Shown here: in pieces, positions 1-64,000 of the stretch | Position numbering within the stretch: position 1 is the first letter of the stretch | How the letters are laid out: each line of letters starts with the position of its first letter | Source of the DNA: a virus | DNA: 64,000 nt | IMG/VR virus record: IMGVR_UViG_3300043409_001561 | Direction: 5' to 3' (one strand) | Notes under the pieces: generated by a model | The model's database searches: none | Seen by the model: the letters and a program-made list of their open reading frames with translations, nothing else | What the model was told of the DNA's origin: nothing | Translations under genes and position numbers: made by a program

Positions 1-53
1 TCCACTTTTAATTTATCTTGACTTTTCATATTATTTAACAATTTTTTCATCAT
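1..53 (-). CDS. partial ORF running off the left edge of the window (N-terminus MMKKLLNNMKSQDKL...)
   Basis: Reverse-complement reading from a start codon at about 51-53; continues beyond the window. Confidence 0.3.
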   Translation of the reverse strand, partial: MMKKLLNNMKSQDKLKV

Positions 54-537
54 TATTTTCTGATATATATTCACCCCACTCTTCCGACAACACATGAAAT
101 ATTACACCAGGTAAACATAACATTATAGGTATAATTAAAAATATGACAGAGATTATCTTTAACCCCCAAAATAATATTTTACTCATTTGTTTTAGTTTTT
201 TTACGTTTTACTTTTTTATTTGTACCATTGAATTCTTCACTTCCTTCAACGTTTGCTGGAAATATCATTCTCATTTCTTCAAAAACTCCATTACTTGCTG
301 GAATTTTGATTTCTACATAATCAGGAAAGAACATATTCATTCCGATACCTGTACACACTCTAATTGTTTTTTCTTTACCCATACTTTTTGTTTATCATTC
401 TTATTAATTCATTGTAACCTAAAAAATCCTCAAATTTTATATAATAAAGATTCACATAATTTTTGGCGGATTCAAAATGATACTCTGTCACACAACTCTG
501 TATCACCGAAATACATTTCTGTTTCGCCTCTATTTGT

Positions 538-840
538 TTAAGAAGTTCCATCTTCAATTATTTTTAATATTGTTATTATCTTATCACACATTTCATATTC
601 TTCTATAGATTCGTAATAAGATAGACATTTATTTAAACTATTCGTCCAATCACTCTTTTTTAGTTCAGTTGTTAACATAGTATTCTCTAAAGGGTTAATT
701 ACTCTAAAAATAATTAAAGACTCTAAATTCTCCTCTATTGATTTTTTAACACCCTCTACAATTAATGAACATATTAACCATTTATTATCTTGAAGAAAAA
801 TTTTTTGATCGTCCCCATTACTAACATAAAAATCTTTCAT
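538..840 (-). CDS. hypothetical protein
   Basis: ORF track; co-directional packing with neighbours. Confidence 0.35.
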   Translation of the reverse strand: MKDFYVSNGDDQKIFLQDNKWLICSLIVEGVKKSIEENLESLIIFRVINPLENTMLTTELKKSDWTNSLNKCLSYYESIEEYEMCDKIITILKIIEDGTS

Positions 841-1109
841 AATGCCAAAACTAATTTTTTATACCCCTCATATAATTTTGTCACATATAAGTTTGAAATT
901 GTTATACAGTAAGATTGGTGTATCCCTAAATTAGAAAGATCACGAGTTATTAATCTGATTAATACATTTCTATTAAACTGTGTAGTAATGTCAAATGTTT
1001 CTTCTGTCAAAGACATTTTTATTTTTGAAGGTAATCCATTATTGTCAAACAAAGGGATAAAATTATTATCCAAAAATTTATCCATATTTTTAAGATTAAG
1101 AACATCCAT
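837..1109 (-). CDS. hypothetical protein
   Basis: ORF track; 4-nt overlap with the downstream gene (operon-like packing). Confidence 0.35.
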   Translation of the reverse strand: MDVLNLKNMDKFLDNNFIPLFDNNGLPSKIKMSLTEETFDITTQFNRNVLIRLITRDLSNLGIHQSYCITISNLYVTKLYEGYKKLVLAL

Positions 1110-1144
1110 ATCAAAAGGTTTTAGACAAATATAAAAATAATTTC

Positions 1145-1564
1145 CTAATTATCCAAATTTATTTCATTAATTAATTTATGTAATTTATGATCATTCAGTC
1201 CCAACCTTTCTTTACACTCTAAAAGTTCCGAACTATTCATTTCATAATTCTGATAATAACTTTCATATGATACTAGTAGATTATTCATTAACTCCACAAA
1301 ATCATAAAATACAGTTCTATCTCTAGTATTATTTAATATAATTAATGGACCTTCTTTATCTCCTCTATGTACTTTTTCTAATAATAAGTGGGAACTACTC
1401 TTTATAATACTAACTTTTAATTGATCAAAAATGTGATCAATATTGACTCTTTGATCCTTAATGTCATTTATTTTTTTACGTAAAGTAGTCAAGTATTCCT
1501 CATCTAAAGTATGTTCTTTACCTAAATGTTTTTTTAAGGCATTAATTAGATATTCATTTTCCAT
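1145..1564 (-). CDS. hypothetical protein
   Basis: ORF track; 139 aa. Confidence 0.4.
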   Translation of the reverse strand: MENEYLINALKKHLGKEHTLDEEYLTTLRKKINDIKDQRVNIDHIFDQLKVSIIKSSSHLLLEKVHRGDKEGPLIILNNTRDRTVFYDFVELMNNLLVSYESYYQNYEMNSSELLECKERLGLNDHKLHKLINEINLDN

Positions 1565-1615
1565 AAGTAAGTATAAAAAATTTATTTAATAAAATCAACA
1601 TATATTTTTTTTATA

Positions 1616-2176
1616 TTGTTTTTTTTATTAACTTCGAATAAAAAATTTATGAATATTTTTGTTTTAGATTACGACACAAAAAAATGTGCACAAATGCATT
1701 GTGATAAACATGTTGTTAAAATGATTTTAGAGACTGCACAGTTACTCTGCGGTGCACACCATATGACTAACAGTGTAAGTGACATAGAAGTACCGTATAA
1801 GTTATCACATAGGAATCACCCATGTTCTATTTGGGTAAGAGGTTGTGTTGAGAATTATGTATGGTTATGTGATTTAGGTATCGAACTATGTAAAGAATAT
1901 ACATATAGATATGGTAAGCGACATAAATCACAGGATGTGATCGAGTGGTGTATGTTAAATATCCCTAATATTAAAGAGATTGGTGATATCACACCTTTTC
2001 CATTGGCAATGAATGACGAATGTAAAATAAATGGTGAGGTAGTAGAATCTTACAGAAAATACTATATTATGTATAAGAAAGATTTTGCTAAATGGACTGG
2101 TAGAGAAATTCCTTTATGGTTTACCCCTTCAGATGATTCATCAAAACACCACCAAGAGAAGATACTTGTATCATAA
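1616..2176 (+). CDS. hypothetical protein with a conserved Cys/His cluster (CAQMHCDKH...HPCSIW)
   Basis: ORF track. The true start is probably the internal Met at about 1649 (MNIFVLDYD). Confidence 0.4.
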   Translation: MFFLLTSNKKFMNIFVLDYDTKKCAQMHCDKHVVKMILETAQLLCGAHHMTNSVSDIEVPYKLSHRNHPCSIWVRGCVENYVWLCDLGIELCKEYTYRYGKRHKSQDVIEWCMLNIPNIKEIGDITPFPLAMNDECKINGEVVESYRKYYIMYKKDFAKWTGREIPLWFTPSDDSSKHHQEKILVS

Positions 2177-2753
2177 TGTTATTGATGACATCATTGTCTA
2201 ACGTAGTAATTTTTTTGGTGTAATCAATTCCTAACACACCAATAAACCTATCGTCAATTGTTTTTATTGCAAATAAATAACCAGATTTACATCCGTTAGT
2301 TTCTGCAATATCTTTTAAACCGAAAGTGGCAACTGTTACATCTTTAAAATTAGGAATCTCTATTGTTTCATTACTTACTAACCTATTTAATGCCCTAGAA
2401 AATATATTTACAGGTACATTCTGTAAACTGTGTTGTATTGAATTAACATTTAATGATACACTTTCATATATAATAGAGAATTTAGCAATAGATTTACCAG
2501 TTGGGTAAAAATGTCCTCCATTGTGGAATTGGGTTACCCATACCCTATCTGCTTTAACACCTTCTCTTATTTCATCTATTTTATGTGTAACTTGCTCACC
2601 TAATAAAAGTGTTTCTGTGATTGGATCTTTTTTATCTTTTCTTTTATCTAACCAGTTTTTAATTAACAAAAGAGTAATAGGACTTATCACCCCAGTTATA
2701 AATGCAATAGTAACTTCAACCATCATAAATTGTTTATTTAATAAATATAACAT
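2121..2753 (-). CDS. hypothetical protein with an N-terminal transmembrane helix
   Basis: ORF track. Hydrophobic N-terminus (VEVTIAFITGVISPITLLLI). Overlaps the 3' end of 1616..2176 by 56 nt. Confidence 0.4.
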   Translation of the reverse strand: MLYLLNKQFMMVEVTIAFITGVISPITLLLIKNWLDKRKDKKDPITETLLLGEQVTHKIDEIREGVKADRVWVTQFHNGGHFYPTGKSIAKFSIIYESVSLNVNSIQHSLQNVPVNIFSRALNRLVSNETIEIPNFKDVTVATFGLKDIAETNGCKSGYLFAIKTIDDRFIGVLGIDYTKKITTLDNDVINNIMIQVSSLGGVLMNHLKG

Positions 2754-2778
2754 CTAAGTAAAAAGTATTAGATAAAGG

Positions 2779-2806
2779 CAAAAAAAATGGGGGACTAAAC
2801 CCCCAT
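2779..2806 (-). terminator. rho-independent terminator (GGGGGTTTAGTCCCCC followed by a T-run on the minus strand)
   Basis: Perfect 7-bp GC stem with a T8 run; lies downstream of the minus gene 2826..3620. Confidence 0.55.
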
Positions 2807-2825
2807 TCATACCGAACCTATTGAT

Positions 2826-3620
2826 TTACAACAAACTCTCAGAAAGACTCCACAACATTTTGTTTACATCTAAATTTTGTTCGATTGATCTAATTGAGCG
2901 ACTTCTAGATCTTCTAACTTTACCGTTGTCTCTTGGTGTAACGATTAATGTACCACCCTGTAACATATTTTCTTGTACTCTATTGAAAACACTCCACAAA
3001 TCGTTACCAGAATCTTCATCTCTTCTGATGTGTAACATCTGATTCAAATCAATTAATTTATCTGAACCCCATCTTTCATCTGCAACCATTTTGGCGAAAT
3101 CATATTGTTGAGTCATCGATAAATCTTTGGACATCATATCCTGAACTCTACCAACAACCAATGGAATTTTCTCTGTTGTCATATTAATAACTTTAAGAAT
3201 ATCCTCTTTTTGAAACCCTTTGTGCATCACTCTGAACTCATCAAAAGTTTTATCTGCGATAACCAAACCATTAGAACAAACTAATCTGAATAGTCCCACA
3301 TGAAACTTAAATGAAGATGAACCATCGTGTGAATTGGTTAATAAAATTTCTGGATGGGTATCACCAATCTCTCTAGATAAATTAATGTTGTTTTCATTAC
3401 GAAAACGTAACATATGTTTTTTAAATGGGCTTTTAGCTTCGTACCCCTTTCTAGTTGATGATTGCATCGCCTTTGTAGGTAACCAACCTTGCTCACTTAA
3501 AATTTCGATCACTTCCGTAGTTGGGATGAATCGATAAACATTCGACAAATGGTTTGATGGGGCTTGTGTAAGAGCCGATGGACAAACTGAACCAATTTGA
3601 TTTAAATTTAAATATTCCAT
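2826..3620 (-). CDS. DUF932-like phage/plasmid protein (TIGR03299-like)
   Basis: The LLTNSHDGSSSF motif and overall length are typical of the DUF932 family (recalled from memory; no search was run). Confidence 0.5.
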   Translation of the reverse strand: MEYLNLNQIGSVCPSALTQAPSNHLSNVYRFIPTTEVIEILSEQGWLPTKAMQSSTRKGYEAKSPFKKHMLRFRNENNINLSREIGDTHPEILLTNSHDGSSSFKFHVGLFRLVCSNGLVIADKTFDEFRVMHKGFQKEDILKVINMTTEKIPLVVGRVQDMMSKDLSMTQQYDFAKMVADERWGSDKLIDLNQMLHIRRDEDSGNDLWSVFNRVQENMLQGGTLIVTPRDNGKVRRSRSRSIRSIEQNLDVNKMLWSLSESLL

Positions 3621-3661
3621 AGTTTTTATTTTTTATTTGTTATAAAGTTAAGTATAATTTA

Positions 3662-4048
3662 TTAAACTGCCAAAATTTCTTTTAATTTATTTACACGATT
3701 AGTGTAAGTTTTTTGATAAAACTTATCAAACGACTCTTTAATATAGACAAAACTAACAGGTCCACCCATATATTTATACGCAGTCCCCCAATTCATTCCG
3801 TCATCTACCATATCAATCACACCTATAGAAACAGAATTTATACTAGTGTTACCAATAATAACATTGATACCAGTTTCAGGTGAATACAAACCTCTTTTAC
3901 AATCTTCACCTTTAGGACTTTCTACAAACCCTCTTTTTCGAAATTCTGACATTACATAATCGAACATATCTGTACCCATTTCCTTTTTAAGGGAATTAAG
4001 TTCACTTTTCAGTTCTTTGATTTTAGTTACTTTCTCTAATACTTTCAT
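3662..4048 (-). CDS. hypothetical protein
   Basis: ORF track. Confidence 0.4.
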   Translation of the reverse strand: MKVLEKVTKIKELKSELNSLKKEMGTDMFDYVMSEFRKRGFVESPKGEDCKRGLYSPETGINVIIGNTSINSVSIGVIDMVDDGMNWGTAYKYMGGPVSFVYIKESFDKFYQKTYTNRVNKLKEILAV

Positions 4049-4129
4049 AGTTATTATTTTTTAGTTATTGTAAATTTAAGTCTTTTTTTTCAAACTACCA
4101 AACATTTTAATCTTTTTTTTCAATATTTA

Positions 4130-5965
4130 TTGTATATTATTATTTATATGAGAAAATTAAACAGAGCAGAAATAAGATTTCTTAAATATTTAGATGAACA
4201 TTTAGACGATGTGTTTGATAAAACGTCAGCACTTAAAGTGTTAAGAGATGATTTAGGTTTAGATTCTAAAGAGGCGACACACTTATATAGTGTTTGGTAC
4301 TTCACCAAAGGAGATACAGATTATAGTGAGGTAGAATACGATGATGATAATAGTTTGGTATCCTTTATAAGGAAAATGAGTTCATTTAATAGTAATTCTG
4401 ATAGAGAATCGTATATGGATATGATATATGAAGATGAACGTGAGAAATTAGAGAGAATTTATGGTGAATGGATTAATATTCGTTGTGGTGAATGGAGAAG
4501 TACTGTACCATGTATTGTATGGCATAGTGATCATATCACATTAGAATTAGATTATGATGATTGGAAAGAACATTTTTCGGGATTACATGAACAAAGTTTC
4601 TATATCTATGATAAAGCGTATAGTGATTACGGTAGTGATTCTGACGAAATGAGTGAAGATGAGTTTGACTACGCATATAGTAATGATGAAACTATAGAAC
4701 TTTTTGGAGAATTAGCGTTAATCGTAGGTAAAAATACTTGGCCAGGTAAAGATAATGGGGGGATAACGGAAAAAGATATATCTAATTTTTTAGAAAGTAC
4801 TTTACCATCAGATGTATATGAATCGATAGTTAGTGATTATTTAACTGAACTAGGATATGTAGTTACAAATGCTAGAAATAAATCAACAAGAGAAACTTAC
4901 TCGAATGAAATAAAATATGACGTTAACAAATCCAGTTGTAGTACAAGTAATAATTGTATCGAAATACCATATGATGATTTAATCGAAATAATTAATGAAA
5001 ATGGTTTAGTAAATTTATCTGAATTAATGGACGCTGAAATACAACCAGACGTTGATTTAGAAAATGGTTATTACGATTCTTGGGTAGATGATGATGGTGT
5101 TGATGAAGTAATAACAGAATTTAACAGAACATTAAGAAGATCTATAGATTCAATTATAGAAGATGGTGGAATAGATATTAATGAATTAATAGAAAAAAGA
5201 GAGGGTTTTTATAAAATTATTAAAGATTTAGGTTTTGTTTTAGTATCACCAACAACAAATAAGGGTGATTGGTATAAAAGTAAGGATGATAAAATACATT
5301 TTTATATGAACGATGTAGATTTTGGGGAAGATAAGATTAAATTTACATATGAAGGTAAATCACATTTAGTTCCGATAGAAGATTTAAGTGATTGGTCACA
5401 AGGTAGTGTATTAGATTTAAATGAAAGTGTTAAATACAATAAGATTAAGTTACTGAAAGAGAATAAAGATGTAATAAATAAAATATCGATATTCGATTTT
5501 GATGGTACACTTATGGAGACACCTCATCCAGAGAAGGGTAAGTTATTTTGGGAAGAAACTACAGGTATGAAATATCCTCATATTGGGTGGTGGAGTAAAC
5601 CTGAATCTTTAGATACTAAAGTATTTAACATTAGGACTATAACCCCAACTGTTAAAGCGTATAAGAAAGAAATGGGGGATCCTAATACATTAGTCATTAT
5701 GTTAACAGGTAGGTTACCACAACAACACGATCAAGTGGAAGGTTTATTGTCCTCAAACGGTATTTACTTTGACGAGTACCATTATAAAGGTAACGGTGAT
5801 ACTTTAGGTAGTAAATTAAATACTATTAGAACATTATTAAGTAAATACCCAACAGTTGAGTCCATTGAGATGTGGGAGGATAGAGAACCTCACGCAATTG
5901 AGTTTGAGAAATGGGGTGAAGAAAATGGTGTAACTATAAAAGTTAATTTAGTTTTAAAGAAGTAA
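4130..5965 (+). CDS. large acidic protein with a C-terminal HAD-superfamily phosphatase domain (polynucleotide 3'-phosphatase-like)
   Basis: C-terminal FDFDGTL (DxDGT, HAD motif I) followed by a region of HAD-like length. The N-terminal roughly 430 aa is D/E-rich. Confidence 0.5.
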   Translation: MYIIIYMRKLNRAEIRFLKYLDEHLDDVFDKTSALKVLRDDLGLDSKEATHLYSVWYFTKGDTDYSEVEYDDDNSLVSFIRKMSSFNSNSDRESYMDMIYEDEREKLERIYGEWINIRCGEWRSTVPCIVWHSDHITLELDYDDWKEHFSGLHEQSFYIYDKAYSDYGSDSDEMSEDEFDYAYSNDETIELFGELALIVGKNTWPGKDNGGITEKDISNFLESTLPSDVYESIVSDYLTELGYVVTNARNKSTRETYSNEIKYDVNKSSCSTSNNCIEIPYDDLIEIINENGLVNLSELMDAEIQPDVDLENGYYDSWVDDDGVDEVITEFNRTLRRSIDSIIEDGGIDINELIEKREGFYKIIKDLGFVLVSPTTNKGDWYKSKDDKIHFYMNDVDFGEDKIKFTYEGKSHLVPIEDLSDWSQGSVLDLNESVKYNKIKLLKENKDVINKISIFDFDGTLMETPHPEKGKLFWEETTGMKYPHIGWWSKPESLDTKVFNIRTITPTVKAYKKEMGDPNTLVIMLTGRLPQQHDQVEGLLSSNGIYFDEYHYKGNGDTLGSKLNTIRTLLSKYPTVESIEMWEDREPHAIEFEKWGEENGVTIKVNLVLKK

Positions 5966-5968
5966 AAA

Positions 5969-6289
5969 TTATTTATCCTTTTTAGGTGAAGGTAAATATT
6001 TTAAATCTGTATAACTCATATAGATATATTCTGTTACCATATCTACATTACTGTAATATATATTCCATTTATCATACCCGAAATAGTCAGGTATAAATTC
6101 CTCATCGTCCACATATTCTAAAAAGTCTTGACCATCAGTTACATAGTGTTCATAACACCAGTTATAGTAATCACTGTCAACTAACTCCCTATAATAATCA
6201 TCACCATCTCCCTCTACTTTAAAAACTAATGTAAGAATATTATCCAAATCACAGATAATATCATAAACCTCTTGTATTGTGTAATTCAT
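5969..6289 (-). CDS. hypothetical acidic protein
   Basis: ORF track. Confidence 0.4.
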   Translation of the reverse strand: MNYTIQEVYDIICDLDNILTLVFKVEGDGDDYYRELVDSDYYNWCYEHYVTDGQDFLEYVDDEEFIPDYFGYDKWNIYYSNVDMVTEYIYMSYTDLKYLPSPKKDK

Positions 6290-6312
6290 AATATATTTTG
6301 AAAATAAATATA

Positions 6313-6660
6313 TTAAAATATAACAATACGTAATTTTAGTTTAAATTTTTTACATAAATCTATCATATGTTTTGTACCCTTACTCTTCCCATCCCAAAAA
6401 ATAATTGCACCATCAGCCACTTTAGCCATCTCTTCATTTCTCATATATCCCGCCCTTTTACCGTATAAATCCCACATTGCGGGGTATTCTTCTAATTTAT
6501 GATGGTTCTGGTGGGCATAATCTTCACCTAATGAATCTGCACCTTTAGCTTTTCCAGATATGATAGAAATTTCTTTCTGATTTTTTAAAAAGTAATCTAG
6601 TTTTTGTTTTAATAGTTCGTAGTCATTAAATGTCCTACTACCTGCAACTATGACTTTCAT
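6313..6660 (-). CDS. SLOG-fold / DUF2493-like nucleotide-binding protein
   Basis: MKVIVAGSR...GADSLGE...FWDGKSKGT pattern, typical of the YspA/DUF2493 phage-associated SLOG family (memory-based). Confidence 0.4.
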   Translation of the reverse strand: MKVIVAGSRTFNDYELLKQKLDYFLKNQKEISIISGKAKGADSLGEDYAHQNHHKLEEYPAMWDLYGKRAGYMRNEEMAKVADGAIIFWDGKSKGTKHMIDLCKKFKLKLRIVIF

Positions 6661-6881
6661 TGATTGTTTCTACTTTCTAATTCGATTAATTTATCTAAGT
6701 ATTGTTTCGCCTTTTTAAGATCCTCAATACCATTCTTGTGTCTCCATCTAGTAACATATTTAACAACATTACCTTCAAAAAAATCTAAATTATGTGAATG
6801 CGAATAGTCCCACATTTCTATTCCTTTATTGTAGTGGGATGGGTGTACAACTCTTTCGTTCGGGTTAATAGATTTATCCAT
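6657..6881 (-). CDS. DUF3310-like phage protein
   Basis: HPSHY...GIE...GNVVKYVTRWRHKNGIEDLKKAKQYL matches the DUF3310 signature known to me. 4-nt overlap with 6313..6660. Confidence 0.5.
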   Translation of the reverse strand: MDKSINPNERVVHPSHYNKGIEMWDYSHSHNLDFFEGNVVKYVTRWRHKNGIEDLKKAKQYLDKLIELESRNNQ

Positions 6882-6931
6882 ATTTTTTAGTTTTAAGTAT
6901 ATGGATTTTTTATTTAAATGTCAATATACTT

Positions 6932-8059
6932 TTATAATATATGGTGGAAATTATCTACTACAAAATAACTTTGGTTGTCTATATCGACTGTCATTAAGTG
7001 CTCAGTATTTAACGCATTGCTAATCATCTCTTTTATCATACCCATCTCATCAAATTGTATGAGTCCGTCATCTATTGCTTCACTTATTGTCATTTCCGAT
7101 TCATTAACATAATCAATTGGGTTTTCTTTATACTCATCCTCTAATTCATCAAATCTATAATGAAGATACATATTTTTTATGTCCTCATCAGAAATTTCAC
7201 TATCTCTAAGATCGTCAATATCAGATTCTAAATCAGAAATGTATTGTGATATGTTATGATAATCTAGATTTAGTTCACTTAATTTAGTTTCTATTTTATT
7301 TAAATACTTTTCGAATCTATTATAATCTTCATCATCACCTTCTATCTCTTGTTTAATAACCGCCCTTTCAGATTCTAAAGATTCTATTTTTTTAAGTAGT
7401 GAATTCATTTTTTTTTCTTCTAATTTTAATTCACCTTCTAAATCTAATATCATTTCTCTATTGTTTTCGATTTCTTCTAATGTATTACCATCATCTATAT
7501 ATTCTAATAAATTATCAATCGATTTATACCCTATCTCTTCTTGAATCTTCTCATTGATGTTATAGTTTAAAGATTCTTCATCTAAAACAATATATTTTTC
7601 TATCAGTGGTCTTCTATACCCACTAAATTCGTTCTCATACATTTTTTCTCTAATACTACGAACTAGGTCATCATATGTACCAACTTCATATATCCCACCA
7701 TTCTCAATAAATTTATAAATTTTTAAATCATAAACATCACCTCTAAAAATAAAAAATTCTGGTACAACTCCCCATAATTTTGATATCGCTCTAACTTGTC
7801 TACTATATCTATCTTCAGAAGTTAATTCCCATTCTATCAATTCATCATATGTTTCATCATCCTCTATGATATTATTTTTATATAACTTAATAACTCTACC
7901 TATTAAATCTCTATCATCTATATGTAAATCATTAACCAAAACTTTATATATACTTTCAGGATTTCTAGATACAAGATTACTATGTAAATAATTAAGTAAT
8001 TTTAATTCAACCTTATTAACGTAATCAACATTTTCCGATATTAATTTTATTAATTTCAT
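6932..8059 (-). CDS. acidic coiled-coil protein, member of the N-terminal (L/I)xE-tag family
   Basis: Starts MKLIKLISEN; highly D/E-rich. Confidence 0.45.
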   Translation of the reverse strand: MKLIKLISENVDYVNKVELKLLNYLHSNLVSRNPESIYKVLVNDLHIDDRDLIGRVIKLYKNNIIEDDETYDELIEWELTSEDRYSRQVRAISKLWGVVPEFFIFRGDVYDLKIYKFIENGGIYEVGTYDDLVRSIREKMYENEFSGYRRPLIEKYIVLDEESLNYNINEKIQEEIGYKSIDNLLEYIDDGNTLEEIENNREMILDLEGELKLEEKKMNSLLKKIESLESERAVIKQEIEGDDEDYNRFEKYLNKIETKLSELNLDYHNISQYISDLESDIDDLRDSEISDEDIKNMYLHYRFDELEDEYKENPIDYVNESEMTISEAIDDGLIQFDEMGMIKEMISNALNTEHLMTVDIDNQSYFVVDNFHHIL

Positions 8060-8928
8060 TCTATATATTTTTCTATATCATTTAAAGTTATTTCATTACC
8101 GTTGATTACGTCAATAATTTCATTTACTTTATTATTAAACTCCTCTTCGTAATCTACTTGAATAGTTTCCACATACTCCTTATCAAGAGTCATATAAATG
8201 TTTTTACTATTCCTTTCAAAAAAATCATCAACGTCACTATTTACCCATTCTAATACATCCGTAGCAATAACCATATAACTAATCTCTTCCATCTGGTAAT
8301 AATGATCTCTAGTGTGTTGTTCGCCAGCACCATCACAATAATCACAAGATACTTTACCACTACCATCGCACTCACCACAAGTTTCATTTCCTGCACCTCT
8401 ACATTCACTACATTCTATTTCTTGTTCTTCACCTTCCTCATCTGTTTCTATTTCAGAACCAGAACCACCACAATAACCACATTCTAAATTACCTTCACCA
8501 TCACACTCACCACATGATACATCTCCATCACCATCACAGTCTCCACATCGGTATGACTCTTCGCGATAATCCTCTTCTATATTTGGACTAGTACAAGAAA
8601 TGAATGTTAATCGGAACCCTTCCCCTGTTGAAATTCTATCAGTTAAAAAGTTGTTAACATCTATATTGATAAGATATAAAAATACAAGGTTTTTGGTGTC
8701 TTTATTTTCTAAAGATAACTCATGTTTAAAAAAATTTACTAATCTTTTATATTGGTTACTGTAAATGATTGATGTGTCTGAAAAACAATCGTCACAATAT
8801 ACTTTTTGCCAAAAAAAATCTTTTAAATCTGGTTCCGAATTAGATAACATGTTTAAACATTTTCGATAAAAAATATTATCTAAATTAGATTGGTATGAAC
8901 TTTCGTTAATTATATTAATAAACTTCAT
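8056..8928 (-). CDS. acidic protein with six CxxCxGxG zinc-finger repeats (DnaJ cysteine-rich-domain-like)
   Basis: The repeats CGDCDGDG, CGECDGEG, CGYCGGSG, CSECRGAG, CGECDGSG and CDYCDGAG are visible in the translation. Confidence 0.5.
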   Translation of the reverse strand: MKFINIINESSYQSNLDNIFYRKCLNMLSNSEPDLKDFFWQKVYCDDCFSDTSIIYSNQYKRLVNFFKHELSLENKDTKNLVFLYLINIDVNNFLTDRISTGEGFRLTFISCTSPNIEEDYREESYRCGDCDGDGDVSCGECDGEGNLECGYCGGSGSEIETDEEGEEQEIECSECRGAGNETCGECDGSGKVSCDYCDGAGEQHTRDHYYQMEEISYMVIATDVLEWVNSDVDDFFERNSKNIYMTLDKEYVETIQVDYEEEFNNKVNEIIDVINGNEITLNDIEKYIE

Positions 8929-9255
8929 TTATAACTTTTTTACTTTTACTGTTAAATCCCCACTCCCTTTAATTACTCTATGATATACACCTTTAGGTAT
9001 TAATGTTCTTTCAGTTAATGGTTTAGGTAGTTCGTTATCAATCTGGATCATCCAATCGGTATCTCCCACACTCTCTACAATTCTATCTTCCTTGTCTCTG
9101 TGCCACACTAATTCACTACTACCCACACTTTCAGAAAATTTTCTAACGTGATAACCATCTACAATATTTTCACCAAAAGGGAAATCCATCTTATCTCTTT
9201 TTACGACCTTGACAATGTGCCCTTTGTGAAAACCCTTTTGGGTTATTACAGTCAA
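8929..9255 (-). CDS. hypothetical protein (probable start at the internal Met, about 9189)
   Basis: ORF track. The 65-nt overlap with the upstream gene disappears if the start is MDFPFGEN. Confidence 0.35.
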   Translation of the reverse strand: MTVITQKGFHKGHIVKVVKRDKMDFPFGENIVDGYHVRKFSESVGSSELVWHRDKEDRIVESVGDTDWMIQIDNELPKPLTERTLIPKGVYHRVIKGSGDLTVKVKKL

Positions 9256-9577
9256 TAGACTTTTTATATTTTTGTGACCACTTTTCTTCTAACATATCTG
9301 AAGACTTTTTTTCACCTTCTAATTTATTCATAAAGAAATCAAATACTTGATCAATATTAACCTTTGCTTCAGTTATATGATCATCTGCCCAATCATGCCC
9401 ATTGTTTAAAATGTCATTTACTGTATTAGGATCAAATTCTTTAATCATAATATCTAATTGCCTTCTCATTTGAGTTAGGTTACTGAAAAACATATAGTTT
9501 TCACCTTTAGATTCTTCATTTAAAGTTTCTCTTACTATTCTATAAAGGTCCTTTTCTGTTAATGTTACTTTTTTCAT
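9191..9577 (-). CDS. hypothetical protein, member of the N-terminal tag family
   Basis: Starts MKKVTLTEKDLYRIVRE. Confidence 0.4.
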   Translation of the reverse strand: MKKVTLTEKDLYRIVRETLNEESKGENYMFFSNLTQMRRQLDIMIKEFDPNTVNDILNNGHDWADDHITEAKVNIDQVFDFFMNKLEGEKKSSDMLEEKWSQKYKKSIDCNNPKGFSQRAHCQGRKKR

Positions 9578-9594
9578 ATTTTATTTTTTTTTAT

Positions 9595-11163
9595 TTACCA
9601 CCAAGTTCCTCCACCTGACAATCCTAATTGTTTTGCGTATCTTGGTAATCTACAACTCCAGTAACCTGCACTACATTTATCATTTTTCTGAGGGCAATTA
9701 TGTCTGTCTGAAAATGCCTTTCTAGCCTTAGGGTCTCTAAGTTTAACTGCAAGATTACCTCCACCTGACTTAGCCCCAAAAGAAACTTTCTTAACTTTAT
9801 CGTTACACATAACATAAACATAAAATTTCTTAGAACCACCTCTTTTAGGTTTACTAAGTTCTACTTTTTTTCCTTTATATTCTGCCTCATTTAAATTATA
9901 TTCCTCATTTGGTATATCTAACCACACTAATTTACCTTCATATATTCCTTGTTTACCTATATCTGTTTTAATAATTTCTAAATCATTATGAGAAAGATCG
10001 ACTCCACCTTTTTGATATACTTCCCTAACCTCATTGATAAGGTTGAAAAAGGATTCACTACCATACCTATATACTGTTTCTGTCAGAGGTATTTGATTAT
10101 CAATGTGATATTTTAAACCTTCACTTATAATAGATCTACTTTCTGTTATTAACATTCTATCGTAGTTTAAAGACTCATTCTTTTTAGATTTGTACCCTTT
10201 AACTTTAATAGGACTAGGTGTTTGACCTTTACCTGATTTACCATCTGTTTTTTCTCTTTCTCTCTTACGTCTACATGCAGAATCTTTAGACTCTTGACTC
10301 ATGTTCGCCGCCACACTCTTTGATCTACAAACTGGATACCCACCTTTATCAGAATCACCTCTACCACATTCAGGATGTCCACCACCTTCTTTTTTTCTAC
10401 AAATGTTAACCCAAGGACCATTAGGTTGTTTACTACCTTTTGGTTTTTTCTTTGTTCCAAACCAAACCGCCAAATCTTCATGTATTTCTATATCGTGAAA
10501 TGAATCTAAATCTTGTACCATTTCAGGTGACCAAGACTCATTAGTTTTACCAGAGCAATAACTCCCACTACATCTTTTTTTACCATCTAATCCCGCAATT
10601 GTACCTTTACAAACTTGAACTGCGTGTCCATTAGCGTATGCAGAAGGATAAACATCGTATGTAGATTTTGCAGAACTTATACCTCTAGCACAAAGTTTAT
10701 TAGATTTTTTCTTTTTTCTTTCATCTAATCTTTCTGTATCTTCCTCATCTTCTTTCTCATTACTAGATGGCATTATACTTATACCATATTTGTTTAATAT
10801 CTTCTCAAGTGCAATTGGGATTGCCATAGATACTGCACCCATACCCATAACTGCAACTATCTTCGCAATATCTTTAGATTGTGCCTTTAAAAACTCAATA
10901 TCCTTTTCAGAAACCTCTTTTTTAGATAGTAAATCACCTAAAATCTTTACCGCTTTAACAGTTTCACTTTTTTCTCTTTTTGCTATCTTAACAAAATTTT
11001 TCCATGAGTTAATCATATCATCTTTTTTGTTATTTAAAAAAGATTTCATTTTTTCACCAAACTCATTAACTACTTTAGGTTCTTCTTCTGAAAATAATCC
11101 AGTTGACTTATTATCAAACCTCATTTCATTAAATAGTTTTTTTAATTTTTCTCTATCTATCAT
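9595..11163 (-). CDS. Lys/Cys/Gly-rich 522-aa protein of unknown function
   Basis: ORF track. Contains an internal MLITESRSI tag-like motif. The C-terminus is GGGTWW. Confidence 0.45.
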   Translation of the reverse strand: MIDREKLKKLFNEMRFDNKSTGLFSEEEPKVVNEFGEKMKSFLNNKKDDMINSWKNFVKIAKREKSETVKAVKILGDLLSKKEVSEKDIEFLKAQSKDIAKIVAVMGMGAVSMAIPIALEKILNKYGISIMPSSNEKEDEEDTERLDERKKKKSNKLCARGISSAKSTYDVYPSAYANGHAVQVCKGTIAGLDGKKRCSGSYCSGKTNESWSPEMVQDLDSFHDIEIHEDLAVWFGTKKKPKGSKQPNGPWVNICRKKEGGGHPECGRGDSDKGGYPVCRSKSVAANMSQESKDSACRRKREREKTDGKSGKGQTPSPIKVKGYKSKKNESLNYDRMLITESRSIISEGLKYHIDNQIPLTETVYRYGSESFFNLINEVREVYQKGGVDLSHNDLEIIKTDIGKQGIYEGKLVWLDIPNEEYNLNEAEYKGKKVELSKPKRGGSKKFYVYVMCNDKVKKVSFGAKSGGGNLAVKLRDPKARKAFSDRHNCPQKNDKCSAGYWSCRLPRYAKQLGLSGGGTWW

Positions 11164-11171
11164 ACTTATAA

Positions 11172-12260
11172 TTAATCTATTCTATATATATAATAATATT
11201 CCCCATTGTATCTTTCATAACTTTCATTACCATCATAAGATGCTAATGTGACACCTCTATCTTCATTTTCAGCCAAATAAGACTCTAATCCTGACTCATC
11301 AAAATCGTAGTAGTATCGTATTGCATCTTCTTTAGACAACCCAAATTCGTCAGTAAAATAAGATAAACCACCATCTATTACCCTTTCTCTTATCTCTTCA
11401 TCATATTTTTCAATCAACTCCTCTCTAGCAGTATCAACTAAACTATCTAGTTCAGATTTCTTATCTTCTAATTGACCCCCTAAAGTATCCATTTCAGAAC
11501 TTAATTCTCTCATTTTAATAGTTACATCGTCAATAGCTGAATCGTTTTCACCCTCTTCATTATCTTCTTCTAGATCACTCATCTCATCGTCTAAATCAGA
11601 TATTTCTGATTCAATCTCCTCAATTCTATATTCGATATTACTTATTTGTTCCTCAAATTCATCTTTATCGTATCCTGCTTCAGAAATTATATCATCATCA
11701 TCCATATCATCTACCCTATAATTTGCTTCTTCAGATGCGAAATGACTAAGACTATAATCATTAAGTTCGATATAGTCTTCAATTAGTGATGTATCGATAT
11801 TATCATACCCACCTTGATTGTCTACCCATCCATCAAAATAATTCTCCATTGCCGATGCAACATCACTATCTGTCCCAACTGCATATTTTTCGTCATCTTC
11901 AATAGTACGTAAAACTTTTAACCCATAGTGTTCTTCTGATTCATCTTCTATCATAATTGGAGGTAAATCTAACCACTCCGCTAAAGCTAAATGTTCTGCC
12001 CAATAAATAGAAATGTCATCAATATCATCTAAATCTGAATCTGTAACCCCTTCATAATTACTATCTTCATTAAAATTGTTTACAAATAAATGTAACAATT
12101 CTAATTTTAGTGTCATATCCTCAATATTCAAAGTTTTTGTTAAAAATCCCCATATATCAGAAACATCATCAGTCTCACCCAAAGAAAGTGTCATTGCCCT
12201 AAGAACTCTTTTATGTATTGGTAAAATACTATTTTCAGTTATAAGTTTACTTAATTTCAT
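11172..12260 (-). CDS. acidic protein, member of the N-terminal tag family
   Basis: Starts MKLSKLITEN; extremely D/E-rich. Confidence 0.45.
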   Translation of the reverse strand: MKLSKLITENSILPIHKRVLRAMTLSLGETDDVSDIWGFLTKTLNIEDMTLKLELLHLFVNNFNEDSNYEGVTDSDLDDIDDISIYWAEHLALAEWLDLPPIMIEDESEEHYGLKVLRTIEDDEKYAVGTDSDVASAMENYFDGWVDNQGGYDNIDTSLIEDYIELNDYSLSHFASEEANYRVDDMDDDDIISEAGYDKDEFEEQISNIEYRIEEIESEISDLDDEMSDLEEDNEEGENDSAIDDVTIKMRELSSEMDTLGGQLEDKKSELDSLVDTAREELIEKYDEEIRERVIDGGLSYFTDEFGLSKEDAIRYYYDFDESGLESYLAENEDRGVTLASYDGNESYERYNGEYYYIYRID

Positions 12261-12334
12261 TTTTTTTAATATTTACATTTATATTAATAAATATTACTTT
12301 TATAAGTAAAATAAACAATATTAAATATTTTATT

Positions 12335-12523
12335 ATGTTAATTGTTAATGTCAAAGGTGGCAATATAGAAAGAGCCTTAAAAGAACTTAAAGGAAAGTTC
12401 ATAAAAACAAATATTGCGAAGGAATGTACAAACAGAAAAGAGTACGTAAAAAAGTCTATTATAGAAAGACAACAAGTACAAAAGGCACAGTACATTCAAA
12501 ATAAAAAAAGAAATAACGATTAA
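12335..12523 (+). CDS. rpsU: 30S ribosomal protein bS21
   Basis: MLIVNVKGGNIERALKELKGKF...KKSIIERQQVQKAQYIQ matches the bS21 family pattern (M-IV-V-NIE-ALK-FK-KF-KT...KPS..R...A.Y.Q). It resembles the Bacteroidota type as recalled. Confidence 0.7.
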   Translation: MLIVNVKGGNIERALKELKGKFIKTNIAKECTNRKEYVKKSIIERQQVQKAQYIQNKKRNND

Positions 12524-13018
12524 ATGGAAAAAGGAGTTTTAAATTTATTGAACGAACAAATATGGTTCGAAAATAGAGCGTCTCATTATTATTTAAACCT
12601 ATCGGTTTTATGTGAGTCAAAAGGTTTTAAAGGTATATCTAAATTTTTTAGAGAACAGTCTAATGAAGAAAGAGAACATATGTTAAAGATATGTGATTAC
12701 ATTTTAGAACGAGATGAAAAACCAATTATTCCGTCAAATACGTTTTTAGATGATAGTGATTTAGATTTCGATAACATCTTAAAGATATTTGAAGATAGTC
12801 TTTTTAACGAAAGAGAAATAACTAATTCATTTCATAAAATTATCTTAACTTGTAGAGAATTAGGGGATTTCACAACTGAAAACTTCATCCAATGGTTTAT
12901 AGAAGAACAAAGAGAAGAAGAATCTAAATTTAAGTCCTTAATTGATGAATTAAGGATTATAGGTAGTAACACCACAAGTGGGTCTGCGTTATATTTATTT
13001 GATAAAAATATTTCTTAA
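12524..13018 (+). CDS. ftnA: ferritin (bacterial FtnA-like, ferritin-like diiron fold)
   Basis: LLNEQI..E..ASHYYL and EEREHMLK motifs. The C-terminal NFIQWFIEEQREEESKFKSLIDEL parallels E. coli FtnA [24 protein letters not shown]. Confidence 0.7.
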   Translation: MEKGVLNLLNEQIWFENRASHYYLNLSVLCESKGFKGISKFFREQSNEEREHMLKICDYILERDEKPIIPSNTFLDDSDLDFDNILKIFEDSLFNEREITNSFHKIILTCRELGDFTTENFIQWFIEEQREEESKFKSLIDELRIIGSNTTSGSALYLFDKNIS

Positions 13019-13237
13019 ATTATTTTTACATAAATATATATCATATCTAAAGATTCAACAAACTTTATATCACCACCTAACCCCTTTTTTTGTGCCTTAA
13101 TTTTATATCTATCATAGATAACATCAAAATTATCTTCTAATTCCTCTGTCATTATTTTCCCTAAATAGAATAATGCTTTATCGTTTTGAACTTCATTTTT
13201 CATTTCTCACCCATTTAGATATAAATATCTTAAAGGG

Positions 13238-15193
13238 TTAAAATGGTCTATTGATATTTATAATGGGAGTTCTATTTTCAACTACCTCTTCTGTTGGTAA
13301 ATCATCTACACCCCAGTATTCTCCTATCATATCTTGTTCTACTTCAGGTACTTCTTCTAATCGGATGTAAGGGTTATGTACCGCATTTATCTGGAAAATT
13401 GATGTCATATTATTTTCACTACTTTCATCTTTTAATGATATTAAAAATCCCCTATTTAATAGTTCTATATCCCCAAAAGATTTTATTTTTTTATCGTACC
13501 CATCAATAAACCTCTTTTTATTTATTTTATTAACCAATAGATTACCAATAGTCTTATGGTATTCAGTAGTTTCTTTATTACAATACGATAATATCTGAAT
13601 CATTCTAAACATTAACTGATTATCCTCTAATTCTATTTCCAACGCTGACATATTATTAGGTGTGATAATCACAAATATTTTAGTCTTACCACTTGCAATC
13701 TTCAATTTATAATTCTGAGCATCATTATTAATACAGTTCTTAAGTTTATTACCTGCCCATCTAATATTCAACTCAGAAGTTAACTCCTTAATTTTTATAT
13801 CATATGGTAGGTTTAAGTCATCAAAAACTATCGGTTCAATTATATTGGTTGAATATTTTTCTTTTTCTTTATCTAATTCTTGTTTCATATTTTCATATGT
13901 AGGTTTAATCAAAATATTCCTACTTAATAATGATTTTTGTAGTAATGGTGATACCCATTCTCCATCTGAATTAAATAATTTATTAATACTCTTTACAAAA
14001 TTATAGGATTCTTGTGCATTCATTTTAAATTTAAAAATGATATATAGTAACCATCTTTCAGAATCTACCATTTTATCAATATATTGTATATGTGATAAAT
14101 CAAAATCACAATTATGGTATTGGTTATTTGTTAGACAAAGCATCTTAGAGAAATGACTATTTTTTAATATCAATTCCGCCTTAAACTTTTGTTTCTTGTT
14201 AATATCATTTTTAGTTAAATTATATGCCCCCATAAATGTTAACGGGTTAAATGATAATTGTTCTAAAATACCAAATATTAGTTCATTCTTTTTATTATAT
14301 TTTTTAGGTGTTAATGACCATATAATATCATTATATTTTGCCCAATTACCTAATACCTCTGTTGGTATAGTATATTTGGGGTTTAACCACTTAACACTTT
14401 CAGGAATTACTGCGTCATTAGGATTAGACCTATAACCCCAAGTAGATTTCTTATGATCAAAGTACTTAATCAATGAAAAATACTCCTTCAATTTAGAATA
14501 GTATTTCATATACATATCTTTATACTTAGAACCAAAATAGATACCAAATGAACGTCTAGACATTCTAACGATATTCTCAACGATTAAGGGTTGACTTAAT
14601 AACTCCATACATGAATCTACATTGCAAAAACAATTTAGTTCATCCATCTTTTTAAACAATCTTATTGCAGTATGTGCAGGTGTGTATATCGCAGTAACCT
14701 CTAATTGTTTATTTTCTAAAAAACTTTTAAAGTCCTCAGTATATATAAGAATGTTAGTTGTTAAATCAATACCAACTTGACAACAATTAAAATCGAACCC
14801 ATTTAAAATGTATTCATAATCTGTTTTGGGCGAAGACAGTGAAGAATTCTTCCTAATATAAATGTTATTCAGATACCCATCTCTCTCTACTTTAACTATT
14901 TGGTATGTGGTGTTAGTATCATACGCCATTTTAGTAACCATATACCCATCACCTTCAATGTTCAATGAGTTAGTTCTAACTGGTGCATTTGACGATGGAC
15001 TATCATATCCCTTATCCTCAATAAATATATCTAAATCGTTTATAGGGTAATTACCACCCCAAACCATATTTAAGATAGTATTCGCCACTGCACCACCAGC
15101 CAAAAATCCACTACTAGGGATATTGTCATACTTACTCAATTCAATTAGTATCTCACTAACTAAAGATTTTTTTTCTAAAACATTATTCATCAT
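13238..15193 (-). CDS. large hypothetical protein, possible nucleotidyltransferase-fold N-terminus
   Basis: FLAGGAVANTIL...NDLDIF resembles a pol-beta-type NTase G[GS]...DxD motif. Weak evidence. Confidence 0.35.
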   Translation of the reverse strand: MMNNVLEKKSLVSEILIELSKYDNIPSSGFLAGGAVANTILNMVWGGNYPINDLDIFIEDKGYDSPSSNAPVRTNSLNIEGDGYMVTKMAYDTNTTYQIVKVERDGYLNNIYIRKNSSLSSPKTDYEYILNGFDFNCCQVGIDLTTNILIYTEDFKSFLENKQLEVTAIYTPAHTAIRLFKKMDELNCFCNVDSCMELLSQPLIVENIVRMSRRSFGIYFGSKYKDMYMKYYSKLKEYFSLIKYFDHKKSTWGYRSNPNDAVIPESVKWLNPKYTIPTEVLGNWAKYNDIIWSLTPKKYNKKNELIFGILEQLSFNPLTFMGAYNLTKNDINKKQKFKAELILKNSHFSKMLCLTNNQYHNCDFDLSHIQYIDKMVDSERWLLYIIFKFKMNAQESYNFVKSINKLFNSDGEWVSPLLQKSLLSRNILIKPTYENMKQELDKEKEKYSTNIIEPIVFDDLNLPYDIKIKELTSELNIRWAGNKLKNCINNDAQNYKLKIASGKTKIFVIITPNNMSALEIELEDNQLMFRMIQILSYCNKETTEYHKTIGNLLVNKINKKRFIDGYDKKIKSFGDIELLNRGFLISLKDESSENNMTSIFQINAVHNPYIRLEEVPEVEQDMIGEYWGVDDLPTEEVVENRTPIININRPF

Positions 15194-15375
15194 CTTTATT
15201 GTTTTTATAGTTCTTATACAAAAAAAAGGAAGGTACTGTTATACCTAAAAATAAAATAATATATAATATTATTGGGTAAATTATTATTAAAGTTAAAAAT
15301 AGGCAAAAACATATGACACCTATTAAAGAATAAAATCTAATTTTACCCCTATCTATTTTATCAAAATCAAACATA

Positions 15376-16344
15376 TTACATTATATCTTCTAAATAATTT
15401 TTTACCTCATTGGAGATTTCTCTTCTACTCGCACCAATTGTAATTAAATCAACTACCATACCCACAATTTCATCTGATATGGTATTGATGAAATCATCAT
15501 TATCGTCATCATCATCACCTATAAATGGTGAATAACTATTACTATATGTTTCAGTAATTATTTTTTTCTTATGAATATATTTTATATTACCCAAATGAGA
15601 AATTAATTTTTCACCTGCAATGAGAGAATCTGATACTTCACTGATAACCACATATTCTTGATTAGTATGTTGTTTGTAATAACCGCAACCCAAATTAAGA
15701 CAGTTGAAGTCGTATTTAGTTGCCAATTGATTAACGTCAGTAAATGGATCATTACTAAATTTAGTATAACCAGATTCGTTTAAAGTCTCCTTAATTTTAT
15801 CCTTAAAATCTAAATCGAAAAGATTAACTCCCCAACAAACTTCACTTATCCAATTATTAGATGGTGCATCAAACTGAATTGCGTACCCCACATTATCAAA
15901 GAAGGCATCATCAGATTCTTTAGAACCTTTCATACCTATCTCTTCTTCAACAAAGAAAGCCCCTTTTAAGTTATCGAATTTGTTGAAGAGTTCTAAACAA
16001 ACAAAGACACCACACTTATCATCCCCACCAATACCTGTTTGTATTTCTGTAGTGGGATGAAAGGCAATTAGATTATCGTCATTTTCTTTAATGATTAGAC
16101 GTTCTTTATTTTCAATTAAGGTAATATGTGATCTATGAACTGTATCCATATGTGAAACGACACAAGGGAAATGTTCTTGCGGATAGGTTACCATACCCTT
16201 AGTAAGATAGAGATTACCTTTTTTATCGGTGTAATACTCTATACCGTTAGTTTTTGCAAACTCTATTATGTAGTCTCTAACCATACTTTCATCACCAGAT
16301 ATTGATGGTAGGGACAAAACTTCTTTTAAAAAATCTAAATTCAT
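15376..16344 (-). CDS. M20/M42-family metallopeptidase-like protein
   Basis: N-terminal LSLPSISGDE..VRDYI, HMDTV (HxD), GGDDKCG (DDK.G) and EEEIG (EE) motifs in M20-like order. Confidence 0.5.
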   Translation of the reverse strand: MNLDFLKEVLSLPSISGDESMVRDYIIEFAKTNGIEYYTDKKGNLYLTKGMVTYPQEHFPCVVSHMDTVHRSHITLIENKERLIIKENDDNLIAFHPTTEIQTGIGGDDKCGVFVCLELFNKFDNLKGAFFVEEEIGMKGSKESDDAFFDNVGYAIQFDAPSNNWISEVCWGVNLFDLDFKDKIKETLNESGYTKFSNDPFTDVNQLATKYDFNCLNLGCGYYKQHTNQEYVVISEVSDSLIAGEKLISHLGNIKYIHKKKIITETYSNSYSPFIGDDDDDNDDFINTISDEIVGMVVDLITIGASRREISNEVKNYLEDIM

Positions 16345-16358
16345 ATCTTATTTTTAGA

Positions 16359-16366
16359 CAAATATA
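16359..16366 (-). promoter_or_regulatory. TAnnTTTG (-7) promoter element 14 nt upstream of the 15376..16344 start
   Basis: The minus strand reads TATATTTG, the Bacteroidota sigma-A -7 consensus. Confidence 0.4.
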
Positions 16367-16585
16367 TGGAATAGATTCCGAATAACCTAATTTTTATCGA
16401 TTTATTATTTACAAAATAATATTAATACTGATATTTATAATAATAATAACAAGTTATAAAAACTTAATCAAATGGGTTGCGGTTGTAAAAAGAAAAAACC
16501 AGTGGTTGGTAAACCAACTAATGAGTCAAGTACTACTCAAAGTACTACTCAAAGTAGTAATCAGTCAAATAATAGTGGTAACTAA

Positions 16586-17011
16586 TTAAGTTAATTGGTT
16601 TGCGGGTCCTCTAGCAGGCTCAACCGACCACGGTGAGTTATCTATTGGATTCGCAACACCCCTATTTACATCTTTAAGAGGCCAAACAGAAGTGGCTCCA
16701 CCAGCAGGTGCACTTGTACCTTCATCTTCATCTAATATTTCTTCATCAGTATAATCATCAATACCAATACCATATTCAGTTACGACAAGTCCGTATCCAC
16801 CTTCTTTATCATAATACCCTAAATAGATATCATTATCATCATACACTACTGTTTCGTATGCATTACTATCAAACCTAAGTCTTTTAGGTTCACCATTAAC
16901 CCATTTAAGTATTTTCTTATACCAACTTTTAGGATCTTTGATTGTTTCACCAAATTCCCTAATTAGTATTTTTTTATATTGACTTTCTGTAATTATTATT
17001 TTCATCACCAA
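16586..17011 (-). CDS. tandem paralog 1 of the N-terminal tag family (MKIIITESQYKKILIRE...)
   Basis: Conserved N-terminal roughly 17 aa with a divergent C-terminal region. Confidence 0.5.
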   Translation of the reverse strand: MVMKIIITESQYKKILIREFGETIKDPKSWYKKILKWVNGEPKRLRFDSNAYETVVYDDNDIYLGYYDKEGGYGLVVTEYGIGIDDYTDEEILDEDEGTSAPAGGATSVWPLKDVNRGVANPIDNSPWSVEPARGPANQLT

Positions 17012-17355
17012 TTTCTTTCTTTATTGTTAATAACATTTAGCAATTTAACTTTTATGTTTTTATTTCCAGTCATATCCATTATTTCCCCTTTTATATCATA
17101 GAAAAAACTACCTACATCTGCATTAGAAAAAATACAATCAATATAAATTATTAAACCAATTTCATTATCAAAAGAAGTTGCAACTTCGACATTTTCTACT
17201 ATATCCAATATTTCACAATCAACATCTTCATCAGCATAATTCCAATCCTCATCTTCTGTAGCGTGTTCACACTTATCCCTTAAATTATTTAATGAGATAT
17301 CAACTATTTTTTGATAAACAGTTTTAAGTTGGTTTTCAGTTATTAAAACTTTCAT
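17005..17355 (-). CDS. tandem paralog 2 of the N-terminal tag family (MKVLITENQLKTV...)
   Basis: Same N-terminal motif; overlapping stop/start with neighbours. Confidence 0.5.
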   Translation of the reverse strand: MKVLITENQLKTVYQKIVDISLNNLRDKCEHATEDEDWNYADEDVDCEILDIVENVEVATSFDNEIGLIIYIDCIFSNADVGSFFYDIKGEIMDMTGNKNIKVKLLNVINNKERNW

Positions 17356-17933
17356 TCTATTAATTTTATATAGGATTTATATTGATCTGGCGTCCAATCA
17401 ATTGAAAAATCATTTAAAGTATCTTTAGCCATATGCCTCATAAGTTCTGCATCACCCAAATCCCAATCCAAATCAGGAAACTGATTGGGGTATGTGTCCA
17501 CTAACTCTATATCATTAAAATTTCGATCTCTAATTTTAGAAATGACATTTTTTAACGCCTCTTGACGTGATCCAGCCCTAACAGTAATTTCATAATCTAA
17601 AAATGATCTAGCAGTAATTACAGTTGGTAAGTTAGCCTTTATTACGTAAGTACCTTGAAATTCCAATGGGGTATTTAAAAATGTTTCATATTCCTCATCA
17701 GGTAAATCTTTAAATGTTTTTTCATAGTTATGTACTATTGTAGTTGCATCAACATCACTCAAATCCCAATTAAACATTAAATCTTCAATAGTTTTATCAG
17801 TATTAGTATAAATATTTTTTAATGCCCTCATAATTCTAATAACTTTTGGGGTAATTAAATCTCCAACAGACGATGATTCAGTATCCTCTTTAAATAATTT
17901 TTTATATTGTTTTTCAGTTAATTTAATTTTCAT
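17352..17933 (-). CDS. tandem paralog 3 of the N-terminal tag family (MKIKLTEKQYKKLFKE...)
   Basis: Same N-terminal motif. Confidence 0.5.
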   Translation of the reverse strand: MKIKLTEKQYKKLFKEDTESSSVGDLITPKVIRIMRALKNIYTNTDKTIEDLMFNWDLSDVDATTIVHNYEKTFKDLPDEEYETFLNTPLEFQGTYVIKANLPTVITARSFLDYEITVRAGSRQEALKNVISKIRDRNFNDIELVDTYPNQFPDLDWDLGDAELMRHMAKDTLNDFSIDWTPDQYKSYIKLIE

Positions 17934-17934
17934 C

Positions 17935-18321
17935 TTAAACGGTTTTTGTTAAAGTTAGATCTACACTAGATGATTTAATTGTGAATGTATTTAATTGTTT
18001 TTTAACCTGTGAAATTATATCATTCATTTGAGACGTATCAATATTAAAAGTTTTACCTGTAGTATCTTTTACCCCATAACCATAACCATCTTCAGTCTTC
18101 CATATATTTTTGACCAAAACTCCACCATCATAAAATAAAGTGTCAACCTTTAATTTATAAAAATAAACCATACCTTTATATACGACTTTAAGTTGTCCAG
18201 AGTATTTACCATATTTCGGATCATCCCAATTAATAGGTACTGCACTAACCTTAGCGTTGGAAACGATAATAGTTTCTATAAGTAAATTATTAAATTGACT
18301 TTCTGTTAATCTAATTCTCAT
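17935..18321 (-). CDS. tandem paralog 4 of the N-terminal tag family (MRIRLTESQFNNLLIE...)
   Basis: Same N-terminal motif. Confidence 0.5.
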   Translation of the reverse strand: MRIRLTESQFNNLLIETIIVSNAKVSAVPINWDDPKYGKYSGQLKVVYKGMVYFYKLKVDTLFYDGGVLVKNIWKTEDGYGYGVKDTTGKTFNIDTSQMNDIISQVKKQLNTFTIKSSSVDLTLTKTV

Positions 18322-18941
18322 ATCTTTATCTCTATATCATTGTAATCTATTTCTTCATCACCAAATGATTCATTAGTAAAGTCCCAGTCAATCTCCCAGT
18401 CAATATTAGTTTCATCGGAATCAATTCTTCCCATTCTATCTTCAATTTCAACATTACCATCACCAATTTTACCAATAAATTCTTTTATATTTCTAGCATA
18501 ACCATAAGCGTCACCTGTAGAACTACCACCTACGGTACCTGTGTGGTAAACAGTTGCAGGGTAGTTAAATTTACCATAAAATTCTAAAGGTTTGCCAATC
18601 AAAGATTTCCAATCTCCCGTTTCAGAAGCCATAACAATATCGTCCCAATATACACTACTATAGTTATGTGTTAATACTACACATTCTCCTTCAGTAAAAT
18701 CAGTTAATGTCATAATCTCCCTCACAATTTTTTTAAAAGTACCATTAGAGATATTAGTACTTAAATAACTCAAATTAGGTATAAGTGATTCGTCATTTTT
18801 TAATGTTACAAATATTTTTGCGATAAAAGGATCAATAACATTTTTTATGTTAGGGAAATTTACCATACCATCAAGAAAAGATTTATTATCTTCAGTTATT
18901 AATCTCCTATATTGACTTTCTGTAATAACTATTTTCATCAA
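18318..18941 (-). CDS. tandem paralog 5 of the N-terminal tag family (MMKIVITESQYRRLITE...)
   Basis: Same N-terminal motif. Confidence 0.5.
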   Translation of the reverse strand: MMKIVITESQYRRLITEDNKSFLDGMVNFPNIKNVIDPFIAKIFVTLKNDESLIPNLSYLSTNISNGTFKKIVREIMTLTDFTEGECVVLTHNYSSVYWDDIVMASETGDWKSLIGKPLEFYGKFNYPATVYHTGTVGGSSTGDAYGYARNIKEFIGKIGDGNVEIEDRMGRIDSDETNIDWEIDWDFTNESFGDEEIDYNDIEIKI

Positions 18942-19249
18942 TTAGTTTTTTCCTCCTCTTTATTTTTATGTCTTAATGAACCAATTGTTTCAATTACATT
19001 TAAAAATTTACCACCAAAAGTATATCCCGCAAATAAAACCATTGCATATTCTAAGGCATCTATAATGATTTGGAACTTATTTAAATCCAATGTATTTTCT
19101 TTACTAACACCCTTAAACATTAACACACCTAGTGTAATATAATATGCGATGATTGCCCACAACAGATATACTCTACTTTGAGAGTACATACCTTTTTCTG
19201 TAAGCATGTCTTTAAATATTTTCATAATTAATTTAATTTTATTACTCAT
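18938..19249 (-). CDS. small membrane protein
   Basis: Hydrophobic stretch LLWAIIAYYITLGVLMF. Confidence 0.4.
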   Translation of the reverse strand: MSNKIKLIMKIFKDMLTEKGMYSQSRVYLLWAIIAYYITLGVLMFKGVSKENTLDLNKFQIIIDALEYAMVLFAGYTFGGKFLNVIETIGSLRHKNKEEEKTN

Positions 19250-19292
19250 AAAATAAAACGTTTAAATTGTTATTATAATAAATATCTTTAAA

Positions 19293-19320
19293 AACAAAAA
19301 ACCCAACTAATGTTGGGTTT
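19293..19320 (-). terminator. rho-independent terminator (CCCAACATTAGTTGGG followed by T6)
   Basis: Hairpin plus T-run immediately downstream of the trx gene. Confidence 0.5.
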
Positions 19321-19325
19321 TGGTG

Positions 19326-19616
19326 TTATAAAATTTCTTTTATTTTACTACTTAAGACAGATTCACTGAGAACACCACTGTTCCTCCAAATCTGTTTACC
19401 CTCTTTAACTAAGACTATGGTAGGTATAGTCCTTATCTGAAATTGAGCGGCGACACTCCTATCCTCATCTATGTTAATTTTAACTACTTCAATATCACTA
19501 TTATTTTTTTTAAAACTTTCTATAATAGGATTCATCATCCTACAAGGTCCGCACCATTCTGCCCAAAAATCAATCAAAACAGGTTTTTCTGATTGTAATA
19601 TAGTTTCTAATTCCAT
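19326..19616 (-). CDS. trxA: thioredoxin
   Basis: WAEWCGPC active-site motif; 96 aa. Confidence 0.75.
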   Translation of the reverse strand: MELETILQSEKPVLIDFWAEWCGPCRMMNPIIESFKKNNSDIEVVKINIDEDRSVAAQFQIRTIPTIVLVKEGKQIWRNSGVLSESVLSSKIKEIL

Positions 19617-19653
19617 CTATAAATTTTTTTTAATTATTATTATACTATAAATA

Positions 19654-19677
19654 TAAAAGGGGAATAAAAATCCCCCT
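19654..19677 (-). terminator. rho-independent terminator (GGGGGATTTTTATTCCCC followed by TTTT)
   Basis: Hairpin plus T-run downstream of the FKBP gene. Confidence 0.45.
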
Positions 19678-19689
19678 CTGAAATAATAT

Positions 19690-20115
19690 TTATTTTACTT
19701 CTAATACCTCTACGTCAAAAATTAATTTTTTACCTGCCATAGGATGGTTGGCATCAATTTTAACACCTTCCTCATTAATTTCGGTAACAACTACGTTTAT
19801 TGTACCCTTATCTCCAGTAGATTGTAAGAAATCACCTACATTAACTCCTTCAGGTGCTTTGTCTTTAGGGATAATTGTTACTAACCCATCAAGATACTCA
19901 CCATAACCTTCTTCAGGATCAATCTCGATAGTTTTCTTATCTCCCTTATTTAGACCAACTAAACCCTTTTCAAATCCATTGATCAATGTACCCTGACCTA
20001 AAACTATATTTAAAGGTTCTCTACCTTCCGCTAAAGAAGTGTCGAATACTGTACCGTCCTCAAATCTTCCTGTGTAGTGGACTACTACACCCTTACCATT
20101 TTCTACTGTCATCAT
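19690..20115 (-). CDS. slyD: FKBP-type peptidyl-prolyl cis-trans isomerase (SlyD-like)
   Basis: VVVHYTGRFEDGTVFDTS...LINGFEKGLVGLNKGDKKTIEIDPEEGYGEY is typical of the FKBP/SlyD fold. Confidence 0.7.
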   Translation of the reverse strand: MMTVENGKGVVVHYTGRFEDGTVFDTSLAEGREPLNIVLGQGTLINGFEKGLVGLNKGDKKTIEIDPEEGYGEYLDGLVTIIPKDKAPEGVNVGDFLQSTGDKGTINVVVTEINEEGVKIDANHPMAGKKLIFDVEVLEVK

Positions 20116-20163
20116 TTTATTTTTTTTAAATTATAATGATAAAAAAATAAATAGTAAAGTATT

Positions 20164-20586
20164 TTATAATTTTATTTCGAACCTATCTTTCATTATTTGA
20201 ATTTTGTCTTCAGGAACACCATGTTCATTTATACCTTCGTGCCTATTTTCTACAATAATTGAGAACACTTTATAATCATACTGTTTTGCCAACTCATAAT
20301 AACGTTCCATTTCCCATTCTTGTGTGAATGTATTGGAAACAGCAATCTCTCTGTAGAAGTTATCGTTAATCAGTGAATCCTTCATATATGTTTCAACTGT
20401 ATCCTGACAGAATTTATGTGCGTCTTTGATTTTAGTAAAATCAAAATTATATTCTCCAGTCTCTTTATCGACAAAATATTTGTCCGCCTCACAAACTAAA
20501 AAATCGTGTACCACTAATCTTTTGGCGAATGTAGATTTACCTGAACCAGGTACTCCTCTTACTATATATAAAATTTTATCATCCAT
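20164..20586 (-). CDS. P-loop kinase, polynucleotide kinase (T4 Pnk kinase-domain)-like
   Basis: The N-terminus ILYIVRGVPGSGKSTFAKRL parallels the T4 Pnk N-terminus IILTIGCPGSGKSTWA. Small 140-aa kinase-only ORF. Confidence 0.5.
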   Translation of the reverse strand: MDDKILYIVRGVPGSGKSTFAKRLVVHDFLVCEADKYFVDKETGEYNFDFTKIKDAHKFCQDTVETYMKDSLINDNFYREIAVSNTFTQEWEMERYYELAKQYDYKVFSIIVENRHEGINEHGVPEDKIQIMKDRFEIKL

Positions 20587-20761
20587 CTTATTCTGATTTA
20601 AAGTCTTTCTTGTACTTCTATTGTTACTTCATTACCAAACTTTTTTAGTTCTTCATCTTTCTTAATAGCATTTTCAAGTAATTTCTGTAACTGTTCTTTT
20701 GTGTAGCTTGTCCAATGACTAACTACTTCTACTTTGTATATTGTTGCCATCTTATTCAGAT

Positions 20762-20989
20762 TTAAATTTGATATCCTTCAGGATATTTTGTCCGTACTTG
20801 TTGTGCATCTCCACCTTTAGATAAGGTAGATTCCCCACAACTTTTACATTTCATATTAGGAGTAACATTTGTATGAAAATAATTGTCATCATATCCTGAC
20901 ACACCTTTTTCTATATTGTTACAAAATTCACACTCATAAGTTCCCCAAAAATCTCTTCTTGATTGACTTGTAATTTCAATTAATCTCAT
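20762..20989 (-). CDS. zinc-ribbon protein
   Basis: CEFC...CKSC cysteine pairs. Confidence 0.35.
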   Translation of the reverse strand: MRLIEITSQSRRDFWGTYECEFCNNIEKGVSGYDDNYFHTNVTPNMKCKSCGESTLSKGGDAQQVRTKYPEGYQI

Positions 20990-21094
20990 TTTATTTTGAT
21001 TTAGGTAGTTTTTATTAGGATACGGCTATTGCAATAATAGCAATAAAAGTAAACCATATGACAACTACGATTATTGTTACTAAATTTGGGGTTT

Positions 21095-21277
21095 TCATCT
21101 TTTATACATCAAATAAGTTACTACTAAAATAACGATTAAAAGTAATACTGGTATCCACAATGGTGCAGTTACCCACCACCAACTCCAATCAATGTGATTA
21201 GTTAGTTTTAGAACCATAAAAATAAGGAAGAGAATCATACCTAATCCTATCCCACTTGATGAACTTTTTTCACTCAT
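21095..21277 (-). CDS. small two-transmembrane-helix protein (holin-like topology)
   Basis: Two hydrophobic helices and a basic C-terminus. Function is not established. Confidence 0.35.
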   Translation of the reverse strand: MSEKSSSSGIGLGMILFLIFMVLKLTNHIDWSWWWVTAPLWIPVLLLIVILVVTYLMYKR

Positions 21278-21295
21278 AATTTATTATTTATTTAT

Positions 21296-21952
21296 TTATA
21301 TTCTTTTTTCGTGATGATCTTTTGGTAAACATAATTTTTTAATTGGTTGATTTTTAACAATGGTTAAAATTTCATCCAAAGATAAGGGACATAAATTATT
21401 ACCATCTACACCCACATCCAATGATTTACCGTCACCCAATCTTAAATTAGTTGGTAGGTGTACGTGACCATGTAAATGTATTGTACCATCATTCATACTA
21501 TCCCACGATGCAATTGGGTAGTGCATGCAGACAAAAGAGTATTTGTCCATCAACCCCTTACTCAAAATAGATGGTCTACGAACATCTAAAAACAAATAGT
21601 CGTGTGTTGAGGAAAAAATATCTTGTATATCTTCTTTGTTTTTACGAATGTGGTGATCGTGATTCCCATAAGTTAAATGAACATTCTTACAGATTATTCT
21701 ATTACGAAATTCTTCTATTTTCTCAAATCCACCAAAACTCCAATCACCCAAATGGATCAATACATCATCTTCACCAACAACCTCATTAATATTATTCACT
21801 AATGTGTCATTCATATGATTGAGTGAATTAAACTTACGTGTTAGATTTTCTGCACCAACCCAACCAGTTGTTGCAGAACAAATATTTGCGTGATTATAAT
21901 GTGTATCACTCGTAAAAAATAACCGTTGCCCTTTTTCTAATACTAATTTCAT
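21296..21952 (-). CDS. calcineurin-like metallophosphoesterase
   Basis: SDTHYNH, GDW, GNHDHH and GHVH motifs in canonical MPP order. Confidence 0.65.
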   Translation of the reverse strand: MKLVLEKGQRLFFTSDTHYNHANICSATTGWVGAENLTRKFNSLNHMNDTLVNNINEVVGEDDVLIHLGDWSFGGFEKIEEFRNRIICKNVHLTYGNHDHHIRKNKEDIQDIFSSTHDYLFLDVRRPSILSKGLMDKYSFVCMHYPIASWDSMNDGTIHLHGHVHLPTNLRLGDGKSLDVGVDGNNLCPLSLDEILTIVKNQPIKKLCLPKDHHEKRI

Positions 21953-21956
21953 TTTA

Positions 21957-21964
21957 CAAATATA
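21957..21964 (-). promoter_or_regulatory. TAnnTTTG (-7) promoter-type element immediately upstream of 21296..21952
   Basis: The minus strand reads TATATTTG. It lies only 4 nt from the ATG, so the transcript may be leaderless or the true start may differ. Confidence 0.3.
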
Positions 21965-22022
21965 TTTATAATTTTTTAATATTCCAAACTTTTAGGTAAA
22001 AATAATAGGGTTGGTGTCTTAA

Positions 22023-22658
22023 CTAGTTATGTTTACAATTTTCATTATGGTATCTATTAACGTGTATTATTGAGACTTCTAACCCACATACAGTACAAGA
22101 TATTTTTTGGTATGGTCCTCTCGGATTTTTATGTTTACCTTTTGGTTTTTTCATTTTTTCTTTACTTTCTTCAGTGTGTTTGTACCCTTTAATTTTATTA
22201 ATAACATCCTGTGATCTCTTAGTCCCTAATAATTTTTTTCTTATCTTTTCTTTTGTTTCTTCACTTCTTGGTACACCAATACTATGTTTTGTTCTTTTTT
22301 CAATTAACTCTTTTGATTGCTTTATCCCCGTATGTGACACACTTGATTTAAGTTTAGTTTCATCGGAGGCAGCACCACTTTTATCTGTAGTTTTTGTTAA
22401 AACCAAATTTAAACCGTTATTCAATACATCATAATGTTCTTGCCAAAATCTTTCTCTATTGTTTAATTCACAAATTAAACATTCTTCAATTATTTCAAAA
22501 TTATGTTTTTCAACGCCATGACTAATTAATGATGAATATAATTTACATTGTTGTTTACATTTTAATTTTTTATAACTTTCAAATCTTCTTAAAATATCAA
22601 TTGATTGCCCTATATAGACTTTACCTGAAGGTGACGTTATTTTATATATTCCAACCAC
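22023..22658 (-). CDS. GIY-YIG homing endonuclease with a C-terminal zinc finger (free-standing, mobile)
   Basis: GIYKITSPSGKVYIGQS...RF..Y motif. Lys-rich NUMOD-like repeats. C-terminal CTVCG...HVNRYHNENC. Confidence 0.75.
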   Translation of the reverse strand: MVGIYKITSPSGKVYIGQSIDILRRFESYKKLKCKQQCKLYSSLISHGVEKHNFEIIEECLICELNNRERFWQEHYDVLNNGLNLVLTKTTDKSGAASDETKLKSSVSHTGIKQSKELIEKRTKHSIGVPRSEETKEKIRKKLLGTKRSQDVINKIKGYKHTEESKEKMKKPKGKHKNPRGPYQKISCTVCGLEVSIIHVNRYHNENCKHN

Positions 22659-22698
22659 AAAAATTATACTTTATAATAAATATAATTTTTTTTAATTT

Positions 22699-23343
22699 TT
22701 AACTTAAACTATCTGGTAAAAATAGGAGGGTCGGGTTACGTTTTTGTATATCCAAATTAGGGTATTTTTTTTTAAACTCCATATAATCAAATCTATCCGT
22801 AATTAAGTGATAACCATTTTTTGTTGGTATAATCGAATTTATCTTATCTTGAATCGGTCGACATTTAGTATTAATAAATGTTGCAACTTCTTCAACAAAA
22901 CTCTTATCTTTCGTGTCTATGTCCGCCACCCACCTCTTCTCGTGAGTTTTAATTTGACCAACAACTGAGTCAAATAAACCTTGTTGTTTATCTACACCAT
23001 CTCTAATACGTTCTGCCAGTATCGCCAACATATTAAGGGAAACATCCTTATGGTTTTGTTTCTGAACATGAATATATGCCCTCGCCTTAAACATTTCACA
23101 AAGTTGTTTAATCTCGTCATACCTCTTTTCAAGATGATCAATAGATTCTATACAGTAAGTTTTAATTGTTCTTACTGACTGATGATTATCTCTTTCCCCT
23201 TCAGGTTGATCCTTTTTACGTTTAAAAACATATAACATATAAAAATCACCTTTATCAGTGAAATGTAATAGTGTTTTTATTAATTCTATGTTATCTATCA
23301 TTATTTGTAAATTTATGTATTTTTTATTACTAAATTTAACCAA
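22699..23343 (-). CDS. hypothetical protein
   Basis: ORF track; 214 aa. Confidence 0.4.
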   Translation of the reverse strand: MVKFSNKKYINLQIMIDNIELIKTLLHFTDKGDFYMLYVFKRKKDQPEGERDNHQSVRTIKTYCIESIDHLEKRYDEIKQLCEMFKARAYIHVQKQNHKDVSLNMLAILAERIRDGVDKQQGLFDSVVGQIKTHEKRWVADIDTKDKSFVEEVATFINTKCRPIQDKINSIIPTKNGYHLITDRFDYMEFKKKYPNLDIQKRNPTLLFLPDSLS

Positions 23344-23639
23344 TCTCCAATATCTTCCATTAATTCAACCTCCCATTGTTCAATTATTTTATCCAAAATT
23401 CCTAACCCATAAGATGTTGCAACCCCATATCCTTTTTTATTACACTTATAACAACTACCACTAAATCCAATAAAATAATAGTAATCATCATCTTGTTCAA
23501 CCTTTTCTATTCCAGAGTTCAACTTCCATCTATCACTAGTTAAATATCCACCAGCCCAAGTTCCAAAAACTTTATAGTAATTGTTTGGTAGTTTTAATAC
23601 TACCCATCTTTCTGGATTTTCACTTATATTTCTTTTCAT
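23313..23639 (-). CDS. hypothetical protein
   Basis: ORF track. Confidence 0.35.
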   Translation of the reverse strand: MKRNISENPERWVVLKLPNNYYKVFGTWAGGYLTSDRWKLNSGIEKVEQDDDYYYFIGFSGSCYKCNKKGYGVATSYGLGILDKIIEQWEVELMEDIGDWLNLVIKNT

Positions 23640-24280
23640 AATTTCCTAAATTTTGGTTTTAAGGCACTCCATATAATTTTATCATAATCTTTACCATCCC
23701 ACATCGCAAACATAATTGCCTTAACGATAGAATGTTTATCTTTTATGAATTCTGCAAACTCTTTCTTAGTCGGTTCAGGATCTTTATCCCCATATTTACC
23801 AAATCTAAAATAATCGTAAGTTTTACCTAGTTGATTATAATATTGGTACCAGTGATACCCCAAACTACTGGCGTAAGTTTTAATCTTATCATAAAATTCA
23901 TCAGGAACATCTTTAAGAAAATCTTCTATTTTACCTCCACTAGATAAAATTTCCCATACAGTTGTAGTTGATATGTTTGTCATTATTTTATGTAATCTGA
24001 GATATTCTTCACCCTTTATCTTCATTCTGTCACCATTAGAAAATTTAACTACATAACCCTCTTCATTATCTTTTATTGTATTTTTTAAGGTAGTGAAATC
24101 AGTTATACCATCATATTTTTTAACTACTCTGAATCCTATATTTTGAATTAAATTTTTTAATCTTAAATCTACATCTTCACTATGTAAGTCAACTTCATTT
24201 TCGGTTTTAGTATTTATCATACCTAATAACACTAAATCCTCAAAATCATACTGTACTACTATTCTGTTTTTACCCCCCAT
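23636..24280 (-). CDS. RNA ligase C-terminal fragment (nucleotidyltransferase motifs IV and V)
   Basis: EGYVVKF (motif IV EGxVxK) and MKIKGEEY (motif V). Lies directly downstream of a GIY-YIG gene and the N-terminal fragment. Confidence 0.5.
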   Translation of the reverse strand: MGGKNRIVVQYDFEDLVLLGMINTKTENEVDLHSEDVDLRLKNLIQNIGFRVVKKYDGITDFTTLKNTIKDNEEGYVVKFSNGDRMKIKGEEYLRLHKIMTNISTTTVWEILSSGGKIEDFLKDVPDEFYDKIKTYASSLGYHWYQYYNQLGKTYDYFRFGKYGDKDPEPTKKEFAEFIKDKHSIVKAIMFAMWDGKDYDKIIWSALKPKFRKL

Positions 24281-24283
24281 AAT

Positions 24284-25096
24284 TTATTTATTTTTACAAT
24301 TATCAAAATGCCATCTATTCATAATACCAACACCACCTTCTTTATCACAATATGGACAAATTATTTTTTTACTACTTATTCCCTTAAATGGGCTACGTTT
24401 CCCTTTTTTTGATTCACTGATTTTTCTTTTAGTCTCTTCACTTTTGTTTTTACCAGGATTATTCATCGTCCATTTTTTTCTTTTAATCTCACGTGTTTCT
24501 TCACTTTGATTTTTTCCATAGTCATTACCTTTTAATTTCAAACTCAATTTTTTTTTGTGTTCTTCACTATGATAATGTTTTCCACTCTTACTATCACTAA
24601 TTTTTTTTCCTATAATTTTTGCCTTATCTTCACCAAATCTTTCTTCAAATGTTTTCCCTTTATGTAACTTTGATAAATGTTCTCCTATTGCTTTATGTCT
24701 TTTTACCCCCTTCTTTGATTCAGATATTTTTTTATTTCTATTTTTCTTATCTTCCTCACTCATATCTTCCCATCTTTTTTTTTGAGATTTTGACATTTTA
24801 TGTAAGACATTTTTAGTGAAAATTATCTCACTCCCTCTTGCGGCATTATAGTATTTTTCATCACGTATATCAATTTCTTTTAAAATCCCCTGTTCGTATT
24901 TTAAACAATCATTTTTAGAACCAAAAAATAAAATCTCACGATCCCAATTATTTTTTATATCATAAAAATCATCCCAAAATTCTTTATTATGGGAAGAAGA
25001 TACGTATCCATCATTTATATCACCTTTATGATAACCAATGTAAATTTTACCATTATTTAAATTTACCCATTTATAAACAAAAGCCTCTTTATCCAT
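24284..25096 (-). CDS. GIY-YIG homing endonuclease (inserted between the RNA ligase fragments)
   Basis: GKIYIGYHKG...GYVSSS motif. Lys-rich repeats. C-terminal CPYCDKEGGVGIMNRWHFDNC zinc finger. Confidence 0.75.
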   Translation of the reverse strand: MDKEAFVYKWVNLNNGKIYIGYHKGDINDGYVSSSHNKEFWDDFYDIKNNWDREILFFGSKNDCLKYEQGILKEIDIRDEKYYNAARGSEIIFTKNVLHKMSKSQKKRWEDMSEEDKKNRNKKISESKKGVKRHKAIGEHLSKLHKGKTFEERFGEDKAKIIGKKISDSKSGKHYHSEEHKKKLSLKLKGNDYGKNQSEETREIKRKKWTMNNPGKNKSEETKRKISESKKGKRSPFKGISSKKIICPYCDKEGGVGIMNRWHFDNCKNK

Positions 25097-25160
25097 AATT
25101 AATCATTTATATATAAATATAATGGTTATAATTAAAAACAATACTATTTTACCAATAAAC

Positions 25161-25580
25161 CTAATATATTATTTCAAATAAATAAGTATAATCTTTATGT
25201 AACTTATCGTAATCATATTTTTGTAATAAATCAAAACCCTTTATGGATTGTTCGGAAGTGAATGAACCTCTAGTCGCCAATACCCATTCATCCTTATAAT
25301 GAAATAGAATTCCTAATGAACCATCCATTTTATCATAAACGTCAAATTCAGATGTGGTAGTATGTTTACCTTCTTCCATATTAAAGAATTTTTTAAATGG
25401 TCTACCTATAATATCCCCATTAGAATTTGTTACCAAACCCCTACACATAAGTGTTACCTCATCCCATAAACCTTCATATTGAACCTTTTCAGAATAATTC
25501 CAAATAGTTAAGTCCAAAGTAGGGTGTACTTGTTTATACAATAAACCCTTATCAAAATATTCATTTAATATTTCATTCAT
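25161..25580 (-). CDS. RNA ligase N-terminal fragment (adenylyltransferase motif I)
   Basis: YDKMDGSLG matches ligase motif I (KxDGS), as in T4 Rnl1 KEDGSL. Confidence 0.55.
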   Translation of the reverse strand: MNEILNEYFDKGLLYKQVHPTLDLTIWNYSEKVQYEGLWDEVTLMCRGLVTNSNGDIIGRPFKKFFNMEEGKHTTTSEFDVYDKMDGSLGILFHYKDEWVLATRGSFTSEQSIKGFDLLQKYDYDKLHKDYTYLFEIIY

Positions 25581-25607
25581 AACGCAAATATAATATTTTT
25601 TATCTTC

Positions 25608-25871
25608 CTAATCTCTATCATTTAGTTCTGTGATTACTTTTATTCTTTGTGTAGGAACTTTTATCCATGATTTATCACATGATTTGATAGTACTAATACC
25701 ACTATCACTACTACTTACTTCAGTGCAATCCATTTCCGTTCCATCAGTGAAAACAACGTGTTGATCACATTTTTTACTATCTTCGATTATTAGATATAAA
25801 ATTATACCATATATTAGTGAAGTTACTAAAATAATAGTTAATACTTGTAAACTTTTCATTTTAATATACAT
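25608..25871 (-). CDS. small secreted/membrane protein
   Basis: N-terminal hydrophobic segment. Confidence 0.35.
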   Translation of the reverse strand: MYIKMKSLQVLTIILVTSLIYGIILYLIIEDSKKCDQHVVFTDGTEMDCTEVSSSDSGISTIKSCDKSWIKVPTQRIKVITELNDRD

Positions 25872-25880
25872 TTATTTGTG

Positions 25881-27482
25881 TTAAAGTGGTAAGGTAGTAA
25901 AATCTATTTTATTATTTTTATCTCTACTAAAGATGATATGTTGTGCCCTACCATCATTATGGATGATAACATGTGTCTGTAACCAACCACTAGGACCATT
26001 ATTATACCCAACTCTTAGTTTTGTACTCGTACCTACTGCCAATGCCCCATCTTTACGTCCTGGTGAGTGATAATGTCCTACAACAATTTTAGTATTCAAT
26101 TTACGAAATTGTTGTAAAGAACCTCTACTACCATTAGATCCAACGTCACCATGTTGCCCTAGTTCCCAATTCTTCACTTTGTAAGAATCATTTCTACCTA
26201 ATGTAATAAATTTAGGGTATCTCTCATTGATGATGTCAGGTATTACACCTTTAACGTCACTAGGATTTTCACCGTATTGTTTTAAAAGTCTGGAACTTAA
26301 ATCCATATACAATGGTGCGTTTTTAAATGTAGGTTGTTTTTTCCAATCCTCATTTTTTAACCATCTATCTACAAAGTCATCATGATTTGATCTAACTATA
26401 ACCACATTTTCAAAATCACTAAATCTATCTAGTTGATCCATCATAGTGAATATTTCTTTACCTAAATCATTAGTCCCATTCATTTCTTTACCATATTGTA
26501 CAAATGGATCTTTCATCTGGTGGTGACTTATAGAGTCTCCATCAAATACATCATGTAGAATAACATGTTTAGGGACTAAATCTACCATTAAATCAAATGT
26601 AGATTCTAATACATCTTCATCGTGATGTCCGTAGTGAAGGTCACCTAAAATTATCGCAGATACGGATGAATTTTTATTAACGACACCTTTCTCTACTCTA
26701 TTATATAAGTCTGAAAAATTACCACTCTTATCATCGGCAGTTACTTGTCTAACAAAAAACGTATCTTCATCTTTAATTTCCACAATAACAAAACCAAAAG
26801 TATGATGGAATTCACCTTTCTTACCTGATTTAGAATCAGTGTAATTCTTTTTAGTTATTGATCCTGTCGTTAACATCATCTTAGGTTTTTGTTTAACTAA
26901 AACAGGTATTGTCTCCATATGTACCTTTGGTGAACCAAAAATACAAGAATTAATTCCACTCAAACCTTGTAATCCTGTCATAGGATCGACTGCGGTTGGT
27001 TGTATTTTAACATCTGATAGAATAGAAACATATTTATGTATGTCATGTCTATTAGCATCTAAGTACTTAACTATCTTACTATCCCAAAATTCGTTATTTT
27101 CTTGATTACTAGTCCATACAGATGTCGGATTTTTATATCTACCCGCAATAACATGTATATCTGCTCCCAAATGATTTGCGTAAGCCTCCATATTGGTGAG
27201 TAATCCGTTATGGACAGGTGTATTATTTTGTGCCCAAGTAATTAAAAATATCTTTTTATCTTTATCATACTTTTTTAATTTGGCAGCCTCAAATTGTTCC
27301 GACTCTTTATCTACTTTCTCTTTGAAATTAAATTTCTCCGAACACCATTTTCTTATAGTCCTTTCCGATCTATCGAAATACTCAATTAGAATTGACATTC
27401 TCTCATCCCACTTTAAGTTTTTGTCAGTGTAGATGGAATAAGCATGTTCTATGTCTTTTTCTGTTACATCTTTAAATTTCAT
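25881..27482 (-). CDS. large metallophosphoesterase-domain protein
   Basis: GDLHYGHHD, SNHDDF and GHYHSPG motifs (calcineurin-like). The N-terminal roughly 250 aa is of unknown function. Confidence 0.55.
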   Translation of the reverse strand: MKFKDVTEKDIEHAYSIYTDKNLKWDERMSILIEYFDRSERTIRKWCSEKFNFKEKVDKESEQFEAAKLKKYDKDKKIFLITWAQNNTPVHNGLLTNMEAYANHLGADIHVIAGRYKNPTSVWTSNQENNEFWDSKIVKYLDANRHDIHKYVSILSDVKIQPTAVDPMTGLQGLSGINSCIFGSPKVHMETIPVLVKQKPKMMLTTGSITKKNYTDSKSGKKGEFHHTFGFVIVEIKDEDTFFVRQVTADDKSGNFSDLYNRVEKGVVNKNSSVSAIILGDLHYGHHDEDVLESTFDLMVDLVPKHVILHDVFDGDSISHHQMKDPFVQYGKEMNGTNDLGKEIFTMMDQLDRFSDFENVVIVRSNHDDFVDRWLKNEDWKKQPTFKNAPLYMDLSSRLLKQYGENPSDVKGVIPDIINERYPKFITLGRNDSYKVKNWELGQHGDVGSNGSRGSLQQFRKLNTKIVVGHYHSPGRKDGALAVGTSTKLRVGYNNGPSGWLQTHVIIHNDGRAQHIIFSRDKNNKIDFTTLPL

Positions 27483-27529
27483 AATGTTTTTTTTTAAATT
27501 TAATGATAATTTTTATTAAAATCAATAGT

Positions 27530-28267
27530 TTATAATTCGTTAGTAGGTTTCAACCACATTCCTTTTGAGAATACTAAATCCAAAAATCCAGGTATGTAAG
27601 ATTCTTCAACGGTATGAAGTAATCTTAAAGATAGTGGAGTATTATGTTTCATCATCTTAAAGATTTCTTCTCTCATTCTTTCAACTGAAACAGTTGTTTT
27701 TAATTTCTCTAAGATTTCAGGTTGAGCCATCGCGTCCCATATTTTTAAACTAATCGTAAATCCTTTTGTTACTGAGAATCTTAAAGCTCTCAATATTCTC
27801 AACGGATCATCCATCATTGTTATTTCTGGGTTTAATGGAGTTCTCAAAATTCCATCTTCAAGATCCTTGAGTCCACCAAATAAATCAATTAGATTCCCAT
27901 TTTCATCTTCCGCCATCGAATTCAATGTGAAATCTCTTCTAATTAGATCATCTTCTAATGTACCTAATTCTAAAATAGGTTGTCTAGTCCCTTCTTTGTA
28001 ACCGATCTCTTTTCTTGCGAGAACAAAGTCCGCAACTAATCCTTCGTTAACATCACCTTTAGGAAATTTAGCTCTGATAGTGAACATCTCTGGAGTAGAA
28101 AGGAATATAGTAAACTCTTTATGTTCCATCCATTGTTTCATTATTTCGAAACCTTCATCTACTGTTCTATCTATGTTGTCGAGTACAAATGTGAAGTCAA
28201 TATCTTTAGATTCAACACCTAAGATACTATCTCTTACACAACCACCAACTTTATATATCTGAGGCAT
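27530..28267 (-). CDS. cca: CCA-adding tRNA nucleotidyltransferase (minimal head/neck type)
   Basis: VGGCVRDSILG...KDIDF, RRDFTLNSMA and DPLRILRALRF are the class-II CCA/poly(A) polymerase head-domain motifs. Confidence 0.75.
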   Translation of the reverse strand: MPQIYKVGGCVRDSILGVESKDIDFTFVLDNIDRTVDEGFEIMKQWMEHKEFTIFLSTPEMFTIRAKFPKGDVNEGLVADFVLARKEIGYKEGTRQPILELGTLEDDLIRRDFTLNSMAEDENGNLIDLFGGLKDLEDGILRTPLNPEITMMDDPLRILRALRFSVTKGFTISLKIWDAMAQPEILEKLKTTVSVERMREEIFKMMKHNTPLSLRLLHTVEESYIPGFLDLVFSKGMWLKPTNEL

Positions 28268-28269
28268 AA

Positions 28270-28506
28270 CTATTCAGGTAATAATCCAACTCTCTCAATG
28301 AGATTCCAAACTCTTTCTTTGTATTGATCAACTGTTTCATCACCAATTTCAGTTATTCCACGATCAGTCATTTCAGATAGATAATCTAAAAGTTCTCTAG
28401 TAACTTTATCGATATCTTCGATAGATAGTTCACCTCTCTTAACTCCGTTTTTTAGGATTTGGTACTTTACCATAACCATTTTAGAAACTTTTACACCCAT
28501 AGTCAT
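28270..28506 (-). CDS. hypothetical protein
   Basis: ORF track. Confidence 0.4.
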   Translation of the reverse strand: MTMGVKVSKMVMVKYQILKNGVKRGELSIEDIDKVTRELLDYLSEMTDRGITEIGDETVDQYKERVWNLIERVGLLPE

Positions 28507-28750
28507 TTGTTTTATTTTATCAAAGATATAAATAATATTTCAATCTGCCAAATTTTTTGGTTATTTATATTGGTTATAAATAAGGTGATAGTGATGGAGT
28601 ACCCGTCTCGCTCCAATCTTAAGTGCTTAATCGTAGTTTTACGAGGCCTCGGCACTGTCCTTTTCAGGGGGTGATGAATTCCTGATCCACTCTGGATTGT
28701 CGACATCCGTTGAGTGGGGAAAACCACTATCAGTATTTTAATTGTTTATG

Positions 28751-28824
28751 TGGTCCTTGTTGGAATCGAACCAACCACCTACGGTTTATGAGACCGCCGC
28801 TCTAACCGAATGAGCTAAAGGACC
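28751..28824 (-). tRNA. tRNA-Met/Ile2 (anticodon CAT)
   Basis: Manual fold: acceptor GGTCCTT/AAGGACC, D-arm GCTC..GAGC, anticodon loop CTCATAA, T-loop TTCGATT. Confidence 0.7.
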
Positions 28825-38009: not shown

Positions 38010-38698
38010 AGAAATACTATTTCATTAGTAAACATATCCCATTCTACATTAACGGGTTTATTTCTGAACTCATATCTACCATTAAGAACTGCCGCATTTA
38101 TATAGTGAGTGTTACCGTCAAACACATAACCATAACCTTCATGAATATGCCCAAATATATGTATTTTAGGTTTCATATCCTCCACAACTTTTAATAGTTC
38201 TTCACAACCAACATTTACATTATCATAATAAACATAATCTAATTTACCGTATGGTGGACCATGTGTAATAAGTATATCAGTATCTTTAGGAATCATATCC
38301 CATTTTTCTTTTATCTTTTCACCTCTAGGTAGATTAAATGCCCAATTATGGAACTCTGGTTGCCAAGGTGAACCATAAATAACTAATTGTTGATCTTCTT
38401 CATCGTACAGATCCAATCTTTCGTCTTGAAGATATTCAATAGTTTTATATCCTGTTAATAAACCTCTGACTTTATCGTTATCATCTTGAAACCCAAAATC
38501 ATGATTACCCGCAATAAATACTTTGGTATCATAATTATCTATTTCATCAAACCACTTCATAAAGTTTTCAATCTCTGTTATATACCCTCTACTAGTGATG
38601 TCACCACCACAAATAAGTAAATCACCACCAGGAAGAAAATCTTTTATCTGTAAATGTTTGGTGTGTGTATCACTAATAAATGTAATTTTCTTTTTCAT
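38006..38698 (-). CDS. calcineurin-like metallophosphoesterase
   Basis: SDTHTKH, GGDITSRG, GNHDFG and GHIHEGYG motifs. Confidence 0.65.
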   Translation of the reverse strand: MKKKITFISDTHTKHLQIKDFLPGGDLLICGGDITSRGYITEIENFMKWFDEIDNYDTKVFIAGNHDFGFQDDNDKVRGLLTGYKTIEYLQDERLDLYDEEDQQLVIYGSPWQPEFHNWAFNLPRGEKIKEKWDMIPKDTDILITHGPPYGKLDYVYYDNVNVGCEELLKVVEDMKPKIHIFGHIHEGYGYVFDGNTHYINAAVLNGRYEFRNKPVNVEWDMFTNEIVFL

Positions 38699-38699
38699 G

Positions 38700-39590
38700 T
38701 TATTTCTTTTTAAATTGATTAAACCATTTATTAAATACTCCTATTAGAATATTATTCCTACCCATTGTATAAGCATCTTTTGCAATTTCACTTACTTCCT
38801 CCTCACTATACATTCTTTCAGCTTGGTATTTGGCACCTGCTATCCAGTTATCTGTTTTGCAAATGTTAGGGTCTGCAAGATTGGCTGCCGCCTCTTCTAT
38901 CTCTCTATCTACTCTTTCAGATTGCCACTTAGCACCAAACTCAAAACCCGTAATGAAATCTGTGTCATTATCTACTTCTGAACGTGGTAAGAATGATAAA
39001 GCAGCTTCTTCAAGTGTTTCTTGTTTAGGTCCTGTATTGCAAGTGCATATATCTTTTATGCAACCGTATTCCTTTATATGTTCGCACTTTTGTTTAGGTT
39101 TATCACTCCAAAAAGATTTATCATCTTCAGTTCCAAATACTCTTGTTTCTTGTTTAGATTCTTCTTTTGGAATGATGATTCTGTAACCGCCATATTTTAG
39201 TGTTTGTAAACCTTCTGTAATAATATCTCTATCATAAACAACATGAGCCATCTCACAACTTGGATTCTTAACAAACCATTGTAAAAAAGTATCATCAATA
39301 ACTTGTACACCATCTGCAATTAAATCTTGGTCTGTTGTTAGAATGATTTTTTTACCATTAGAATTAACAGTAGTAACCAAACAATAAATATGATTATCAT
39401 TACCTAAATAATATTCATCAATTTTAATTTCTTCATCAGAAGTGATGTAGATGTGTTGGTTCTCACTGTCTAAAATATTTGGCATAGGTTTGTCAAATAA
39501 CCTTAAATCTTTGAAAACTTCTTTTCCTTTTTTAGTTAGATAACCTAACCTACTTGGTTTATCTGTTGGTATTAAATGTATGTTTTTCAT
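38700..39590 (-). CDS. hypothetical protein
   Basis: ORF track; 296 aa. Confidence 0.4.
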   Translation of the reverse strand: MKNIHLIPTDKPSRLGYLTKKGKEVFKDLRLFDKPMPNILDSENQHIYITSDEEIKIDEYYLGNDNHIYCLVTTVNSNGKKIILTTDQDLIADGVQVIDDTFLQWFVKNPSCEMAHVVYDRDIITEGLQTLKYGGYRIIIPKEESKQETRVFGTEDDKSFWSDKPKQKCEHIKEYGCIKDICTCNTGPKQETLEEAALSFLPRSEVDNDTDFITGFEFGAKWQSERVDREIEEAAANLADPNICKTDNWIAGAKYQAERMYSEEEVSEIAKDAYTMGRNNILIGVFNKWFNQFKKK

Positions 39591-39716
39591 ATCAAATCTT
39601 TTTAAGTAATTGTTGTTTGTGTTGTGTCAAATTTAATTTTAACAATTTCAAATGAAGGTAAAGTACAATCAGTATTATTAGGTACAATTACTTCTAATCT
39701 TATTTTTACTTTCATA

Positions 39717-40196
39717 TCAAATCTTTCTAAGTATTAAACAACCATCTGAATCAAGTTTTGGTTTACCTGTAGTTATACACTCACCTTTTCTGTTTACACC
39801 ATCACAAGTAGGATCTAAACATTCTTCAACTATCTCAACATCCCATTCAGTTTGTTGTAGTGATGTAATATATTCACCCAATGTTTCCTTATGATCTTGA
39901 AACTTTAATGCCTTGTTCCAACAATTCATCATATCTTCTAAAGTGAATAATTTATTTTTATTCAATTCGATTGATTTTTGGAAACCTTCTTTGTAAGCTC
40001 TCATTTGACCAACAAAATTAATTTTTTCATATAAATCATATCCCATTGCCAATTCATCCAAATCATAACCACGTTCAATTGATTCACAGTTTTTAACAGA
40101 TAACCTAGCATAAGGTGCGTTCTCATCTGTCGCATACATAATGTTGTCTACTAATAGCATCCAACCATTATCTAATTTATTTAGTTTTCCTTTCAT
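39717..40196 (-). CDS. hypothetical protein
   Basis: ORF track. Confidence 0.4.
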   Translation of the reverse strand: MKGKLNKLDNGWMLLVDNIMYATDENAPYARLSVKNCESIERGYDLDELAMGYDLYEKINFVGQMRAYKEGFQKSIELNKNKLFTLEDMMNCWNKALKFQDHKETLGEYITSLQQTEWDVEIVEECLDPTCDGVNRKGECITTGKPKLDSDGCLILRKI

Positions 40197-40354
40197 TAAG
40201 TTTAATTTTTTCTAGTTCTTCTTTAAGTAAATCAACCTCATACTCCCATTTTTCCATATCATAAAGATGATCATTATACTGACATCTTTTAACATTGAAC
40301 TCCGATATATAGAGTTCTCTTTCTATGTCTGTTATTTTTCGAATATTCATAAAA

Positions 40355-40648
40355 TTACATCTTATTAAATTCTTCTCTACAGTAATCTATTGCCCTTTGT
40401 AGTACCTCCAGACCTTCAACGTTAGTAAACAATAATTTTATGTTATCCGTTGTTTCAATATCTAAACCCAATAAATTTTCACCGATTTCTCTTCTTTCAT
40501 TCATTAAGGATAAATCTATGAACGGTATTTTTATTTTTTCTTCACTTGTTTCTTTATCGGAAAATATTAAATTACCTGATTGTATACTTACGATGCCTTC
40601 ACCGATTGTGAAAATTTTTAAATATCCCTTATCTATATTTTTTTCCAT
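40355..40648 (-). CDS. hypothetical protein
   Basis: ORF track. Confidence 0.35.
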   Translation of the reverse strand: MEKNIDKGYLKIFTIGEGIVSIQSGNLIFSDKETSEEKIKIPFIDLSLMNERREIGENLLGLDIETTDNIKLLFTNVEGLEVLQRAIDYCREEFNKM

Positions 40649-40718
40649 ATTATTATTTTACTTAAATTTTTAGATTGTTGATTACAAAACTAATAATTAT
40701 TTCCCTATAAAACAAATA

Positions 40719-41519
40719 TTAAATTGGTAATTTTACTTTACTTAACATTTGATTTGAAACATGAGTATATATTTCAGTAGTTTTAACATTACTGTGACCC
40801 GCAATTTTTTGGATTAAACGAAGATCCGTTCCTGATTCTAAAAGATTTGTAAAACAAGAATGTCTTAATTGGTGGATGTGATATTGTTCACCTAAATATT
40901 TTTTAACAATCTTATTACAACTATTTGAACTATATTGTAAAGAATTTTGTCCGTTAAACAAATATTCTTTTGGTTTATACTGGATGAAATAATTTCTTAA
41001 TAACTCTAAAACAGTTTGAGAAAGTGGGACAATTCTATCCTTTCTACCTTTGGCGTTTTTAATATGTATTAACATCCTTTTTGAATCAATATCACCTATT
41101 TTAAGGTTAACTACTTCTGAAACTCTTAACCCAACCGAATATGTTATTGTAAGTATTGTTTTATGTTTTATATTTTCAATTTTTGATAATTGTTCTTTTA
41201 TAAATTCCCCATCAATAACAACTGGTAATTTCTTTTCGGATTTTGGTCTTTTAAAACTCACTTTATCGTATTTCTTGTTTAAACCAAATTTATATAAAAA
41301 CCTAATGGCGTTTATGACTTGGTTTTGTTGTGATACCGATGTGAAGTTATATTTATCCAAATAAGATTGGAAATCGTTAGAATTACAATGCACTATTTGT
41401 TTACCACCTAAACTATACAAGAAAGGTTTTATATGAGATAGATAGTTATCTTTAGTTCTAGGTGAATAGTTTAGGTATATAAACTTTTCTTCACAAATCT
41501 TTATAATTTTATTATTCAA
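40719..41519 (-). CDS. tyrosine site-specific recombinase/integrase (XerC/D-like)
   Basis: GLRVSEVVNLKIGDID, HQLRHSCFT and GHSNVKTTEIYTHV give the R..HxxR..Y catalytic signature. Confidence 0.75.
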   Translation of the reverse strand: MNNKIIKICEEKFIYLNYSPRTKDNYLSHIKPFLYSLGGKQIVHCNSNDFQSYLDKYNFTSVSQQNQVINAIRFLYKFGLNKKYDKVSFKRPKSEKKLPVVIDGEFIKEQLSKIENIKHKTILTITYSVGLRVSEVVNLKIGDIDSKRMLIHIKNAKGRKDRIVPLSQTVLELLRNYFIQYKPKEYLFNGQNSLQYSSNSCNKIVKKYLGEQYHIHQLRHSCFTNLLESGTDLRLIQKIAGHSNVKTTEIYTHVSNQMLSKVKLPI

Positions 41520-41576
41520 AGTATTGGTTTTATTGGGTTAAACTTGTGGGTATGTATATATAATAGTTATAAACAA

Positions 41577-41816
41577 TTACTTGTTCTCCGATTTAAATTT
41601 TGCTAATATTTTTAAACGATTTACTTGTGTCATTTTAATACGCCCAAATTCTTCCATCATATAACCACCCTTATCATCCATTCCATTTTCTGCTTCTTTT
41701 TTCAATCGTGTCCAAAATTCGTGTATTAAATCTACTAATTCATCTTTATCAAATTTACGTAAATCGTTTAAAAATTCCAAACTTTGTTCATCTAATTTAA
41801 TTTCATCTGTTTTCAT
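41577..41816 (-). CDS. hypothetical protein
   Basis: ORF track. Confidence 0.35.
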   Translation of the reverse strand: MKTDEIKLDEQSLEFLNDLRKFDKDELVDLIHEFWTRLKKEAENGMDDKGGYMMEEFGRIKMTQVNRLKILAKFKSENK

Positions 41817-41949
41817 AATTCGTAACTGTTTATAACAAGGTATATATGAAATACCTTATAAAGTTTGTACTAATTTTCAAGTTTTGCGGTAAGGTACTTC
41901 ATATATACCCATCCGTTAGTAGCAAATTTAAAAACCTGCCACCGCACAG

Positions 41950-42216
41950 CTACCCGTTCCATTTAGCCATTTCGTCTATCAATCCACATTCAGTTAGTCG
42001 CTCCATTTTCATATGCCCAACATCAGCAACGCCAGTTGTTCTTTTCATAGCGGTTACTCTAAATTTTTTGGCGTTACTTTTTCTGTTCACTTTGCCCTGT
42101 AATAAATATGCGTTGCTTCCAAAACTGAATGTGCATATATCAGCCCATCTACTCCAGCTAAATGGAGTTAACCAAAAGTGCATCCACCATATTCTAAATT
42201 CTGTTTTCTGTTTCAT
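41950..42216 (-). CDS. hypothetical protein (in the GC-richer island)
   Basis: ORF track. Local composition differs from the flanks. Confidence 0.35.
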   Translation of the reverse strand: MKQKTEFRIWWMHFWLTPFSWSRWADICTFSFGSNAYLLQGKVNRKSNAKKFRVTAMKRTTGVADVGHMKMERLTECGLIDEMAKWNG

Positions 42217-42331
42217 TTTATTTTTGTATTTAGTTATTAAATCCTACGCTCAAAAAGGTTTTTAAATCAGCTACTAACATGGGCTATAACGCCAGCTTGT
42301 GAAAAACAAACCGAGCGTATAGCCCCGTCCG

Positions 42332-42556
42332 TTATACACAATATTCGACACACATTTCAATCAACTCATTTTGTTCATCTAAATTATCAGTATAATCACT
42401 TTCGTTTATGATTAATTTTGTTGGGTTTTCATTAACAATTATACGATAATTGACACCACCCTTAATGTTTGGTATAATTTTTTCTTCTTGATGTGTTACG
42501 ACTTCATTAAGTCTTTTACTTAATTTTTCACAAAATAATTCAATTCTCTTTTCCAT
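42332..42556 (-). CDS. hypothetical protein (island)
   Basis: ORF track. Confidence 0.35.
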   Translation of the reverse strand: MEKRIELFCEKLSKRLNEVVTHQEEKIIPNIKGGVNYRIIVNENPTKLIINESDYTDNLDEQNELIEMCVEYCV

Positions 42557-42783
42557 AATTTTTATTTTTTTATAAATATACTAATTTATTTTTATAATGT
42601 AAAGCCATCACACAAAATACTGTGTATAACAAGGTGTATAAGAAAGTTTGCTATCAACAGTTGTGTTTAATTTGAAAGTTCATCTAAGCAAACCTTCTCA
42701 TACACCCAACCGTTATAGCACATTAAAACGATGCTATAACATGGGCTAAAAGAAATAACCCATGCCACCGCACCGCTTCGATT

Positions 42784-43020
42784 TTAATTAACGTTTACAG
42801 ATTGTAATTTGTCTTTTTCTGCATTTATTTCACGTAATGTGTCCCAAACTTTCCAACTCATAGCAGTTAATTTTTCACACAATCCTTCATGTCCATATTT
42901 TTCAATATGTTTTTTCAATTCTGCGTCATCGAATCCTCCATCAACATCGCCAATTTGTTCCTGTCCTGTTTCAGTATCTGTTACAATGTAGATACCTCCA
43001 ATTTGTTTACTTTCTGCCAT
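42784..43020 (-). CDS. hypothetical protein (island)
   Basis: ORF track. Confidence 0.35.
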   Translation of the reverse strand: MAESKQIGGIYIVTDTETGQEQIGDVDGGFDDAELKKHIEKYGHEGLCEKLTAMSWKVWDTLREINAEKDKLQSVNVN

Positions 43021-43107
43021 TTTGCTTTTTGTTTTAAAATAGTGGTCGTATTCTAAACCCCTCCCACATAGGGTTACTATCTTTTAGCCCAGTATCGTTA
43101 TGTGCTA

Positions 43108-43398
43108 TTATACCAAAGTGGGTAGTTCGCACCAATGAGTTACTTCTTCAATCTTAGTTCCCTTTTCTGTAAGCCAAAAAAATTGACCTTTATCTCTATA
43201 ATCTAAACCATCTTCAAGGTCATTCATTTCGCATACATGCCATCTTCTAATACTGTATTGCTTTTTATCAATACCACTCACTAATACATACTTCCCATAT
43301 TCAGGTAAGTCAGCATAGGTTTCAATTTTTTTCGGCTGAGAAATAACAGCACATAACATCGGTTTGGCAAAATTGCCGTTCTGTTCCTTGTTTGACAT
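43108..43398 (-). CDS. hypothetical protein (island)
   Basis: ORF track. Confidence 0.35.
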   Translation of the reverse strand: MSNKEQNGNFAKPMLCAVISQPKKIETYADLPEYGKYVLVSGIDKKQYSIRRWHVCEMNDLEDGLDYRDKGQFFWLTEKGTKIEEVTHWCELPTLV

Positions 43399-43488
43399 TT
43401 TATCTAAATTTAAACATTTGTAATTCTATTGAAGTTTTGTGTTCGGCAACTTCGCCAAGCCGAGAACCGTTAGGTGTAATAAATTTTA

Positions 43489-43674
43489 CTACAACCGTTC
43501 AGCAACCTTAGTTCCTAATTTATTATACTCTTTACCTTCATCCTCTGCCATCAATCGAATAGCATCTTGAATTTGTTTAGGTAAATCATCACCAAACTTT
43601 CCAAGTAATTGGTATAATAAATTTTGCTTTGATAAAGCGTTTTCTCTTTTAATTAACAATTCTATTTCTTTCAT
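43489..43674 (-). CDS. hypothetical protein (island)
   Basis: ORF track. Confidence 0.3.
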   Translation of the reverse strand: MKEIELLIKRENALSKQNLLYQLLGKFGDDLPKQIQDAIRLMAEDEGKEYNKLGTKVAERL

Positions 43675-43841
43675 AATCCGTAAAATTTACATACACCTAA
43701 CAAAGTATAACCAAAAGTGGGGTGTAGTTCCATCATTTAGCTATTGTGCTTCTAATTTACTTTTGTAGGTAAGTTAGGGTTCAGCACTTTTAATCCCCAC
43801 CTTCGGTTATACTCAACCGTTAGTTTCAATCGTTAGGTAAT

Positions 43842-44057
43842 TTAATTAAAGTGATTTACGTATTCATACGCAGATATAGCTAAAATTTTTTGAAAGTTTT
43901 CTTTTTTTGCAACATAAGGTCTGAAATAACCAATGTTAATCCAAATATCATCATTATCAAATGATAGTTCACTCTCCCAATAGCAAAAGCCTTTAATTAA
44001 CCAATAGTTTTTCGTTTTCATAATATTTATTTTTTTCTGTATTAAATCACCTAACAA
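43842..44057 (-). CDS. hypothetical protein (island)
   Basis: ORF track. Confidence 0.3.
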   Translation of the reverse strand: MLGDLIQKKINIMKTKNYWLIKGFCYWESELSFDNDDIWINIGYFRPYVAKKENFQKILAISAYEYVNHFN

Positions 44058-44109
44058 CTAAACCTAACAACAAATAAACAACATTAAAACGATTGTTTAT
44101 CATCAGACG

Positions 44110-44304
44110 TTATAAAACATTATAGTTGTTTTTTATTTTACTCCATAATTTTCCAAAAGCATTATCCATATTTCTATCATTAAAATCAATTGCACCTTGA
44201 ATATACGCATCATTTACAATTTTCTCTAGTTCATAGTATGTAAATGAATATTTTTTTGATTCTTGCTTTACTATTTCTTTCTTTCTAAATAATTTTCCTA
44301 TCAT
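44110..44304 (-). CDS. hypothetical protein (island)
   Basis: ORF track. Confidence 0.3.
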   Translation of the reverse strand: MIGKLFRKKEIVKQESKKYSFTYYELEKIVNDAYIQGAIDFNDRNMDNAFGKLWSKIKNNYNVL

Positions 44305-44370
44305 AATAAACGTTTTATAACATCAAATATAGATATTAATTTCTATATAAACAAATTTTTTTAAAAATAG

Positions 44371-44445
44371 TACCAAAGGTGAGATTCGAACTCACAAACC
44401 TTTGTTTCTAAGACAAAGAGGTATACCGATTCCCGTCACTTTGGC
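44371..44445 (-). tRNA. tRNA (anticodon TAG; Leu-like but with a short variable arm)
   Basis: Acceptor GCCAAAG/CTTTGGT, anticodon stem TTTGT/ACAAA with loop CTTAGAA, T-loop TTCGAAT. The D-arm is irregular. Confidence 0.5.
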
Positions 44446-44451
44446 ATTTTG

Positions 44452-44524
44452 AGCAGGTAGAGAGAATCGAACTCTCGTCCTCTGATTGGAAGTCAGACAT
44501 AATAAGCCACTATACGATACCTGC
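44452..44524 (-). tRNA. tRNA-Gly (anticodon TCC)
   Basis: Acceptor GCAGGTA/TACCTGC, anticodon stem TCTGA/TCAGA with loop CTTCCAA, T-loop TTCGATT. Confidence 0.65.
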
Positions 44525-44695
44525 ATTAAGATTATTTTCTCTTAATCTTTTTTTTTAATTTAATAAATTTTATTAATCTTATTAAATTAATAGAATTTTT
44601 TCTAGACTCGATAATATTAAAATTATCTTTCGATGATATACCAGAACCCGTCATTACCTCTCTCATACTTATTTATTTTACTTTTTATTATTTGT

Positions 44696-44768
44696 GGATA
44701 CATCTCGGCATCGAACCGAGGACTCCTGAGTGCAAATCAGGTGTGATAGCCAGCTTCACCAATGACCC
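44696..44768 (-). tRNA. tRNA-Ala-like (anticodon TGC)
   Basis: D-arm GTGA/TCAC, anticodon stem CCTGA/TCAGG with loop TTTGCAC, T-loop TTCGATG. The acceptor has two mismatches and lacks G3-U70. Confidence 0.5.
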
Positions 44769-44774
44769 AAATGG

Positions 44775-44849
44775 TTGCGGGACTGGGACTCGAACCCAGA
44801 ACTTCGGCTTATGAGACCGACGAGATAACCAATTTCTACATATCCCGCA
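44775..44849 (-). tRNA. tRNA-Met (anticodon CAT), initiator-like; CCA appears genomically encoded
   Basis: Anticodon arm TCGGT-CTCATAA-GCCGA resembles tRNA-fMet. The 3' end reads TCCCGCA-A-CCA. Confidence 0.65.
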
Positions 44850-44881
44850 ATTTTTAATTATACCGAATTCGGTATAATTAG

Positions 44882-44956
44882 TGATCCCGGTGAGGTTCGA
44901 ACTCACGACCCCTCCATTAAAAGTGGAGTGCTCTAAACCAACTGAGCTACGAGATC
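44882..44956 (-). tRNA. tRNA-Lys (anticodon TTT)
   Basis: Clean cloverleaf: D-arm GCTC-AGTTGGTTA-GAGC, anticodon loop CTTTTAA. Confidence 0.8.
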
Positions 44957-45017
44957 TTCTGTTTGTCATACTTGTCACTTTCCATAATCTGACATTTTAT
45001 TTATTTGTTAATAATTG

Positions 45018-45090
45018 AGGTTCTGCCCAGGTTCGAACTGGAGACACTTGATTACAAATCAAGAGTTTTACCGACTAAACTACAAAACCT
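45018..45090 (-). tRNA. tRNA-Thr (anticodon TGT)
   Basis: Anticodon stem CTTGA/TCAAG with loop TTTGTAA, T-loop TTCGAAC. Confidence 0.75.
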
Positions 45091-45095
45091 AATTG

Positions 45096-45169
45096 TATCG
45101 TGTACGGGATTCGAACCCGTGATTTTCACCTTGAAAGGGTGACGACTTAAACCACTCGTCTAACACGAC
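45096..45169 (-). tRNA. tRNA-Glu (anticodon TTC), second copy
   Basis: Anticodon stem TCACC/GGTGA with loop CTTTCAA, T-loop TTCGAAT. Confidence 0.7.
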
Positions 45170-45177
45170 ATTTATTG

Positions 45178-45250
45178 TAGTCTCTGTAGGGTTCGAACCT
45201 ACGACAACTTGCATGTAAAACAAGTGCTCTACCAACTGAGCTAAGAGACT
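45178..45250 (-). tRNA. tRNA-Val (anticodon TAC)
   Basis: Acceptor AGTCTCT/AGAGACT, D-arm GCTC-AGTTGGTA-GAGC, anticodon loop TTTACAT. Confidence 0.8.
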
Positions 45251-45255
45251 GTGGC

Positions 45256-45327
45256 GGTCCATGACGGTTACGATCCGTCTACTCTACCGTGACAGGGTAG
45301 GATGATAAGCCATTTCACCAATAGACC
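45256..45327 (-). tRNA. tRNA-Asp (anticodon GTC), second copy with an unusual T-loop ATCGTAA
   Basis: Acceptor GGTCTAT/ATGGACC, anticodon stem CTACC/GGTAG with loop CTGTCAC. Confidence 0.7.
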
Positions 45328-45334
45328 ATTTAAA

Positions 45335-45440
45335 TGATAATCAGGATTGAGTTGTATACGTGCTCTACCAACTGAGCTACCGTCGCCCCGAAGGACAACG
45401 GACAGGATTCGAACCTGCGACACCGAGCTTAAAAGGCTAA
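45335..45440 (-). other. rearranged tRNA-derived element (T-arm-like segment placed 5' of an acceptor/D-arm half)
   Basis: The minus strand reads ...GCAGGTTCGAATCCTGTCC...GGCGACGGTAGCTCAGTTGGTAGAGC... followed by no T-arm. The order is permuted relative to a normal tRNA. Confidence 0.3.
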
Positions 45441-45480
45441 TGTAATTGTTGCTGAAACAATCCTTTTATTATCATTATAG

Positions 45481-45564
45481 AGGAGAGATGAGGTGTCGAT
45501 CCCCATACCTTTCAGTACCAACTGTTTTCAAGACAGTGTTGCGGGCCGCCGCAATTATCTCTCC
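45481..45564 (-). tRNA. tRNA-Ser (anticodon TGA), type II with an atypical D-arm
   Basis: Acceptor GGAGAGA/TCTCTCC, anticodon stem ACTGT/ACAGT with loop CTTGAAA, long variable region, T-loop ATCGACA. Confidence 0.55.
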
Positions 45565-45602
45565 GTTTAATTTCCAATACGTCAAAGAACTAAAAACAAA
45601 AA

Positions 45603-45632
45603 ACCCTAAGTTCTCACTTAGGGTTTCCATTA
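45603..45632 (-). terminator. rho-independent terminator-like hairpin (CCCTAAGTGAGAACTTAGGG followed by T6 on the minus strand)
   Basis: Perfect 7-bp stem plus T-run between the two tRNA sub-clusters. Confidence 0.45.
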
Positions 45633-45855
45633 TATAGTATTTAAATTTTTAAATGTTATCTATTACAATATACCCTAAGATCTGGTTGTAGCGAATCCGC
45701 TCCATCCATTTTCGTCTTAACGACCTCTAATCTGTATGTCATTGTATTTTTCATTGAAATTTTTACCTTTTTAATTAAATATACATAAAGTTACGAAAGT
45801 TTCTTCAAAAAGTCAAATAATTTTTAATTTTTTTTTATAATTTATTTTATTTAAG

Positions 45856-45929
45856 AGGTCAGAGAGGGATTCGAACCCCCGAATAATGGATTTGCAGTCC
45901 ACCCCTTTAAACCACTCAGGCATCTGACC
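45856..45929 (-). tRNA. tRNA-Cys (anticodon GCA)
   Basis: Acceptor GGTCAGA/TCTGACC, anticodon stem GTGGA/TCCAT with loop CTGCAAA, T-loop TTCGAAT. Confidence 0.7.
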
Positions 45930-45998
45930 ATCAGTTCACTAAACTAGATTTTGCACAATAAACTTTATCTGTTTATTGTAGCAAAAATAAGTTTATTG

Positions 45999-46071
45999 TA
46001 CACTCTGAGAGATTCGAACTCCCATCTTATAGTCCGTAGCCATATGTTCTAATCCGTTGAACTAAGAGTGT
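45999..46071 (-). tRNA. tRNA-Arg (anticodon ACG)
   Basis: Acceptor ACACTCT/AGAGTGT, D-arm GTTC/GAAC, anticodon loop CTACGGA. Confidence 0.75.
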
Positions 46072-46076
46072 ATTGG

Positions 46077-46148
46077 TAGGGATGGGTGGAGTCGAACCAC
46101 CGAGACAACTGTATAAGAGTTGCATGTTCACCGTTACATCACATCCCC
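46077..46148 (-). tRNA. tRNA-Ile (anticodon TAT), followed by an encoded CCA
   Basis: Acceptor GGGGATG/CATCCCT, D-arm ATGT/ACAT, anticodon stem CAACT/AGTTG with loop CTTATAC. Confidence 0.65.
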
Positions 46149-46155
46149 ATTTTTG

Positions 46156-46243
46156 CGGAAAGAATAGGATTCGAACCTATGGTACCCTTACGAGTACAAC
46201 ACCTTAGCAGGGTGCCTCAATAAACCAACTCTGACATCTTTCC
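46156..46243 (-). tRNA. tRNA-Ser (anticodon GCT), type II
   Basis: Acceptor GGAAAGA/TCTTTCC, anticodon stem GCACC/GGTGT with loop CTGCTAA, long variable arm, T-loop TTCGAAT. Confidence 0.7.
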
Positions 46244-46247
46244 ATTA

Positions 46248-46321
46248 GGTGTATGACGGGAATTGAACCCGTGACCTTTTGATTCACAATCAAACACTCT
46301 AACCAACTGAGCTACATACAC
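46248..46321 (-). tRNA. tRNA-His (anticodon GTG)
   Basis: Acceptor GTGTATG/CATACAC, anticodon stem TTTGA/TCAAA with loop TTGTGAA, T-loop TTCAATT. Confidence 0.8.
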
Positions 46322-46323
46322 AG

Positions 46324-46394
46324 TTGTCTCCCAAGGATTCGAACCTCGATTCAGTGGTCCAAAACCACTTGTCCTGCCTTTAGACGAGGAGACA
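46324..46394 (-). tRNA. tRNA-Gln (anticodon TTG)
   Basis: U1-A72 acceptor TGTCTCC/GGAGACA, anticodon stem AGTGG/CCACT with loop TTTTGGA. Confidence 0.8.
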
Positions 46395-46457
46395 ATTTAA
46401 AATTATTCACTACCCAAATATCGAATTTTTTACTACTTTTGGGAAGTTAATAATTAG

Positions 46458-46532
46458 TCTGGGTAGCGAGACTCGAACTCACATTATGTCCACATCCCAA
46501 ATGTGGCGGCTTACCAATTAGCCAATACCCAG
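46458..46532 (-). tRNA. tRNA-Pro (anticodon TGG)
   Basis: C1-G72 acceptor CTGGGTA/TACCCAG, anticodon stem CCACA/TGTGG with loop TTTGGGA. Confidence 0.8.
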
Positions 46533-46535
46533 TTA

Positions 46536-46653
46536 AAAGTGTGGTGAGATTTGAACTCACACGAAAGGTTACATATCTAATCCCCTTCTTTTCTCTACAA
46601 ACTAGTATAAGTAGTTTCAGAACATTAAATCATCACCTAACCCTTTCACACTT
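46536..46653 (-). other. tRNA-like element with an insertion of about 45 nt closed by an AAAGGGTTA/TAACCTTT stem
   Basis: Acceptor AAGTGTG/CACACTT and T-arm GTGAG-TTCAAAT-CTCAC. The central region is replaced by a long structured insert that shares its closing-stem sequence with 30934..31059. Confidence 0.4.
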
Positions 46654-46654
46654 G

Positions 46655-46727
46655 TGGACAGAGAGGGAATCGAACCCCCGACACCTAGATCTTCAATCTA
46701 GTGCTCTACCAACTGAGCTACCTGTCC
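46655..46727 (-). tRNA. tRNA-Phe (anticodon GAA)
   Basis: Acceptor GGACAGG/TCTGTCC, anticodon stem CTAGA/TCTAG with loop TTGAAGA, T-loop TTCGATT. Confidence 0.8.
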
Positions 46728-46795
46728 TTCTTCGGGGAGGACTTGGCTGAGGTATCCTAACGGTTCTACCCTCAACACTCGCCTCCCGTCTTATG

Positions 46796-46866
46796 CACAC
46801 CTGAAAGGATTCGAACCTCTAACAACGGTTTTGGAAACCGTCATGATACCATTTCACTACAGATGT
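46796..46866 (-). tRNA. tRNA-Trp (anticodon CCA)
   Basis: Acceptor ACATCTG/CAGGTGT (one G-U pair), anticodon stem ACGGT/ACCGT with loop TTCCAAA. Confidence 0.75.
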
Positions 46867-46942
46867 ATTAAAATGTTCAGGAAGACTTTTTTACATCCAA
46901 ATTGTATTTTTTTATTTGCTGAAATCTTCCTTTTAACATTTG

Positions 46943-47023
46943 TGGGACCTGGTGGACTCGAACCACTCCCTTTAGGACGAAATTTACAGTTTCGCTGCCG
47001 TATCCAAACGACTTTCAGTTCCC
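46943..47023 (-). tRNA. tRNA-Tyr (anticodon GTA), long variable region
   Basis: Anticodon stem CGAAA/TTTCG with loop CTGTAAA, T-loop TTCGAGT. The acceptor has one mismatch. Confidence 0.6.
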
Positions 47024-47091
47024 ATTTAAACTAACACCATGACTCCTTTCGAACTTTAGAGGCTCGTATCATTCAACTCTGTGTTAGTTTG

Positions 47092-47164
47092 CGACTCAGG
47101 CAGGACTCGAACCTGCGACCGATTGATTAACAGTCAATTGCTCTACCAACTGAGCTACTGAGTC
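47092..47164 (-). tRNA. tRNA-Asn (anticodon GTT)
   Basis: Acceptor GACTCAG/CTGAGTC, D-arm GCTC/GAGC, anticodon stem ATTGA/TCAAT with loop CTGTTAA. Confidence 0.8.
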
Positions 47165-47203
47165 ATTTACTTTCATAACAATATGTCAAAGAACTTTTGT
47201 TCT

Positions 47204-47280
47204 GTCGGTATGGTAGGGATCGAACCTACGAATCTTCTCGATATCAGCGAGATGCCTTAAACCAACTTGGCCACATACCG
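47204..47280 (-). tRNA. tRNA-Ile (anticodon GAT)
   Basis: Acceptor CGGTATG/CATACCG, anticodon stem TCTCG/CGAGA with loop CTGATAT, T-loop TTCGATC. Confidence 0.75.
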
Positions 47281-47292
47281 TAATAAATTAAA

Positions 47293-47326
47293 AAACCCCA
47301 ACTCATTTCTGAATTGGGGTTTCACT
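47293..47326. terminator. bidirectional hairpin (CCCCAATTCAGAAATGAGTTGGGG flanked by T/A runs)
   Basis: GC stem with T6 on the minus strand and a T-rich tail on the plus strand, at the upstream edge of the tRNA cluster. It may be an attenuator or processing hairpin rather than a terminator. Confidence 0.35.
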
Positions 47327-47459
47327 TTGGTTTTATTTAATATCTACTTAAAATTTATCCATAATATACCCCAATCCGCCGCTATACGGTTGACACCATT
47401 GACTAAAATTAATATGTATATTATTTGTTTTCATTTTTACTGTTATAATTAAATATATA

Positions 47460-47492
47460 CAAATATAGGAAAGTTTCATTTAAAAGTCAAAT
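47460..47492 (-). promoter_or_regulatory. candidate promoter for the minus-strand tRNA cluster: TTTG(ACT)-N20-TATATTTG
   Basis: The minus strand reads ATATTTGACTTTTAAATGAAACTTTCCTATATTTG. It matches both the Bacteroidota -33/-7 architecture and a sigma70-like TTGACT-N17-TATATT. Confidence 0.45.
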
Positions 47493-47567
47493 ATATTTTA
47501 AAATTTTTTTTATTAGTAGTATGGTACGTATTTTGTTAAGGTTATTTTTTAATAACTAATACCGTAA

Positions 47568-47600
47568 AAATATAAAACCCCCTTACTCTAATAAGGGGGT
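47568..47600. terminator. bidirectional rho-independent terminator (AAACCCCCTTA...TAAGGGGGTTT)
   Basis: 8-bp GC-rich stem flanked by A/T runs on both strands. Confidence 0.5.
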
Positions 47601-47629
47601 TTATTTTTAATAACCAACAAAGTTCATTA

Positions 47630-47800
47630 CTACTTAACTTCGTTTGAAGTTGCTTCTACTAAAGTACTATCACTAGTAGTTACATTAGAAGTTGCTTCTG
47701 AAGTTGCCTCTGTACTTGCGTTTTCAGATGCTTCTGTTGAGTTACCTCCGCAAGACACTAACAATGACATTACGGTTAATACTAAAAAAATTTTTTTCAT
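47630..47800 (-). CDS. small lipoprotein (57 aa, not in the ORF track because it is under 60 aa)
   Basis: The minus-strand translation MKKIFLVLTVMSLLVSCGGNSTEAS... has a classical signal peptide plus a lipobox (LVSC). It is followed by a low-complexity S/T/E-rich tail. Confidence 0.45.
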   Translation of the reverse strand: MKKIFLVLTVMSLLVSCGGNSTEASENASTEATSEATSNVTTSDSTLVEATSNEVK

Positions 47801-47951
47801 TTTAAAAAATTTAATTTAATTGTTATTAAGGCTTTTCACCCATCGGAGATTATAAGTATCTCTAACTTCTTATATGTTACAAATTTAACAAATATATATT
47901 AAATGTCAAAATAATATAATACTATTGTTAAATATTTTAACATATTTTAGG

Positions 47952-48254
47952 TTATTCTTTACCATATTTTTTTCTTAAATATTCTGCCCAATTTGATTGT
48001 TTCCTTCCATTTACAAAGAACCATCCTAAATTCAGTTCAAACCATTTAATAAATTTATTTACTAAAATCATAATTAAAAAATTTAAAGTTACTACAAAAA
48101 ATACAACATATGGTAATAAAGGGATCCAACTGATAACTTTACCATACCATTTTAAACTATCCTTCATTACCCCTTCACAAACCAATATATACTGGATGAA
48201 TAATAAAAAGAAAATAAACAAAAAAACAACTGATATTCCAATAATCTCAAACAT
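47952..48254 (-). CDS. membrane protein (three predicted TM helices)
   Basis: Strongly hydrophobic 100-aa ORF. Confidence 0.4.
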   Translation of the reverse strand: MFEIIGISVVFLFIFFLLFIQYILVCEGVMKDSLKWYGKVISWIPLLPYVVFFVVTLNFLIMILVNKFIKWFELNLGWFFVNGRKQSNWAEYLRKKYGKE

Positions 48255-48257
48255 AAC

Positions 48258-48701
48258 TCAATCTCTTATAACTCTTTTATGTACCTTTGTAGATACCTCT
48301 TTCACTTTTTTTTGTGATGATGGACCTTCACCCAGTCCATTCGCCATCCAAGATTTAATTTCCATCTCTTGTAGAAAATCAGATACGTTAGGTATAAATT
48401 TTTTACCATAATCCTCTAATATATGATATTCACATATATCTTTAACTGATACAGTTTTATCATCTGAATTAGTTATATACTCACCAAATATGGGTATCAT
48501 AACCTCAAATATAAAAAACATATTATGGGTTAATGCCCTATGTCTATTATCACTAAAATACTTTTTAGAGGAATCCATTTTATTATGAAGTGGTAAATAG
48601 TCTTCTTCTTTACCTCCCCACAATTTAACAGATGACTTTGAATGTATTAAAGGGTTCGCCATTCTATTCTGATTTAGAATTTTCATCACCTTCTTCTTCA
48701 T
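48258..48701 (-). CDS. hypothetical protein
   Basis: ORF track. Confidence 0.4.
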   Translation of the reverse strand: MKKKVMKILNQNRMANPLIHSKSSVKLWGGKEEDYLPLHNKMDSSKKYFSDNRHRALTHNMFFIFEVMIPIFGEYITNSDDKTVSVKDICEYHILEDYGKKFIPNVSDFLQEMEIKSWMANGLGEGPSSQKKVKEVSTKVHKRVIRD

Positions 48702-49029
48702 CGTCTTCTATCTCACCCCAATATTCTTCACTAACAATTGTACTAACACTGAGTTCTTGTCTACCATCCATATTGTATTCAATTTTACCAGAGGTACCAC
48801 TGTTATTCCACGTATATGCAACACCAGAATTATCTATGACATCAAATAGTGTATCCCAATGATCACTTAGATTTAATTCACCTTCTCTATTCGGATAAAC
48901 TGAAACAAAATAAAAAGACCCAAAGGAATCTCCACCACCCTCAAATTCAATTTCAACAGAATCATTTTGTGAGTCAAAATCGGGATACCCACTTCTAATC
49001 ATTTCGATAAAATTACTTTTTATTCCCAT
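48664..49029 (-). CDS. hypothetical acidic protein
   Basis: ORF track. Confidence 0.35.
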   Translation of the reverse strand: MGIKSNFIEMIRSGYPDFDSQNDSVEIEFEGGGDSFGSFYFVSVYPNREGELNLSDHWDTLFDVIDNSGVAYTWNNSGTSGKIEYNMDGRQELSVSTIVSEEYWGEIEDDEEEGDENSKSE

Positions 49030-49136
49030 AACATTTAATTATTTATTTTTAACGATATTTTTCTGAAAATTCATCATCTAACTCAGGTGGACAATAATCA
49101 ACAATATTACGTTTCCACCAAGAAATAAAACATAAT

Positions 49137-49361
49137 TTAATTTTTTTGATCGTATCTTTCATAATTTAAAATTTTTTTAAAGAAATCAGACCAAAACACA
49201 TAAGAAGGATAAAGTATTAACCAACTAGTTATTAATGCAGGAATAAACACATAATAATTTTTTGTGTCCATATCTAAGGCAATAGTTAGTGCCGCAAATC
49301 CAATTCCCGAAACCATTCCCGATAAAATCATAATTAAAGTGTCAAGTAAAATTTTTTTCAT
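49137..49361 (-). CDS. small membrane protein
   Basis: Two hydrophobic helices. Confidence 0.35.
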   Translation of the reverse strand: MKKILLDTLIMILSGMVSGIGFAALTIALDMDTKNYYVFIPALITSWLILYPSYVFWSDFFKKILNYERYDQKN

Positions 49362-49812
49362 AGTAATGTATTATTTTTTGTTATTATAATATTCTTCATA
49401 ATTTTCTTTATTTACACAAACATAAACATCCTGATACCAACCAAAAACACATTCATCATACATTTTATATGGTTTGAATTCATCCCAATCAAAGTTATCG
49501 ATAGTGTCATAATATGACTCATTAGGGAAACGTACTCTAGTCATTTAATTAGGGTATTTTTTAACATACTCCACCATTAAATTAGATAGGTACTTCATAT
49601 TTCTTGATAATTCTATTTTTCTAACTTGTTCTTCTGCAGTTAATCTTTTATGGTCACTTCTACCATTTCTGTTTAACCATTCTTCAAACATTCTTTCGTA
49701 ATATCCTTCTGGTGGCATAGTCTTTTATTTTAAAACAAATATATAAATTATTTTTGAATAAACAAAGTAATTTAAAAAATTAATTTAATTAACTTTTAAT
49801 GTGTAAAATTTA

Positions 49813-50394
49813 TTATTTATATTTACAATTTTCGAAGTGCCATCTTTTAATTAAAGAAGCTCTACCTGTTTTTCCACAATAAGGACATTCTATTGGTTTT
49901 TCTTTATTCAGATGTTTTCCACCTTTACCTTTATTTAATTCAGTTCTTTTTTTTCTATTTTCATCGGATAATGAATCCCAATATTTTTTAACACCTTCTC
50001 TTCTTTTGTTTTTTTCTTTTTCCGCATTTTCGCCATGTAGTTCTTCATATGTTTTATTTTTAAAATAATTACGAATTTTATTCCTACTTTCTTCTAAATG
50101 ATTTTTCCTAAAACCTTCTCCACCTTCTGTTAAATTACATAAAGTTCCAGTTCTATCTATTTTTCTACCATAAAATTTTATTAATTCAATTTCTTTAAGA
50201 TAAATTTCTTCAGAACTTAATCCATCAAATAAAATTTCAACACTAAAATCTGTTTTTTTAATTATACTATACCAAATACGATTCCTATTTTTAAAATCGT
50301 AAGCCCTTTTATAATTATCTTCAGAATTTAAACCAATTCCGACATAAAATACATCACCATTATCTTTTCTAATATGTTTATATAAATAACACAT
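49813..50394 (-). CDS. GIY-YIG homing endonuclease with a C-terminal zinc finger
   Basis: GDVFYVGIGL...R..Y motif. C-terminal CPYCGKTGRASLIKRWHFENC, which is nearly identical in pattern to the zinc finger of 24284..25096. Confidence 0.75.
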   Translation of the reverse strand: MCYLYKHIRKDNGDVFYVGIGLNSEDNYKRAYDFKNRNRIWYSIIKKTDFSVEILFDGLSSEEIYLKEIELIKFYGRKIDRTGTLCNLTEGGEGFRKNHLEESRNKIRNYFKNKTYEELHGENAEKEKNKRREGVKKYWDSLSDENRKKRTELNKGKGGKHLNKEKPIECPYCGKTGRASLIKRWHFENCKYK

Positions 50395-50458
50395 TTTATT
50401 GTTTTACTATAAATATAACGTGTTATTGAAAAGTGGTGTTTGATTTTAAATAATCTCG

Positions 50459-51028
50459 TCAGTTCCACCATCTTTCTATGTGATTACTAATTATATTAAA
50501 TAACAATTTATGACATCTTTCTTGATTCTCATGTGCAATTTCCATTGCTATTAATTTTTTATCCTTTTCCTCAATAGGACGGTTAAATCTATTTATTTCC
50601 CCACTTAGAACTTTTTTATACTGTATCGGGTACTTTTTGAAGTATTCGTCAAAATTTTCAGATATTAACTCATCTTCCATTGTATAATATTCCTTAGTTT
50701 CGTCAGTAGGTACAAACTCAAATTTAGATTTATGATAATCCATATATTCCATACCATAAGTGTCATCCTGCTGAAGTTTTATTAGTCTAGATACTAACAA
50801 CATACGTTCTGCATCACGTTTGGCTTCAGTATGTAAATTCCTATCACCTATATATTTCGCCTGATTCTCAATTTTAACTCTAAGAATCTCATATATGAAA
50901 AAAGAATCCCAATCCCTATCTTTCCAAATAGTAGGGAACCATTTCCATAGGTTTTTTACACCTTTAATAAAGTCTTTATGGTAGTATCTTGCTTCAAACC
51001 TCCACCAATATCTTATTTTATCTATCAT
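50459..51028 (-). CDS. hypothetical protein
   Basis: ORF track. Confidence 0.4.
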   Translation of the reverse strand: MIDKIRYWWRFEARYYHKDFIKGVKNLWKWFPTIWKDRDWDSFFIYEILRVKIENQAKYIGDRNLHTEAKRDAERMLLVSRLIKLQQDDTYGMEYMDYHKSKFEFVPTDETKEYYTMEDELISENFDEYFKKYPIQYKKVLSGEINRFNRPIEEKDKKLIAMEIAHENQERCHKLLFNIISNHIERWWN

Positions 51029-51201
51029 ATTAAAATTTATTAGGTTTTAAAAAACTAATTATAAATCCGTAAAAGTAAATGTATTTTACATAACCTTGTC
51101 TTTGACTAAATGTAAATCTATTGGAGAAGGATAACCCATACCCAAATAATCTAAACCAAAAAGTTCCTTTACCTTTATACCAACTAAAAATTTTTTTCAT
51201 A

Positions 51202-51723
51202 TTATACCATTAAAAATTGTTTCCATTCTTCTTTAATTATACCATTCATTCTTTCTATAAATTGTAAGTATGTCGGAGTAAATGGTTTTACTAAAAACTC
51301 CATACCTGCTTCTTCTGGTGTTCTATCATCTTTTTTTAGATTACATATTCCACAACAAGTAACTAAATTTTTCCAACTATTATCCCCACCTCTAGACTTA
51401 GGAAGAACATGATCGATAGTTAAATTTTTATTTGTTCCACAGTATACACATTTATGTCCATCCCTCCTAAAAATATTAAATCTACTTAAAGGAACTTTTT
51501 TAAATGGTGTATATATAAATCTATTTAATCTTATAACTGAAGGTCTATTAAAATTCTTAAAACTTGATACGATAGGGTTAGACTCGTCAGAATATACTAT
51601 CTCCGCCTTTCCCTTGTAAACTAATTTAAACCCTCTATTAAGGGTAGTTACATTTAAAGGTGTGTAGTCATTATTTAAGACTAAAACCTTTTCCATCCTA
51701 TTTTCAAATCTAAACCTCCCCAT
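51202..51723 (-). CDS. HNH endonuclease
   Basis: HKCVYCG...DHVLPKSRGGDNSWKNLVTCCGICNLKK is the canonical HNH motif with flanking Cys pairs. Confidence 0.7.
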   Translation of the reverse strand: MGRFRFENRMEKVLVLNNDYTPLNVTTLNRGFKLVYKGKAEIVYSDESNPIVSSFKNFNRPSVIRLNRFIYTPFKKVPLSRFNIFRRDGHKCVYCGTNKNLTIDHVLPKSRGGDNSWKNLVTCCGICNLKKDDRTPEEAGMEFLVKPFTPTYLQFIERMNGIIKEEWKQFLMV

Positions 51724-51847
51724 ATTATTACTATAAAAAATAAAACCCCCCTAATTATCTTAAGGGGGTTTTTAAAGGGCCGATAGGATCACTATCAACT
51801 TCCACCACTTTGTTTTTAAGGTACAAAGAACCTAGCGTGGAGATGGA

Positions 51848-52235
51848 GGGAGTCGAACCCTCGTCCAATCAAATTGCCATTAAAAATTCATTCACAAGCT
51901 TAGTTCATTTTTCTTAATGAACAAAATATTTGGTTTTATTTATAACATGGTTACCAACAACCCTGTTTCGATAATTGTTTAGAGAGTTTTACCGTCAACT
52001 CTATTTTTTACACCTTTCTGTTTCTAGGTAAGTGTGACCCACCGATTAAACTAATTCCATTAATTCAATCTCTTCAACCACCGCTGAGCGAGTGATAGAA
52101 GTTGGGATACTCATCATATCCTCTGTGTTGTATGCGTTTGCATTTATATTTTGATAGGTGTTTAAGGGTTTCCATCTAACCCTGCTTGCATCATTTCAAA
52201 CTCAACCTTTGACTGTCAAATCCAAAACCATCCCC
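51848..52235 (-). ncRNA. ssrA: candidate tmRNA (ssrA)
   Basis: The minus strand begins GGGGATGGTTTTGGATTTGACAG (compare E. coli GGGGCTGATTCTGGATTCGACGG). It ends GGACGAGGGTTCGACTCCCTCCATCTCCA, a tRNA-like T-arm plus acceptor whose 3' CATCTCC pairs with the 5' GGAGATG. The tag reading frame is not confidently identified. Confidence 0.55.
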
Positions 52236-52384
52236 AGTTTTCAAAGAACTTTTCTTTATTTTATCTTTAGTGTATAATATTCTATCCATCCATTCTCTAT
52301 CATCATAACGATCTTTTTCTCTATATTTTTCGTCTTCGTAGATTTTTTTAGATGCTCCCATATTTAACACTTATTATATATATA

Positions 52385-52392
52385 CAAATATA
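52385..52392 (-). promoter_or_regulatory. TAnnTTTG (-7) element upstream of a small unlisted minus ORF and of the tmRNA
   Basis: The minus strand reads TATATTTG. Confidence 0.3.
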
Positions 52393-52455
52393 TACACTTT
52401 TTTTCATAAAAACAAATATTTTTTAATTTTTTTTTATATTTATAAATAAAATATT

Positions 52456-52950
52456 ATGAAAAGAATTATAAGATTAACTGAAAGTGAATTAATTAATGTA
52501 GTTAAAAGAGTAATTAGAGAATCAAAAAGAGGTTACTTGATGGAGCAAGTTGACCCTAAACTAGAGTCTTCATTAAAATTAATTTTCACTCAAGTGGCAA
52601 CTATTTATAATAACGCAATTAAGTCTGATCCTAAATTAAAGCAGACACAACTTACAGTCGCAATTATACCTAAAGAAGAATATAATGTATATAGATGGAT
52701 GTATGGTAATACAGAACTACCTGAATGGGGTAATTTAACAGTTACAACTAAAACCATTTTGAATCAGGGTCCAAGTGAGGTAGGTAAATTAATTTTATCA
52801 ACATTTGATCCAACAACTAATAAAAAATTACCTGAAGTATTTAAATCTTTAGGTCAGGGGGATTTAAAAAGAGCGGTTAGTAGTTGGGTTAAGAATTTTC
52901 AGACACCTTCAACCACTTCACCTACATCAAAAACAGGTTCTAAAAATTAA
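52456..52950 (+). CDS. member of the N-terminal tag family (MKRIIRLTESELINVVKRVIRE...)
   Basis: Shares the (L/I)TE-S-x-L N-terminal motif. Ser/Thr-rich C-terminus. Confidence 0.45.
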   Translation: MKRIIRLTESELINVVKRVIRESKRGYLMEQVDPKLESSLKLIFTQVATIYNNAIKSDPKLKQTQLTVAIIPKEEYNVYRWMYGNTELPEWGNLTVTTKTILNQGPSEVGKLILSTFDPTTNKKLPEVFKSLGQGDLKRAVSSWVKNFQTPSTTSPTSKTGSKN

Positions 52951-52975
52951 TATAACATAGATTCTATTTTAGTTA

Positions 52976-53395
52976 TTAGGAACTTTTTATGAAGTTAAAA
53001 TTTGTAGATTTATAAATTTTATAAAAATCGTCATTAACGTAAAACCAACTTAGACTTTCGTTTTGGATGTCAGTATTTATAACAAACCCTACACCTTCAC
53101 TTGGGTTTATTAGTTGGATAACAAATAATGAATTATTATTTTCAAAAGTAAATTCAACTTCATCTGTTAAAATACCATTAACATAGAATTTGAGTTCTCT
53201 ATTTTGGATATCGAAAATGTATTCACAATCAACTGTAATAATCTCTGGTGATCCTGAAATAGTGTTAATGGCACCAACTACACCAGAAGTATCATATTCA
53301 TAATGTTCAATAACTTCATAAACCTTAACCCTGATAACTTGTGAGTTAATAAAGTTTACAACGAATAGGAATAATATAAAAATTAGAGTTTTCAT
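52976..53395 (-). CDS. secreted hypothetical protein (start at the internal Met, MKTLIFILFLFVVNFINSQ)
   Basis: A signal peptide sits at the internal Met. The longer ORF-track start at 53473 is probably spurious. TATATTTG lies about 25 nt upstream of the 53395 start. Confidence 0.4.
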   Translation of the reverse strand: MKTLIFILFLFVVNFINSQVIRVKVYEVIEHYEYDTSGVVGAINTISGSPEIITVDCEYIFDIQNRELKFYVNGILTDEVEFTFENNNSLFVIQLINPSEGVGFVINTDIQNESLSWFYVNDDFYKIYKSTNFNFIKSS

Positions 53396-53466
53396 AGTTA
53401 TTTTTTTTATTATCATTCTACAAATATATATAATTTTTTTCAGAAAAAACAAATATTTATAATGGA

Positions 53467-53799
53467 ATGTCATTAAAATTTTTAAATATATTAAACGAAG
53501 AAAAAGAAAGTTGTAAATATCAGTTACGTGATATAGGTGGTGACGCGTATTATAAAAAATGTAAAGGTGATTCTAAATGGATTTTTACTGATGAGATGGA
53601 CTTCTTAAAGAACTCTAAAAAATCTAATATAGAAAAATGGGAGAAACCTAAAGAAAAAAAATCCAAAATTAGGCAATTAGATGTCCCACAAAAAAAAGGG
53701 AATAAATTAGAAGATTTAAAAATCTATTATACTAATCTATCCCCAGATAATTATGAAATCAAAATAGAAGGTGGTAAAATTATAATTCTTCCATCTTAA
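53467..53799 (+). CDS. hypothetical Lys-rich protein
   Basis: ORF track. Confidence 0.35.
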   Translation: MSLKFLNILNEEKESCKYQLRDIGGDAYYKKCKGDSKWIFTDEMDFLKNSKKSNIEKWEKPKEKKSKIRQLDVPQKKGNKLEDLKIYYTNLSPDNYEIKIEGGKIIILPS

Positions 53800-54067
53800 T
53801 TTCTAAATCTTTAAAAGAATCATAATCAAATAAATCACTTTTCAAAAGATCAAAAACATCTTTAATCATTTTACCTTGCGTTTTATGATCTAAACCCTCA
53901 CAAGCAATTTTAGTAGTCATAACTAATCCACTAACCATAATAGATAATAACTCAAATCTATTTGGAAGATCATCTTCCTGAAACTTACGAAAATTCAAAT
54001 AAAGTCTTCCGTCTTCTTTTACTTCTGACTCTATAATAATTCTTTTAATACCTTTCATCTTAAACAA
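53780..54067 (-). CDS. hypothetical protein
   Basis: ORF track. Confidence 0.35.
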   Translation of the reverse strand: MFKMKGIKRIIIESEVKEDGRLYLNFRKFQEDDLPNRFELLSIMVSGLVMTTKIACEGLDHKTQGKMIKDVFDLLKSDLFDYDSFKDLEIKMEEL

Positions 54068-54548
54068 TTTCTTCGATTATACCAATTAATTCACTAACAA
54101 CTAATAAAATTGTTGCAACAATTAAGTTATATGGTATAAAACAATACCCAACTATTCTAACACCAGATTTAATAAAAGAGATTATCTGATGCCACTTTTG
54201 ATTTGGCATCTTATCAATATCTTTATCACTTTTATACTCTTCCACTTTTTGTATCATTTTATCCCTATAAGAATTTAATGGGTTCTTTTTACCCGTCAAT
54301 TCCTCATAAAATGGATTTAACTCACCTGTTTGTGGATCGTGTGTGGGAATCTCAAATTTAGTTTTCCAATTAGAAGATTCATTATCATTTAAATTAGATG
54401 CAATTTCAATATTACTTAAGACTACCCCAACATTTTCATAGTTAGGTACTGGTGTGTTAAGTATATCTTCTGATAAGACATCAGATAATCTTTTAACATC
54501 CTCACCAATAAACTCTAATCTTCTTTTATAATCATTTTCTCTATTCAT
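54060..54548 (-). CDS. hypothetical protein with a C-terminal TM helix
   Basis: ORF track. The hydrophobic C-terminus is VGYCFIPYNLIVATILLVVSELIGII. Confidence 0.4.
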   Translation of the reverse strand: MNRENDYKRRLEFIGEDVKRLSDVLSEDILNTPVPNYENVGVVLSNIEIASNLNDNESSNWKTKFEIPTHDPQTGELNPFYEELTGKKNPLNSYRDKMIQKVEEYKSDKDIDKMPNQKWHQIISFIKSGVRIVGYCFIPYNLIVATILLVVSELIGIIEEIV

Positions 54549-54927
54549 AAGGTTCTTTCATTTGAATTTTAATCATTAAACTTGTTACTTCTTCAGGTGA
54601 TAACCAACCTTCGACATCTATACTATCATCAGAAAGAGGAAACCCTACCTCAAATGTTTTAACACCATCACCATATAAACCTTGACCACCACCAATTACA
54701 GAAACATAATGTTTATTATCAAAAGTTAATACCGACTGAACCGCACCTTCCATCCAATGATTTGCGTGTCTCTCAAATTTTAAATCGGAAAACGTTTTAA
54801 TATCGTTAGGATATAATTCTTTAATGAAATTAAAATCATAACCCATTTCATTATGTAAAATACTAAATTTTTCGTAGTTAGGTTTACCCTCTAAATAATC
54901 TATTAATCTTTCTTTAATTTTATCCAT
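54541..54927 (-). CDS. hypothetical protein
   Basis: ORF track. Confidence 0.4.
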   Translation of the reverse strand: MDKIKERLIDYLEGKPNYEKFSILHNEMGYDFNFIKELYPNDIKTFSDLKFERHANHWMEGAVQSVLTFDNKHYVSVIGGGQGLYGDGVKTFEVGFPLSDDSIDVEGWLSPEEVTSLMIKIQMKEPYE

Positions 54928-54977
54928 AATTTTAGAATATTGGTAAATATAAGTAAAATAGTTTAATGAAAAAAATT

Positions 54978-55403
54978 TTATTGTAAATTATTAATCTTAT
55001 CATAAATTTTATGGAGTGTATTATCTATCTGAGATTTAATCTGATTTTCATACATTATCCTTTCTTCATCTACTTTTTTATCAAAATGGTTAACTAATTT
55101 AACTATATCTTTTTTGGGTAATGTAATTACATAATGATATACGTGATTAGTTATTTCAACTTTACTATCTTCCATTATCACAAAAATATCAATAGTTTTA
55201 TTCACTAGATATCTCTTATTAGATAATGGGGCAATTGTATATTTAGTATCTTTGTGATTTATAGTCTTTCTAACTATTGCAGTACATATAGTTTCATAAC
55301 CCGTATACTCAAACGTATCTTTAAAAATCGATGATTCAAATAATTTATACTTAACAACTATTTTTTTAAGTTTTTTTCTTAAATAATTTTTAAACCAATT
55401 CAT
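54978..55403 (-). CDS. hypothetical protein
   Basis: ORF track. Confidence 0.4.
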   Translation of the reverse strand: MNWFKNYLRKKLKKIVVKYKLFESSIFKDTFEYTGYETICTAIVRKTINHKDTKYTIAPLSNKRYLVNKTIDIFVIMEDSKVEITNHVYHYVITLPKKDIVKLVNHFDKKVDEERIMYENQIKSQIDNTLHKIYDKINNLQ

Positions 55404-55404
55404 A

Positions 55405-56310
55405 TTATTTATTTTCTTTATAAAGTTTCAATAGTCTTTCTTTAGCGTAATCACAATAATCCTCAACTAAATCAATTCCTATATACTGTCTTCCCATTTT
55501 AGATGACGCATACGGTGTAGTTCCTGTACCTGAAAAATTATCTAAAACAATATCATTTGGTTTAGAATATAAGTCAATAAAATAATTTGCGAACTCTGTT
55601 GAGAAAGTTGCTTCATGTCCTTCTACTTTACCGTCATTATTTTTTGCCTCTATAAAATTATAATAGGTATTAAAATATTTTTGTCCTGTTTTAGATAGTG
55701 ACGATACTATTTTATTAGTGGTAAAATTAGGTGTTTTCGCAAATATATAAACCATCTCAACAATTCTAGTTAACCTATTTGGCTGACCACTTAATGGTAC
55801 ACAAGATTTCTTTTTCCAAGCTGCGGTATCATATATCTCTAATGAAGTGTTTTCAAATACTTCGTTAATTAATAGATAGGGTAACGATGGATTAAATGTA
55901 GTGTAACTATAATTAAATACGATTACACCATCATCAGTCAATATCCTCTCATATTCTTTAAAAACATCTATCAACCAACTAATATATTCTTTAACAGGTT
56001 GGTTATCCTTTATAAGGTCTTTCGCACCTGGATATTTATGATTATCTTTTCTTATAGATGCTAAATAGGGTGGAGATGTTAAAATTAAATTAATACTCTT
56101 ATCTTTAATTTTTTTCATTGTCTCAACAGTATCACCACAGTATATCTGATTGGTTATTAATCCAACATCAACAGAATTAACAACATTAGTTACTTCTTCA
56201 GTAGTATCAACAATAACGTCATTTTGGTTATTGATAATAATTTTCTCCATAATTAGTTCATCGAACAAACTTAATTGTTCATTTTTTCTTTTTTTAGGTA
56301 TTCTTCCCAT
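55405..56310 (-). CDS. DNA methyltransferase (N6-adenine or N4-cytosine, beta-group motif order)
   Basis: SPPY (motif IV) in the N-terminal half and NFSGTGTT (motif I, FxGxG) near the C-terminus. Confidence 0.65.
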   Translation of the reverse strand: MGRIPKKRKNEQLSLFDELIMEKIIINNQNDVIVDTTEEVTNVVNSVDVGLITNQIYCGDTVETMKKIKDKSINLILTSPPYLASIRKDNHKYPGAKDLIKDNQPVKEYISWLIDVFKEYERILTDDGVIVFNYSYTTFNPSLPYLLINEVFENTSLEIYDTAAWKKKSCVPLSGQPNRLTRIVEMVYIFAKTPNFTTNKIVSSLSKTGQKYFNTYYNFIEAKNNDGKVEGHEATFSTEFANYFIDLYSKPNDIVLDNFSGTGTTPYASSKMGRQYIGIDLVEDYCDYAKERLLKLYKENK

Positions 56311-56315
56311 AATAA

Positions 56316-64000: not shown

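Follow-up and report, generated by a model that had tools for sequence, protein, structure and literature searches.

A shared N-terminal leader on otherwise unrelated proteins of uncultured T4-like giant phages, a possible capsid-targeting propeptide

Leader-bearing genes in the window

Five tandem minus-strand genes, A to E, occupy positions 16586-18938 of the 64 kb stretch of viral DNA analysed here (the window). They are tightly packed, with overlaps of 1-4 nt, and their products all start with M[KR][IV]x[LI]TE[SNK]Q. The longer shared N-terminus, M-K-I-x-(I/L)-T-E-(S/N/K)-Q-(L/Y/F)-K-x-L, is found in this array and in at least two dispersed genes. An earlier note on this DNA had described five tandem ORFs with a common tag, and these are present at the positions that it gave. 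The coordinates listed here are those of the likely ATG starts.

16586..17005, minus strand: gene A, 139 aa; leader MKIIITESQYKKILIRE; body unrelated to those of the other array genes
17005..17355, minus strand: gene B, 116 aa; leader MKVLITENQLKTV; acidic body
17352..17933, minus strand: gene C, 193 aa; leader MKIKLTEKQYKKLFKE; paralog of E
17935..18321, minus strand: gene D, 128 aa; leader MRIRLTESQFNNLLIE; beta-rich body
18318..18938, minus strand: gene E, 206 aa; leader MKIVITESQYRRLITE

The five had been called paralogs, which holds for C and E (blastp, 8.6e-13); A, B and D have the leader alone in common. Orthologs of gene A were found in five related contigs (L003, L048, L102, L111 and L059), and all 19 metagenomic homologs of gene C have kept the leader. 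In an AF2 model of protein C (pLDDT 66), residues 1-20 have pLDDT values below 50 and are not packed on the body, and the fold begins at about residue 25. When this model was compared with BFVD using Foldseek, no significant match was returned.

The remaining leader-bearing genes are dispersed, and a borderline case is listed with them.

6932..8059, minus strand: gene H, 375 aa; acidic coiled-coil protein; weak leader variant MKLIKLISEN
8056..8928, minus strand: gene J, 290 aa; DnaJ-type CxxCxGxG zinc-finger repeats; weak leader variant MKFINIINESSY
9191..9577, minus strand: gene F, 128 aa; start MKKVTLTEKDL; long-form leader MKKVTLTEKDLYRIVRETLNE, then the conserved body NYMFFSNL..GHDWADDH..CNNPKGFSQRAHCQGRKK
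9595..11163, minus strand: gene K, 522 aa; basic, Cys-rich protein; decayed N-terminal leader MIDREKLKKLFNE
11172..12260, minus strand: gene I, 362 aa; acidic coiled-coil protein; weak leader variant MKLSKLITEN
25881..27482, minus strand: borderline protein, 533 aa; start MKFKDVTEKDI; fits a loose regular expression, not the full leader
52456..52950, plus strand: gene G, 164 aa; start MKRIIRLTESEL; long-form leader MKRIIRLTESELINVVKRVIRE

In all, about a dozen genes in the window bear the leader, on bodies that are otherwise unrelated. With 7-8 strict copies and 3-4 variants in about 86 genes, the motif is not generic to the proteins of this phage; the earlier note had named a generic motif as fatal to its reading. 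Its dispersed copies fared unevenly: F and G carry a long-form leader, while H and I, which are paralogous (1.5e-17), carry only the weak variant MKLxKLI[ST]EN. J has a further weak variant that was not listed there. The leader, moreover, does not define a family of nine proteins peculiar to this phage; it is clade-wide, on at least 91 families.

The F family has 3373 homologs, in which one body is found with a long or a short leader followed by linkers of variable length; the model of F is all-helical (pLDDT 63). The leader of G also heads unrelated short proteins (P0032-P0035) in a leader profile search of a 5.8-billion-protein set that returned short proteins only. Orthologs of gene K begin MKIKLTESQLKRVLKE. 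The internal tag reported in K was confirmed as MLITESRS at 10141-10155; it sits at the boundary to a C-terminal domain which, in other phages, is encoded by its own leader-bearing gene. An ortholog of J has a faint match to PF00684, and the phage encodes DnaJ, a DnaJ-like zinc-finger protein, FKBP and thioredoxin. The borderline protein matches a region of Maribacter phage Panino that is annotated 'DNA transfer protein'. Searches of Pfam and PHROGs with A to E, F, G, H, I and J returned only sub-threshold matches or coiled-coil noise. In Pfam, PHROG or, for C, BFVD, no known anti-restriction or anti-defence protein matched the bodies of A to E in sequence or fold, which leaves room for a new function.

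A modular, virus-specific leader

The leader is about 17-22 aa long and exists in long and short forms that differ by a 4-residue indel, with the helical pattern retained. Its consensus, MKIIITESQLKRLIKE, is charged past residue 6 and amphipathic. All leaders have the tripeptide (I/L)-T-E at residues 5-7, which is partly a consequence of how they were searched for, and a second [LI]xE lies 3-17 residues beyond T-E in 70 of the 91 body clusters. The helix between them, Q-[LYF]-K-x-[LI]-[LIV], is conserved well past what a cut site needs. Like Sec and Tat signal peptides, the leader would be a cleavable N-terminal address on unrelated proteins. Unlike them, it is charged and amphipathic, with no hydrophobic h-region of at least 10 residues, no RR motif and no A-x-A site. 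A Sec or Tat signal was therefore rejected. A literature search with the motif strings found nothing relevant.

The DNA pattern ATGARRRTNNNNWTWACWGAAARNCAA has five matches in the window, which are exactly the starts of A to E, and none in 100 dinucleotide-preserving shuffles. A six-frame scan of the window for [LIV]TE[SNKD][QED] returned nine matches, eight in the first 10 residues of an ORF and one internal, a roughly 150-fold N-terminal enrichment (about 86 genes, 16,000 codons). In tagged genes from related viral DNA, collected with a DNA pattern that admitted only ARN at this position, Ser after T-E is encoded by AGY (n=49) and by TCN (n=45). As both codon types encode the same residue, selection acts on the protein. 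Leader substitutions are likewise conservative at the amino-acid level (I/L/V, K/R, L/Y/F).

When IMG/VR was searched with the leader DNA pattern, the matches listed came to more than 120 stretches, a lower bound, and in 1.15 Mb of related viral DNA the leader heads at least 91 unrelated body clusters. Domains recognised in this cargo include cell-wall hydrolases, an ECF sigma factor, LRR, thioredoxin and an M78 peptidase; peptidoglycan (PG)-binding proteins, proteins with predicted membrane helices and ordinary cytoplasmic enzymes are also represented. The thioredoxin, sigma-70 r2/r4, lysozyme and Hydrolase_2 domains begin only past the leader. In 596 Gb of cellular genomes the pattern has just 45 matches, mostly due to chance. 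We conclude that this is an N-terminal, modular and virus-specific leader maintained by selection at the protein level.

No match was found among 50,697 phage records to 20 kb of the window (megablast) or to protein E (tblastn), and the leader consensus had no tblastn match in 50,697 deposited phage records. The motif is also absent from the stretches examined of HTVC008M (100 kb) and of the low-GC Tenacibaculum phage pT24 (50 kb). pT24 was considered as a cultured relative and rejected, as it has only the K C-terminal domain and its neighbour in common with the window, and no tags in those 50 kb. Exact-protein matches sought for extension of the window ends were either lacking or led to a contig lying within the window.

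Head genes of the lineage and turnover of the array

The earlier note had proposed looking for a prohead protease and for a capsid protein with the same cleavage motif. No such protease is present in the window, but both were found on the 254 kb contig IMGVR_UViG_3300042868_007959, which is a separate record linked to the window by 96% nucleotide identity over the shared region. The 254 kb genome, Ga0453135_0000010, was assembled from Lake Mendota viromes. The protease has a Peptidase_S77 match of 82 bits (cutoff 27), matches phrog_207 (1.7e-39) and is 32% identical to T4 gp21 (E = 6e-25). The contig also encodes an acidic scaffold-like protein of 435 aa with many (L/I)xE sites. In the Gp23 capsid protein encoded there (242 bits), ..ALLNE/STSAD.., an L-x-E site, precedes the conserved FPIVRR of the mature N-terminal region. 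Pfam searches of L218 and L078 returned Gp23, Portal_T4 (259 bits), Peptidase_S77 and Terminase_6N; in L218 the S77 protease is at 1112-1801 and the scaffold protein at 1899-3206. When HTVC008M core proteins were used as tblastn queries, matches to the portal, protease, MCP, TerL, sheath and polymerase were found in about 20 tag-bearing loci. The lineage is thus that of a T4-like giant myovirus with a head module of the gp23/gp20/gp21/gp17 type.

The tripeptides at leader residues 5-7, I-T-E and L-T-E, are the same as those at T4 cleavage sites. In the T4 record, gp23 has ..GSFLTE(65)/AEIGG, and Alt has MELITE/LF and ..EELTE/SV; the Alt sites ITE-6 and LTE-619 are gp21 cuts mapped by mass spectrometry (PMC5694885). 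The claim that (L/I)-x-E is a T4-type cut site is well founded for these tripeptides. In the cargo bodies, observed/expected ratios for (L/I)xE and (L/I)TE were 1.05 versus 1.17 and 1.09 versus 1.43, respectively, on small counts and with controls that shift similarly, and the depletion in tagged bodies was not significant.

Some tagged genes lie close to head genes. Among 87 head-module loci, 80 of them ascertained by the protease alone, the protease is within 10 kb of F-like genes in 16 and of K-like genes in 33. Two tagged genes, one of them F-like, lie between the protease and scaffold genes in one locus (L112), and four adjoin TerL-portal in another (L009). Directly upstream of TerL, at the position of the small terminase in T4, is a tagged gene of about 280 aa that matches no family. 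In a sister clade with the same protease family (L034-like), strict tags occur at 0.68 per 100 kb around head modules. This clade has a shorter leader helix ending in (I/L)(K/R)E that is enriched about 80-fold at N-termini relative to internal positions and marks three head-adjacent families.

The array differs among close relatives. Between conserved flanks the gene order is E-D-C-B-A, D'-C-B-A, C-B-A or E-C-A. Gene E is present in the window and in two relatives (L048 and L019), and missing from three contigs that are 96% identical (L003, L004 and L005). The indel that accounts for it is 617 bp (18307-18923), and both of its breakpoints fall within leader codons, at the junction of ATGAAAATAGTTATT and ACAGAAAGTCAAT. 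The 13 nt ACAGAAAGTCAAT is identical in A, D and E, and the D ortholog in L003 has an E-like leader start. Similarly, between K and F some relatives have a second tagged gene (MKIIISERQF.., 254 aa) and others lack it. The array is therefore a hotspot of gene turnover, in which whole genes are gained and lost, in agreement with the earlier proposal that it is a diversification hotspot. It resembles the hyperplastic regions of T4-like phages and their PeSL shuffling, where variable genes lie between conserved blocks and exchange occurs at short conserved sequences (PMC4122927). However, the PeSL substrate is an intergenic promoter-terminator cassette (PMC4122927), while here the breakpoints are within leader coding sequence.

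Upstream of the tagged genes, the Bacteroidota-type -7 motif TAnnTTTG is found in 1.6%, compared with 10.3% of untagged genes, a depletion that is weak as the untagged set includes spurious ORFs. The T4 late-promoter sequence TATAAATA precedes 8% of tagged genes and 5% of other ORFs, too small a difference to be informative, and a k-mer search found no repeated promoter of 14 bp or more.

A candidate capsid-targeting propeptide

The reading that we favour, with about even confidence, is that the leader is an unusually widespread variant of the T4 capsid-targeting propeptide. Its short beta-like start (MKIII) and amphipathic helix (ESQLKRLIKE) would dock the new protein on the prohead scaffolding core. 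The gp21-type (Peptidase_S77) protease would then cut on the C-terminal side of the Glu in (I/L)-T-E (residues 5-7), and probably a second time after the (L/I)-x-E at the helix end, and the leaderless protein would remain in the head and be injected along with the DNA. From the genes we infer docking on the core, cleavage, packaging and injection of the tagged proteins. The array would be a hyperplastic locus whose cargo genes are exchanged whole by recombination in the conserved leader codons. That the bodies of A to E act as anti-defence effectors is speculation, as none has a recognisable function. The head-packaging proposal of the earlier note is partly supported, in that its checkable prerequisites hold: a protease, cut sites, an N-terminal modular leader and a hotspot.

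In T4, capsid-targeting sequences are propeptides of 10-19 residues on otherwise unrelated proteins (PMC9026906, PMC3012670). Replacement of the P1 Glu of this sequence by Asp in T4 IPIII prevents its processing (PMC9026906). They are known from IPI-III, and Alt and gp24 have N-terminal propeptides (Mullaney and Black 1996, reviewed in PMC9026906, PMC3012670, PMC5694885). The likenesses, read here from genes alone, are a short N-terminal leader containing (L/I)-x-E on unrelated proteins, a gp21/S77 protease in the same phage lineage, and variable cargo loci in which the leader alone is conserved. The leader described here differs in being longer, with two candidate cut sites and long and short forms, in heading at least 91 families rather than a handful, and in cargo that includes cell-wall hydrolase, sigma factor, LRR and thioredoxin domains. 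It has no evident similarity to the T4 IP leader, MKTYQEFIAE, with which only M-K and the terminal x-E agree.

A second comparison is with the phiKZ-like giant phages, where head and ejection proteins such as phiKZ gp175 and SPN3US gp245 have propeptides (PMC5694885). These are also large myoviruses, many of their head-internal proteins are cut after Glu by a gp21-related protease, and paralogous ejection proteins have identical N-termini (PMC5694885). However, their sites are (S/A/G)-x-E, and their propeptides often exceed 100 residues and have no uniform tag (PMC5694885), while the head genes found here are T4-type (Gp23, Portal_T4, S77).

Several observations run counter to a capsid signal. 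Both its length and its conservation (at the Q, aromatic, K and L/I positions) exceed what a cut site requires, which suggests a specific binding partner, not necessarily the scaffold. The lack of evident likeness to the T4 IP leader and of a significant (L/I)xE or (L/I)TE depletion in tagged bodies counts on the same side. The range of cargo is very broad, with membrane-helix proteins and cytoplasmic enzymes among it; a tagged gene of about 280 aa stands at the small-terminase position; and strict tags are rare near L034-like head modules. A less probable possibility is that the leader has no link to the capsid and is a helix for partner binding or localisation, directed at a chaperone, a membrane site, a replication factory or an export route, with (I/L)-T-E incidental. 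Conservation of the helix well beyond the cut site would suit this, as would cargo that spans periplasm-bound peptidoglycan hydrolases and PG-binding proteins, membrane proteins and a cytoplasmic sigma factor, the phage-encoded DnaJ, DnaJ-like zinc-finger protein, FKBP and thioredoxin, and the scarcity of strict tags near L034-like head genes. Partner binding by the leader helix is, though, part of the way in which the T4 capsid-targeting sequence works. Such a helix would leave unexplained the invariant T-E that matches T4 protease sites, the second (L/I)xE in 70 of 91 clusters and the head-module synteny of F and K, and the leader lacks the hydrophobic core or twin-arginine motif of a Sec or Tat signal.

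It is improbable that the leader is a regulatory propeptide or degron that keeps proteins inactive or unstable until a phage S77 or host protease removes it and so times their activity, with no packaging involved. Its helix is indeed flanked by (L/I)xE sites, linkers of variable length separate it from the body, and many cargos, such as cell-wall hydrolases and peptidases, are potentially harmful enzymes. However, every T4 gp21 cleavage cited here takes place in head maturation, on proteins of the prohead core and shell (PMC5694885). A leader so short and uniform could not sterically inhibit more than 90 folds, and in the AF2 model of protein C it is detached from the body.

We consider it equally doubtful that the conserved unit is a nucleic-acid element, such as a translation-initiation enhancer, a RegA-like repressor operator over the first nine codons or a recombination handle, with the peptide as a by-product. 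The sequence is A-rich and begins at the start codon; the 13 nt identity of A, D and E and the indel breakpoints inside it fit, and the TAnnTTTG depletion suggests a shared expression class. Against this, AGY and TCN are used equally for Ser, amino-acid substitutions are conservative, and the 4-residue indel between long and short forms keeps the helical pattern. Recombination in the leader is compatible with a protein-level function and does not compete with it. Chance likeness from AT-rich codon bias at gene starts (MK, then I/L/K/N-rich), in a genome with 29% G+C where many genes begin MK, is refuted by the shuffles and the cellular-genome scan, and is further opposed by the N-terminal enrichment and by the HTVC008M and pT24 stretches that lack the motif.

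If the leader is a capsid label, any protein that bears it may be among those that enter the cell first, a class to which T4 IPI, an anti-restriction protein, and Alt belong. More tentatively than for the leader itself, we propose that a clade of uncultured T4-like giant phages, represented by hundreds of freshwater and marine IMG/VR contigs, may load a large and fast-changing injected proteome by means of one leader label, with cargo (cell-wall hydrolases, a sigma factor, peptidases, LRR proteins and dozens of unknown folds) installed and removed by recombination in leader codons. Those codons would then double as a recombination site for cargo exchange, and the T4 strategy of a conserved leader with variable cargo would be scaled far past the T-even phages. 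Should it prove not to be a capsid signal, a new explanation would still be needed for an addressing peptide that is virus-specific and found on more than 90 families. Injected proteins are now mostly found by virion proteomics of cultured phages; as a capsid label, the leader would be a sequence handle with which injected effectors, anti-defence proteins included, could be catalogued from metagenomes for a clade that has no cultured member. Engineered phages that deliver proteins could also use a 17-residue leader with two candidate cut sites as a packaging tag.

Leader-bearing genes of the window and turnover of the array

Five minus-strand genes, here A to E, run head to tail with 1–4 nt overlaps between neighbours, and all five start with M[KR][IV]x[LI]TE[SNK]Q, part of a common N-terminus of about 17 residues that we call the leader. 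Two dispersed genes, F and G, carry a longer form, MK(K/R)xxxLTE(K/S)(D/E)L..(I/V)V(R/K)..(L/I)xE, and three more (H, I and J) only weak variants.

16586–17005, minus strand: array gene A
17005–17355, minus strand: array gene B
17352–17933, minus strand: array gene C
17935–18321, minus strand: array gene D
18318–18938, minus strand: array gene E
9191–9577: gene F, longer leader form
52456–52950: gene G, longer leader form

A DNA pattern for the leader matched exactly the five A–E starts in the window. The core [LIV]TE[SNKD][QED] occurs nine times in its six-frame translation, and eight of these copies fall in the first ten residues of an ORF. Past the leader, blastp paired only C with E and H with I, and A, B and D had nothing in common. 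The five tandem paralogs of the earlier note are thus tandem genes with a common leader, of which only C and E are paralogous. As no Pfam or PHROG family was found for the body of any leader-bearing gene in the window, the anti-defence role that the note suggested for A–E is unsupported. Gene K (9595–11163) appears to be a fusion in which a basic, Cys-rich module precedes a C-terminal domain. Its N-terminal leader copy has decayed, and the I-T-E of an internal MLITESRS (10141–10155) could be a cut site separating the two halves. The C-terminal domain is a stand-alone gene in Flavobacterium phage immuto and in contigs of the L034-like sister clade, and in Methylophilales phage Melnitz it ends a 650-aa protein whose N-terminal region is different.

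The array lies between two conserved pairs of genes, one encoding a thioredoxin and a small membrane protein, the other an M42-like peptidase and a PcfJ-like protein. Between them gene order varies among related contigs, which bears out the earlier proposal of a diversification hotspot.

Order of array genes in the window and related contigs
Window and L048: E-D-C-B-A
L003 (scaffold_19): D'-C-B-A
L102: C-B-A
L111: E-C(truncated)-A
L027: E'-C'-x-A

L004 and L005 likewise lack E, which is a 617 bp presence/absence polymorphism (window 18307–18923, missing in L003) between genomes at least 96% identical. Both breakpoints lie inside leader codons, with ATGAAAATAGTTATT joined to ACAGAAAGTCAAT (L003 9620–9640), and therefore the L003 ortholog of D starts with an E-type leader (MKIIITERQF..), making the gene at the junction a chimera of E leader and D body. 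L005 has the same gap (window 18322–18907 unaligned). A second indel involves a tagged 254-aa gene (MKIIISERQFRRLIK..) that separates K from F in L293 and L295 (9226–9990 in each), stretches of 254 kb and 57 kb relatives, and is absent from the window (9578–9594), L292 and scaffold_19. Thus, the leader coding sequence serves as a recombination site at which whole cargo genes are gained or lost in frame.

The 64 kb window as a whole is phage DNA of 29% G+C. Nearly all of its genes lie on the minus strand, and it has no close relative among deposited phages. It includes 27 tRNA genes in two clusters, and genes for thioredoxin, FKBP and RNA repair.

28750–30467 and 44370–47280, minus strand: tRNA clusters
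51835–52235, minus strand: full-length tmRNA (Rfam RF00023, 112 bits; tag peptide ANAYNTEDMMSIPTSITRSAVVEEIELMELV)
12335–12523, plus strand: ribosomal protein S21 (PF01165 on the L003 ortholog), adjoining ferritin
12524–13018, plus strand: ferritin
60686–62101: DUF2828/DUF7788 protein
57892–58887: full DnaJ
4130–5965: HAD_SAK_1 RNA-repair-type fusion
13238–15193: PcfJ-like protein
22023–22658, 24284–25096 and 49813–50394: ORFs with GIY-YIG-like N-termini by eye (..YKITSPSGKVYIGQS.., ..YKWVNLNNGKIYIGY.. and ..YLYKHIRKDNGDVFYVGIG.., respectively)

The DUF2828/DUF7788 protein has 47–51% identity to proteins from Cronobacter phage S13, Citrobacter phage Ci1 and KVP40-like vibriophages; some records label these proteins 'RNA-binding protein'. 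The three GIY-YIG-like ORFs are probably homing endonucleases dispersed among accessory genes; the L003 ortholog of the second gives a weak NUMOD3 match.

The leader across related viruses

When the leader DNA pattern was used to scan IMG/VR, at least 120 stretches were returned. Among the 128 matches listed, all but six head an ORF, on contigs of 25–38% G+C (mostly 27–33%) and up to 287 kb. A protein-level regular expression found 244 leader copies in 1.15 Mb around the listed matches; 223 have an upstream stop no more than 25 codons away, and the others also resemble true starts. The consensus is M-K-I-I-(I/L)-T-E-(S/N/E/K)-Q-(L/Y/F)-K-(R/K)-(I/L)-(L/I/V). The 209 tagged proteins of at least 60 aa in this 1.15 Mb form 91 body clusters, and in 70 of these a second [LI]xE follows 3–17 residues downstream. 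Only about 15 of 86 cluster representatives could be assigned to Pfam families, either cell-wall related (two Hydrolase_2, two PG_binding_1, Phage_lysozyme, GH19 and LysM) or other (ECF sigma factor, LRR, MORN, thioredoxin, InPase, L5 gp82-like, Peptidase_M78 and phosphoribosyltransferase). In these proteins the known domain starts past the leader, sometimes behind a proline-rich linker. The F family has 3373 homologs, in which an invariant body, (R/N)YMFFSNL.., follows a long or short leader, with a linker in between whose length ranges from 3 to more than 20 residues. In AF2 models of only moderate confidence (pLDDT 66 for C and 63 for F) the leader is a short helix unpacked from the body (C residues 1–20 below 50; F helix at residues 8–19). 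The leader is a module found across the whole clade.

The DNA pattern occurs at only 45 places in 596 Gb of genomes of bacteria and archaea, mostly short chance ORFs. Genuine matches are on short, low-GC contigs within bins or single-cell assemblies, and one is itself an IMG/VR viral contig. A leader-rich, T4-like contig of 63,985 bp, L300 (QCKH01000009.1; the same contig as L069 and L284, IMGVR_UViG_2716884754_000003), was deposited in the single-cell assembly 'Prochlorococcus sp. AG-409-L21', whereas L305 (JBIIBC010000032.1), from the sample that yielded the 254 kb relative, is part of a Bacteroidia MAG, two hints at the host that disagree. That sample, IMG 3300042868, is apparently from the Lake Mendota series, judging by the isolate code ME2000-06-20 of a MAG from it. 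The Bacteroidota-type –7 promoter motif TAnnTTTG is upstream of 1.6% of 188 tagged genes vs 10.3% of 1048 other ORFs, a set that contains spurious ORFs (window and L008–L127), and tagged genes may belong to a different, perhaps non-early, transcription class.

Head genes and a prohead protease in relatives

Core proteins of pelagiphage HTVC008M detected portal, prohead protease, capsid protein, large terminase, sheath and polymerase genes in about 20 tag-bearing loci. An IMG/VR search with the protease of the sister contig L078, which also encodes a T4-type portal (Portal_T4, 259 bits) and large terminase (Terminase_6N), returned L218 among its matches. L218 is the end (242,082–253,879) of the 254 kb contig IMGVR_UViG_3300042868_007959, which has 96% nucleotide identity to the window over the array (L005) and syntenic with it around F and K (L293). 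The protease there belongs to Peptidase_S77 (82 bits, cutoff 27; phrog_207 at 1.7e-39) and is 32% identical to T4 gp21 (E = 6e-25). With it are an acidic, scaffold-like protein of 435 aa with many (L/I)xE and a Gp23-family capsid protein (242 bits). Among capsid proteins of cultured phages, that of Flavobacterium phage immuto is the nearest. The lineage is T4-like, with the matching protease type. Hence a prohead protease, which the earlier note proposed to look for, is encoded on a contig 96% identical to the window. The capsid protein has L-x-E (..ALLNE, then STSADSSGSFETVVFPIVRR) directly before the segment aligning with mature T4 gp23. In L034 the T4-type portal gene (106–2541) appears to contain an inserted segment of about 300 aa with an HNH-like motif (..HHIDFNKNNNNPNNLQWVGNIDHIKIH..), which may be an intein or a homing endonuclease.

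We compiled 87 head-module loci, 80 ascertained by the protease alone and seven tag-ascertained loci also holding head genes. Within 10 kb of the protease, F homologs were found in 16, K homologs in 33 and S21 homologs in 57, so within this clade S21 is conserved near the head module. The protease and scaffold genes of L112 have two tagged genes between them, one of them F-like, and in L009 four tagged genes, including K-like and F-like ones, are directly upstream of TerL-portal. Strict tags number 12.5 per 100 kb in the window, 3.6 around L078-like head modules and 0.68 in the L034-like clade. In the latter, 28 of 786 genes start instead with a shorter leader, an N-terminal helix with the ending (I/L)(K/R)E, which is about 80 times more frequent at N-termini than at internal positions. 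Three families adjacent to head genes bear this shorter leader (F-like, K-C-terminal-like and one of 470 aa), and it is absent from the sampled regions of HTVC008M (100 kb), T4 (40 kb) and pT24 (50 kb).

Proposed capsid targeting and its alternatives

T4 gp23 loses a 65-residue propeptide, and its record reads ..GSFLTE(65) before AEIGG; the Alt record has MELITE before LF.. and ..EELTE before SV... Mass spectrometry located the processing sites of Alt at ITE-6 and LTE-619 (PMC5694885). The capsid-targeting sequences of T4 are propeptides of 10–19 residues; they bind to the core of the prohead, and gp21 cleaves them off (PMC9026906, PMC3012670), and T-even internal proteins are diverse, defence-related and have only this leader in common (PMC3012670). 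The leader described here appears to resemble that system functionally and agrees with it in the defining features that can be checked from sequence, but differs in sequence, length and two-site architecture, in the scale of its cargo repertoire and in having recombination breakpoints within it. No description of it was found in the searchable literature.

A capsid-targeting propeptide is the best-supported model. The leader helix would dock onto the scaffold core, and the S77 protease would cut behind T-E and possibly also behind the second (L/I)xE, leaving a mature protein that would stay in the head and then be injected. We give this an even chance, because each step past the existence of the leader and the protease is inferred. 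Against it, the leader is conserved beyond the needs of a cut site, the range of cargo is extremely wide, membrane proteins included, few strict tags lie near head genes of the L034-like clade, and cut sites are not significantly depleted in cargo bodies.

The leader may instead be a partner-binding or localisation helix unrelated to capsids, which we consider possible but distinctly less probable. A regulatory propeptide or degron is improbable, and we give equally little credence to an RNA- or DNA-level element: serine after T-E is encoded by AGY (49) and TCN (45), even though the pattern used to collect leader copies allowed only ARN there, and selection therefore acts on the peptide. Chance resemblance is excluded, with no match to the pattern in 100 shuffles vs five in the window.

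Also against the capsid-targeting model, the large terminase gene is immediately preceded by a tagged gene of about 280 aa (L078 7177–8031, L009 4080–4916 and similarly in L211–L290). This tagged gene has no Pfam or PHROG match and occupies the position held in T4 by the small terminase, TerS. Its identity bears on whether the tagged proteins are capsid cargo.

Follow-up and report, generated by a model that had tools for sequence, protein, structure and literature searches.

Identity of the four genes

The question raised by this locus is whether a kinase, a metallophosphoesterase, an RNA ligase and a CCA-adding enzyme, encoded near one another in an AT-rich phage genome with many tRNA genes, make up an RNA repair module, as the initial annotation had read them. 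In the window, by which we mean the whole 64-kb stretch of DNA analyzed, the ORF list bears out the four genes, all on the minus strand, and we observe no minus-strand terminator-like sites between 28.5 and 19.7 kb. Our results support the repair reading: the trio of kinase, phosphoesterase and ligase, together with the CCA enzyme, is a known kind of toolkit that most likely mends RNAs cut by host defenses, and it is reasonably probable that the region represents a cassette, conserved among phages, for the healing and sealing of RNA ends by the mechanism proposed below.

The kinase gene (20164..20586, minus strand) is predicted from Pfam, PHROG and fold matches to encode a stand-alone, 140-aa RNA 5'-OH kinase of the P-loop Pnk type. 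It matches Pfam AAA_33 (E = 7.8e-10), phrog_2071 (E = 6e-38) and phrog_505, "polynucleotide kinase" (E = 8e-8), with a P-loop at G11-T19 (20530-20556) and with the P-loop Lys/Ser, Asp35 and Arg115 invariant in the family. When the AF2 model (pLDDT 82) was searched with Foldseek, the top 17 matches were T4 Pnk (1ly1) and C. thermocellum Pnkp (4jt2/4gp7) at a TM of about 0.65, whereas NMP and adenylate kinases reached 0.44-0.52; as modeled, the fold is nearest to polynucleotide kinases. This ranking and the Pnk PHROGs bear out the parallel with T4 Pnk, rather than with dNMP or adenylate kinases, that had been drawn for the gene. The invariant Asp aligns with what we take to be Asp35 of T4 Pnk; a Phe stands where T4 Pnk presumably has its substrate-binding Arg38, which counts against the Pnk reading. 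Sequence-only PDB matches are weak, the best being the NAD kinase AvrRxo1 (E = 0.01). Members of the kinase family occur naturally fused to RNA_lig_T4_1 (P0342, P0353), HD (P0312, P0313) and CNPase (P0297) domains, and the 737-aa profile phrog_8238 matches the kinase at its N terminus and both ligase halves at its C terminus. As a separate observation, the P-loop of the kinase gene contains, in related phages, six additional nucleotides together with a hairpin and a stop codon, an arrangement that may be a natural ribosome hop.

The phosphoesterase gene (21296..21952, minus strand; 218 aa) matches Pfam Metallophos (E = 6.7e-5) and phrog_547 (E = 3e-42), and its product is a complete metallophosphoesterase, binuclear and of the aq_1665 type, with all five motifs (SDTH, GD, GNHD, H144 and GHVH) invariant in its family. 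The sole PDB match of the family profile is 1xm7 (E = 6.5e-9), Aquifex aq_1665, which is its only solved relative, and the profile search did not reach the Pnkp/lambda-phosphatase clade. The annotation as a phosphoesterase of this superfamily stands; the enzyme is not of the lambda-phosphatase/Pnkp type, and the predicted role as a 2',3'-cyclic phosphodiesterase and 3'-phosphatase rests on gene context.

The ligase is encoded in two pieces on the minus strand, an N-terminal one of 139 aa (25161..25580) and a C-terminal one of 214 aa (23636..24280). The former scores 44.1 bits against Pfam RNA_lig_T4_1 (cut-off, 28.3); in phrog_562, the T4 Rnl1 family, the pieces cover positions 21-165 and 167-366, respectively, meeting at 165/167. 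Joined, they are colinear with T4 Rnl1 as solved in 2c5u (E = 2e-11), and the alignment takes in motifs I, III, IV and V as well as the Rnl1-specific residues. Motif I is KMDGS (Lys84; 25317-25331), motif III is LFEIIY (25164-25181), followed directly by a stop codon, motif IV is EGYVV (24047-24061), and motif V is MKIKG (24011-24025). The split gene at 23636..25580 is thus confirmed by phrog_562 and the T4 Rnl1 alignment as the ATP-dependent RNA ligase with motifs I, IV and V that it had been called, and its fragments are those of a bona fide Rnl1-type nucleotidyltransferase (Pfam, PHROG and 2c5u alignment).

Conserved linkage of the trio

Among 80 kinase-centered loci, a phosphoesterase lies nearby in 52 and a ligase in 32; among 80 ligase-centered loci, we observe a phosphoesterase in 64 and a cREC gene in 25, both within 8 kb of the ligase, and the kinase in 46. 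When the kinase loci of uncultivated phages were dereplicated to 36 lineages, a phosphoesterase and/or ligase was found at ≤3 kb from the kinase in 23/36, in at least 13 gene orders, with a phosphoesterase homologue at that distance in 20/36. Other neighbors from the window (thioredoxin, FKBP, A1-like) persist at ≤3 kb in just 0 to 2 of the 36 lineages. In cultured phages, Rnl1 genes stand beside or near annotated Pnk genes. Since the trio is kept together in many diverged phages despite its changing order, its grouping exceeds chance, and the idea of a module is strengthened by this shuffled-order linkage and by the natural fusions of the kinase family.

It is scarcely credible that four accessory genes with no relation to one another were brought together here by accident. 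The region does have a mosaic make-up, in which sister phages have gained or lost mobile endonucleases and small ORFs, and only in close relatives do the CCA enzyme and the A1-like gene stay linked to it; for the trio, however, this idea is contradicted by adjacency that is conserved in shuffled order, and the fusions also speak against it.

The CCA-adding enzyme and the tRNA genes

The CCA-adding enzyme (27530..28267, minus strand), so named from the start and corroborated by Pfam, PHROG and PDB matches, is a short class II tRNA nucleotidyltransferase of 245 aa. It matches the PolyA_pol head domain (E = 1e-20) and phrog_24229, tRNA nucleotidyltransferase (E = 2.5e-60), its best PDB matches are class II CCA- and A-adding enzymes, and it consists of head and neck only, with motifs A to E reading GGCVRD, DID, RRDFT, DDPLR and ERMREE. 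Its link to the trio is only loose, with a CCA enzyme at ≤10 kb from the kinase in 5/36 lineages. In the window, its gene adjoins the first tRNA cluster (28750..30467, minus strand), six genes directly upstream of it, most without an encoded CCA. ARAGORN finds 27 tRNAs and one tmRNA; Rfam backs the tmRNA (112 bits) and also matches an extra 126-nt tRNA-like gene. Because about 23 of the 27 tRNA genes do not encode CCA, the role of the enzyme may lie in tRNA maturation no less than in repair.

The same feature, the adjoining of gene and cluster, and two odd tRNA-like genes with 25 to 50 additional nucleotides in the anticodon region (30934-31059 and 31373-31472) would suit a role of all these enzymes in the routine maturation of phage tRNAs or tRNA-like transcripts (trimming, CCA addition and perhaps removal of insertions) instead of damage repair. 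We consider this quite improbable, as no splicing endonuclease was found and as the cassette, in most related phages, is not adjacent to tRNA genes or the CCA enzyme.

Further candidate repair genes

Downstream of the ligase pieces, a conserved 200-aa protein (22699..23301, minus strand; true start, the ATG at 23301) with an invariant DxD (127/129) and TKNGxH (165) often accompanies the trio as a fourth component. Two HAD domains had been likened to the phosphatase domain of T4 Pnk. Both are present, but Pfam places them in "Swiss-army-knife" SAK families: HAD_SAK_1 at residues 482-598 of the product of 4130..5965 (plus strand) and HAD_SAK_2 (E = 2.3e-23) in a stand-alone phosphatase of the SAK RNA-repair family (36425..36982, minus strand). 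The latter is a candidate 3'/2'-phosphomonoesterase, and a HAD_SAK gene lies near the kinase in 11/36 lineages. A cREC domain protein (37255..37704, minus strand; Pfam cREC_REC, E = 2.9e-20), which like the 200-aa protein was absent from the initial annotation, follows directly on the C-terminal ligase piece in other phages (contigs L161-L170). The SAK-HAD and cREC families are reportedly the work of the same laboratory as Iyer et al. 2021. For the cREC protein, a role as a cyclic-phosphate-processing receiver domain is predicted, as proposed in the jumbo-phage survey (PMC7824862). In the window, neither the CCA-enzyme gene nor the cREC and HAD genes adjoin the cassette, a point against the module reading.

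PHROG, Pfam and PDB matches also bear out two further metallophosphoesterases. One is a 533-aa T5 A1-like "DNA transfer protein" (25881..27482, minus strand; phrog_1745, E = 6e-151), rejected as a part of the module with retention near the kinase in 1/36 lineages. The other is MPPED2-like (38006..38698, minus strand; Pfam Metallophos, E = 4e-18; PDB 3rl4, MPPED2, E = 3.9e-47); it may act on cyclic nucleotides, and its membership in the repair set is uncertain. Probably, neither is a healing enzyme.

This MPPED2-like phosphodiesterase and a YAcAr SLOG protein, also encoded in the window, raise the thought that the kinase and the phosphoesterase target small nucleotide signals or NAD-derived molecules, so as to degrade or modify host immune messengers, and not RNA ends, with the ligase independent of them. 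The AvrRxo1 match of the kinase points the same way, as does the proposal in the jumbo-phage survey that phage calcineurin-like enzymes target cyclic nucleotides (PMC7824862). We give this only a slight chance, given that the modeled kinase fold is nearest to polynucleotide kinases, that natural fusions join the kinase family to Rnl1 ligase as well as to HD and CNPase domains, and that the linkage to the ligase survives many rearrangements.

Origin of the split ligase

Two GIY-YIG/NUMOD3 homing endonuclease genes lie on the minus strand (Pfam, PHROG). HEG1 (22023..22658) is free-standing, is found in the sister contig L003 and missing in L004, L005 and L006, and is a mobile insertion that forms no working part of the module. 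HEG2 (24284..25096) splits the ligase gene, its stop codon lying 3 nt ahead of the ATG of the C-terminal piece, which starts with MGGK derived from the endonuclease cassette. Between HEG2 and the stop codon of the N-terminal piece lies a 64-nt, AT-rich spacer (25097..25160), which could not hold the core of a group I intron at that length; Rfam (E up to 1) detects no intron family at the split. HEG2 is missing in L003-L006, whose DNA is 97 to 98.5% identical and carries an unsplit ligase gene, and in 80/80 ligase-centered loci, indicating that the split is a recent homing-endonuclease insertion. To our knowledge, an RNA ligase has not been reported as an endonuclease-split gene.

An identical split, down to the stop and start at the junction, occurs in at least five other lineages: HEG2 homologues of 62 to 67% identity interrupt the ligase at the same point in L050 and L161-L171, in which the junctions "...LFEIIY*" and "MGG[KQ]NRIVV" recur and the halves are intact. 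L161, L166 and L171 are near-identical in the endonuclease and in the ligase sequence next to the junction but differ in the remainder of the ligase, which suggests horizontal homing instead of long vertical retention. With an endonuclease that is apparently spreading horizontally, the intact halves may simply be young, and the ligase of this phage could be inactive. On that account the cassette is real but crippled, its ligase pieces being young, undecayed pseudogene fragments, in keeping with the recent insertion, the unsplit relatives and the homing pattern. We rate it as fairly unlikely: the stop after motif III and the in-frame ATG-GG[KQ] before NRIVV are always within the cassette, the junction is constant across the diverged endonucleases and at least five ligase backgrounds, every catalytic residue is kept in all halves, and Aeh1 NrdA offers a precedent of a functional split enzyme that assembles via element-derived residues (PMC3045599).

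Proposed mechanism

For the favored reading of an end-healing and end-sealing cassette, we infer substrates, a reaction order, activity of the two-piece ligase and a role in counter-defense as follows. Host ribotoxins, e.g., anticodon nucleases, would leave a 2',3'-cyclic phosphate on one side of the break and a 5'-OH on the other. The kinase of 140 aa would phosphorylate the 5'-OH, and the aq_1665-type phosphoesterase would open and remove the cyclic phosphate, possibly with help from the cREC protein and the SAK-HAD protein, whose genes lie 12 kb away. The Rnl1-type ligase would seal the 3'-OH to the 5'-phosphate. The GIY-YIG cassette has recently cut the ligase gene directly after motif III, giving a stop to the first piece and the ATG (MGGK) to the second, and a two-polypeptide ligase would need to reassemble, with motifs I and III on one chain and IV and V on the other. 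The short CCA enzyme may finish or restore the 3' ends of the phage's numerous tRNAs.

Comparison with known systems

The logic is that of T4 Pnkp and Rnl1, which repair tRNAs cut by the anticodon nuclease PrrC: the ligase family is the same, the modeled kinase is nearest to the T4 Pnk kinase domain, and in both systems both ends would be healed and then sealed. Here, however, the 140-aa kinase is free-standing, with no HAD phosphatase attached, a separately encoded metallophosphoesterase is assigned the healing of 3' ends, and the ligase is split in two. In the bacterial Pnkp-Hen1 system, a single Pnkp polypeptide carries out all three chemistries with enzymes of the same superfamilies (P-loop Pnk kinase, ATP-dependent ligase and binuclear metallophosphoesterase, whose healing chemistry is described; PMC3675462, PMC2190708), whereas here they are three genes in variable order with an aq_1665-type phosphoesterase and an Rnl1-type ligase; no Hen1 methyltransferase was seen among the scanned ORFs. 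The HD-Pnk/ligase/Tpt1 cluster of Runella slithyformis, in a Bacteroidota genome, likewise groups a healing enzyme with an ATP-dependent ligase, and some members of our kinase family are also fused to HD; it differs in having HD N-terminal to the kinase and a ligase of another type (PMC6097658), and the window holds no Tpt1.

The split itself resembles Aeromonas phage Aeh1 nrdA/mobE (PMC3045599) and T4 genes 39/60 (PMC2988022), in which a free-standing endonuclease gene lies within an enzyme gene, relatives keep intact alleles, and the new stop and start codons and the residues at the junction all come from the element; here the target is an RNA ligase and reassembly is putative.

Finally, Iyer et al. 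2021 (PMC7824862) used comparative genomics to describe an RNA-repair toolkit of jumbo phages, comprising Rnl1, polynucleotide kinase, SAK-type HAD, cREC and occasional calcineurin-like phosphatases, along with a CCA-adding enzyme, many tRNAs and T5 A1 orthologues. The part of the survey drawn on here contains no fixed trio of kinase, aq_1665-type phosphoesterase and Rnl1, no 200-aa partner and no split Rnl1. The toolkit components named above are all present in the window too, and the cassette is a variant of this described toolkit.

Linkage of the predicted repair genes

The best-supported reading of three minus-strand genes, encoding a kinase (20164-20586), a phosphoesterase (21296-21952), and an Rnl1-type RNA ligase split into two pieces (25161-25580 and 23636-24280), is that they form a heal-and-seal pathway, in which the kinase would phosphorylate the 5' end, the 2',3'-cyclic phosphate would be removed, and the ligase would seal the ends. 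The initial annotation, whose ORFs were all found with exactly matching coordinates, had joined this trio and a CCA-adding enzyme (27530-28267) into a four-gene module. When kinases from IMG/VR contigs with related loci are clustered at 90% identity into 36 lineages, the phosphoesterase lies within 3 kb of the kinase in 20, the ligase in 14, and either one in 23, so the linkage of the trio stands; the CCA enzyme, by comparison, is found up to 10 kb from the kinase in only 5 of the 36 lineages, indicating a loose link. The genes are arranged in at least 13 different ways (e.g., M-K-L, L-K, K-M, and L-u-M-K, with K, M, and L standing for kinase, phosphoesterase, and ligase), and the control neighbors thioredoxin, FKBP, and A1-like are located within 3 kb in 0 to 2 lineages only. 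This rarity of kept control neighbors rules out plain synteny.

Across 80 kinase-centered loci (flanks of up to 10 kb per side), we observe the phosphoesterase in 52, the ligase in 32, and the 200-aa protein in 21, with CCA enzyme, cREC, SAK-HAD, and MPPED2-like genes in 14 to 15 each. The 80 ligase-centered loci (up to 8 kb of flank per side) contain the phosphoesterase (64 loci), the kinase (46), the 200-aa protein (33), cREC (25), and the CCA enzyme (16). Two cultured phages have an Rnl1 gene and an annotated Pnk gene close together: the two adjoin in Arthrobacter phage Bauer and are approximately 1.5 kb apart in Tenacibaculum phage pT24. The gene at 25881-27482 is an orthologue of T5 A1 and shows no linkage to the trio. 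On the minus strand from 28.5 to 19.7 kb, no terminator-like hairpin was detected, and a sigma-70 promoter scan, with 58 sites versus 59 expected, was uninformative.

The 200-aa protein (22699-23301, minus strand) has no Pfam domain and carries invariant DxD and TKNGxH motifs. Its family comprises more than 6500 members (top hits at 76-100% identity; no encoding-contig record was found for the exact sequence), is recurrently placed between kinase, phosphoesterase, and ligase, and may represent an AEP-like nucleotidyltransferase.

A minimal polynucleotide kinase-like protein

The kinase is a stand-alone P-loop protein of 140 aa (Pfam AAA_33, E 7.8e-10) that matches phrog_2071 (E 6e-38) and, more weakly, phrog_505, annotated as polynucleotide kinase. 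It also matches the N-terminus of phrog_8238 (737 residues), a profile that at its C-terminus also covers both halves of the ligase. At the sequence level, PDB searches gave weak hits even with the family profile (AvrRxo1, E 0.01; T4 Pnk, 0.055; Pnkp1, 0.08). With the AlphaFold model (pLDDT 82) as the Foldseek query, the top 17 matches are all T4 Pnk or the C. thermocellum Pnkp kinase domain; T4 Pnk (1ly1) aligns with an E value of 7.5e-5 and a TM score of 0.65, versus TM scores of 0.44-0.52 for NMP and adenylate kinases. A grouping with dNMP or adenylate kinases, which would have spoken against the Pnk-like assignment, is therefore not what we observe, as Foldseek favors polynucleotide kinases. 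Lys17 and Ser18 of the P-loop, Asp35, and Arg115 are invariant in the family. Asp35 aligns with what we take to be Asp35 of T4 Pnk, and an invariant Phe occupies the position that presumably corresponds to T4 Arg38.

The family counts 7051 proteins at 90% clustering, or 9646 representatives in a 50% library at an E value of up to 0.001, and its members are mainly stand-alone. Fusions occur with RNA_lig_T4_1 (proteins P0342 and P0353), an HD domain (P0312 and P0313), and CNPase (P0297), each partner being a module for the healing or sealing of ends.

Stop codons within the P-loop of related kinases

The kinase of the window has a plain P-loop, without the stop cassette described here. Among 135 kinase hits in the retrieved loci, 11 have a P-loop into which an in-frame stop and one further codon are inserted (RG[VL]P-stop-x-GSGK). 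Scanning IMG/VR with the pattern AGR GGN NTN CCN TRA NNN GGN NNN GGN AAR NNN AC yielded 50 stretches with 35 unique sequences, against approximately one expected by chance according to our own rough estimate. These sequences (e.g., L027:8605-8670, L042:9986-10051, L051:9983-10048, L058:1140-1205, and L158:6590-6655; also in L241, L251, and L275) span at least three kinase families with the motif RG[VLI]P-stop-x-GxGK[ST], and once the six nucleotides are removed, translation of up to approximately 130 codons gives a P-loop kinase in 35/35.

All 35 have an N-terminal extension that contributes the 5' hairpin arm, while the R-G-[VLI]-P codons make up the 3' arm, which ends 1-3 nt ahead of the stop. 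Folding of each sequence together with controls gave a mean energy of −23.5 kcal/mol, compared with −4.1 for uninterrupted kinase genes and −8.0 when the 5' part was shuffled, and compensatory changes are seen at several base pairs of the hairpin. The stop is TAA or TGA, and the codon after it is nearly always CCN, CUN, or UCA. Stop-codon reassignment was considered and rejected, given that both TAA and TGA occur and that standard-code coding density is 0.895 in cassette loci versus 0.884 in plain loci. The cassette is a candidate, as judged from sequence, for a natural +6 ribosome hop or readthrough device; a +6 hop of peptidyl-tRNA-Pro past the stop would give back a canonical Walker A motif. 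Descriptions of such short hops are limited to low-level, non-programmed events (bioRxiv 10.1101/2022.08.31.505936), and our literature search found no report of a P-loop stop cassette.

The phosphoesterase and other putative end-healing genes

The phosphoesterase has the full set of binuclear metallophosphoesterase motifs, each of them invariant family-wide. The Pnkp 2',3'-phosphatase belongs to the same superfamily (PMC3675462, PMC2190708), and the initial comparison with that enzyme holds at this level. Placement in the Pnkp clade finds no support in the profile search: the family profile reaches a sole solved relative, Aquifex aq_1665 (1xm7, E 6.5e-9), a structural-genomics protein without known function, and retrieves no Pnkp or lambda-phosphatase chain from the PDB at E values of up to 1. 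A role in 3'-end healing is predicted for the phosphoesterase from its gene context.

Further repair-related genes encode a stand-alone HAD_SAK_2 phosphatase (36425-36982; 83.5 bits, cut-off 27.5), a cREC domain protein (37255-37704; cREC_REC, 73.2 bits, cut-off 27), and a plus-strand protein (4130-5965) with HAD_SAK_1 at its C-terminus (44.7 bits, cut-off 25.6), all exceeding the Pfam gathering scores used as cut-offs. According to a proposal by Iyer et al. (PMC7824862), 2',3'-cyclic ends are opened by cREC, after which SAK-HAD takes off the monophosphate that results. The cREC gene is directly downstream of the ligase in contigs L161-L170. Adjoining the cREC and SAK-HAD genes of the window is a metallophosphoesterase gene (38006-38698, minus strand) whose product is strikingly close to mammalian MPPED2 (PDB 3rl4, E 3.9e-47, 211 residues) and may act on cyclic nucleotides instead.

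An Rnl1-type ligase in two pieces

The N-terminal ligase piece (25161-25580) scores 44.1 bits against Pfam RNA_lig_T4_1 (cut-off 28.3), and the two pieces cover positions 21-165 and 167-366 of phrog_562, i.e., they abut at 165/167. Once joined, they are colinear with T4 Rnl1 (2c5u, E 2e-11) with a gap-free junction. In Rnl1, tRNA specificity comes from a C-terminal helical domain; the alignment stops at residue 292 of 375 in T4, and the last approximately 80 ligase residues are conserved inside the phage clade only. Motifs I (KMDGS, with the lysine), III (LFEIIY), IV (EGYVV), and V (MKIKG) are present along with the Rnl1-specific CRG and KKFFN elements, whose T4 counterparts we take to be Arg54, Lys75, and Phe77; all of them align with T4 Rnl1 and are kept in every split allele compared.

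The ligase is not encoded as the single polypeptide expected of Rnl1: a stop after motif III is followed by an 813-nt gene for a GIY-YIG/NUMOD3 endonuclease and then by a new ATG. A 64-nt AT-rich spacer lies upstream of the endonuclease gene, whose stop is 3 nt ahead of the ATG of the second piece. A group I intron around the endonuclease was rejected, with none detected by Rfam at E values of up to 1 in 19000-31000, and with 64 and 3 nt as the only non-coding flanks, which are too short for an intron core. The ligase gene is uninterrupted in L003-L006, contigs with related loci ('...LFEIIF-SN-NRIVV' or '...LFEIIY-DD-NRIVV'), and in 80/80 ligase-centered IMG/VR loci. The arrangement therefore fits endonuclease-split 'genes in pieces', with a free-standing ORF, no intron family found, and an intact allele in L003-L006; Aeh1 NrdA is a comparable precedent (PMC3045599).

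The ligase is split in the same way in contigs L050 and L161-L171, representing at least four further lineages, where the endonucleases are 62-67% identical to that of the window, the peptides at the junction ('...LFEIIY*' and 'MGG[KQ]NRIVV') do not differ, and the catalytic residues are intact in both pieces. Between L161, L166, and L171, the endonuclease and approximately 40 codons on each side are nearly identical while the remaining ligase is divergent, the pattern that homing leaves when accompanied by co-conversion. That co-conversion lowered the identity of the window's ligase to its sisters is unsupported, since the junction flanks are native, as in L003/L004. In L161 and L166, an additional ORF of 71-79 aa separates the endonuclease gene from the C-terminal ligase piece, and the locus as a whole runs from the kinase through the ligase N-piece, endonuclease, small ORF, and ligase C-piece to cREC.

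By these comparisons, the endonuclease element is mobile, aims at the motif III coding sequence, and supplies its own stop and start codons. Motifs I and III belong to the first ligase piece and motifs IV and V to the second, so that neither could be active alone. That the ligase is inactive in this phage is an unlikely alternative on our assessment: the element moves horizontally, so the intact halves are no proof of function, but the stop/start design is preserved across diverged endonuclease lineages, which argues that the second piece is probably meant to be translated. If active, the two-piece Rnl1 would represent a naturally occurring split RNA ligase and a further case of a mobile element mending the gene it interrupts.

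CCA-adding-type enzyme and tRNA-like genes

The assignment of 27530-28267 as a CCA-adding-type enzyme is upheld by a class II head domain with motifs A-E (GGCVRD, DID, RRDFT, DDPLR, and ERMREE), by Pfam PolyA_pol (E 1e-20), and by matches to CCA/A-adding enzymes in the PDB (E 2e-25 to 1e-17). Its nucleotide specificity is putative, as the best PDB matches include A-adding, CC-adding, and poly(A) polymerase kinds and not CCA-adding enzymes alone. The protein has 245 aa, aligned over residues 4-220, versus 390-580 aa in solved homologues, and is without the tRNA-holding body and tail domains. CCA is not encoded in approximately 23 of the 27 phage tRNA genes, so a role in maturing the tRNAs of the phage itself is no less likely than one in repair.

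Three minus-strand tRNA-like genes (30934-31059, 31373-31472, and 28985-29059) have a common acceptor stem and T arm (AGTCAGG...GGTTCGAATCCTGTCCTGACTA) and aberrant middles. The 126-nt gene scores 39 bits as an Rfam tRNA and is called by ARAGORN as tRNA-Leu with a 44-nt insertion, the 100-nt gene is called by neither, and the third is a weak 'tRNA-Val'. More pairs of such genes occur in a sister contig, L088.

Genomic setting

The window has a G+C content of 29.7%, carries almost all of its genes on the minus strand, and, with 27 tRNA genes in two clusters and one tmRNA (ARAGORN and Rfam), looks like a segment of a large phage genome rich in tRNA genes. No close cultured relative emerged, as a megablast search of 50,697 phage records with the 9-kb region gave no match; the closest ligases in cultured phages are 32-37% identical. 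IMG/VR does contain contigs of the same species, L004 (IMGVR_UViG_3300043570_002173) and L005, at 97.5-98.5% nucleotide identity, as well as L003. Three presence/absence differences separate the window from sister contigs at that identity (22014-22678, 24269-25164, and 20600-20987): L004/L005 are without both GIY-YIG endonuclease genes and a small-ORF pair, and in L003 the ligase-splitting endonuclease is missing but the other endonuclease (the first) and the small ORFs are present.

The tmRNA (51835-52235, minus strand) scores 112 bits in Rfam (E 6e-43), and ARAGORN predicts an unusually long tag peptide. Accessory genes lie at 6313-6660, 12524-13018 (plus strand), 19326-20115, 40719-41519, 55405-57224, and 57892-58887; they encode a YAcAr SLOG protein, a plus-strand ferritin, a thioredoxin and an FKBP isomerase (these two immediately downstream of the kinase), a tyrosine recombinase, two DNA methyltransferases, and a full-length DnaJ. 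A 471-aa protein (60686-62101, minus strand) matches DUF2828 (E 5e-34) and DUF7788 (E 9e-52), which we presume to be kin of the Ro60/TROVE-vWA proteins that accompany RNA repair systems.

Significance and comparison with known systems

Nucleases that cleave tRNA are widespread in bacteria as a last line of defense against phages, and the known answer to them is phage heal-and-seal enzymes. We consider it very improbable that the trio is also the joining half of a protein-catalyzed cut-and-rejoin of the insertion-bearing tRNA-like genes (30934-31059, 31373-31472, and paralogues in sister phages), which would amount to eukaryotic/archaeal-type heal-and-seal splicing of tRNA in a bacteriophage by a disaggregated Trl1/Pnkp-like set with a two-polypeptide ligase. 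As a heal-and-seal pathway, the trio combines a minimal 140-aa kinase with an uncharacterized phosphoesterase clade, and this compact three-gene version is very widespread, with thousands of metagenome homologues. It puts a testable function on offer for aq_1665-type enzymes and for the unannotated 200-aa family. A general RNA-repair toolkit is, at least in outline, already catalogued for jumbo phages (PMC7824862), and our findings extend this catalogue sketched by comparative genomics without overturning current understanding.

The trio would work like T4 Pnkp plus Rnl1. With T4-type bifunctional Pnkp, the predicted kinase has the Pnk fold and the catalytic Asp and Arg in common; T4-type Pnkp, however, has a fused C-terminal HAD (DxDxT) 3'-phosphatase, whereas the trio kinase consists of the kinase domain only and the HADs are encoded by separate genes. 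In enzyme composition, the trio is similar to bacterial Pnkp, as a disaggregated version of it. Bacterial Pnkp of the Pnkp-Hen1 system is one protein with a lambda-phosphatase-like module, while the window has three separate ORFs (though fused kinase-Rnl1 occurs elsewhere in the kinase family) and a phosphoesterase that is not of that kind; among approximately 70 window ORFs, Pfam detected no Hen1 RNA 2'-O-methyltransferase, only two DNA methylases. Because it has no fused HAD, is not one polypeptide, and draws on different phosphoesterase and ligase clades, we place the trio in neither the T4 Pnkp nor the bacterial Pnkp family.

Follow-up and report, generated by a model that had tools for sequence, protein, structure and literature searches.

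The window, a stretch of 64,000 nucleotides of viral DNA (IMG/VR record IMGVR_UViG_3300043409_001561), carries on its minus strand an RNA ligase gene in two pieces, with a predicted homing endonuclease gene between them. The N-terminal fragment, rnl1-N (25161..25580, 139 aa), contains CRG, KFFN, motif I KMDGS with the lysine nucleophile, TRGS and motif III FEIIY; it ends in …YLFEIIY and runs at once into a TAG stop, with zero residues added. The endonuclease ORF (24284..25096) encodes 270 aa, and 3 nt past its stop begins the C-terminal fragment, rnl1-C (23636..24280, 214 aa). This reads MGGK, which is borne on the inserted DNA, then NRIVV…, motif IV EGYVVK, motif V KIKGEEY and a predicted C-terminal helical domain, and its stop codon overlaps the ATG of the next ORF. 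The ligase motifs are divided over two polypeptides, one stopping after FEIIY and the other starting as a separate ORF from MGGK. An earlier note, made from the letters alone, had placed three ORFs at these positions, with KMDGS in one of the outer two and EGYVVK and KIKGEEY in the other, and all three are present on the minus strand in the ORF list and in the sequence.

The two fragments were compared with protein family profiles singly and joined. Alone, rnl1-N matched Pfam RNA_lig_T4_1 (PF09511) at 44.1 bits (cut-off 28.3, profile positions 2-94 of 227), and rnl1-C alone gave no match in Pfam. Against the 377 positions of PHROG 562 (Rnl1), rnl1-N covered positions 21-165 (E = 5e-34) and rnl1-C positions 167-366 (E = 6e-29), so that the fragments are exactly complementary, without overlap or gap. 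When concatenated, they matched RNA_lig_T4_1 at 65.1 bits over positions 2-226 of 227, matched the T4 Rnl1 chains (2c5u, 5tt6, 9do4) with E about 2e-11, and gave one full-length alignment with intact phage ligases. On its own, rnl1-C was 92–94% identical to residues 141-351 of intact homologs. The motifs aligned with those of T4 Rnl1 in order (KMDGS/KEDGS, FEIIY/FEFV, EGYVVK/EGYVA and KIKGEEY/KIKSDWY), and nucleotidyltransferase motifs I, III, IV and V were invariant across 34 intact homologs. Together the two ORFs carry every ligase residue but the two-codon linker. This complementary coverage upholds the proposal of the earlier note that a free-standing GIY-YIG endonuclease bisects a ligase gene into two separately translated ORFs, and the alignment of the joined fragments for which it had called proved collinear and gap-free. 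It had left the family as Rnl1 or Rnl2; by PF09511 and PHROG 562 the ligase is of the Rnl1 type and not Rnl2, and by family the enzyme of the window phage is predicted to be an ATP-dependent RNA ligase, which would seal 3'-OH/5'-PO4 breaks in RNA such as tRNA.

T4 Rnl1 was also the closest solved structure by sequence and fold search. The intact homolog P0003, 88% identical, was modelled with AF2 (pLDDT 74.8, pTM 0.53, with low confidence near the active site), and the model had T4 Rnl1 (2c5u, 5tt6, 9do4) as its top PDB matches in Foldseek, at E about 1e-11 and a TM of only 0.42. In this model the break point falls after the motif III strand. Placing it in a clear surface loop was considered and given up, as residues 139-151 are too weakly modelled for more.

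Three further minus-strand genes of the window have predicted functions in RNA repair or tRNA maturation. The ORF at 20164..20586 encodes a P-loop AAA_33 / polynucleotide-kinase-like protein (Pfam AAA_33, E = 8e-10), which matches PHROG 505 polynucleotide kinase as well as the N-terminal end of phrog_8238, an "RNA ligase" profile of 737 positions, and is a candidate 5' end-healing partner. A calcineurin-like metallophosphoesterase (21296..21952; Pfam Metallophos, 23.8 bits; PHROG 547, E = 3e-42) is a candidate 3' end-healing phosphatase. A tRNA nucleotidyltransferase of the CCA-adding enzyme family (27530..28267; Pfam PolyA_pol, E = 1e-20; PHROG 24229, E = 2.5e-60) adjoins a tRNA array.

The gene between the ligase fragments is predicted to encode a Seg-like, free-standing GIY-YIG homing endonuclease with NUMOD3 repeats and a C-terminal zinc finger. 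Two stretches matched Pfam NUMOD3 (32.7 bits, cut-off 20.4), the Pfam GIY-YIG match was below cut-off (16.7 bits against 22.6), and PHROG 314 "homing endonuclease" was matched at E = 4e-20. The catalytic module reads FVY-x10-YIG, with Glu68 and Asn84 invariant in 6 homologs, and the C-terminal finger CxxC...HxxxC (CPYC...RWHFDNC) was likewise invariant among homologs. Identity to the N-terminal domains of T4-like endonucleases was about 35%. Its closest homologs (62–67% identical) without exception occupy this site in the ligase gene, and dN/dS among homologs was about 0.2. When metagenomes were scanned with the endonuclease profile, most matches were distant GIY-YIG genes located elsewhere, and only 6 further loci were ligase-associated.

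Comparison with intact alleles (L002/L083, L001, L005, L007 and L012) defined the inserted cassette as 895 nt (24269..25163, minus strand), consisting in order of TAG, a 64-nt spacer, the endonuclease gene, TAA-ATT and ATG-GGG-GGT-AAA. It stands where the intact gene has two linker codons, GATGAT (DD). Intact relatives, whose flanks are about 98% identical to the window, read …FEIIY-DD-NRIVV… at the junction; the intact-gene DNA at the insertion point is …TTTGAAATCATATACGATGATAATCGAATAGTGGTA…, and all intact alleles read FEIIY-xx-NRIV. A cassette that brings its own stop and start would largely offset the cost of its own insertion.

The A/T-rich spacer (25097..25160, minus strand) between the rnl1-N stop and the endonuclease start is part of this mobile cassette and is conserved among cassettes, as seen in a three-way DNA alignment with L129 and L026; it has 0 mismatches to the split allele L235. 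A role as a regulatory hairpin was dropped because the spacer folds less stably than its shuffles (z = +1.38), and a role as a repeated phage promoter motif because the window has 2 matches where 0.81 are expected, a non-significant excess. A sigma-70 scan gave background-level scores, from a consensus not applicable to Bacteroidota-type promoters, and no terminators were found between the three ORFs.

As phage GIY-YIG endonucleases are often intron-encoded (I-TevI), and "fractured genes" are known in which a free-standing endonuclease lies between the halves of a split intein (PMC2677866), a self-splicing group I intron or split intein might restore a contiguous ligase in RNA or protein. The structure of the cassette makes this very improbable. 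No Rfam family was found at E<=1 on either strand of 21000..28000, spacer included, in agreement with the earlier note, which had seen no splicing signal by eye. Non-coding DNA amounts to only 64 nt 5' and 3 nt 3' of the endonuclease ORF, too little for a ribozyme core, and the spacer is unstructured. A stop directly after FEIIY and an ATG or GTG start are conserved in all split alleles, with the stop codon varying between TAG, TAA and TGA. The endonuclease gene is out of frame with rnl1-N and bounded by stops, and the ligase fragments meet at profile positions 165 and 167 without intein-sized extra sequence.

We compared the window with related loci. The ligase was uninterrupted in 148 of 152 related IMG/VR loci, and split alleles made up only about 5% of related unique alleles. 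The close relatives lacking the insertion that the earlier note had wished to see compared were found: L081, which has neither endonuclease gene, is 98.5% identical to the window upstream and about 98% identical beyond the second endonuclease, and L084, without the endonuclease gene, is likewise 98.5% identical upstream. Mismatches between the window and L081 rose from 0.9% upstream to 8% within rnl1-N. By the positions of mismatches, a 987-nt tract (24258..25244, minus strand) is 100% identical to the split allele L235, which comes from a different phage genome. The tract comprises the cassette, 81 nt of rnl1-N coding sequence upstream of the TAG and 11 nt of rnl1-C after ATG-GGG-GGT-AAA. No mismatch to L235 lies between 25245 and 24257 (0/877 in spacer and endonuclease), against 34/420 in the N and 37/645 in the C ligase half (6–8%), and the N fragment of L235 is itself only 3 nt away from the intact L083 and L001 alleles.

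The same discordance was seen more widely. The dS of the endonuclease was below that of the ligase in every pair of split alleles (for L155-L160, 0.01 vs 0.93 and 0.48), and split alleles were polyphyletic in the ligase tree. On these comparisons the cassette is mobile and has spread horizontally with short co-converted flanks, and by the identity to L235 its insertion is very recent in the window lineage. Because the insertion is so recent, the two intact halves in the window are by themselves uninformative about function. One flank sequence, DYGDYEGLVLLGAF, had appeared always to travel with the cassette and thus to be "always split", but the same sequence occurs in intact alleles and this marker was rejected.

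Mosaic identity patterns in metagenome-derived sequence might also arise from a chimeric contig joining a ligase to an unrelated endonuclease. We regard such an assembly or sequencing artefact as scarcely credible, as the independent Logan assembly L236 has a 6.8-kb stretch at 100% identity, ENA and Logan contigs of other samples (L235, L237 and L238) show the same three-gene order, and this order recurs in about 20 IMG/VR and JGI contigs.

A dozen or so other split alleles, in diverged ligases, have this break point and start/stop design. Across 24 split loci all complete halves were intact and kept KxDGS, EG[FY][VI] and K.K...Y. The cassette-borne start, ATG/GTG-GG[KQ], was kept across three endonuclease types and extra-ORF insertions: in L035 an unrelated endonuclease occupies the break, in L244 and L245 the catalytic domain of the endonuclease has been swapped, and some split alleles have 1–4 extra ORFs inserted. 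In L299 the endonuclease has been cut down to a 29-aa remnant and both ligase halves remain intact. Endonuclease lineages at the ligase site have diverged to dS about 1.

Pairwise dN/dS among divergent split alleles was saturated, and the horizontal movement of the endonuclease prevents selection in the split state from being isolated. For these reasons only the vertically diverged pair L160 and L241 was used, both split, collinear and 97.3% identical over 5.8 kb. Of the codons changed between their ligase halves, 13 were synonymous and 7 nonsynonymous, against a neutral expectation of 81.5% nonsynonymous (P = 6e-6). On the assumption that the common ancestor was already split, this one lineage pair with its 20 changed codons shows purifying selection on both halves. 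High homing rates could also regenerate fresh split alleles from intact ones, mimicking persistence.

These data bear on whether the insertion destroyed the ligase. The earlier note had offered a "recent, inactivating insertion" as its alternative, under which an accessory ligase has been knocked out, the flanking ORFs are young, undecayed pseudogene fragments, and homing outruns selection. The first half of that description stands, given the 0/877 mismatches to L235 and the 3-nt distance of the L235 N fragment from intact alleles. Inactivation would further fit the low share of split alleles, as expected of short-lived carriers, and two features that count against a two-piece enzyme: the gene is broken within the catalytic nucleotidyltransferase core, just past motif III, and the cassette provides almost no interaction tails (none on N, 4 aa on C). 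We nevertheless judge it unlikely, although of the alternatives it is the one that deserves some weight. The insertion is probably not inactivating because stop and start codons come with the cassette, because every complete half in about a dozen split alleles is intact (with catalytic motifs retained throughout the 24 split loci), because the split outlives endonuclease decay, as in L299, and because a vertically diverged split pair is under purifying selection in both halves. The conservation of the cassette-borne start codon over three endonuclease types and extra-ORF insertions, and the divergence of endonuclease lineages at the site, which implies long persistence, likewise speak against it.

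We therefore consider it likely that a recent homing event by a mobile cassette split an Rnl1 gene into a probably functional, two-piece tRNA-repair ligase. The cassette would have homed to the point where the motif III strand (FEIIY) gives way to the following one (NRIVV), the endonuclease cutting intact alleles during co-infection and repair copying the whole cassette with short flanks. We propose that rnl1-N, the endonuclease gene and rnl1-C are co-transcribed, and that rnl1-C is translated by re-initiation 3 nt past the endonuclease stop. The two polypeptides would assemble non-covalently into a two-subunit ligase with a composite active site, the Lys nucleophile and motif III coming from N and motifs IV and V from C. 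A working tRNA-repair ligase would thereby be kept, acting with the neighbouring kinase-like and phosphoesterase genes.

We also lean, if only slightly, towards a broader form of this proposal. Here the "self-compensating" cassette of stop, endonuclease and start would make Rnl1 an obligate two-subunit enzyme wherever it lands, the core being rebuilt from near tail-less fragments broken after motif III. The break would be a long-lived niche passed among endonucleases (two GIY-YIG catalytic types with one DNA-binding module, and an unrelated DUF7487-type), with the split remaining after the death of the endonuclease. If true, nature would here have provided a split RNA ligase, and the life cycle of the endonuclease could be studied in a compact system.

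To our knowledge, well-studied cases of function-sparing gene splits by free-standing endonucleases are few (Aeh1 nrdA/mobE, T4 39/60 and split gp43). A close parallel is the "genes-in-pieces" ribonucleotide reductase of Aeromonas phage Aeh1, with the gene order nrdA-a / mobE / nrdA-b (Friedrich et al., 2007, PNAS, as cited in PMC3322345). There, as in the window, a phage enzyme gene is interrupted in a conserved catalytic region by a free-standing endonuclease gene, giving two ORFs with an insertion-derived stop and start and a divided active site, with no RNA or protein splicing. The two differ in target (ribonucleotide reductase vs Rnl1) and in endonuclease (HNH MobE vs predicted Seg-like GIY-YIG). 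Aeh1 NrdA cannot assemble without its insertion-derived terminal tails (Crona et al., 2011, PMC3045599), whereas in the window N has no tail and C only MGGK, replacing the 2-residue linker. The Rnl1 site differs also in offering a natural series, in which intact alleles can be paired with split ones, the endonuclease is of three types or has decayed, and ORFs have been added.

In T4, the topoisomerase genes 39 and 60 are parted by mobA, and gene 43 (DNA polymerase) is split in some T4-like phages (PMC2988022). In both, essential or useful phage genes persist as two cistrons after invasion by a free-standing endonuclease and the subunits assemble post-translationally, as proposed for the window, although the enzymes are others and the translational bypassing of T4 gene 60 has no counterpart here. 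The "fractured genes" of environmental phage-like DNA (Dassa et al., 2009, PMC2677866), in which a free-standing endonuclease separates the two parts of a split intein, share the order host-N / endonuclease / host-C; unlike them, the window fragments contain no intein sequence, which makes trans-splicing impossible. The endonuclease resembles I-TevI of the T4 td group I intron in its predicted GIY-YIG domain with NUMOD3/zinc finger units, its target in a conserved catalytic site and its flank co-conversion; unlike I-TevI, it is free-standing and without a ribozyme, and the host gene is not restored by splicing.

The ligase itself is like T4 Rnl1 (gp63, RnlA) in belonging to PF09511 and PHROG 562 and in the alignment of the positions essential in T4 (CRG Arg, KFF, KxDGS, FE, EGY and KxK). 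T4 Rnl1 and Pnkp repair breaks in the tRNA anticodon, and the window also has kinase-like and phosphoesterase genes nearby and many phage tRNAs. The window ligase differs in being only about 20% identical to T4 Rnl1 and in two pieces, and end-healing, if present, would be on separate small proteins. Neither the literature searched nor deposited phage genomes yielded a report of an endonuclease-split Rnl1. This suggests that the tRNA-repair ligase Rnl1 is a new target enzyme for a known, Aeh1 nrdA/mobE-like type of gene splitting.

The locus also belongs to an unusually complete natural series at one site, with alleles before and after insertion, one and the same cassette in ligases that have diverged, endonucleases that were replaced or had a domain swapped, passenger ORFs, and a split kept after the endonuclease had decayed. 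Should the pieces assemble, a covalent-nucleotidyltransferase core would tolerate fission beside motif III without helper tails, tools for fragment complementation could be built on this naturally split RNA ligase, and there would be grounds for not annotating such fragments as pseudogenes.

Megablast of the locus against deposited phages gave no match. The A1-like neighbour is about 46% identical to proteins of Maribacter, Cellulophaga and Flavobacterium phages. By these searches the window phage is of Flavobacteriia type and without a close cultured relative. It is probably a large phage, with relatives' contigs reaching 157–254 kb.

ORF calls and the sequence of the window placed three consecutive minus-strand ORFs at the split-ligase locus. 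The N fragment (rnl1-N, 25161..25580, 139 aa) ends in ...KDYTYLFEIIY and a TAG stop, and is separated by a 64-nt A/T-rich spacer from an endonuclease ORF (24284..25096, 270 aa), whose TAA stop lies only 3 nt (ATT) before the C fragment (rnl1-C, 23636..24280, 214 aa), which begins ATG-GGG-GGT-AAA (MGGK) and continues NRIVVQYDFEDL... The earlier note had described these ORFs, their ligase motifs and the endonuclease with its finger in between correctly in every particular.

The N fragment matched Pfam RNA_lig_T4_1 at 44.1 bits (cut-off 28.3 bits; profile positions 2-94 of 227), and the C fragment alone had no Pfam match. Against PHROG 562, the T4 gp63/Rnl1 family annotated as 'RNA ligase and tail fiber attachment catalyst', the N fragment covered profile positions 21-165 of 377 (E = 5e-34) and the C fragment 167-366 (E = 6e-29), and they are therefore exactly complementary. 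Joined, as the earlier note had proposed, they proved to be collinear halves of one Rnl1-type profile, matching RNA_lig_T4_1 over positions 2-226 of 227 (65.1 bits) and aligning as one full-length segment with intact RNA ligases of Streptomyces, Arthrobacter and Tenacibaculum phages; the joined sequence also matched the T4 Rnl1 structures 2c5u, 5tt6 and 9do4 (E about 2e-11). The N-fragment motifs CRG, KKFFN, KMDGS, TRGS and FEIIY aligned with CRG, EKFFN, KEDGS, SKGS and FEFV of T4 Rnl1, and EGYVV and KIKGEEY of the C fragment stood opposite EGYVA and KIKSDWY. These motifs include the T4 residues reported as essential in mutational work of the Shuman laboratory, R54, K75, F77, K99, G102, E159, E227, G228, K240 and K242.

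The endonuclease ORF carries FVY-x10-YIG and a C-terminal finger (CPYC...RWHFDNC), and matched NUMOD3 (32.7 bits, cut-off 20.4) as well as PHROG 314 'homing endonuclease' (E = 4e-20). In Pfam, GIY-YIG scored 16.7 bits, under the 22.6 threshold. Annotated homing endonucleases of T4-like phages share about 35% identity with the N-terminal domain of the ORF product. No close homolog was found in deposited phage genomes, the best being 35% (N-terminal half) or 29.5% (full length) identical.

IMG/VR was scanned with each ligase fragment, giving 154 loci, 152 of which hold both parts. In 148 of the 152 these are contiguous in a single ORF, and all 148 read [F/V/L/Y]E-I-I-[Y/F], two variable residues, then N-R-I-V. 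The nearest intact alleles (loci L002/L083, L081 and L001; 92-94% amino-acid identity) have the junction ...YLFEIIY-DD-NRIVVQYDFEDLV...; relative to them, the window replaces GATGAT with TAG, 64 nt, the endonuclease ORF, TAA-ATT and ATG-GGG-GGT-AAA, an 895-nt cassette (24269..25163) in place of two linker codons. The earlier note had suggested a comparison with relatives lacking the insertion. L081/L084, with an uninterrupted ligase and without either this endonuclease gene or another at 22023..22658, share 98.5% identity with the window along 3.8 kb upstream, up to the break, and about 98% identity resumes farther downstream. Mismatches to L081 rise from about 0.9% upstream of the ligase to about 8% within the N fragment and are also elevated over about 180 nt at the start of the C fragment, a pattern expected if flanks were exchanged along with a homing element.

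That other endonuclease gene (22023..22658, minus strand, 211 aa, GTG start) is free-standing, with GIY-YIG, NUMOD3 and zinc-finger features, and lies between ORF 22699..23343 (PHROG 14949) and a metallophosphoesterase gene. It is missing in L081, L083 and L235. Divergence from L081 is raised on its upstream side only, at 22700..23000, and identity to L081 is 90% between the two endonuclease genes, versus about 98% outside.

A group I intron was rejected: an Rfam search of both strands of 21000..28000 (E<=1) gave no match, in agreement with the earlier note, which had seen no splicing signal by eye; the endonuclease ORF has 64 nt of non-coding sequence before it and 3 nt after it; and the spacer folds more poorly than its shuffles (z = +1.38). 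An intein was likewise rejected, as the fragments meet at adjacent profile positions (165/167), so that there is no intein-sized extra sequence. Across split alleles the stop after FEIIY may be TAG, TAA or TGA at a constant position, and a downstream start codon is always present. Nor is the arrangement an assembly artefact: five public contigs encode an identical endonuclease protein, Logan contig L236 matches window 28096..21284 at 100% identity, and the three-gene order is repeated in ENA and Logan contigs of other samples.

On the 157-kb ENA scaffold L235 the split allele has other neighbours, with NAPRTase and deoxyribosyltransferase genes upstream. The 64-nt spacer and the 813-nt endonuclease gene have the same sequence there as in the window, forming part of an identical tract of 987 nt (25244..24258), and the N and C fragments have 34/420 and 37/645 mismatches, respectively. 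The L235 N fragment differs from intact L083 and L001 at only 3/417 positions (two of those that distinguish it from L083 are no more than 7 nt from the junction), and L083 and L235 thus form a near-perfect before/after pair. The nearest ligase relatives of each split allele are intact alleles, and in every split-allele pair the synonymous divergence of the endonuclease is below that of the ligase halves (L155 versus L160, dS 0.01 for the endonuclease, 0.93 for N and 0.48 for C), a signature of active homing between diverged alleles. Endonuclease dN/dS is about 0.2. Judged by these comparisons, the cassette is mobile and arrived recently in the window's lineage.

Eleven close IMG/VR homologs of the endonuclease (L155-L165, 62-65% identical) all lie at the same ligase site, as do those in L129, L024/L026 and six JGI metagenome loci; the split set comprises 24 loci with about a dozen distinct alleles. 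Every half free of contig-end cuts is a complete ORF with its catalytic motifs (KxDGS, EG[FY][VI]x, K[IVM]Kxx(x)Y). The N piece always terminates ...E-I-I-Y-stop, and the C piece starts with ATG (GTG in L157-159), GGN, GGN and [A/C]AA before NRIVV; the GG[KQ] leader is cassette-borne, because intact genes never have it here. The protein database adds three C-only proteins of 215-217 aa with the N-terminus MGG[KQ]NRIVV. Besides the window-type 270-aa endonuclease, the site is occupied in L244 and L245 by another GIY-YIG catalytic domain on the same NUMOD3/zinc-finger C-terminal region, in L035 by a 322-aa endonuclease of an unrelated kind (DUF7487; PHROG 3339 'homing endonuclease'), with a gene that runs at its 3' end into the MGGK start of the C fragment, and in L299 by only a 29-aa zinc-finger remnant, despite which both ligase halves remain separate and intact. 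L155, L160 and L165 have gained one to four small ORFs between endonuclease and C fragment, and the MGGQ start remains joined to the latter.

The L244 (2998..3903) and L245 (2674..3402) enzymes are about 50% identical to the window enzyme over residues 139-270 and differ in a canonical GIY-YIG N-terminal domain (MAYIYKH...FYIGIG), an apparent case of catalytic-domain swapping on a conserved DNA-binding module. The small ORFs (57-78 aa; L155 2048..2260, L160 3317..3553, L165 3317..4110) had no PHROG match; several share the C-terminus ...YYNQTYNQ[NK]K, with up to three repeats in L165, and they may be passengers or their own small mobile unit. In the N fragment of L026 (4507..5115), about 45 extra aa (...ESGLLTDEERYNIWFDNNYETGMERFFDPNNLPDFENPYYKPTPKTKGE...) are inserted in frame between motif I and the TRGS/SRGS element.

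In the window itself the insertion happened too recently for the intactness of both halves to speak for function. The most direct evidence is a comparison of L160 (identical to L161-163 and L240) with L241, both split and with the same extra ORF, which are collinear with 97.3% identity over 5.8 kb. Their dS values (N 0.077, endonuclease 0.042, C 0.071) are similar, as descent from an already split ancestor would predict, and the changed codons in the ligase halves were 13 synonymous and 7 nonsynonymous against a neutral expectation of 81.5% nonsynonymous (binomial P = 6e-6). A break that interrupts the nucleotidyltransferase core immediately behind the motif III strand (residues 131-138 in an AF2 model of an intact homolog, pLDDT 74.8), and halves without sizeable interaction tails, would suit an insertion that simply inactivated the ligase. 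However, this selection, together with the intact halves in all 24 split loci (contig-end cuts aside), the conserved cassette-borne start, the persistence of the split after endonuclease decay in L299 and the divergence of endonuclease lineages at this one site to dS about 1, favors a working two-piece enzyme, and makes a young knock-out unlikely. The sequence data suggest that the split ligase is probably functional.

By analogy, the closest known system is the 'genes-in-pieces' reductase nrdA-a/mobE/nrdA-b of Aeh1, in which, unlike in the window ligase, interaction tails are present and essential (PMC3045599); T4 39/mobA/60 and split gp43 are further analogs (PMC2988022, PMC3045599). The arrangement differs from the split-intein 'fractured gene' (PMC2677866) and from intron-encoded, I-TevI-type endonucleases. 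A literature search for a split or interrupted RNA ligase with a homing endonuclease found no report. The splitting of an RNA ligase by a homing-endonuclease gene is well supported at the sequence level; it is not conceptually new, this kind of gene split being already known, and its interest lies in the natural series of alleles and in what may be a naturally split RNA ligase.

The three ORFs would be cotranscribed, because no terminator-like site was found between them on the coding strand. No Shine-Dalgarno sequences were found at their starts, and the leaders are A/U-rich and unstructured, as would fit a Bacteroidota host. Re-initiation 3 nt past the endonuclease stop probably accounts for translation of the C fragment. 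The N fragment is predicted to contribute the adenylylated lysine and motif III, and the C fragment motifs IV and V and the C-terminal helical domain. The endonuclease presumably targets the conserved DNA coding FEIIY-xx-NRIVV in intact alleles, a recognition site that cassette insertion would destroy.

The neighborhood fits a role in tRNA repair. A P-loop AAA_33/polynucleotide-kinase-like protein (20164..20586; Pfam and PHROG profiles) shows an additional match to the N-terminus of a 737-position profile for a kinase-ligase fusion, and a metallophosphoesterase (21296..21952) and a tRNA nucleotidyltransferase (27530..28267) are encoded nearby as well. The whole window holds 27 tRNA genes and one tmRNA. 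The tRNA genes fall into two arrays (28750..30467 and 44370..47280, all on the minus strand, as the ligase), which cover 20 amino-acid specificities and, with the CCA-adding enzyme, kinase-like protein and phosphoesterase, form what is, by predicted gene content, a large tRNA supply and repair region. The tmRNA gene (51835..52235, minus strand; Rfam RF00023, 112 bits, full length) has an unusually long tag peptide predicted by ARAGORN, ANAYNTEDMMSIPTSITRSAVVEEIELMELV. A 126-nt Rfam tRNA match (30934..31059, minus strand; 39 bits, full model), without an ARAGORN call, may be a tRNA gene interrupted by about 50 nt of inserted or intron sequence. A homolog of the T5 A1-like 'DNA transfer protein'/metallophosphoesterase (25881..27482, minus strand; PHROG 1745, E = 6e-151) has its best cultured relatives, at about 46% identity, in Maribacter, Cellulophaga and Flavobacterium phages, on which we base assignment to a Flavobacteriia host.

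Follow-up and report, generated by a model that had tools for sequence, protein, structure and literature searches.

Integrons, phage stem-loop repeats and the present locus

In integrons, a tyrosine recombinase gene adjoins a terminal attI-type site, beyond which small and mostly unknown open reading frames (ORFs) form an array with one orientation; the same arrangement is found within the 64,000-nucleotide stretch of viral DNA analysed here (hereinafter designated the window). In both systems each unit carries an imperfect-palindrome site with ...AAC/GTT... ends, variable covarying arms and unpaired bases near its base (46–190 nt across the phage family), cassette boundaries fall at the AAC/GTT core, and the recombinase sense is on the best-folding strand, with the core at the hairpin's 5′ base. 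As in sedentary chromosomal integrons with their uniform attC sites (e.g. VCRs), sites are near-identical within a lineage and accompany unrelated, hypervariable cargo; this cargo also relates to the phage-host arms race. When compared with the attC criterion (R''(RYYYAAC)/R'(GTTRRRY), 57–141 nt), the MTAAC...GTTAK ends, 3–4-nt bulge, covarying arms and 46–190-nt length of the phage hairpins fit in outline, and R' box positions 5–6 often deviate from RRRY. The integron definition (IntegronFinder/Mazel) also includes an attI site and cassette mobility, both of which are found here, with insertion presumably taking place at the site.

The differences from integrons are equally specific. The host here is a virus, and its ORFs point toward the recombinase, with the hairpin 5′ of the ORF, whereas integron ORFs are promoterless, face away from intI and are expressed from Pc, and attC lies 3′ of the ORF; a Pc-type promoter at the recombinase therefore cannot drive them. 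In long hairpin classes an ORF can start within the loop. On the favoured strand it is the 5′ arm that carries the unpaired bulge, and the hairpins have a conserved mid-stem G.T pair and, in a short class, an invariant loop.

Members of this hairpin family have been reported from phages before. HattCI predicted the short hairpin P12002L_attC1 (TGCTAACGGCTACGGCTAAACGGTCGTTTTAATGCCGTTTTAGCCATTGTTAGGC) as an attC site, and it gave no recombinants with IntI1/attI1 (Qi et al. 2023, PMC9892861). It belongs to the same short class as the window hairpin at 44112-44065 and is the only hairpin of its class tried experimentally; its failure with IntI1 counts against an integron-like reading. The phage CALINs and attC sites of that study share this hairpin class and methyltransferase cargo with the present locus. 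They were read as integrase-less attC clusters with possible traffic from bacterial integrons, whereas the phage recombinase, the attI-like site, the array dynamics and the wide family are not described there (PMC9892861).

T4-type PeSLs (PMC2839356, PMC4122927) are likewise stem-loop repeats between small ORFan genes in plastic regions, with G-T pairs in their stems, motif-bounded indels and replacements, and the idea of a mobile unit of ORF plus motif. However, PeSLs combine a sigma-70 promoter with a terminator stem-loop, occur over many hyperplastic regions and recombine by homology without a dedicated recombinase, whereas the arrays here have an attI-like end next to a recombinase and break at a 4-nt core. 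A sigma-70-type promoter is not the conserved core of these hairpins: a search for sigma-70-type promoters gave 24 sites, compared with 22.7 expected after shuffling, and what the copies conserve is the base of the hairpin with its flanking positions rather than promoter hexamers. No U-tract terminator-like site was found on the gene strand at the hairpins, and the suggestion from a sequence-only reading of the window that they serve as individual promoters or terminators is thus not borne out.

An Xer enzyme without an I2 helix, XerC, uses the folded single-stranded attP(+) hairpin of CTXphi with the duplex site dif (PMC7790495). This precedent and the HattCI prediction count in favour of an integron-like reading. 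The recombinase here is Xer-like, with best matches to XerA and XerC/D; CTXphi, by contrast, employs a host enzyme to integrate an entire ssDNA phage once at dif, without arrays or cassettes.

Layout of the locus and its hairpin family

Eight co-directional minus-strand ORFs of 61–96 aa (41577-44304) sit between a 21-tRNA array (44370-47280) and the tyrosine recombinase gene. With every gene on the minus strand, the small ORFs are transcriptionally upstream of the recombinase. A cassette comprises one hairpin element and, after it, one small ORF or a few; all cassettes have a single orientation and share the recombinase strand. Between the array and the recombinase gene lies a conserved attI-like site that ends in the core TAAC. 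The features, all on the minus strand, are:

40719..41519, minus: Xer-like tyrosine recombinase ORF, 266 aa, TTG start, Pfam Phage_integrase 4.8e-37
41520..41576, minus: attI-like junction, terminal core TAAC (41569-41566) with ATTGTTTA before and TATTATATATAC after it
41577..41816, minus: cassette ORF, 79 aa, without a family match
41833..41918, minus: hairpin element, 86-nt class, with TAACGG, bulge ATG, 21-bp stem and TTGTTA
42216-41950, minus: ORF, 88 aa, after the hairpin 42275..42334
42275..42334, minus: hairpin element, 60 nt, covariance model match of 30.1 bits, E 4.7e-5
42556-42332, minus: ORF, 74 aa, after the hairpin 42627..42715 and its tail
42627..42715, minus: hairpin element, 86-nt class, 21-bp stem including 3 G.T pairs
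42712..42783, minus: remnant structures upstream of the preceding hairpin, with a CATGGG...CCCATG hairpin ending in GTTA
43020-42784, minus: ORF, 78 aa, preceded by the degenerate element 43021..43107
43021..43107, minus: degenerate or uncertain element, TAACGATAC core at 43100-43097
43398-43108, minus: ORF, 96 aa, weak DUF551 match
43354..43472, minus: hairpin element, 119 nt, 15-bp stem 43458-43364
43674-43489, minus: ORF, 61 aa, forming a cassette with the hairpin 43698..43822
43698..43822, minus: hairpin element, 125 nt, 20-bp stem
44057-43842, minus: ORF, 71 aa, preceded by the hairpin 44065..44112
44065..44112, minus: short-class hairpin, 46-nt type, invariant loop TCGTTTTAATG, 61.2 bits, E 3.5e-13
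44110..44304, minus: distal ORF, 64 aa, flanked by the tRNA array and the first hairpin

The hairpin 41833..41918 and the ORF 41816-41577 form the recombinase-proximal cassette, and the block TTTAACCCAATAAAACCAATA (41542-41522) of the adjoining junction is also kept in Polaribacter phage Freya. ORFs and hairpins interlock: the TAA stops of ORFs 42556-42332 and 44304-44110 are part of the TAAC cores of hairpins 42275..42334 and 44065..44112, respectively, and ORF 43398-43108 starts in the loop of hairpin 43354..43472, whose 3′ arm is coding. After the hairpin 42627..42715 comes a conserved tail that contains a sigma-70-like site (42603-42575), the only 10/12 match among the elements. The remnant region upstream contains the motif GTGCGGTGG and a partial short-class hairpin with the loop TCGTTTTAATG (42740-42712; 30.6 bits, model positions 16–44 only), and for the core at 43100-43097 in element 43021..43107 no matching 3′ arm or GTTA was found. 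The distal ORF 44110..44304 is probably a fixed flank rather than a cassette, since no hairpin lies upstream of it.

The sequence-only reading was right about the recombinase beside eight co-directional small ORFs and about the unusually long spacers (52–227 nt as measured), and erred in placing the ORFs downstream of the recombinase. The inverted repeats it listed exist (ACGCTC 42246/GAGCGT 42313; GGGCTATA 42281/TATAGCCC 42318; TATAGCA 42714/TGCTATA 42732; CATGGG 42740/CCCATG 42759). Its recurring AACCGTTA(T/G) motif is present on the plus strand at 42708, 43465 and 43815 but not at 43493, which reads AACCGTTC; variants are ATCCGTTA (41911) and GTCCGTTA (42327). The claim of a GC-richer island fails, with GC at 0.313 in pooled spacers, 0.302 in ORFs and 0.297 in the window (s.d. 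of 100-nt windows, 0.07). Only single hairpins are GC-rich, e.g. 42334-42275 at ~0.5, and with GC near the window value the compositional argument for horizontal acquisition is without support.

Neither of the two outcomes that the sequence-only reading had named as refuting it was obtained: the spacers do have a consensus and structure in common, and relatives differ in their ORFs. On the gene-sense strand (minus in the window) the family reads ATTR-N4-TAACG, a 3–4-nt bulge, a covarying 12–22-bp stem, a loop and TGTTA, and 368 distinct copies in related phage contigs give the logo ATTRCnnMTAACGKTT...TGTTAKnnnnAGT. In the short class (46 distinct copies), compensatory changes occur at 11/12 upper-stem pairs with 93.8% of cells paired, the covariation score is 0.571 compared with 0.161 for shuffled and <=0.164 for slid alignments, and the hairpin base contains a G.T pair in 44/46 copies. 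Selected on Watson-Crick pairing alone, 378 elements have 594 G.T but 96 A.C pairs (p about 1e-88), a sign of strand-specific folding, and their G.T pairs concentrate at stem positions 12–13; this bias fits RNA structure equally, because the folded strand is the transcribed sense strand in phage arrays. The hairpins exceed what chance would give. The longest stems of the window are three uninterrupted ones of 20–21 bp (43814-43703, 42707-42632 and 41910-41838), and DNA-fold z-scores of the hairpins range from –3.3 to –5.8. Within the window the short-class covariance model matches only this region (61, 31 and 30 bits; next best, 15.8). Rfam at gathering thresholds returned tRNAs and tmRNA only, and in 41400-44400 with E up to 10 only chance-level miRNA-like hairpin matches.

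The recombinase contains the motifs that normally bear the catalytic residues (GLRVSE, KGRKDR, HQLRHS, GHS and EIYTH, read from the sequence), and its homolog in contig L008 has ATG at the position of the TTG start. Its closest solved relative is XerA 4a8e (121 bits, aligned in one stretch). With VchIntIA 2a3v, by contrast, the alignment breaks into two stretches, between which 37 query residues (177–213) face 85 residues of IntI4 (180–264), and the IntI-specific I2 α-helix between conserved patches is absent from the phage protein in this alignment. The I2 insertion is the means by which IntI reads attC hairpins, and its absence counts against an integron-like reading. The protein falls short as an integron integrase (TIGR02249 of NCBIfam, 153.6 bits against a cutoff of 265; NF011946, 96.5 against 435). 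It likewise falls short as a Xer/dif dimer-resolution protein (XerA 178.4 against 220, XerD 146.5 against 329.6, XerC 145.7 against 335). Such resolution acts at a single 28-bp dif site; the sites of the locus are many, are hairpin-associated and bound cassettes.

Cassette turnover and linkage to the recombinase

Relatives gain, lose and exchange whole cassettes with breakpoints at the TAAC/YAAC core. ORF content is almost wholly different between them, nearly all array ORFs being singletons, which agrees with the variability proposed in the sequence-only reading. An attI-like junction terminates every array, and at 30 loci homology begins abruptly at it, ATTGnnnMTAAC followed by TATWATATAT, 55–70 nt before the recombinase start. 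Three contigs (L013, L014 and L017) share an 850-nt segment at 100% identity, which starts at TAAC and extends into the recombinase, whereas directly upstream of it identity is 28–35%, and L002 and L003 show 99.5% identity on the recombinase side of TAAC versus 38% upstream; partners at the junction have only about 12 nt in common. Cassettes are also shared singly: L020 and L037 have 495 nt in common at 99% identity in otherwise unrelated arrays, and the window cassette of hairpin 43698..43822 and ORF 43674-43489 recurs in L016 at 80% identity, with homology running from TAAC (43822) to TAACGGTT of the next element (43465). One cassette-level homology block, that of L021 and L034, begins at the 3′ core, not the 5′ core, which counts against an integron-like reading. 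So do the 78/82 near-identical hairpin pairs in different contigs whose flanks are unrelated on both sides, a pattern also expected from homologous recombination between hairpins.

Ten cultured isolates of Polaribacter phage Freya display five array configurations. Freya_1, 2, 5, 6, 8 and 10 have flanks of 99.2–100% identity around arrays of 0 to 12 ORFs and up to 4.9 kb, an ATTGnnnnYAAC core immediately precedes all breakpoints, and the last core adjoins the conserved attI-like stretch ahead of the integrase, which the isolators took for a lysogeny gene, suggesting a temperate lifestyle (PMC8776804).

The arrays are tied to one side of the recombinase. Within ±8 kb of the gene in 40 non-duplicate relatives (recombinases of 60–85% amino acid identity), 155 elements occur in 193 kb upstream and 11 in 277 kb downstream, i.e. 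0.80 versus 0.04 per kb. By strand, 182 hairpin matches are on that of the recombinase compared with 11 on the opposite one. Of 28 loci whose upstream sequence extends for at least 1.5 kb, 26 have an array, and the recombinase is truncated in one of the other two. All reported short-class matches in eight recombinase-bearing contigs (1.1 Mb) lie within the recombinase-side array, elements in the window are confined to the recombinase-adjacent region, and more distant recombinases (32–46% identity) occupy the same position. Counting against an integron-like reading, arrays or single hairpins occur without a recombinase in the available sequence of L069 and L081, phage P12002S has two hairpin clusters and no recombinase, and solitary hairpin copies exist in Bacteroidota chromosomes. 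The solitary copies run antisense to flanking genes, so the favoured strand there is not the transcript. Among 120 element-anchored slices, which are short and not centred, only 12 include a recombinase.

Alternative explanations and implications

We regard the region as probably an integron-like gene-capture platform with a non-IntI recombinase, in a large Bacteroidota (Flavobacteriia-type) phage. PeSL-like mobile regulatory cassettes are an unlikely alternative in which intergenic stem-loops terminate or attenuate transcription or stabilise mRNA, some of them with a promoter, general phage functions shuffle genes by homologous or microhomology-mediated recombination between the stem-loops, and the neighbouring recombinase serves another end such as lysogeny or dimer resolution. 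The unrelated flanks of near-identical hairpins (78/82 pairs), the arrays and single hairpins without a recombinase, the sigma-70-like site (42603-42575) in the conserved tail of the 86-nt class and the identity of folded and mRNA strands in phage arrays would all suit it, and PeSLs of T4-like phages behave so, even yielding mini-circles (PMC2839356). It fits poorly with conservation at hairpin base and flanks instead of promoter hexamers, with chance-level promoter-like sites and with the failure to find U-tract terminators. Moreover, three different arrays meet a 100% identical recombinase segment at the same base while sharing about 12 nt, and all five Freya configurations break at cores; had the crossover occurred in flanking homology, sequence of donor type would remain beside the junction. 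The 20-fold enrichment on one recombinase side across 40 lineages and the antisense orientation of solitary bacterial copies point the same way.

That antisense orientation also weighs against purely RNA-level elements, i.e. RNase III-type processing sites or protein-binding hairpins between ORFs of a polycistronic early transcript, with the variability being merely that of a fast-evolving accessory region. Stems of 20 bp or more are typical of RNase III substrates, as in T7 early mRNA, and this reading would also account for the strong sense-strand bias to G.U-compatible pairs, the long-class start codons in loops and the RNA folding of the 227-nt spacer containing hairpin 42715-42627 (MFE –80.6 on the minus, sense strand versus –46.9 on the plus strand). 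We nevertheless consider it improbable: it leaves unexplained the DNA breakpoints exactly at TAAC, the hairpin-less attI-like core copy beside the recombinase and the linkage to that gene, and the hairpins are without an Rfam family match. Very improbable, in our view, is an ordinary phage integrase with attP, the variable DNA stemming from imprecise excision at differing host sites as in specialised transduction. Integrases usually adjoin attP, the junction on the recombinase side is sharp and a temperate lifestyle was suggested by Freya's isolators (PMC8776804), but the variable DNA consists of repeated units with the same core and hairpins in one orientation, each insertion has a core at its far boundary too, phage DNA of the same composition flanks it on both sides within contigs as long as 362 kb, and the cargo is of phage counter-defence type, not host flank.

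On the integron-like reading, the array end at the attI-like site would be the cassette entry point, and the adjacent recombinase would catalyse both capture (attI × hairpin) and excision (hairpin × hairpin), with the cut within or beside TAAC, at the hairpin's 5′ base. By analogy with attC bottom strands and IntI, and with the CTXphi hairpin and XerC, the active form of the hairpin would be one folded DNA strand, that of gene sense; the hairpin may additionally fold in mRNA. The core idea of the sequence-only reading, a cassette-like hypervariable island whose repeats are recombination sites for the adjacent recombinase, is thereby supported, with the role of the enzyme deduced from the arrangement.

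The array cargo includes DNA methyltransferases (among them orphan ones), the Thoeris inhibitor Tad6, Lar, ADP-ribosyltransferases and an RNA ligase; the recognisable cargo is counter-defence. Since units of hairpin plus gene are gained and lost exactly at a 4-base core beside a recombinase, the locus looks like a phage version of an integron, one that appears to run on a recombinase other than the integron's and to stock anti-defence genes.

Hairpin elements between the small ORFs of the window

All genes in window 40719-47280 lie on the minus strand and follow one another, along transcription, as a 21-tRNA array (47280-44370), eight small ORFs (44304-41577) and a tyrosine recombinase (41519-40719). 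The inverted repeats listed by the sequence-only reading are present in the spacers between these ORFs, and the spacers do share a repeat, since one hairpin family with a common consensus recurs across them. On the minus strand, each hairpin unit (element) consists of ATTR-N4-TAACG followed by a bulge of 3-4 nt, a stem of 12-22 bp, a loop, the 3' arm and TGTTA(T/G). We call the TAAC at the 5' base of the hairpin the core, an element with the small ORF(s) following it a cassette, and a row of cassettes an array.

Features of the array and recombinase in the window
44304-41577, minus: eight small ORFs, 61-96 aa
44112-44065, minus: hairpin copy
43822-43698, minus: hairpin copy
43472-43354, minus: hairpin copy
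near 43100, minus: degenerate element
42783-42712, minus: remnant structures
42715-42627, minus: hairpin copy
42334-42275, minus: hairpin copy
41918-41833, minus: hairpin copy
41519-40719, minus: tyrosine recombinase, 266 aa

The longest stems of the 64-kb window are three uninterrupted 20-21 bp stems of elements. The 227-nt spacer with hairpin 42715-42627 folds as RNA to -80.6 kcal/mol on the minus strand versus -46.9 kcal/mol on the plus strand, and folding of four hairpins with DNA parameters makes the minus strand stabler in three and equal in one. The TAA stop of the upstream ORF forms part of the TAAC core in two cases, and in the long size classes the start codon of the downstream ORF lies inside the loop and the 3' arm is coding. 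An unfiltered covariance model of the short class (hairpins of ~46 nt) matches the window only at 44116-44061 (61 bits), 42740-42712 and 42338-42271, the next best score being 15.8 bits; a possible extra element at 2232-2298 was discarded, its fold being unlike that of an element. Searched across the whole window with gathering thresholds, Rfam reports only tRNAs and the tmRNA; with E up to 10 over 41400-44400, it returns only chance miRNA-like matches and no family for the hairpins. Sigma-70-like sites do not exceed chance level, and no terminator-like sites were found on the gene strand at the hairpins. A separate motif, GTGCGGTGG(C/G)A, recurs immediately 3' of stop codons or of the 3' core in some elements (window 41945-41937 and 42771-42763, and the related loci L020 and L147); its resemblance to GGTGCG, with which the XerC arm of E. 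coli dif begins, may be chance.

Other features first read from the sequence fared less well. The motif AACCGTTA is present at three of the four positions where it had been placed and absent from the fourth. The GC values of the spacers (0.313), the ORFs (0.302) and the window (0.297) rule out the supposed GC-rich island and the horizontal transfer deduced from composition, and ARAGORN finds zero tRNAs between 41520 and 44369, which removes tRNAs or degenerate tRNAs as a source of GC-rich spacers. The profile searches proposed for the eight ORFs (Pfam, NCBIfam, PHROGs) returned nothing informative, only a weak DUF551 match for ORF 43398-43108, and blastn of the region against 50,697 phage records gave a single weak match of 113 nt.

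The AT-rich window, with its 27 tRNAs and a tmRNA, looks like a piece of a large phage. Its two tRNA arrays (44370-47280, 21 genes; 28750-30467, 6 genes) are entirely on the minus strand, and the larger directly adjoins the cassette array across a 65-nt spacer (44305-44369, GC 0.11). A further Rfam tRNA match at 30934-31059 (minus; 126 nt, 39 bits) has no ARAGORN call and may be a tRNA with an insertion or intron. The phage-encoded tmRNA lies at 51835-52235 (minus; Rfam 112 bits), with the tag peptide ANAYNTEDMMSIPTSITRSAVVEEIELMELV according to ARAGORN. On the 3' side of the recombinase, 39717-40196 (minus) encodes a member of a conserved 159-187 aa family (MKGKL...LQQ(T/A)EWDV...), which is present in two copies (1840-2403 and 3275-3772) in the related contig L081, where the recombinase is absent.

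Hairpin structure and occurrence across relatives

The recombinase query retrieved 46 IMG/VR loci with 60-85% amino acid identity, many on 100-362 kb contigs. In 704 kb scanned for AAC, a bulge, a stem of at least 12 bp and GTT, 182 elements lie on the recombinase strand versus 11 on the opposite strand, and they fall into size classes of about 46, 86, 115 and 123 nt. The logo of 368 distinct copies reads A-T-T-R-C-n-n-M-T-AAC-G-K-T-T on the 5' side and T-GTTA-K-n4-A-G-T on the 3' side. Among 46 distinct short-class copies the loop TCGTTTTAATG is invariant, compensatory changes affect 11 of 12 upper-stem pairs with 93.8% of cells paired, and the covariation score is 0.571 versus 0.161 for shuffled and at most 0.164 for slid alignments; base pair G9.T48 is a wobble in 44 of these copies. 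In 378 elements selected on Watson-Crick pairs alone, the remaining stem positions, which cluster at positions 12-13, comprise 594 G.T versus 96 A.C (p ~1e-88). These alignments indicate that the hairpin structure is under selection, and covariation together with the G.T excess implies that it forms from the gene-sense strand, as RNA or single-stranded DNA. A different geometry is seen in one element of locus L037 (~6190-6505), where a 12-bp stem (CGGATATATGAA / TTCATATATCCG) encloses a ~290-nt loop holding most of an ORF, so coding sequence can be bracketed by hairpin arms.

Matches to the short-class pattern in 596 Gb of genomes are mostly due to chance; of 120 matches, 32 are genuine hairpins, and many of these sit on phage fragments that were binned wrongly. 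Short-class hairpins (TAACG...TCGTTTTAATG...TGTTA) also occur singly between chromosomal genes on four Bacteroidota chromosomes or large contigs (L242, L229, L252 and L250); in L242 and L250, which are unrelated genomes, the neighbour is a TetR-like gene. In all four, the G.T-favoured strand is antisense to both flanking genes, a placement that speaks for a DNA-level role; in the phage arrays, the G.T bias cannot separate RNA from single-stranded DNA. The same hairpins are found on CPR-binned contigs of GC 0.39-0.45 (L193, a Patescibacteria MAG; L216, an Uhrbacteria MAG; L257; L261), and L193 encodes a 32% identical recombinase 1.8 kb downstream of the hairpins on the same strand. The system may extend to CPR bacteria or their phages.

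Recombinase linkage and cassette exchange at the core

The structured, strand-specific hairpins are arrayed to one side of a conserved Xer-like recombinase. Across 40 non-duplicate loci, the 193 kb lying upstream of this gene contain 155 elements (0.80/kb), against 11 in the 277 kb downstream of it (0.04/kb). Of the 28 loci in which at least 1.5 kb precedes the recombinase, 26 have an array, of up to 15 elements in 8 kb, and one of the two array-less loci has a truncated recombinase. On eight recombinase-bearing contigs (1.1 Mb in total) every reported short-class match falls within the array. As evidence pointing the other way, arrays or solitary hairpins lack a recombinase in the available sequence of L069, L081, phage P12002S and the Bacteroidota chromosomes; among IMG/VR slices found by the short-class pattern the gene is present in 12 of 120, a rate that is uninterpretable because the slices are short and uncentred.

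The recombinase has the conserved motifs in which the catalytic residues normally lie. Among solved structures, its closest relative is XerA of Pyrococcus abyssi (4a8e; 121 bits, a single stretch), and it scores under the NCBIfam cutoffs for XerA, IntI, XerC and XerD. VchIntIA aligns in two pieces only, with 37 aa of the query opposite 85 aa of IntI4, and the IntI-specific insertion is therefore absent. By these alignments the protein is an Xer/IntI-group enzyme, not IntI.

The array ends at an attI-like site. When the 170 nt 5' of the recombinase start are aligned for 30 loci, homology starts abruptly at ATTGnnnMTAAC/TATWATATAT (window 41576-41545, TAAC at 41569-41566), and the sequence upstream is unrelated among the loci. 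As read from this alignment, the junction is a hairpin-less copy of the 5' half of an element, placed like the attI of an integron. The motif (TATAAC/TATAATATATAC) also follows a short array at L069:2836, where no recombinase gene follows; it may be a remnant after recombinase loss.

Cassettes are gained, lost and exchanged with breakpoints at TAAC or YAAC. As the sequence-only reading had suspected, ORF content varies between relatives: array ORFs are nearly all singletons despite the conserved recombinase, and the few shared ORF families differ in position and mostly keep the class of the preceding hairpin. L016:3764-4121 matches window 43822-43465 at 80% identity, from TAAC to TAACGGTT of the next, different element; the otherwise unrelated arrays of L020 and L037 have a core-bounded 495 nt in common at 99% identity; and a block shared by L007 and L023 ends directly after TTATAACG. 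One homology block begins at the 3' core, a point against the integron-like reading. At the attI-like site, an 850-nt segment running from TAAC into the recombinase is 100% identical in L013, L014 and L017, and identity drops to 28-35% (random level) from the base before TAAC; for L002 and L003 the corresponding values are 99.5% and 38%.

Among cultured phages, the recombinase has its nearest relatives in Polaribacter phage Freya (38.6% identity) and Cellulophaga phage Ingeline (40%). Ahead of the recombinase start, Freya and the window have conserved the stretch TTTAACCCAATAAAAYCAATA. The ten Freya isolates, of one species and one host, range from 43,978 to 48,920 bp, and six were compared.

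Arrays in six Freya isolates
Freya_1: ...ATTGTTTACAAC/ACCCCTATAACAAC..., then the integrase; no cassette
Freya_2: two cassettes inserted at the Freya_1 junction
Freya_10: 12 ORFs, 4.9 kb
Freya_5: Freya_10 without record positions 903-4100
Freya_8: Freya_10 without record positions 1-902
Freya_6: a different cassette, 443 nt

Each breakpoint lies directly 3' of an ATTGnnnnYAAC core, and the shared parts are 99.2-100% identical. An HNH endonuclease gene directly follows the recombinase in Freya_10 (4969-5592), Freya_1 and Freya_6. Ingeline has no array, and its 8 isolates show no length variation. P12002S (NC_028763), the sister phage of P12002L, carries at least 10 elements in two clusters (29.6-32.3 kb and 38.0-41.9 kb) that flank four methyltransferase genes and small ORFs, with the replication module between them; its annotation contains no recombinase.

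Presumed cargo was sampled as the 100 longest distinct ORFs of the arrays, any ORF located between the recombinase and the first hairpin detected being counted as part of an array; about a quarter match a family and about three quarters are without a known one. The matches include DNA methyltransferases (two N6_N4, MT-A70, D12, Eco57I-like), the Thoeris inhibitor Tad6 (4.6e-41), Lar restriction alleviation, ADP-ribosyltransferases (ART-PolyVal, PARP-type), an RNA ligase, an Rv2179c-like exoribonuclease, and HD and metallophosphoesterase domains.

Alternative readings and comparison with integrons

Crossover within flanking homology is expected to leave donor-type sequence beside the junction. 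In L013, L014 and L017, three different arrays meet the identical segment at the same base, arguing for exchange at the core itself. We infer that the adjacent recombinase catalyzes this exchange and that the hairpin is used as folded single-stranded DNA, and an integron-like capture platform is the probable reading of the locus. Elements resembling the promoter-early stem-loops (PeSLs) of T4-type phages, shuffled by homologous recombination, are a rather unlikely alternative that draws on the near-identical hairpins: both flanks are unrelated in 78 of 82 such pairs, a pattern that fits the uniform attC sites of chromosomal integrons and also PeSL-type homologous exchange (PMC2839356). Whether a hairpin travels with its downstream ORF is only weakly tested by these pairs, with flank homology downstream in 4, upstream in 0 and neither in 78. 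A purely RNA role, with which the strand bias in the arrays is compatible and against which the antisense chromosomal copies speak, seems less likely still. That the site is an attP undergoing imprecise excision is very improbable; the isolating authors of Freya noted only that having an integrase suggests a possible temperate lifestyle (PMC8776804). REP/RAYT and IS200/IS605-type hairpin elements seem unlikely, there being no HUH transposase nearby and one hairpin per unit rather than two ends.

An integron-like platform has partial precedent. IntI has its closest relatives among the Xer proteins, and XerC can integrate the folded single-stranded DNA of CTXphi unaided (PMC7790495), which makes action of an Xer-type enzyme on a hairpin plausible. 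Qi et al. 2023 (PMC9892861) applied IntegronFinder and HattCI to 10,705 phage genomes and described 17 small clusters of attC sites without an integrase (CALINs). Of six sites assayed in that study, only P12002L_attC1 failed to recombine with IntI1; by our comparison it belongs exactly to the short hairpin class of the window. In our literature search, no paper connected such sites with array turnover, an attI-like site or an Xer-like recombinase encoded by a phage.

The defining feature of integrons is IntI with its I2 helix, and they are seen as an invention of bacteria. Along the folding strand, a canonical integron reads [AA/C, attC hairpin][ORF] ... attI, intI (sense). Given the general geometry of attC (MacDonald 2006; Bouvier 2009), the phage locus follows this layout. 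In contrast to integrons, the bulge of the phage elements is on the 5' arm and the phage ORFs are sense on the folding strand; they therefore point toward the recombinase, and dependence on a Pc promoter is not possible. Lacking the IntI insertion and having inverted ORF orientation, the platform is not an integron proper but works like one.

The evidence is evenly poised on a broader proposal, a second, IntI-independent kind of integron in viruses. Its recombinase, Xer-like but devoid of the I2 helix, would capture and excise cassettes at an attI-like site, acting on hairpins folded from the gene-sense DNA strand, and would thereby maintain a rapidly turning-over bank of counter-defence genes. 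Such platforms would have a wide distribution, from Polaribacter siphoviruses of 45 kb (Freya) to phages of >300 kb and possibly phages of CPR bacteria, and would have arisen by convergence with integrons or represent their pre-I2 ancestor type.

If so, capture of folded-hairpin cassettes needs no I2, which would bear directly on the origin of integron integrases, and the failure of IntI1 on a predicted phage attC would be explained. Among the hypervariable ORFan regions of phages, at least one class would be accounted for, and the integrase of cultured "possibly temperate" flavobacterial phages would gain a new reading. The Freya isolates are a culturable test system for the platform, and arrays flagged by the hairpin model offer a cheap route to new anti-defence genes. 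Bacterial integrons have recently been found to store anti-phage defence cassettes, of which the arrays described here would be the phage-side mirror.

Follow-up and report, generated by a model that had tools for sequence, protein, structure and literature searches.

Phage-encoded tmRNAs are already known and, to our knowledge, are routinely annotated, with their function never tested and their tags rarely examined; what the locus described here adds is its tag family and a small tmRNA-overlapping gene. The standard one-piece SsrA of E. coli and Bacteroides has a tRNA-like domain with G3:U70, a T-arm and discriminator A, a long P2, a pseudoknot (PK1) preceding a GCA resume codon with U at -5 and A at -4, a stop codon in helix 5 and three downstream pseudoknots; all of these are found in the present tmRNA. 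Among phages, tmRNA is carried by 402 of 18,146 genomes (PMC9004378). The two-piece tmRNAs of marine phages (Melnitz and the pelagimyophages) are likewise virus-encoded, and the role proposed for them is to maintain the hijacked translation machinery (PMC9004378). They are circularly permuted, with short canonical tags and a linked glutamine riboswitch (PMC9004378), whereas the present tmRNA is one-piece; Rfam finds no riboswitch in the window, as the whole 64-kb stretch of DNA analyzed here is called. The tmRNA of mycobacteriophage Bxz1 (cluster C) is phage-encoded and lies beside a large tRNA array, as in the window.

A full-length tmRNA gene in a viral genome

The locus is a genuine, complete, full-length one-piece tmRNA (Table 1), its completeness following from two independent detectors and from family-wide covariation. 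ARAGORN calls a standard non-permuted tmRNA at 51837-52235 on the minus strand, and Rfam model RF00023 matches 51835-52235 of the same strand over the whole model (positions 1-374 of 374), with E 6e-43 and 112 bits compared to a gathering score of 47. A two-piece (permuted) tmRNA is ruled out by the non-permuted ARAGORN call and the end-to-end one-piece Rfam match. The preliminary description had proposed a candidate phage tmRNA on the minus strand, which both detectors bear out, and the sequence features it described are present; its view of virus-encoded tmRNAs as uncommon but reported agrees with the survey count given above. Its start coordinate of 51848, however, misses the last 10 nt of the 3' end, and of its acceptor pairing the CATCTCC strand is right while the 5' strand is GGGGATG rather than GGAGATG, so that its third pair with CATCTCC is a G:U wobble. 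The tRNA-like domain contains a T-arm with a GUUCGA-type loop and has no anticodon arm; no 3' CCA is encoded, as CGC follows the discriminator A at 51838.

Table 1. Features of the tmRNA locus and its surroundings, in coordinates of the window
Feature	Position	Strand	Basis and remarks
One-piece tmRNA gene	51838-52235	-	398 nt to discriminator A; ARAGORN and Rfam RF00023
Acceptor stem P1, 5' strand GGGGAUG	52229-52235	-	Pairs with CAUCUCC 51845-51839; read from the sequence
T-arm GAGGG-UUCGACU-CCCUC	51846-51862	-	Sequence and Rfam
PK1: P3 AGGGUU/AACCCU, P4 GAUGG/CUAUC	52153-52183	-	Hand layout; directly upstream of the resume region
Pseudoknot-rich 3' half	51903-52040	-	Laid out by hand
PK2	52040-52010	-	Hand layout, inferred from sequence
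PK3	52003-51969	-	Hand layout; compensatory stem change in L026
PK4	51962-51930	-	Hand layout, inferred from sequence
Hairpin GUUCAU-UAAGAAAA-AUGAAC	51922-51903	-	5/6 pairs changed on both sides
Tag frame, 31 codons, ANAYNTEDMMSIPTSITRSAVVEEIELMELV	52049-52141	-	ARAGORN; stop UAA 52048-52046
Hairpin inside the tag ORF, GGAUAU-GAUGA-GUAUCC	52105-52121	-	Codons E7 to P13; ViennaRNA -5.7 kcal/mol
Helix 5, GAUUGAAUUAAU-GGA-AUUAGUUUAAUC	52044-52070	-	12-bp hairpin (ViennaRNA); E-L-V codons and stop in the 3' strand
Small conserved ORF, 56 aa from ATG	52191-52361	-	Enters the tmRNA by 45 nt; stop TGA at tmRNA nt 43-45
GTTCTTTGA motif	52241-52249	-	Ends 6 nt upstream of the mature 5' end G1
Candidate Bacteroidota-type promoter	52385-52416	-	TTTG (-33, 52416-52413), 20-nt spacer, TATATTTG (-7, 52392-52385)
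Intrinsic terminator	51742-51772	-	13-bp stem and T run, ~65 nt downstream of the tmRNA 3' end
Array of 21 tRNA genes	44370-47280	-	ARAGORN and Rfam; same strand as the tmRNA
Second cluster, 6 tRNAs	28750-30467	-	ARAGORN and Rfam; same strand as the tmRNA
tRNA nucleotidyltransferase (CCA-adding enzyme) family ORF	27530-28267	-	Pfam PF01743, E 1e-20
Tyrosine recombinase gene	40719-41519		~10 kb from the tmRNA

Pairing was counted on anchor-extracted, ungapped helix strands; MAFFT alignments, in which the 5' ends were off by one column, were dropped. Across 30 family members 97.9% of cells are paired, compared to 35-49% with slid partners, and 16 of the 30 pairs are changed on both sides, a number reached by none of 500 shuffles. 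For P1 in these 30 members, 100% of cells are paired and 3/7 pairs are changed on both sides, with compensatory changes at pairs 4-6; the alanine identity pair G3:U70 is kept in 30/30. The T-arm stem is also paired in 100% of cells across the family, with 4/5 pairs changed on both sides, as is P3 of PK1, where GC, GU, AU, UA and CG variants occur and 3/6 pairs are changed on both sides; P4 is uninformative for covariation because it is invariant. The end of P2 next to PK1 (GCAAGC with GCUUGU) shows AU, GC and UA at one pair, and the PK3 stem CGGUAA/UUAUCG becomes CGUCAA/UUGACG in relative L026, amounting to two compensatory pairs. The tmRNA gene is 100% identical in L022; in L019 and L026 it is ~94% identical when the flanks are only 80-86% identical, and is thus the more conserved part.

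The gene is phage-encoded, its surroundings being a viral genome and neither host chromosome nor the remnant of an attachment site, and its carrier is probably a large phage infecting Bacteroidota. The 64 kb of the window are part of a genome that measures at least 254 kb, the closest relative being a 254-kb IMG/VR contig (IMGVR_UViG_3300042868_007959); neither BLAST with the tmRNA region nor megablast with 20 kb gave a useful match among GenBank phages, where the phage has no close sequenced relative. ARAGORN and Rfam detect 27 tRNAs in the window, which also encodes HNH and GIY-YIG endonucleases, a TROVE-like protein, PNK/HAD RNA-repair-like proteins and a T5 A1-like DNA transfer protein whose best relatives are from Flavobacteriia phages (45-46% identity); the majority of its ORFs belong to no known family. 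CCA is not encoded in ~23 of the 27 phage tRNAs, nor in the tmRNA. Judged from sequence, the PF01743-family ORF is the likely supplier of CCA to the tmRNA and most of the phage tRNAs; its homologs, with 75% identity, lie near related tmRNAs in L085, L160 and L182. No SmpB was found by phmmer, using approximate E. coli and B. subtilis queries, among 4,357 ORFs from the window and the fetched viral loci; an SmpB or a dedicated protease of the phage may be encoded in the remainder of its genome.

The expression signals are candidates for a Bacteroidota-style arrangement. A TAnnTTTG element had been described just upstream of the gene; the sequence at that place is the inexact GTTCTTTGA, and the exact TATATTTG lies ~150 nt upstream. 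The TAnnTTTG motif is not enriched across the window (119 compared to 104 expected), so that spacing and position are what the promoter call is based on, and a scan for sigma-70-type promoters did not rise above shuffled expectation. GTTCTTTGA occurs 8 times in the window compared to 2.7 expected, and recurs 6-9 nt upstream of G1 in several clades with otherwise unrelated upstream sequence. A terminator scan of the 1-kb region gives 2 terminator-like sites, compared to 0.5 expected from shuffles. The small ORF that runs into the tmRNA has a constant frame, length, and Met and stop position in six variants of the sub-clade to which the window belongs; its N-terminal half has diverged.

The tag family and its C-terminal endings

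The resume codon and tag frame, which the preliminary description had left to be located, are identified as GCA at 52141-52139, preceded by UAAAU with U at -5 and A at -4, and a 31-codon frame closed by UAA in helix 5; in the Rfam alignment this GCA coincides with the resume codon of the consensus. Lacking a start codon, the frame would be missed by gene callers. Its C-terminal stretch reads ...SAVVEEIELMELV, and the tag thus ends M-E-L-V instead of hydrophobic-Ala-Ala, with a terminal residue that is still hydrophobic; the comparison with the host tag, also suggested at that stage, finds it divergent from the host type.

Approximately 90 related viral or metagenomic tmRNAs were found in IMG/VR and JGI metagenomes, and the tag lineage among them has a conserved tag of 29-36 aa. 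A 29-nt pattern of the tag core has 0 matches in 185,579 cellular species genomes. A looser PK1 signature has 35 matches in the same genomes, compared to a chance expectation of ~70 by our own estimate, and only one of these falls within a tmRNA: it is in L092, a 575-bp contig assigned to an Algoriphagus MAG, and the tag there starts GVNNYAL. Global pairwise identities to other tmRNAs do not discriminate a donor lineage. For at least L073 and L081 among the relatives ARAGORN gives the wrong tag, and it overlooks the tmRNA gene in intron-bearing ones; automated surveys therefore under-report the family.

The tag frame is kept in relatives with pN/pS of 0.14-0.55 and one outlier, the window compared to L078, at 1.88; these values are noisy because the tag ORF is short. 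Positions that were free in the search pattern retain their residue through codon switches (N5 in 50/50, I16 in 50/50 and T17 in 48/50), and the window and L073, which was found via PK1 and not via the tag, have the common core EDMMSIPTSITR with 3 synonymous differences. These sequence comparisons fit an evolution of the tag under purifying selection at the peptide level. They overstate how strongly the peptide is constrained, because part of the conservation is at the RNA level, in helix 5 and in the hairpin inside the tag ORF; the wobble positions of this hairpin stem, at which the search pattern permitted variation, are nearly fixed among 50 unique sequences (GAG 50/50, GAT 50/50, AGT 50/50 and ATC 49/50).

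Of the 50 unique tags, 38 end in xAA; the ELV ending is found only in the sub-clade of the window, where six distinct peptide variants end in ELV and the residues just before it vary. In ViennaRNA the ELV-type and AA-type variants fold into an equivalent helix 5 by means of compensatory changes, and within the ELV strand a synonymous UUA-to-UUG change is matched by a non-synonymous one in the partner strand of the helix. These sequence patterns indicate that the ELV ending is maintained and has not decayed. AT mutational pressure (GC content 28%) could have helped to replace the GCN alanine codons. The fate of tagged proteins is probably altered in the ELV sub-clade; because ELV replaces the C-terminal xAA degron, the products are probably outside the usual ClpXP-type recognition of tag ends.

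Proposed function and alternative readings

Our analysis makes it quite likely that this is a functional phage tmRNA, which would rescue ribosomes during infection together with host SmpB, the fate of the tagged products probably being altered. Transcription would begin at the -33/-7 promoter, take in the small upstream ORF together with the tmRNA and run to the terminator, with a possible additional start near G1; RNase P would then cut the 5' end, and the trailer of ~65 nt would be trimmed. CCA would be added, plausibly by the nucleotidyltransferase-family protein of the phage itself, and the host alanyl-tRNA synthetase would charge the tmRNA via G3:U70. Host SmpB and EF-Tu would bring it to ribosomes that have stalled because their mRNA is broken or lacks a stop codon, where translation would resume at GCA, the 31-residue tag would be added, and termination at the UAA in helix 5 would allow the ribosome to be recycled. 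The benefit to the phage would be that ribosomes are kept available in infection, alongside its 27 tRNAs and its CCA-adding-family, PNK/HAD RNA-repair-like and TROVE-like proteins.

A second reading, possible though on the doubtful side, accepts a functional tmRNA and takes the long ELV tag to be a re-targeting signal that is itself selected; products would either be deliberately spared from ClpXP or go to another protease or adaptor, such as Lon, FtsH, a PDZ protease or a phage factor. The invariance of ELV in six variants with changing neighbors speaks for this, as do the synonymous change in the Leu codon that is compensated on the opposite strand of helix 5, and the conservation of a long core whose pattern is absent from the cellular species genomes searched; furthermore, a long acidic tag with a terminal LV is also present in the unrelated tmRNA of Bxz1, and GETNYALAA, the native tag of Bacteroides, acts as a strong degron, which means that the loss of AA should matter. 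However, no adaptor or protease gene was found to accompany the tmRNA, whose neighbors are shared only within the sub-clade; the RNA constraints of helix 5 could by themselves fix the last codons, and other non-AA endings (LVA, ELA, EMA and LAD), present in 12/50 unique tags, make the pattern look more like a relaxed terminus than like a specific new signal.

It is improbable that the RNA acts mainly as a decoy, titrating host SmpB or EF-Tu or occupying stalled ribosomes and so shutting down trans-translation; although a fragment of tmRNA from phage DS6A that consists of the tRNA-like domain only inhibits tmRNA in E. coli (PMC4131195, PMC11915505), a decoy needs no mRNA-like region, resume context, helix 5 stop or conserved peptide, all of which are maintained here. 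Even less weight can be given to a passenger gene with no current function, derived from a host ssrA copy by imprecise excision or left as an attachment-site remnant. The nearby tyrosine recombinase gene and the common use of ssrA as an integration site (PMC9004378) would fit such an origin, but attachment-site remnants carry only the 3' end of ssrA and the present gene is full length; its tag core and PK1 differ from every tmRNA in the 185,579 cellular species genomes, the PK1 of L092 excepted, and many divergent viral contigs retain the gene, with compensatory changes. That the window is bacterial chromosome and the tmRNA the cell's own is hardly credible, having nothing in its favor beyond the presence of tmRNA in every bacterium and being opposed by the 27 clustered tRNAs, the T5 A1-like and TROVE-like proteins, the homing endonucleases and mostly family-less ORFs, and by relatives that are IMG/VR contigs with no cellular genome match.

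Beyond ribosome rescue by a functional phage tmRNA, a more speculative proposal is that large phages have evolved a tag class of their own (long, acidic and conserved, with an ORF-internal hairpin) and have exchanged the ClpXP-type AA for LV in at least two unrelated lineages, diverting or protecting the products while rescuing ribosomes, with the product of the small ORF tagged automatically. If true, the lineages would be the probable Bacteroidota-phage sub-clade and the Bxz1-like mycobacteriophages, such tags being absent from cellular genomes with the patterns used, and in the former RNase P maturation of the tmRNA would remove the stop codon of the small gene, so that its product is tagged automatically.

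Comparison with related tmRNAs

The locus and its relatives suggest that a whole lineage of large aquatic phages keeps, by selection, a tag of roughly three times the common length, and that one sub-clade has dropped the universal Ala-Ala ending with the RNA intact. The locus would therefore be a handle on whether the phage aims at ribosome rescue, targeted proteolysis or both, and the small tmRNA-overlapping gene is a natural candidate for a built-in tagging substrate. The other clades of the family have homologous 5' and 3' domains and PK1 and long conserved tags, as in the window, and mostly adjoin tRNA arrays on large contigs; the closest tag in sequence among them is DNVYNSEDMMSIPTSITRLAVVEEAELLLAA in L081. 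Those clades end in canonical A(V/L/I/M)AA, whereas the sub-clade of the window ends in ELV and has both strands of helix 5 rewritten.

Compared to standard SsrA, the window tmRNA is virus-encoded, does not encode CCA and has an ELV rather than an xAA ending; its tag is 31 aa long, compared to about 10 aa in most bacteria (PMC11915505) and the 9 aa of the Bacteroides tag. It also differs in the conserved hairpin within the tag frame and in the protein-coding gene that overlaps its first 45 nt. Such an overlap is known from Carsonella, where smpB and ssrA overlap (PMC4131195); in both cases an upstream protein frame enters the tmRNA gene, and tmRNA processing would therefore leave a non-stop mRNA. 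The upstream gene in the window is, however, a 56-aa phage ORF and not smpB, and its overlap with the tmRNA has been kept throughout a phage sub-clade, which sets it apart from one that arises through genome decay.

The tag of Bxz1, ATDTDATVTDAEIEAFFAEEAAALV, is 25 aa, acidic and ends in LV, and the window tag is likewise long with an LV end; because the two tags are not alignable, this common ending would be convergent. Bxz1 differs in its host phylum (Actinomycetota) and in carrying an RF-1-domain protein, a kind not seen in the window, and by BLAST the window tmRNA has no nucleotide match to any GenBank phage tmRNA; both genomes encode a TROVE-like RNA-binding protein.

Identity and anatomy of the tmRNA

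The minus strand of the window contains a bona fide, phage-encoded tmRNA that is apparently functional, an interpretation put forward in the preliminary description and now supported by ARAGORN, Rfam, helix covariation, a conserved tag and the viral surroundings; any mechanism that goes further than a tmRNA under constraint with a translated tag is one that we infer. ARAGORN calls one tmRNA, at 51837-52235 with its coding part at gene positions 95-190, and Rfam matches RF00023 over the full model (1-374 of 374 positions), scoring 112 bits against a gathering score of 47 (E-value 6e-43). Both termini given in the preliminary description, GGGGATGGTTTTGGATTTGACAG at the 5' end and GGACGAGGGTTCGACTCCCTCCATCTCCA at the 3' end, are present on the minus strand; the earlier start coordinate of 51848, however, misses the final 10 nt, the discriminator A being 51838. 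The proposed acceptor pairing is present but is not a perfect complement, as the 5' strand reads GGGGAUG and its third base makes a G:U wobble with CAUCUCC; this G:U is the alanine identity element. The 3' CCA is not encoded, and CGC directly follows the discriminator. The resume codon and tag, left unassigned in the preliminary description, are now located, and the context of the resume codon is the same as in the E. coli tmRNA (U85/A86). The anatomy was drawn by hand from the sequence and then checked against the Rfam alignment, with tmRNA nucleotide n corresponding to window coordinate 52236-n.

Coordinates of the tmRNA, its flanking elements and other genes in the window
Feature	Coordinates	Strand	Detail
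Acceptor stem P1	52235-52229 with 51845-51839	-	GGGGAUG / CAUCUCC
End of helix P2	52189-52184 with 51899-51894	-	GCAAGC / GCUUGU
Pseudoknot PK1	52183-52153	-	P3 AGGGUU/AACCCU; P4 GAUGG/CUAUC
Resume codon GCA	52141-52139	-	UAAAU just before; U at -5, A at -4
Tag ORF	52141-52049	-	31 codons, ANAYNTEDMMSIPTSITRSAVVEEIELMELV
Hairpin inside tag ORF	52105-52121	-	GGAUAU-GAUGA-GUAUCC; stem wobble positions invariant in 50 unique relatives
Helix 5	52070-52044	-	12-bp hairpin
Stop codon UAA	52048-52046	-	within helix 5, 3' strand
PK2, PK3, PK4	52040-51930	-	three pseudoknots, predicted by hand
Hairpin	51922-51903	-	GUUCAU-UAAGAAAA-AUGAAC
T-arm	51862-51846	-	GAGGG-UUCGACU-CCCUC
Terminator	51772-51742	-	13-bp stem and T run, ~65 nt downstream of tmRNA 3' end
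Small ORF	52191-52361	-	56 aa, conserved in sub-clade; overlaps tmRNA nt 1-45
GTTCTTT(G/A)A copies	52241-52249, 47186-47194, 45582-45590, 53605-53613, 60674-60682	-
GTTCTTT(G/A)A copies	4012-4020, 31964-31972, 37202-37210	+
DnaJ co-chaperone	57892-58887	-	complete (J, zinc-finger, C-terminal domains); ~5.7 kb upstream of tmRNA
TROVE-like RNA-binding protein	60686-62101	-	DUF2828/DUF7788; type frequent among large phages
'Swiss Army Knife' RNA-repair protein	4130-5965	+	HAD/polynucleotide-kinase-like
PolyA_pol/tRNA-nucleotidyltransferase head-domain protein	27530-28267		CCA-adding family
Tyrosine recombinase	40719-41519	-	Phage_integrase and SAM-like N-terminal domain

Constraint on the RNA and the tag peptide

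Covariation was scored at five helices, placed by sequence anchors and fixed geometry, in 30 distinct family members (900 cells). Standard pairs occupy 97.9% of these cells, compared to 84.6% in shuffles and 35-49% with partners slid; both-side changes are seen at 16 of 30 pairs, a count reached by 0/500 shuffles and set against 2-6 in slid versions, and the covariation score is 0.391 (0.122 in shuffles). The G3:U70 pair is kept in all 30 members.

The 50 unique normal-length tags (29-36 aa) have a common core, (Y/I/F)-N-x-E-D-(M/I)-M-S-I-P-T-S-I-T, in which conservation of P13, T14 and S15 is built into the pattern-derived set and carries no evidential weight. Outside the search pattern, residues are kept despite codon change at N5 (50/50), I16 (50/50, ATG never being used) and T17 (48/50). 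The tag of L073, a relative recovered independently of the tag, was mis-called by ARAGORN; in the frame aligned to the window tag it reads GNVYNSEDMMSIPTSITRVAEEVELAIAA and has EDMMSIPTSITR in common with the window, with three synonymous differences. Pairwise pN/pS is 0.14-0.55 in most comparisons and 1.88 in one, the ORF being short. At codons 7, 8, 11 and 12 synonymous alternatives are never used, though permitted by the pattern, and these wobble bases fall within the stem of the in-frame hairpin, a constraint acting on the RNA inside the coding part; the invariant stem wobbles, together with the residues kept across codon changes, indicate that the tag core is under constraint at both the RNA and the peptide level. 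One metagenomic relative (L133, OGWP01006089.1) has the conserved core in a frame open for ~90 codons without the usual stop, which may reflect either mutation of the tmRNA or faulty assembly.

Relatives and genomic setting

The closest relative, L022, is a 253,879-bp contig with a tmRNA 100% identical to that of the window and flanks of 96-98%; two others (L019 and L026) have ~94% identical tmRNAs with flanks of 80-86%. Window positions 52422-53406, just upstream of the tmRNA unit and including a plus-strand ORF (52456-52950), have no counterpart in L022, which is otherwise 96-99% identical, and are an insertion or replacement. The exact 29-nt 3' end is present in 37 IMG/VR contigs, most of which are permuted tmRNAs with common sequence limited to that end. 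A PK1-motif scan returned 46 viral loci, whose tags form several conserved classes (24-aa, 23-aa, 14-aa), all ending A(V/L/I)AA. A degenerate tag-core pattern found 15 viral and 62 metagenomic loci, and had 0 matches among the species genomes of bacteria and archaea (185,579 in all); a looser PK1 signature matched no cellular tmRNA, the sole exception being on a contig of 575 bp assigned to an Algoriphagus MAG (L092, JALRIY010000485.1). On it is the 5' half of a same-family tmRNA with a short tag starting GVNNYAL..., resembling the short Bacteroidota type; the contig may be phage sequence placed in the wrong bin, or may hint at where the family came from. Group I introns (RF00028, ~100 bits) split the tmRNA gene in two relatives (L078:328-554, plus strand; L075:7609-7837, minus strand); ARAGORN misses both genes, one of which has an ELV-ending tag. 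In a related viral contig, a GOLLD RNA (RF02032, 292 bits; L053:5021-5439, minus strand) separates the tRNA array from the tmRNA.

A frame of 55-60 codons enters the tmRNA from upstream in 6/6 distinct variants of the sub-clade (the window's tmRNA and its closest relatives), always ending at one common TGA (tmRNA nt 43-45); the N-terminal half has diverged, yet the reading frame, its length and the place of its Met are retained. As this stop lies inside the tmRNA, 5' maturation would make the message non-stop: if RNase P cuts at G1 (52235), the small-ORF mRNA would lose its last 15 codons and stop codon. A parallel overlap was noted for Carsonella smpB-ssrA (PMC4131195). Several clades with otherwise unrelated upstream sequence carry GTTCTTT(G/A)A 6-9 nt ahead of G1, where other clades have a TATAAT-like box; the window holds 8 copies (2.7 expected), one of them 22 nt upstream of a tRNA-Asn. 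No SmpB-like ORF was found in the window or fetched viral loci with approximate SmpB queries, and comparison of neighbours across related loci found no protein gene consistently accompanying the tmRNA.

The window, of about 28-29% GC, has 27 tRNA genes by ARAGORN and Rfam, all on the tmRNA's strand; one 126-nt Rfam tRNA match (30934-31059, minus strand, 39 bits), absent from the ARAGORN calls, may represent a tRNA gene that contains an intron or other insertion. CCA is encoded by only ~4/27 tRNAs, and with most tRNAs and the tmRNA lacking it, the nucleotidyltransferase-family protein has an obvious job. The RNA-repair-like and TROVE-like proteins, tRNAs, CCA-adding-family enzyme and tmRNA make up an RNA-maintenance gene set. 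Homing-endonuclease ORFs (HNH, GIY-YIG, NUMOD3) and two DNA methyltransferases are also encoded. The tyrosine recombinase is encoded by what has otherwise the look of a large lytic-type phage; cellular genomes yielded no prophage copy of the tmRNA tag.

Gene starts lack Shine-Dalgarno motifs (present at 4/62, 10.7% background) and are rich in A between -13 and -9, and upstream of the tmRNA unit lie TTTG, a 20-nt spacer and TATATTTG. A-rich starts without Shine-Dalgarno and TTTG/TATATTTG-type promoters are typical of Bacteroidota. Against GenBank phages, neither BLAST with the tmRNA region nor megablast with 20 kb gave a useful nucleotide match; the best relatives of the window's T5 A1-like DNA transfer protein are from Maribacter, Cellulophaga and Flavobacterium phages (45-46% identity). 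Freshwater jumbophages of Flavobacterium, about 200-235 kb in size, have been isolated (bioRxiv 10.64898/2026.04.22.720137) and give a circumstantial pointer to the host rather than a match.

The ELV ending and comparison with known tmRNAs

Among the 50 unique tags the endings are LAA (25), VAA (7), ELV (6), LVA (3), IAA (2), MAA (2) and FAA, TAA, ELA, EMA and LAD (1 each); all six ELV tags fall within the window's sub-clade, on contigs up to 254, 224 and 189 kb. The closest tag ending in AA (L081) terminates ...RLAVVEEAELLLAA, compared to ...RSAVVEEIELMELV in the window, and helix 5 changes from GGCUGAGUUGCU/AGCAGCUUAACC in AA-type members to GAUUGAAUUAAU/AUUAGUUUAAUC in ELV members, both strands being rewritten with pairing retained. 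The native Bacteroides tag GETNYALAA gives strong GFP degradation (bioRxiv 10.1101/2025.03.18.644028). The residues that precede ELV vary among sub-clade variants (IELM, MESI, IEAI, IGLM), and one Leu codon of the ELV region switches synonymously from UUA to UUG with non-synonymous compensation on the opposite helix 5 strand. This pattern fits retention at the peptide level and argues, from sequence comparison, that the ELV residues are held as peptide, with the caveats that helix 5 itself constrains the ELV-encoding bases, that the genome is AT-rich, and that one in four tags of the viral lineage has some non-AA ending, which could simply reflect a looser constraint on the tag terminus in phages.

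Phage-encoded tmRNAs as a kind are already known, in agreement with the preliminary description of them as uncommon but reported in some large phages: tmRNA genes occur in 402/18,146 phage genomes (PMC9004378), huge phages have tmRNAs listed together with SmpB (PMC7162821), and a further catalogue covers those of cluster C mycobacteriophages and of Bacillus phage G (PMC4131195). No published test of phage tmRNA function or discussion of phage tag endings was found in a literature search of incomplete coverage. Of specialist interest are the long conserved tag family, whose core pattern found no cellular-genome match, the hairpin within the tag ORF, the small gene overlapping the tmRNA, and the maintained ELV terminus with its parallel in Bxz1. 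The Bxz1 genome has an RNA-maintenance gene combination similar to that of the window, and its ARAGORN-confirmed tag, ATDTDATVTDAEIEAFFAEEAAALV, is long and acidic with an LV end, paralleling the ELV terminus maintained here.
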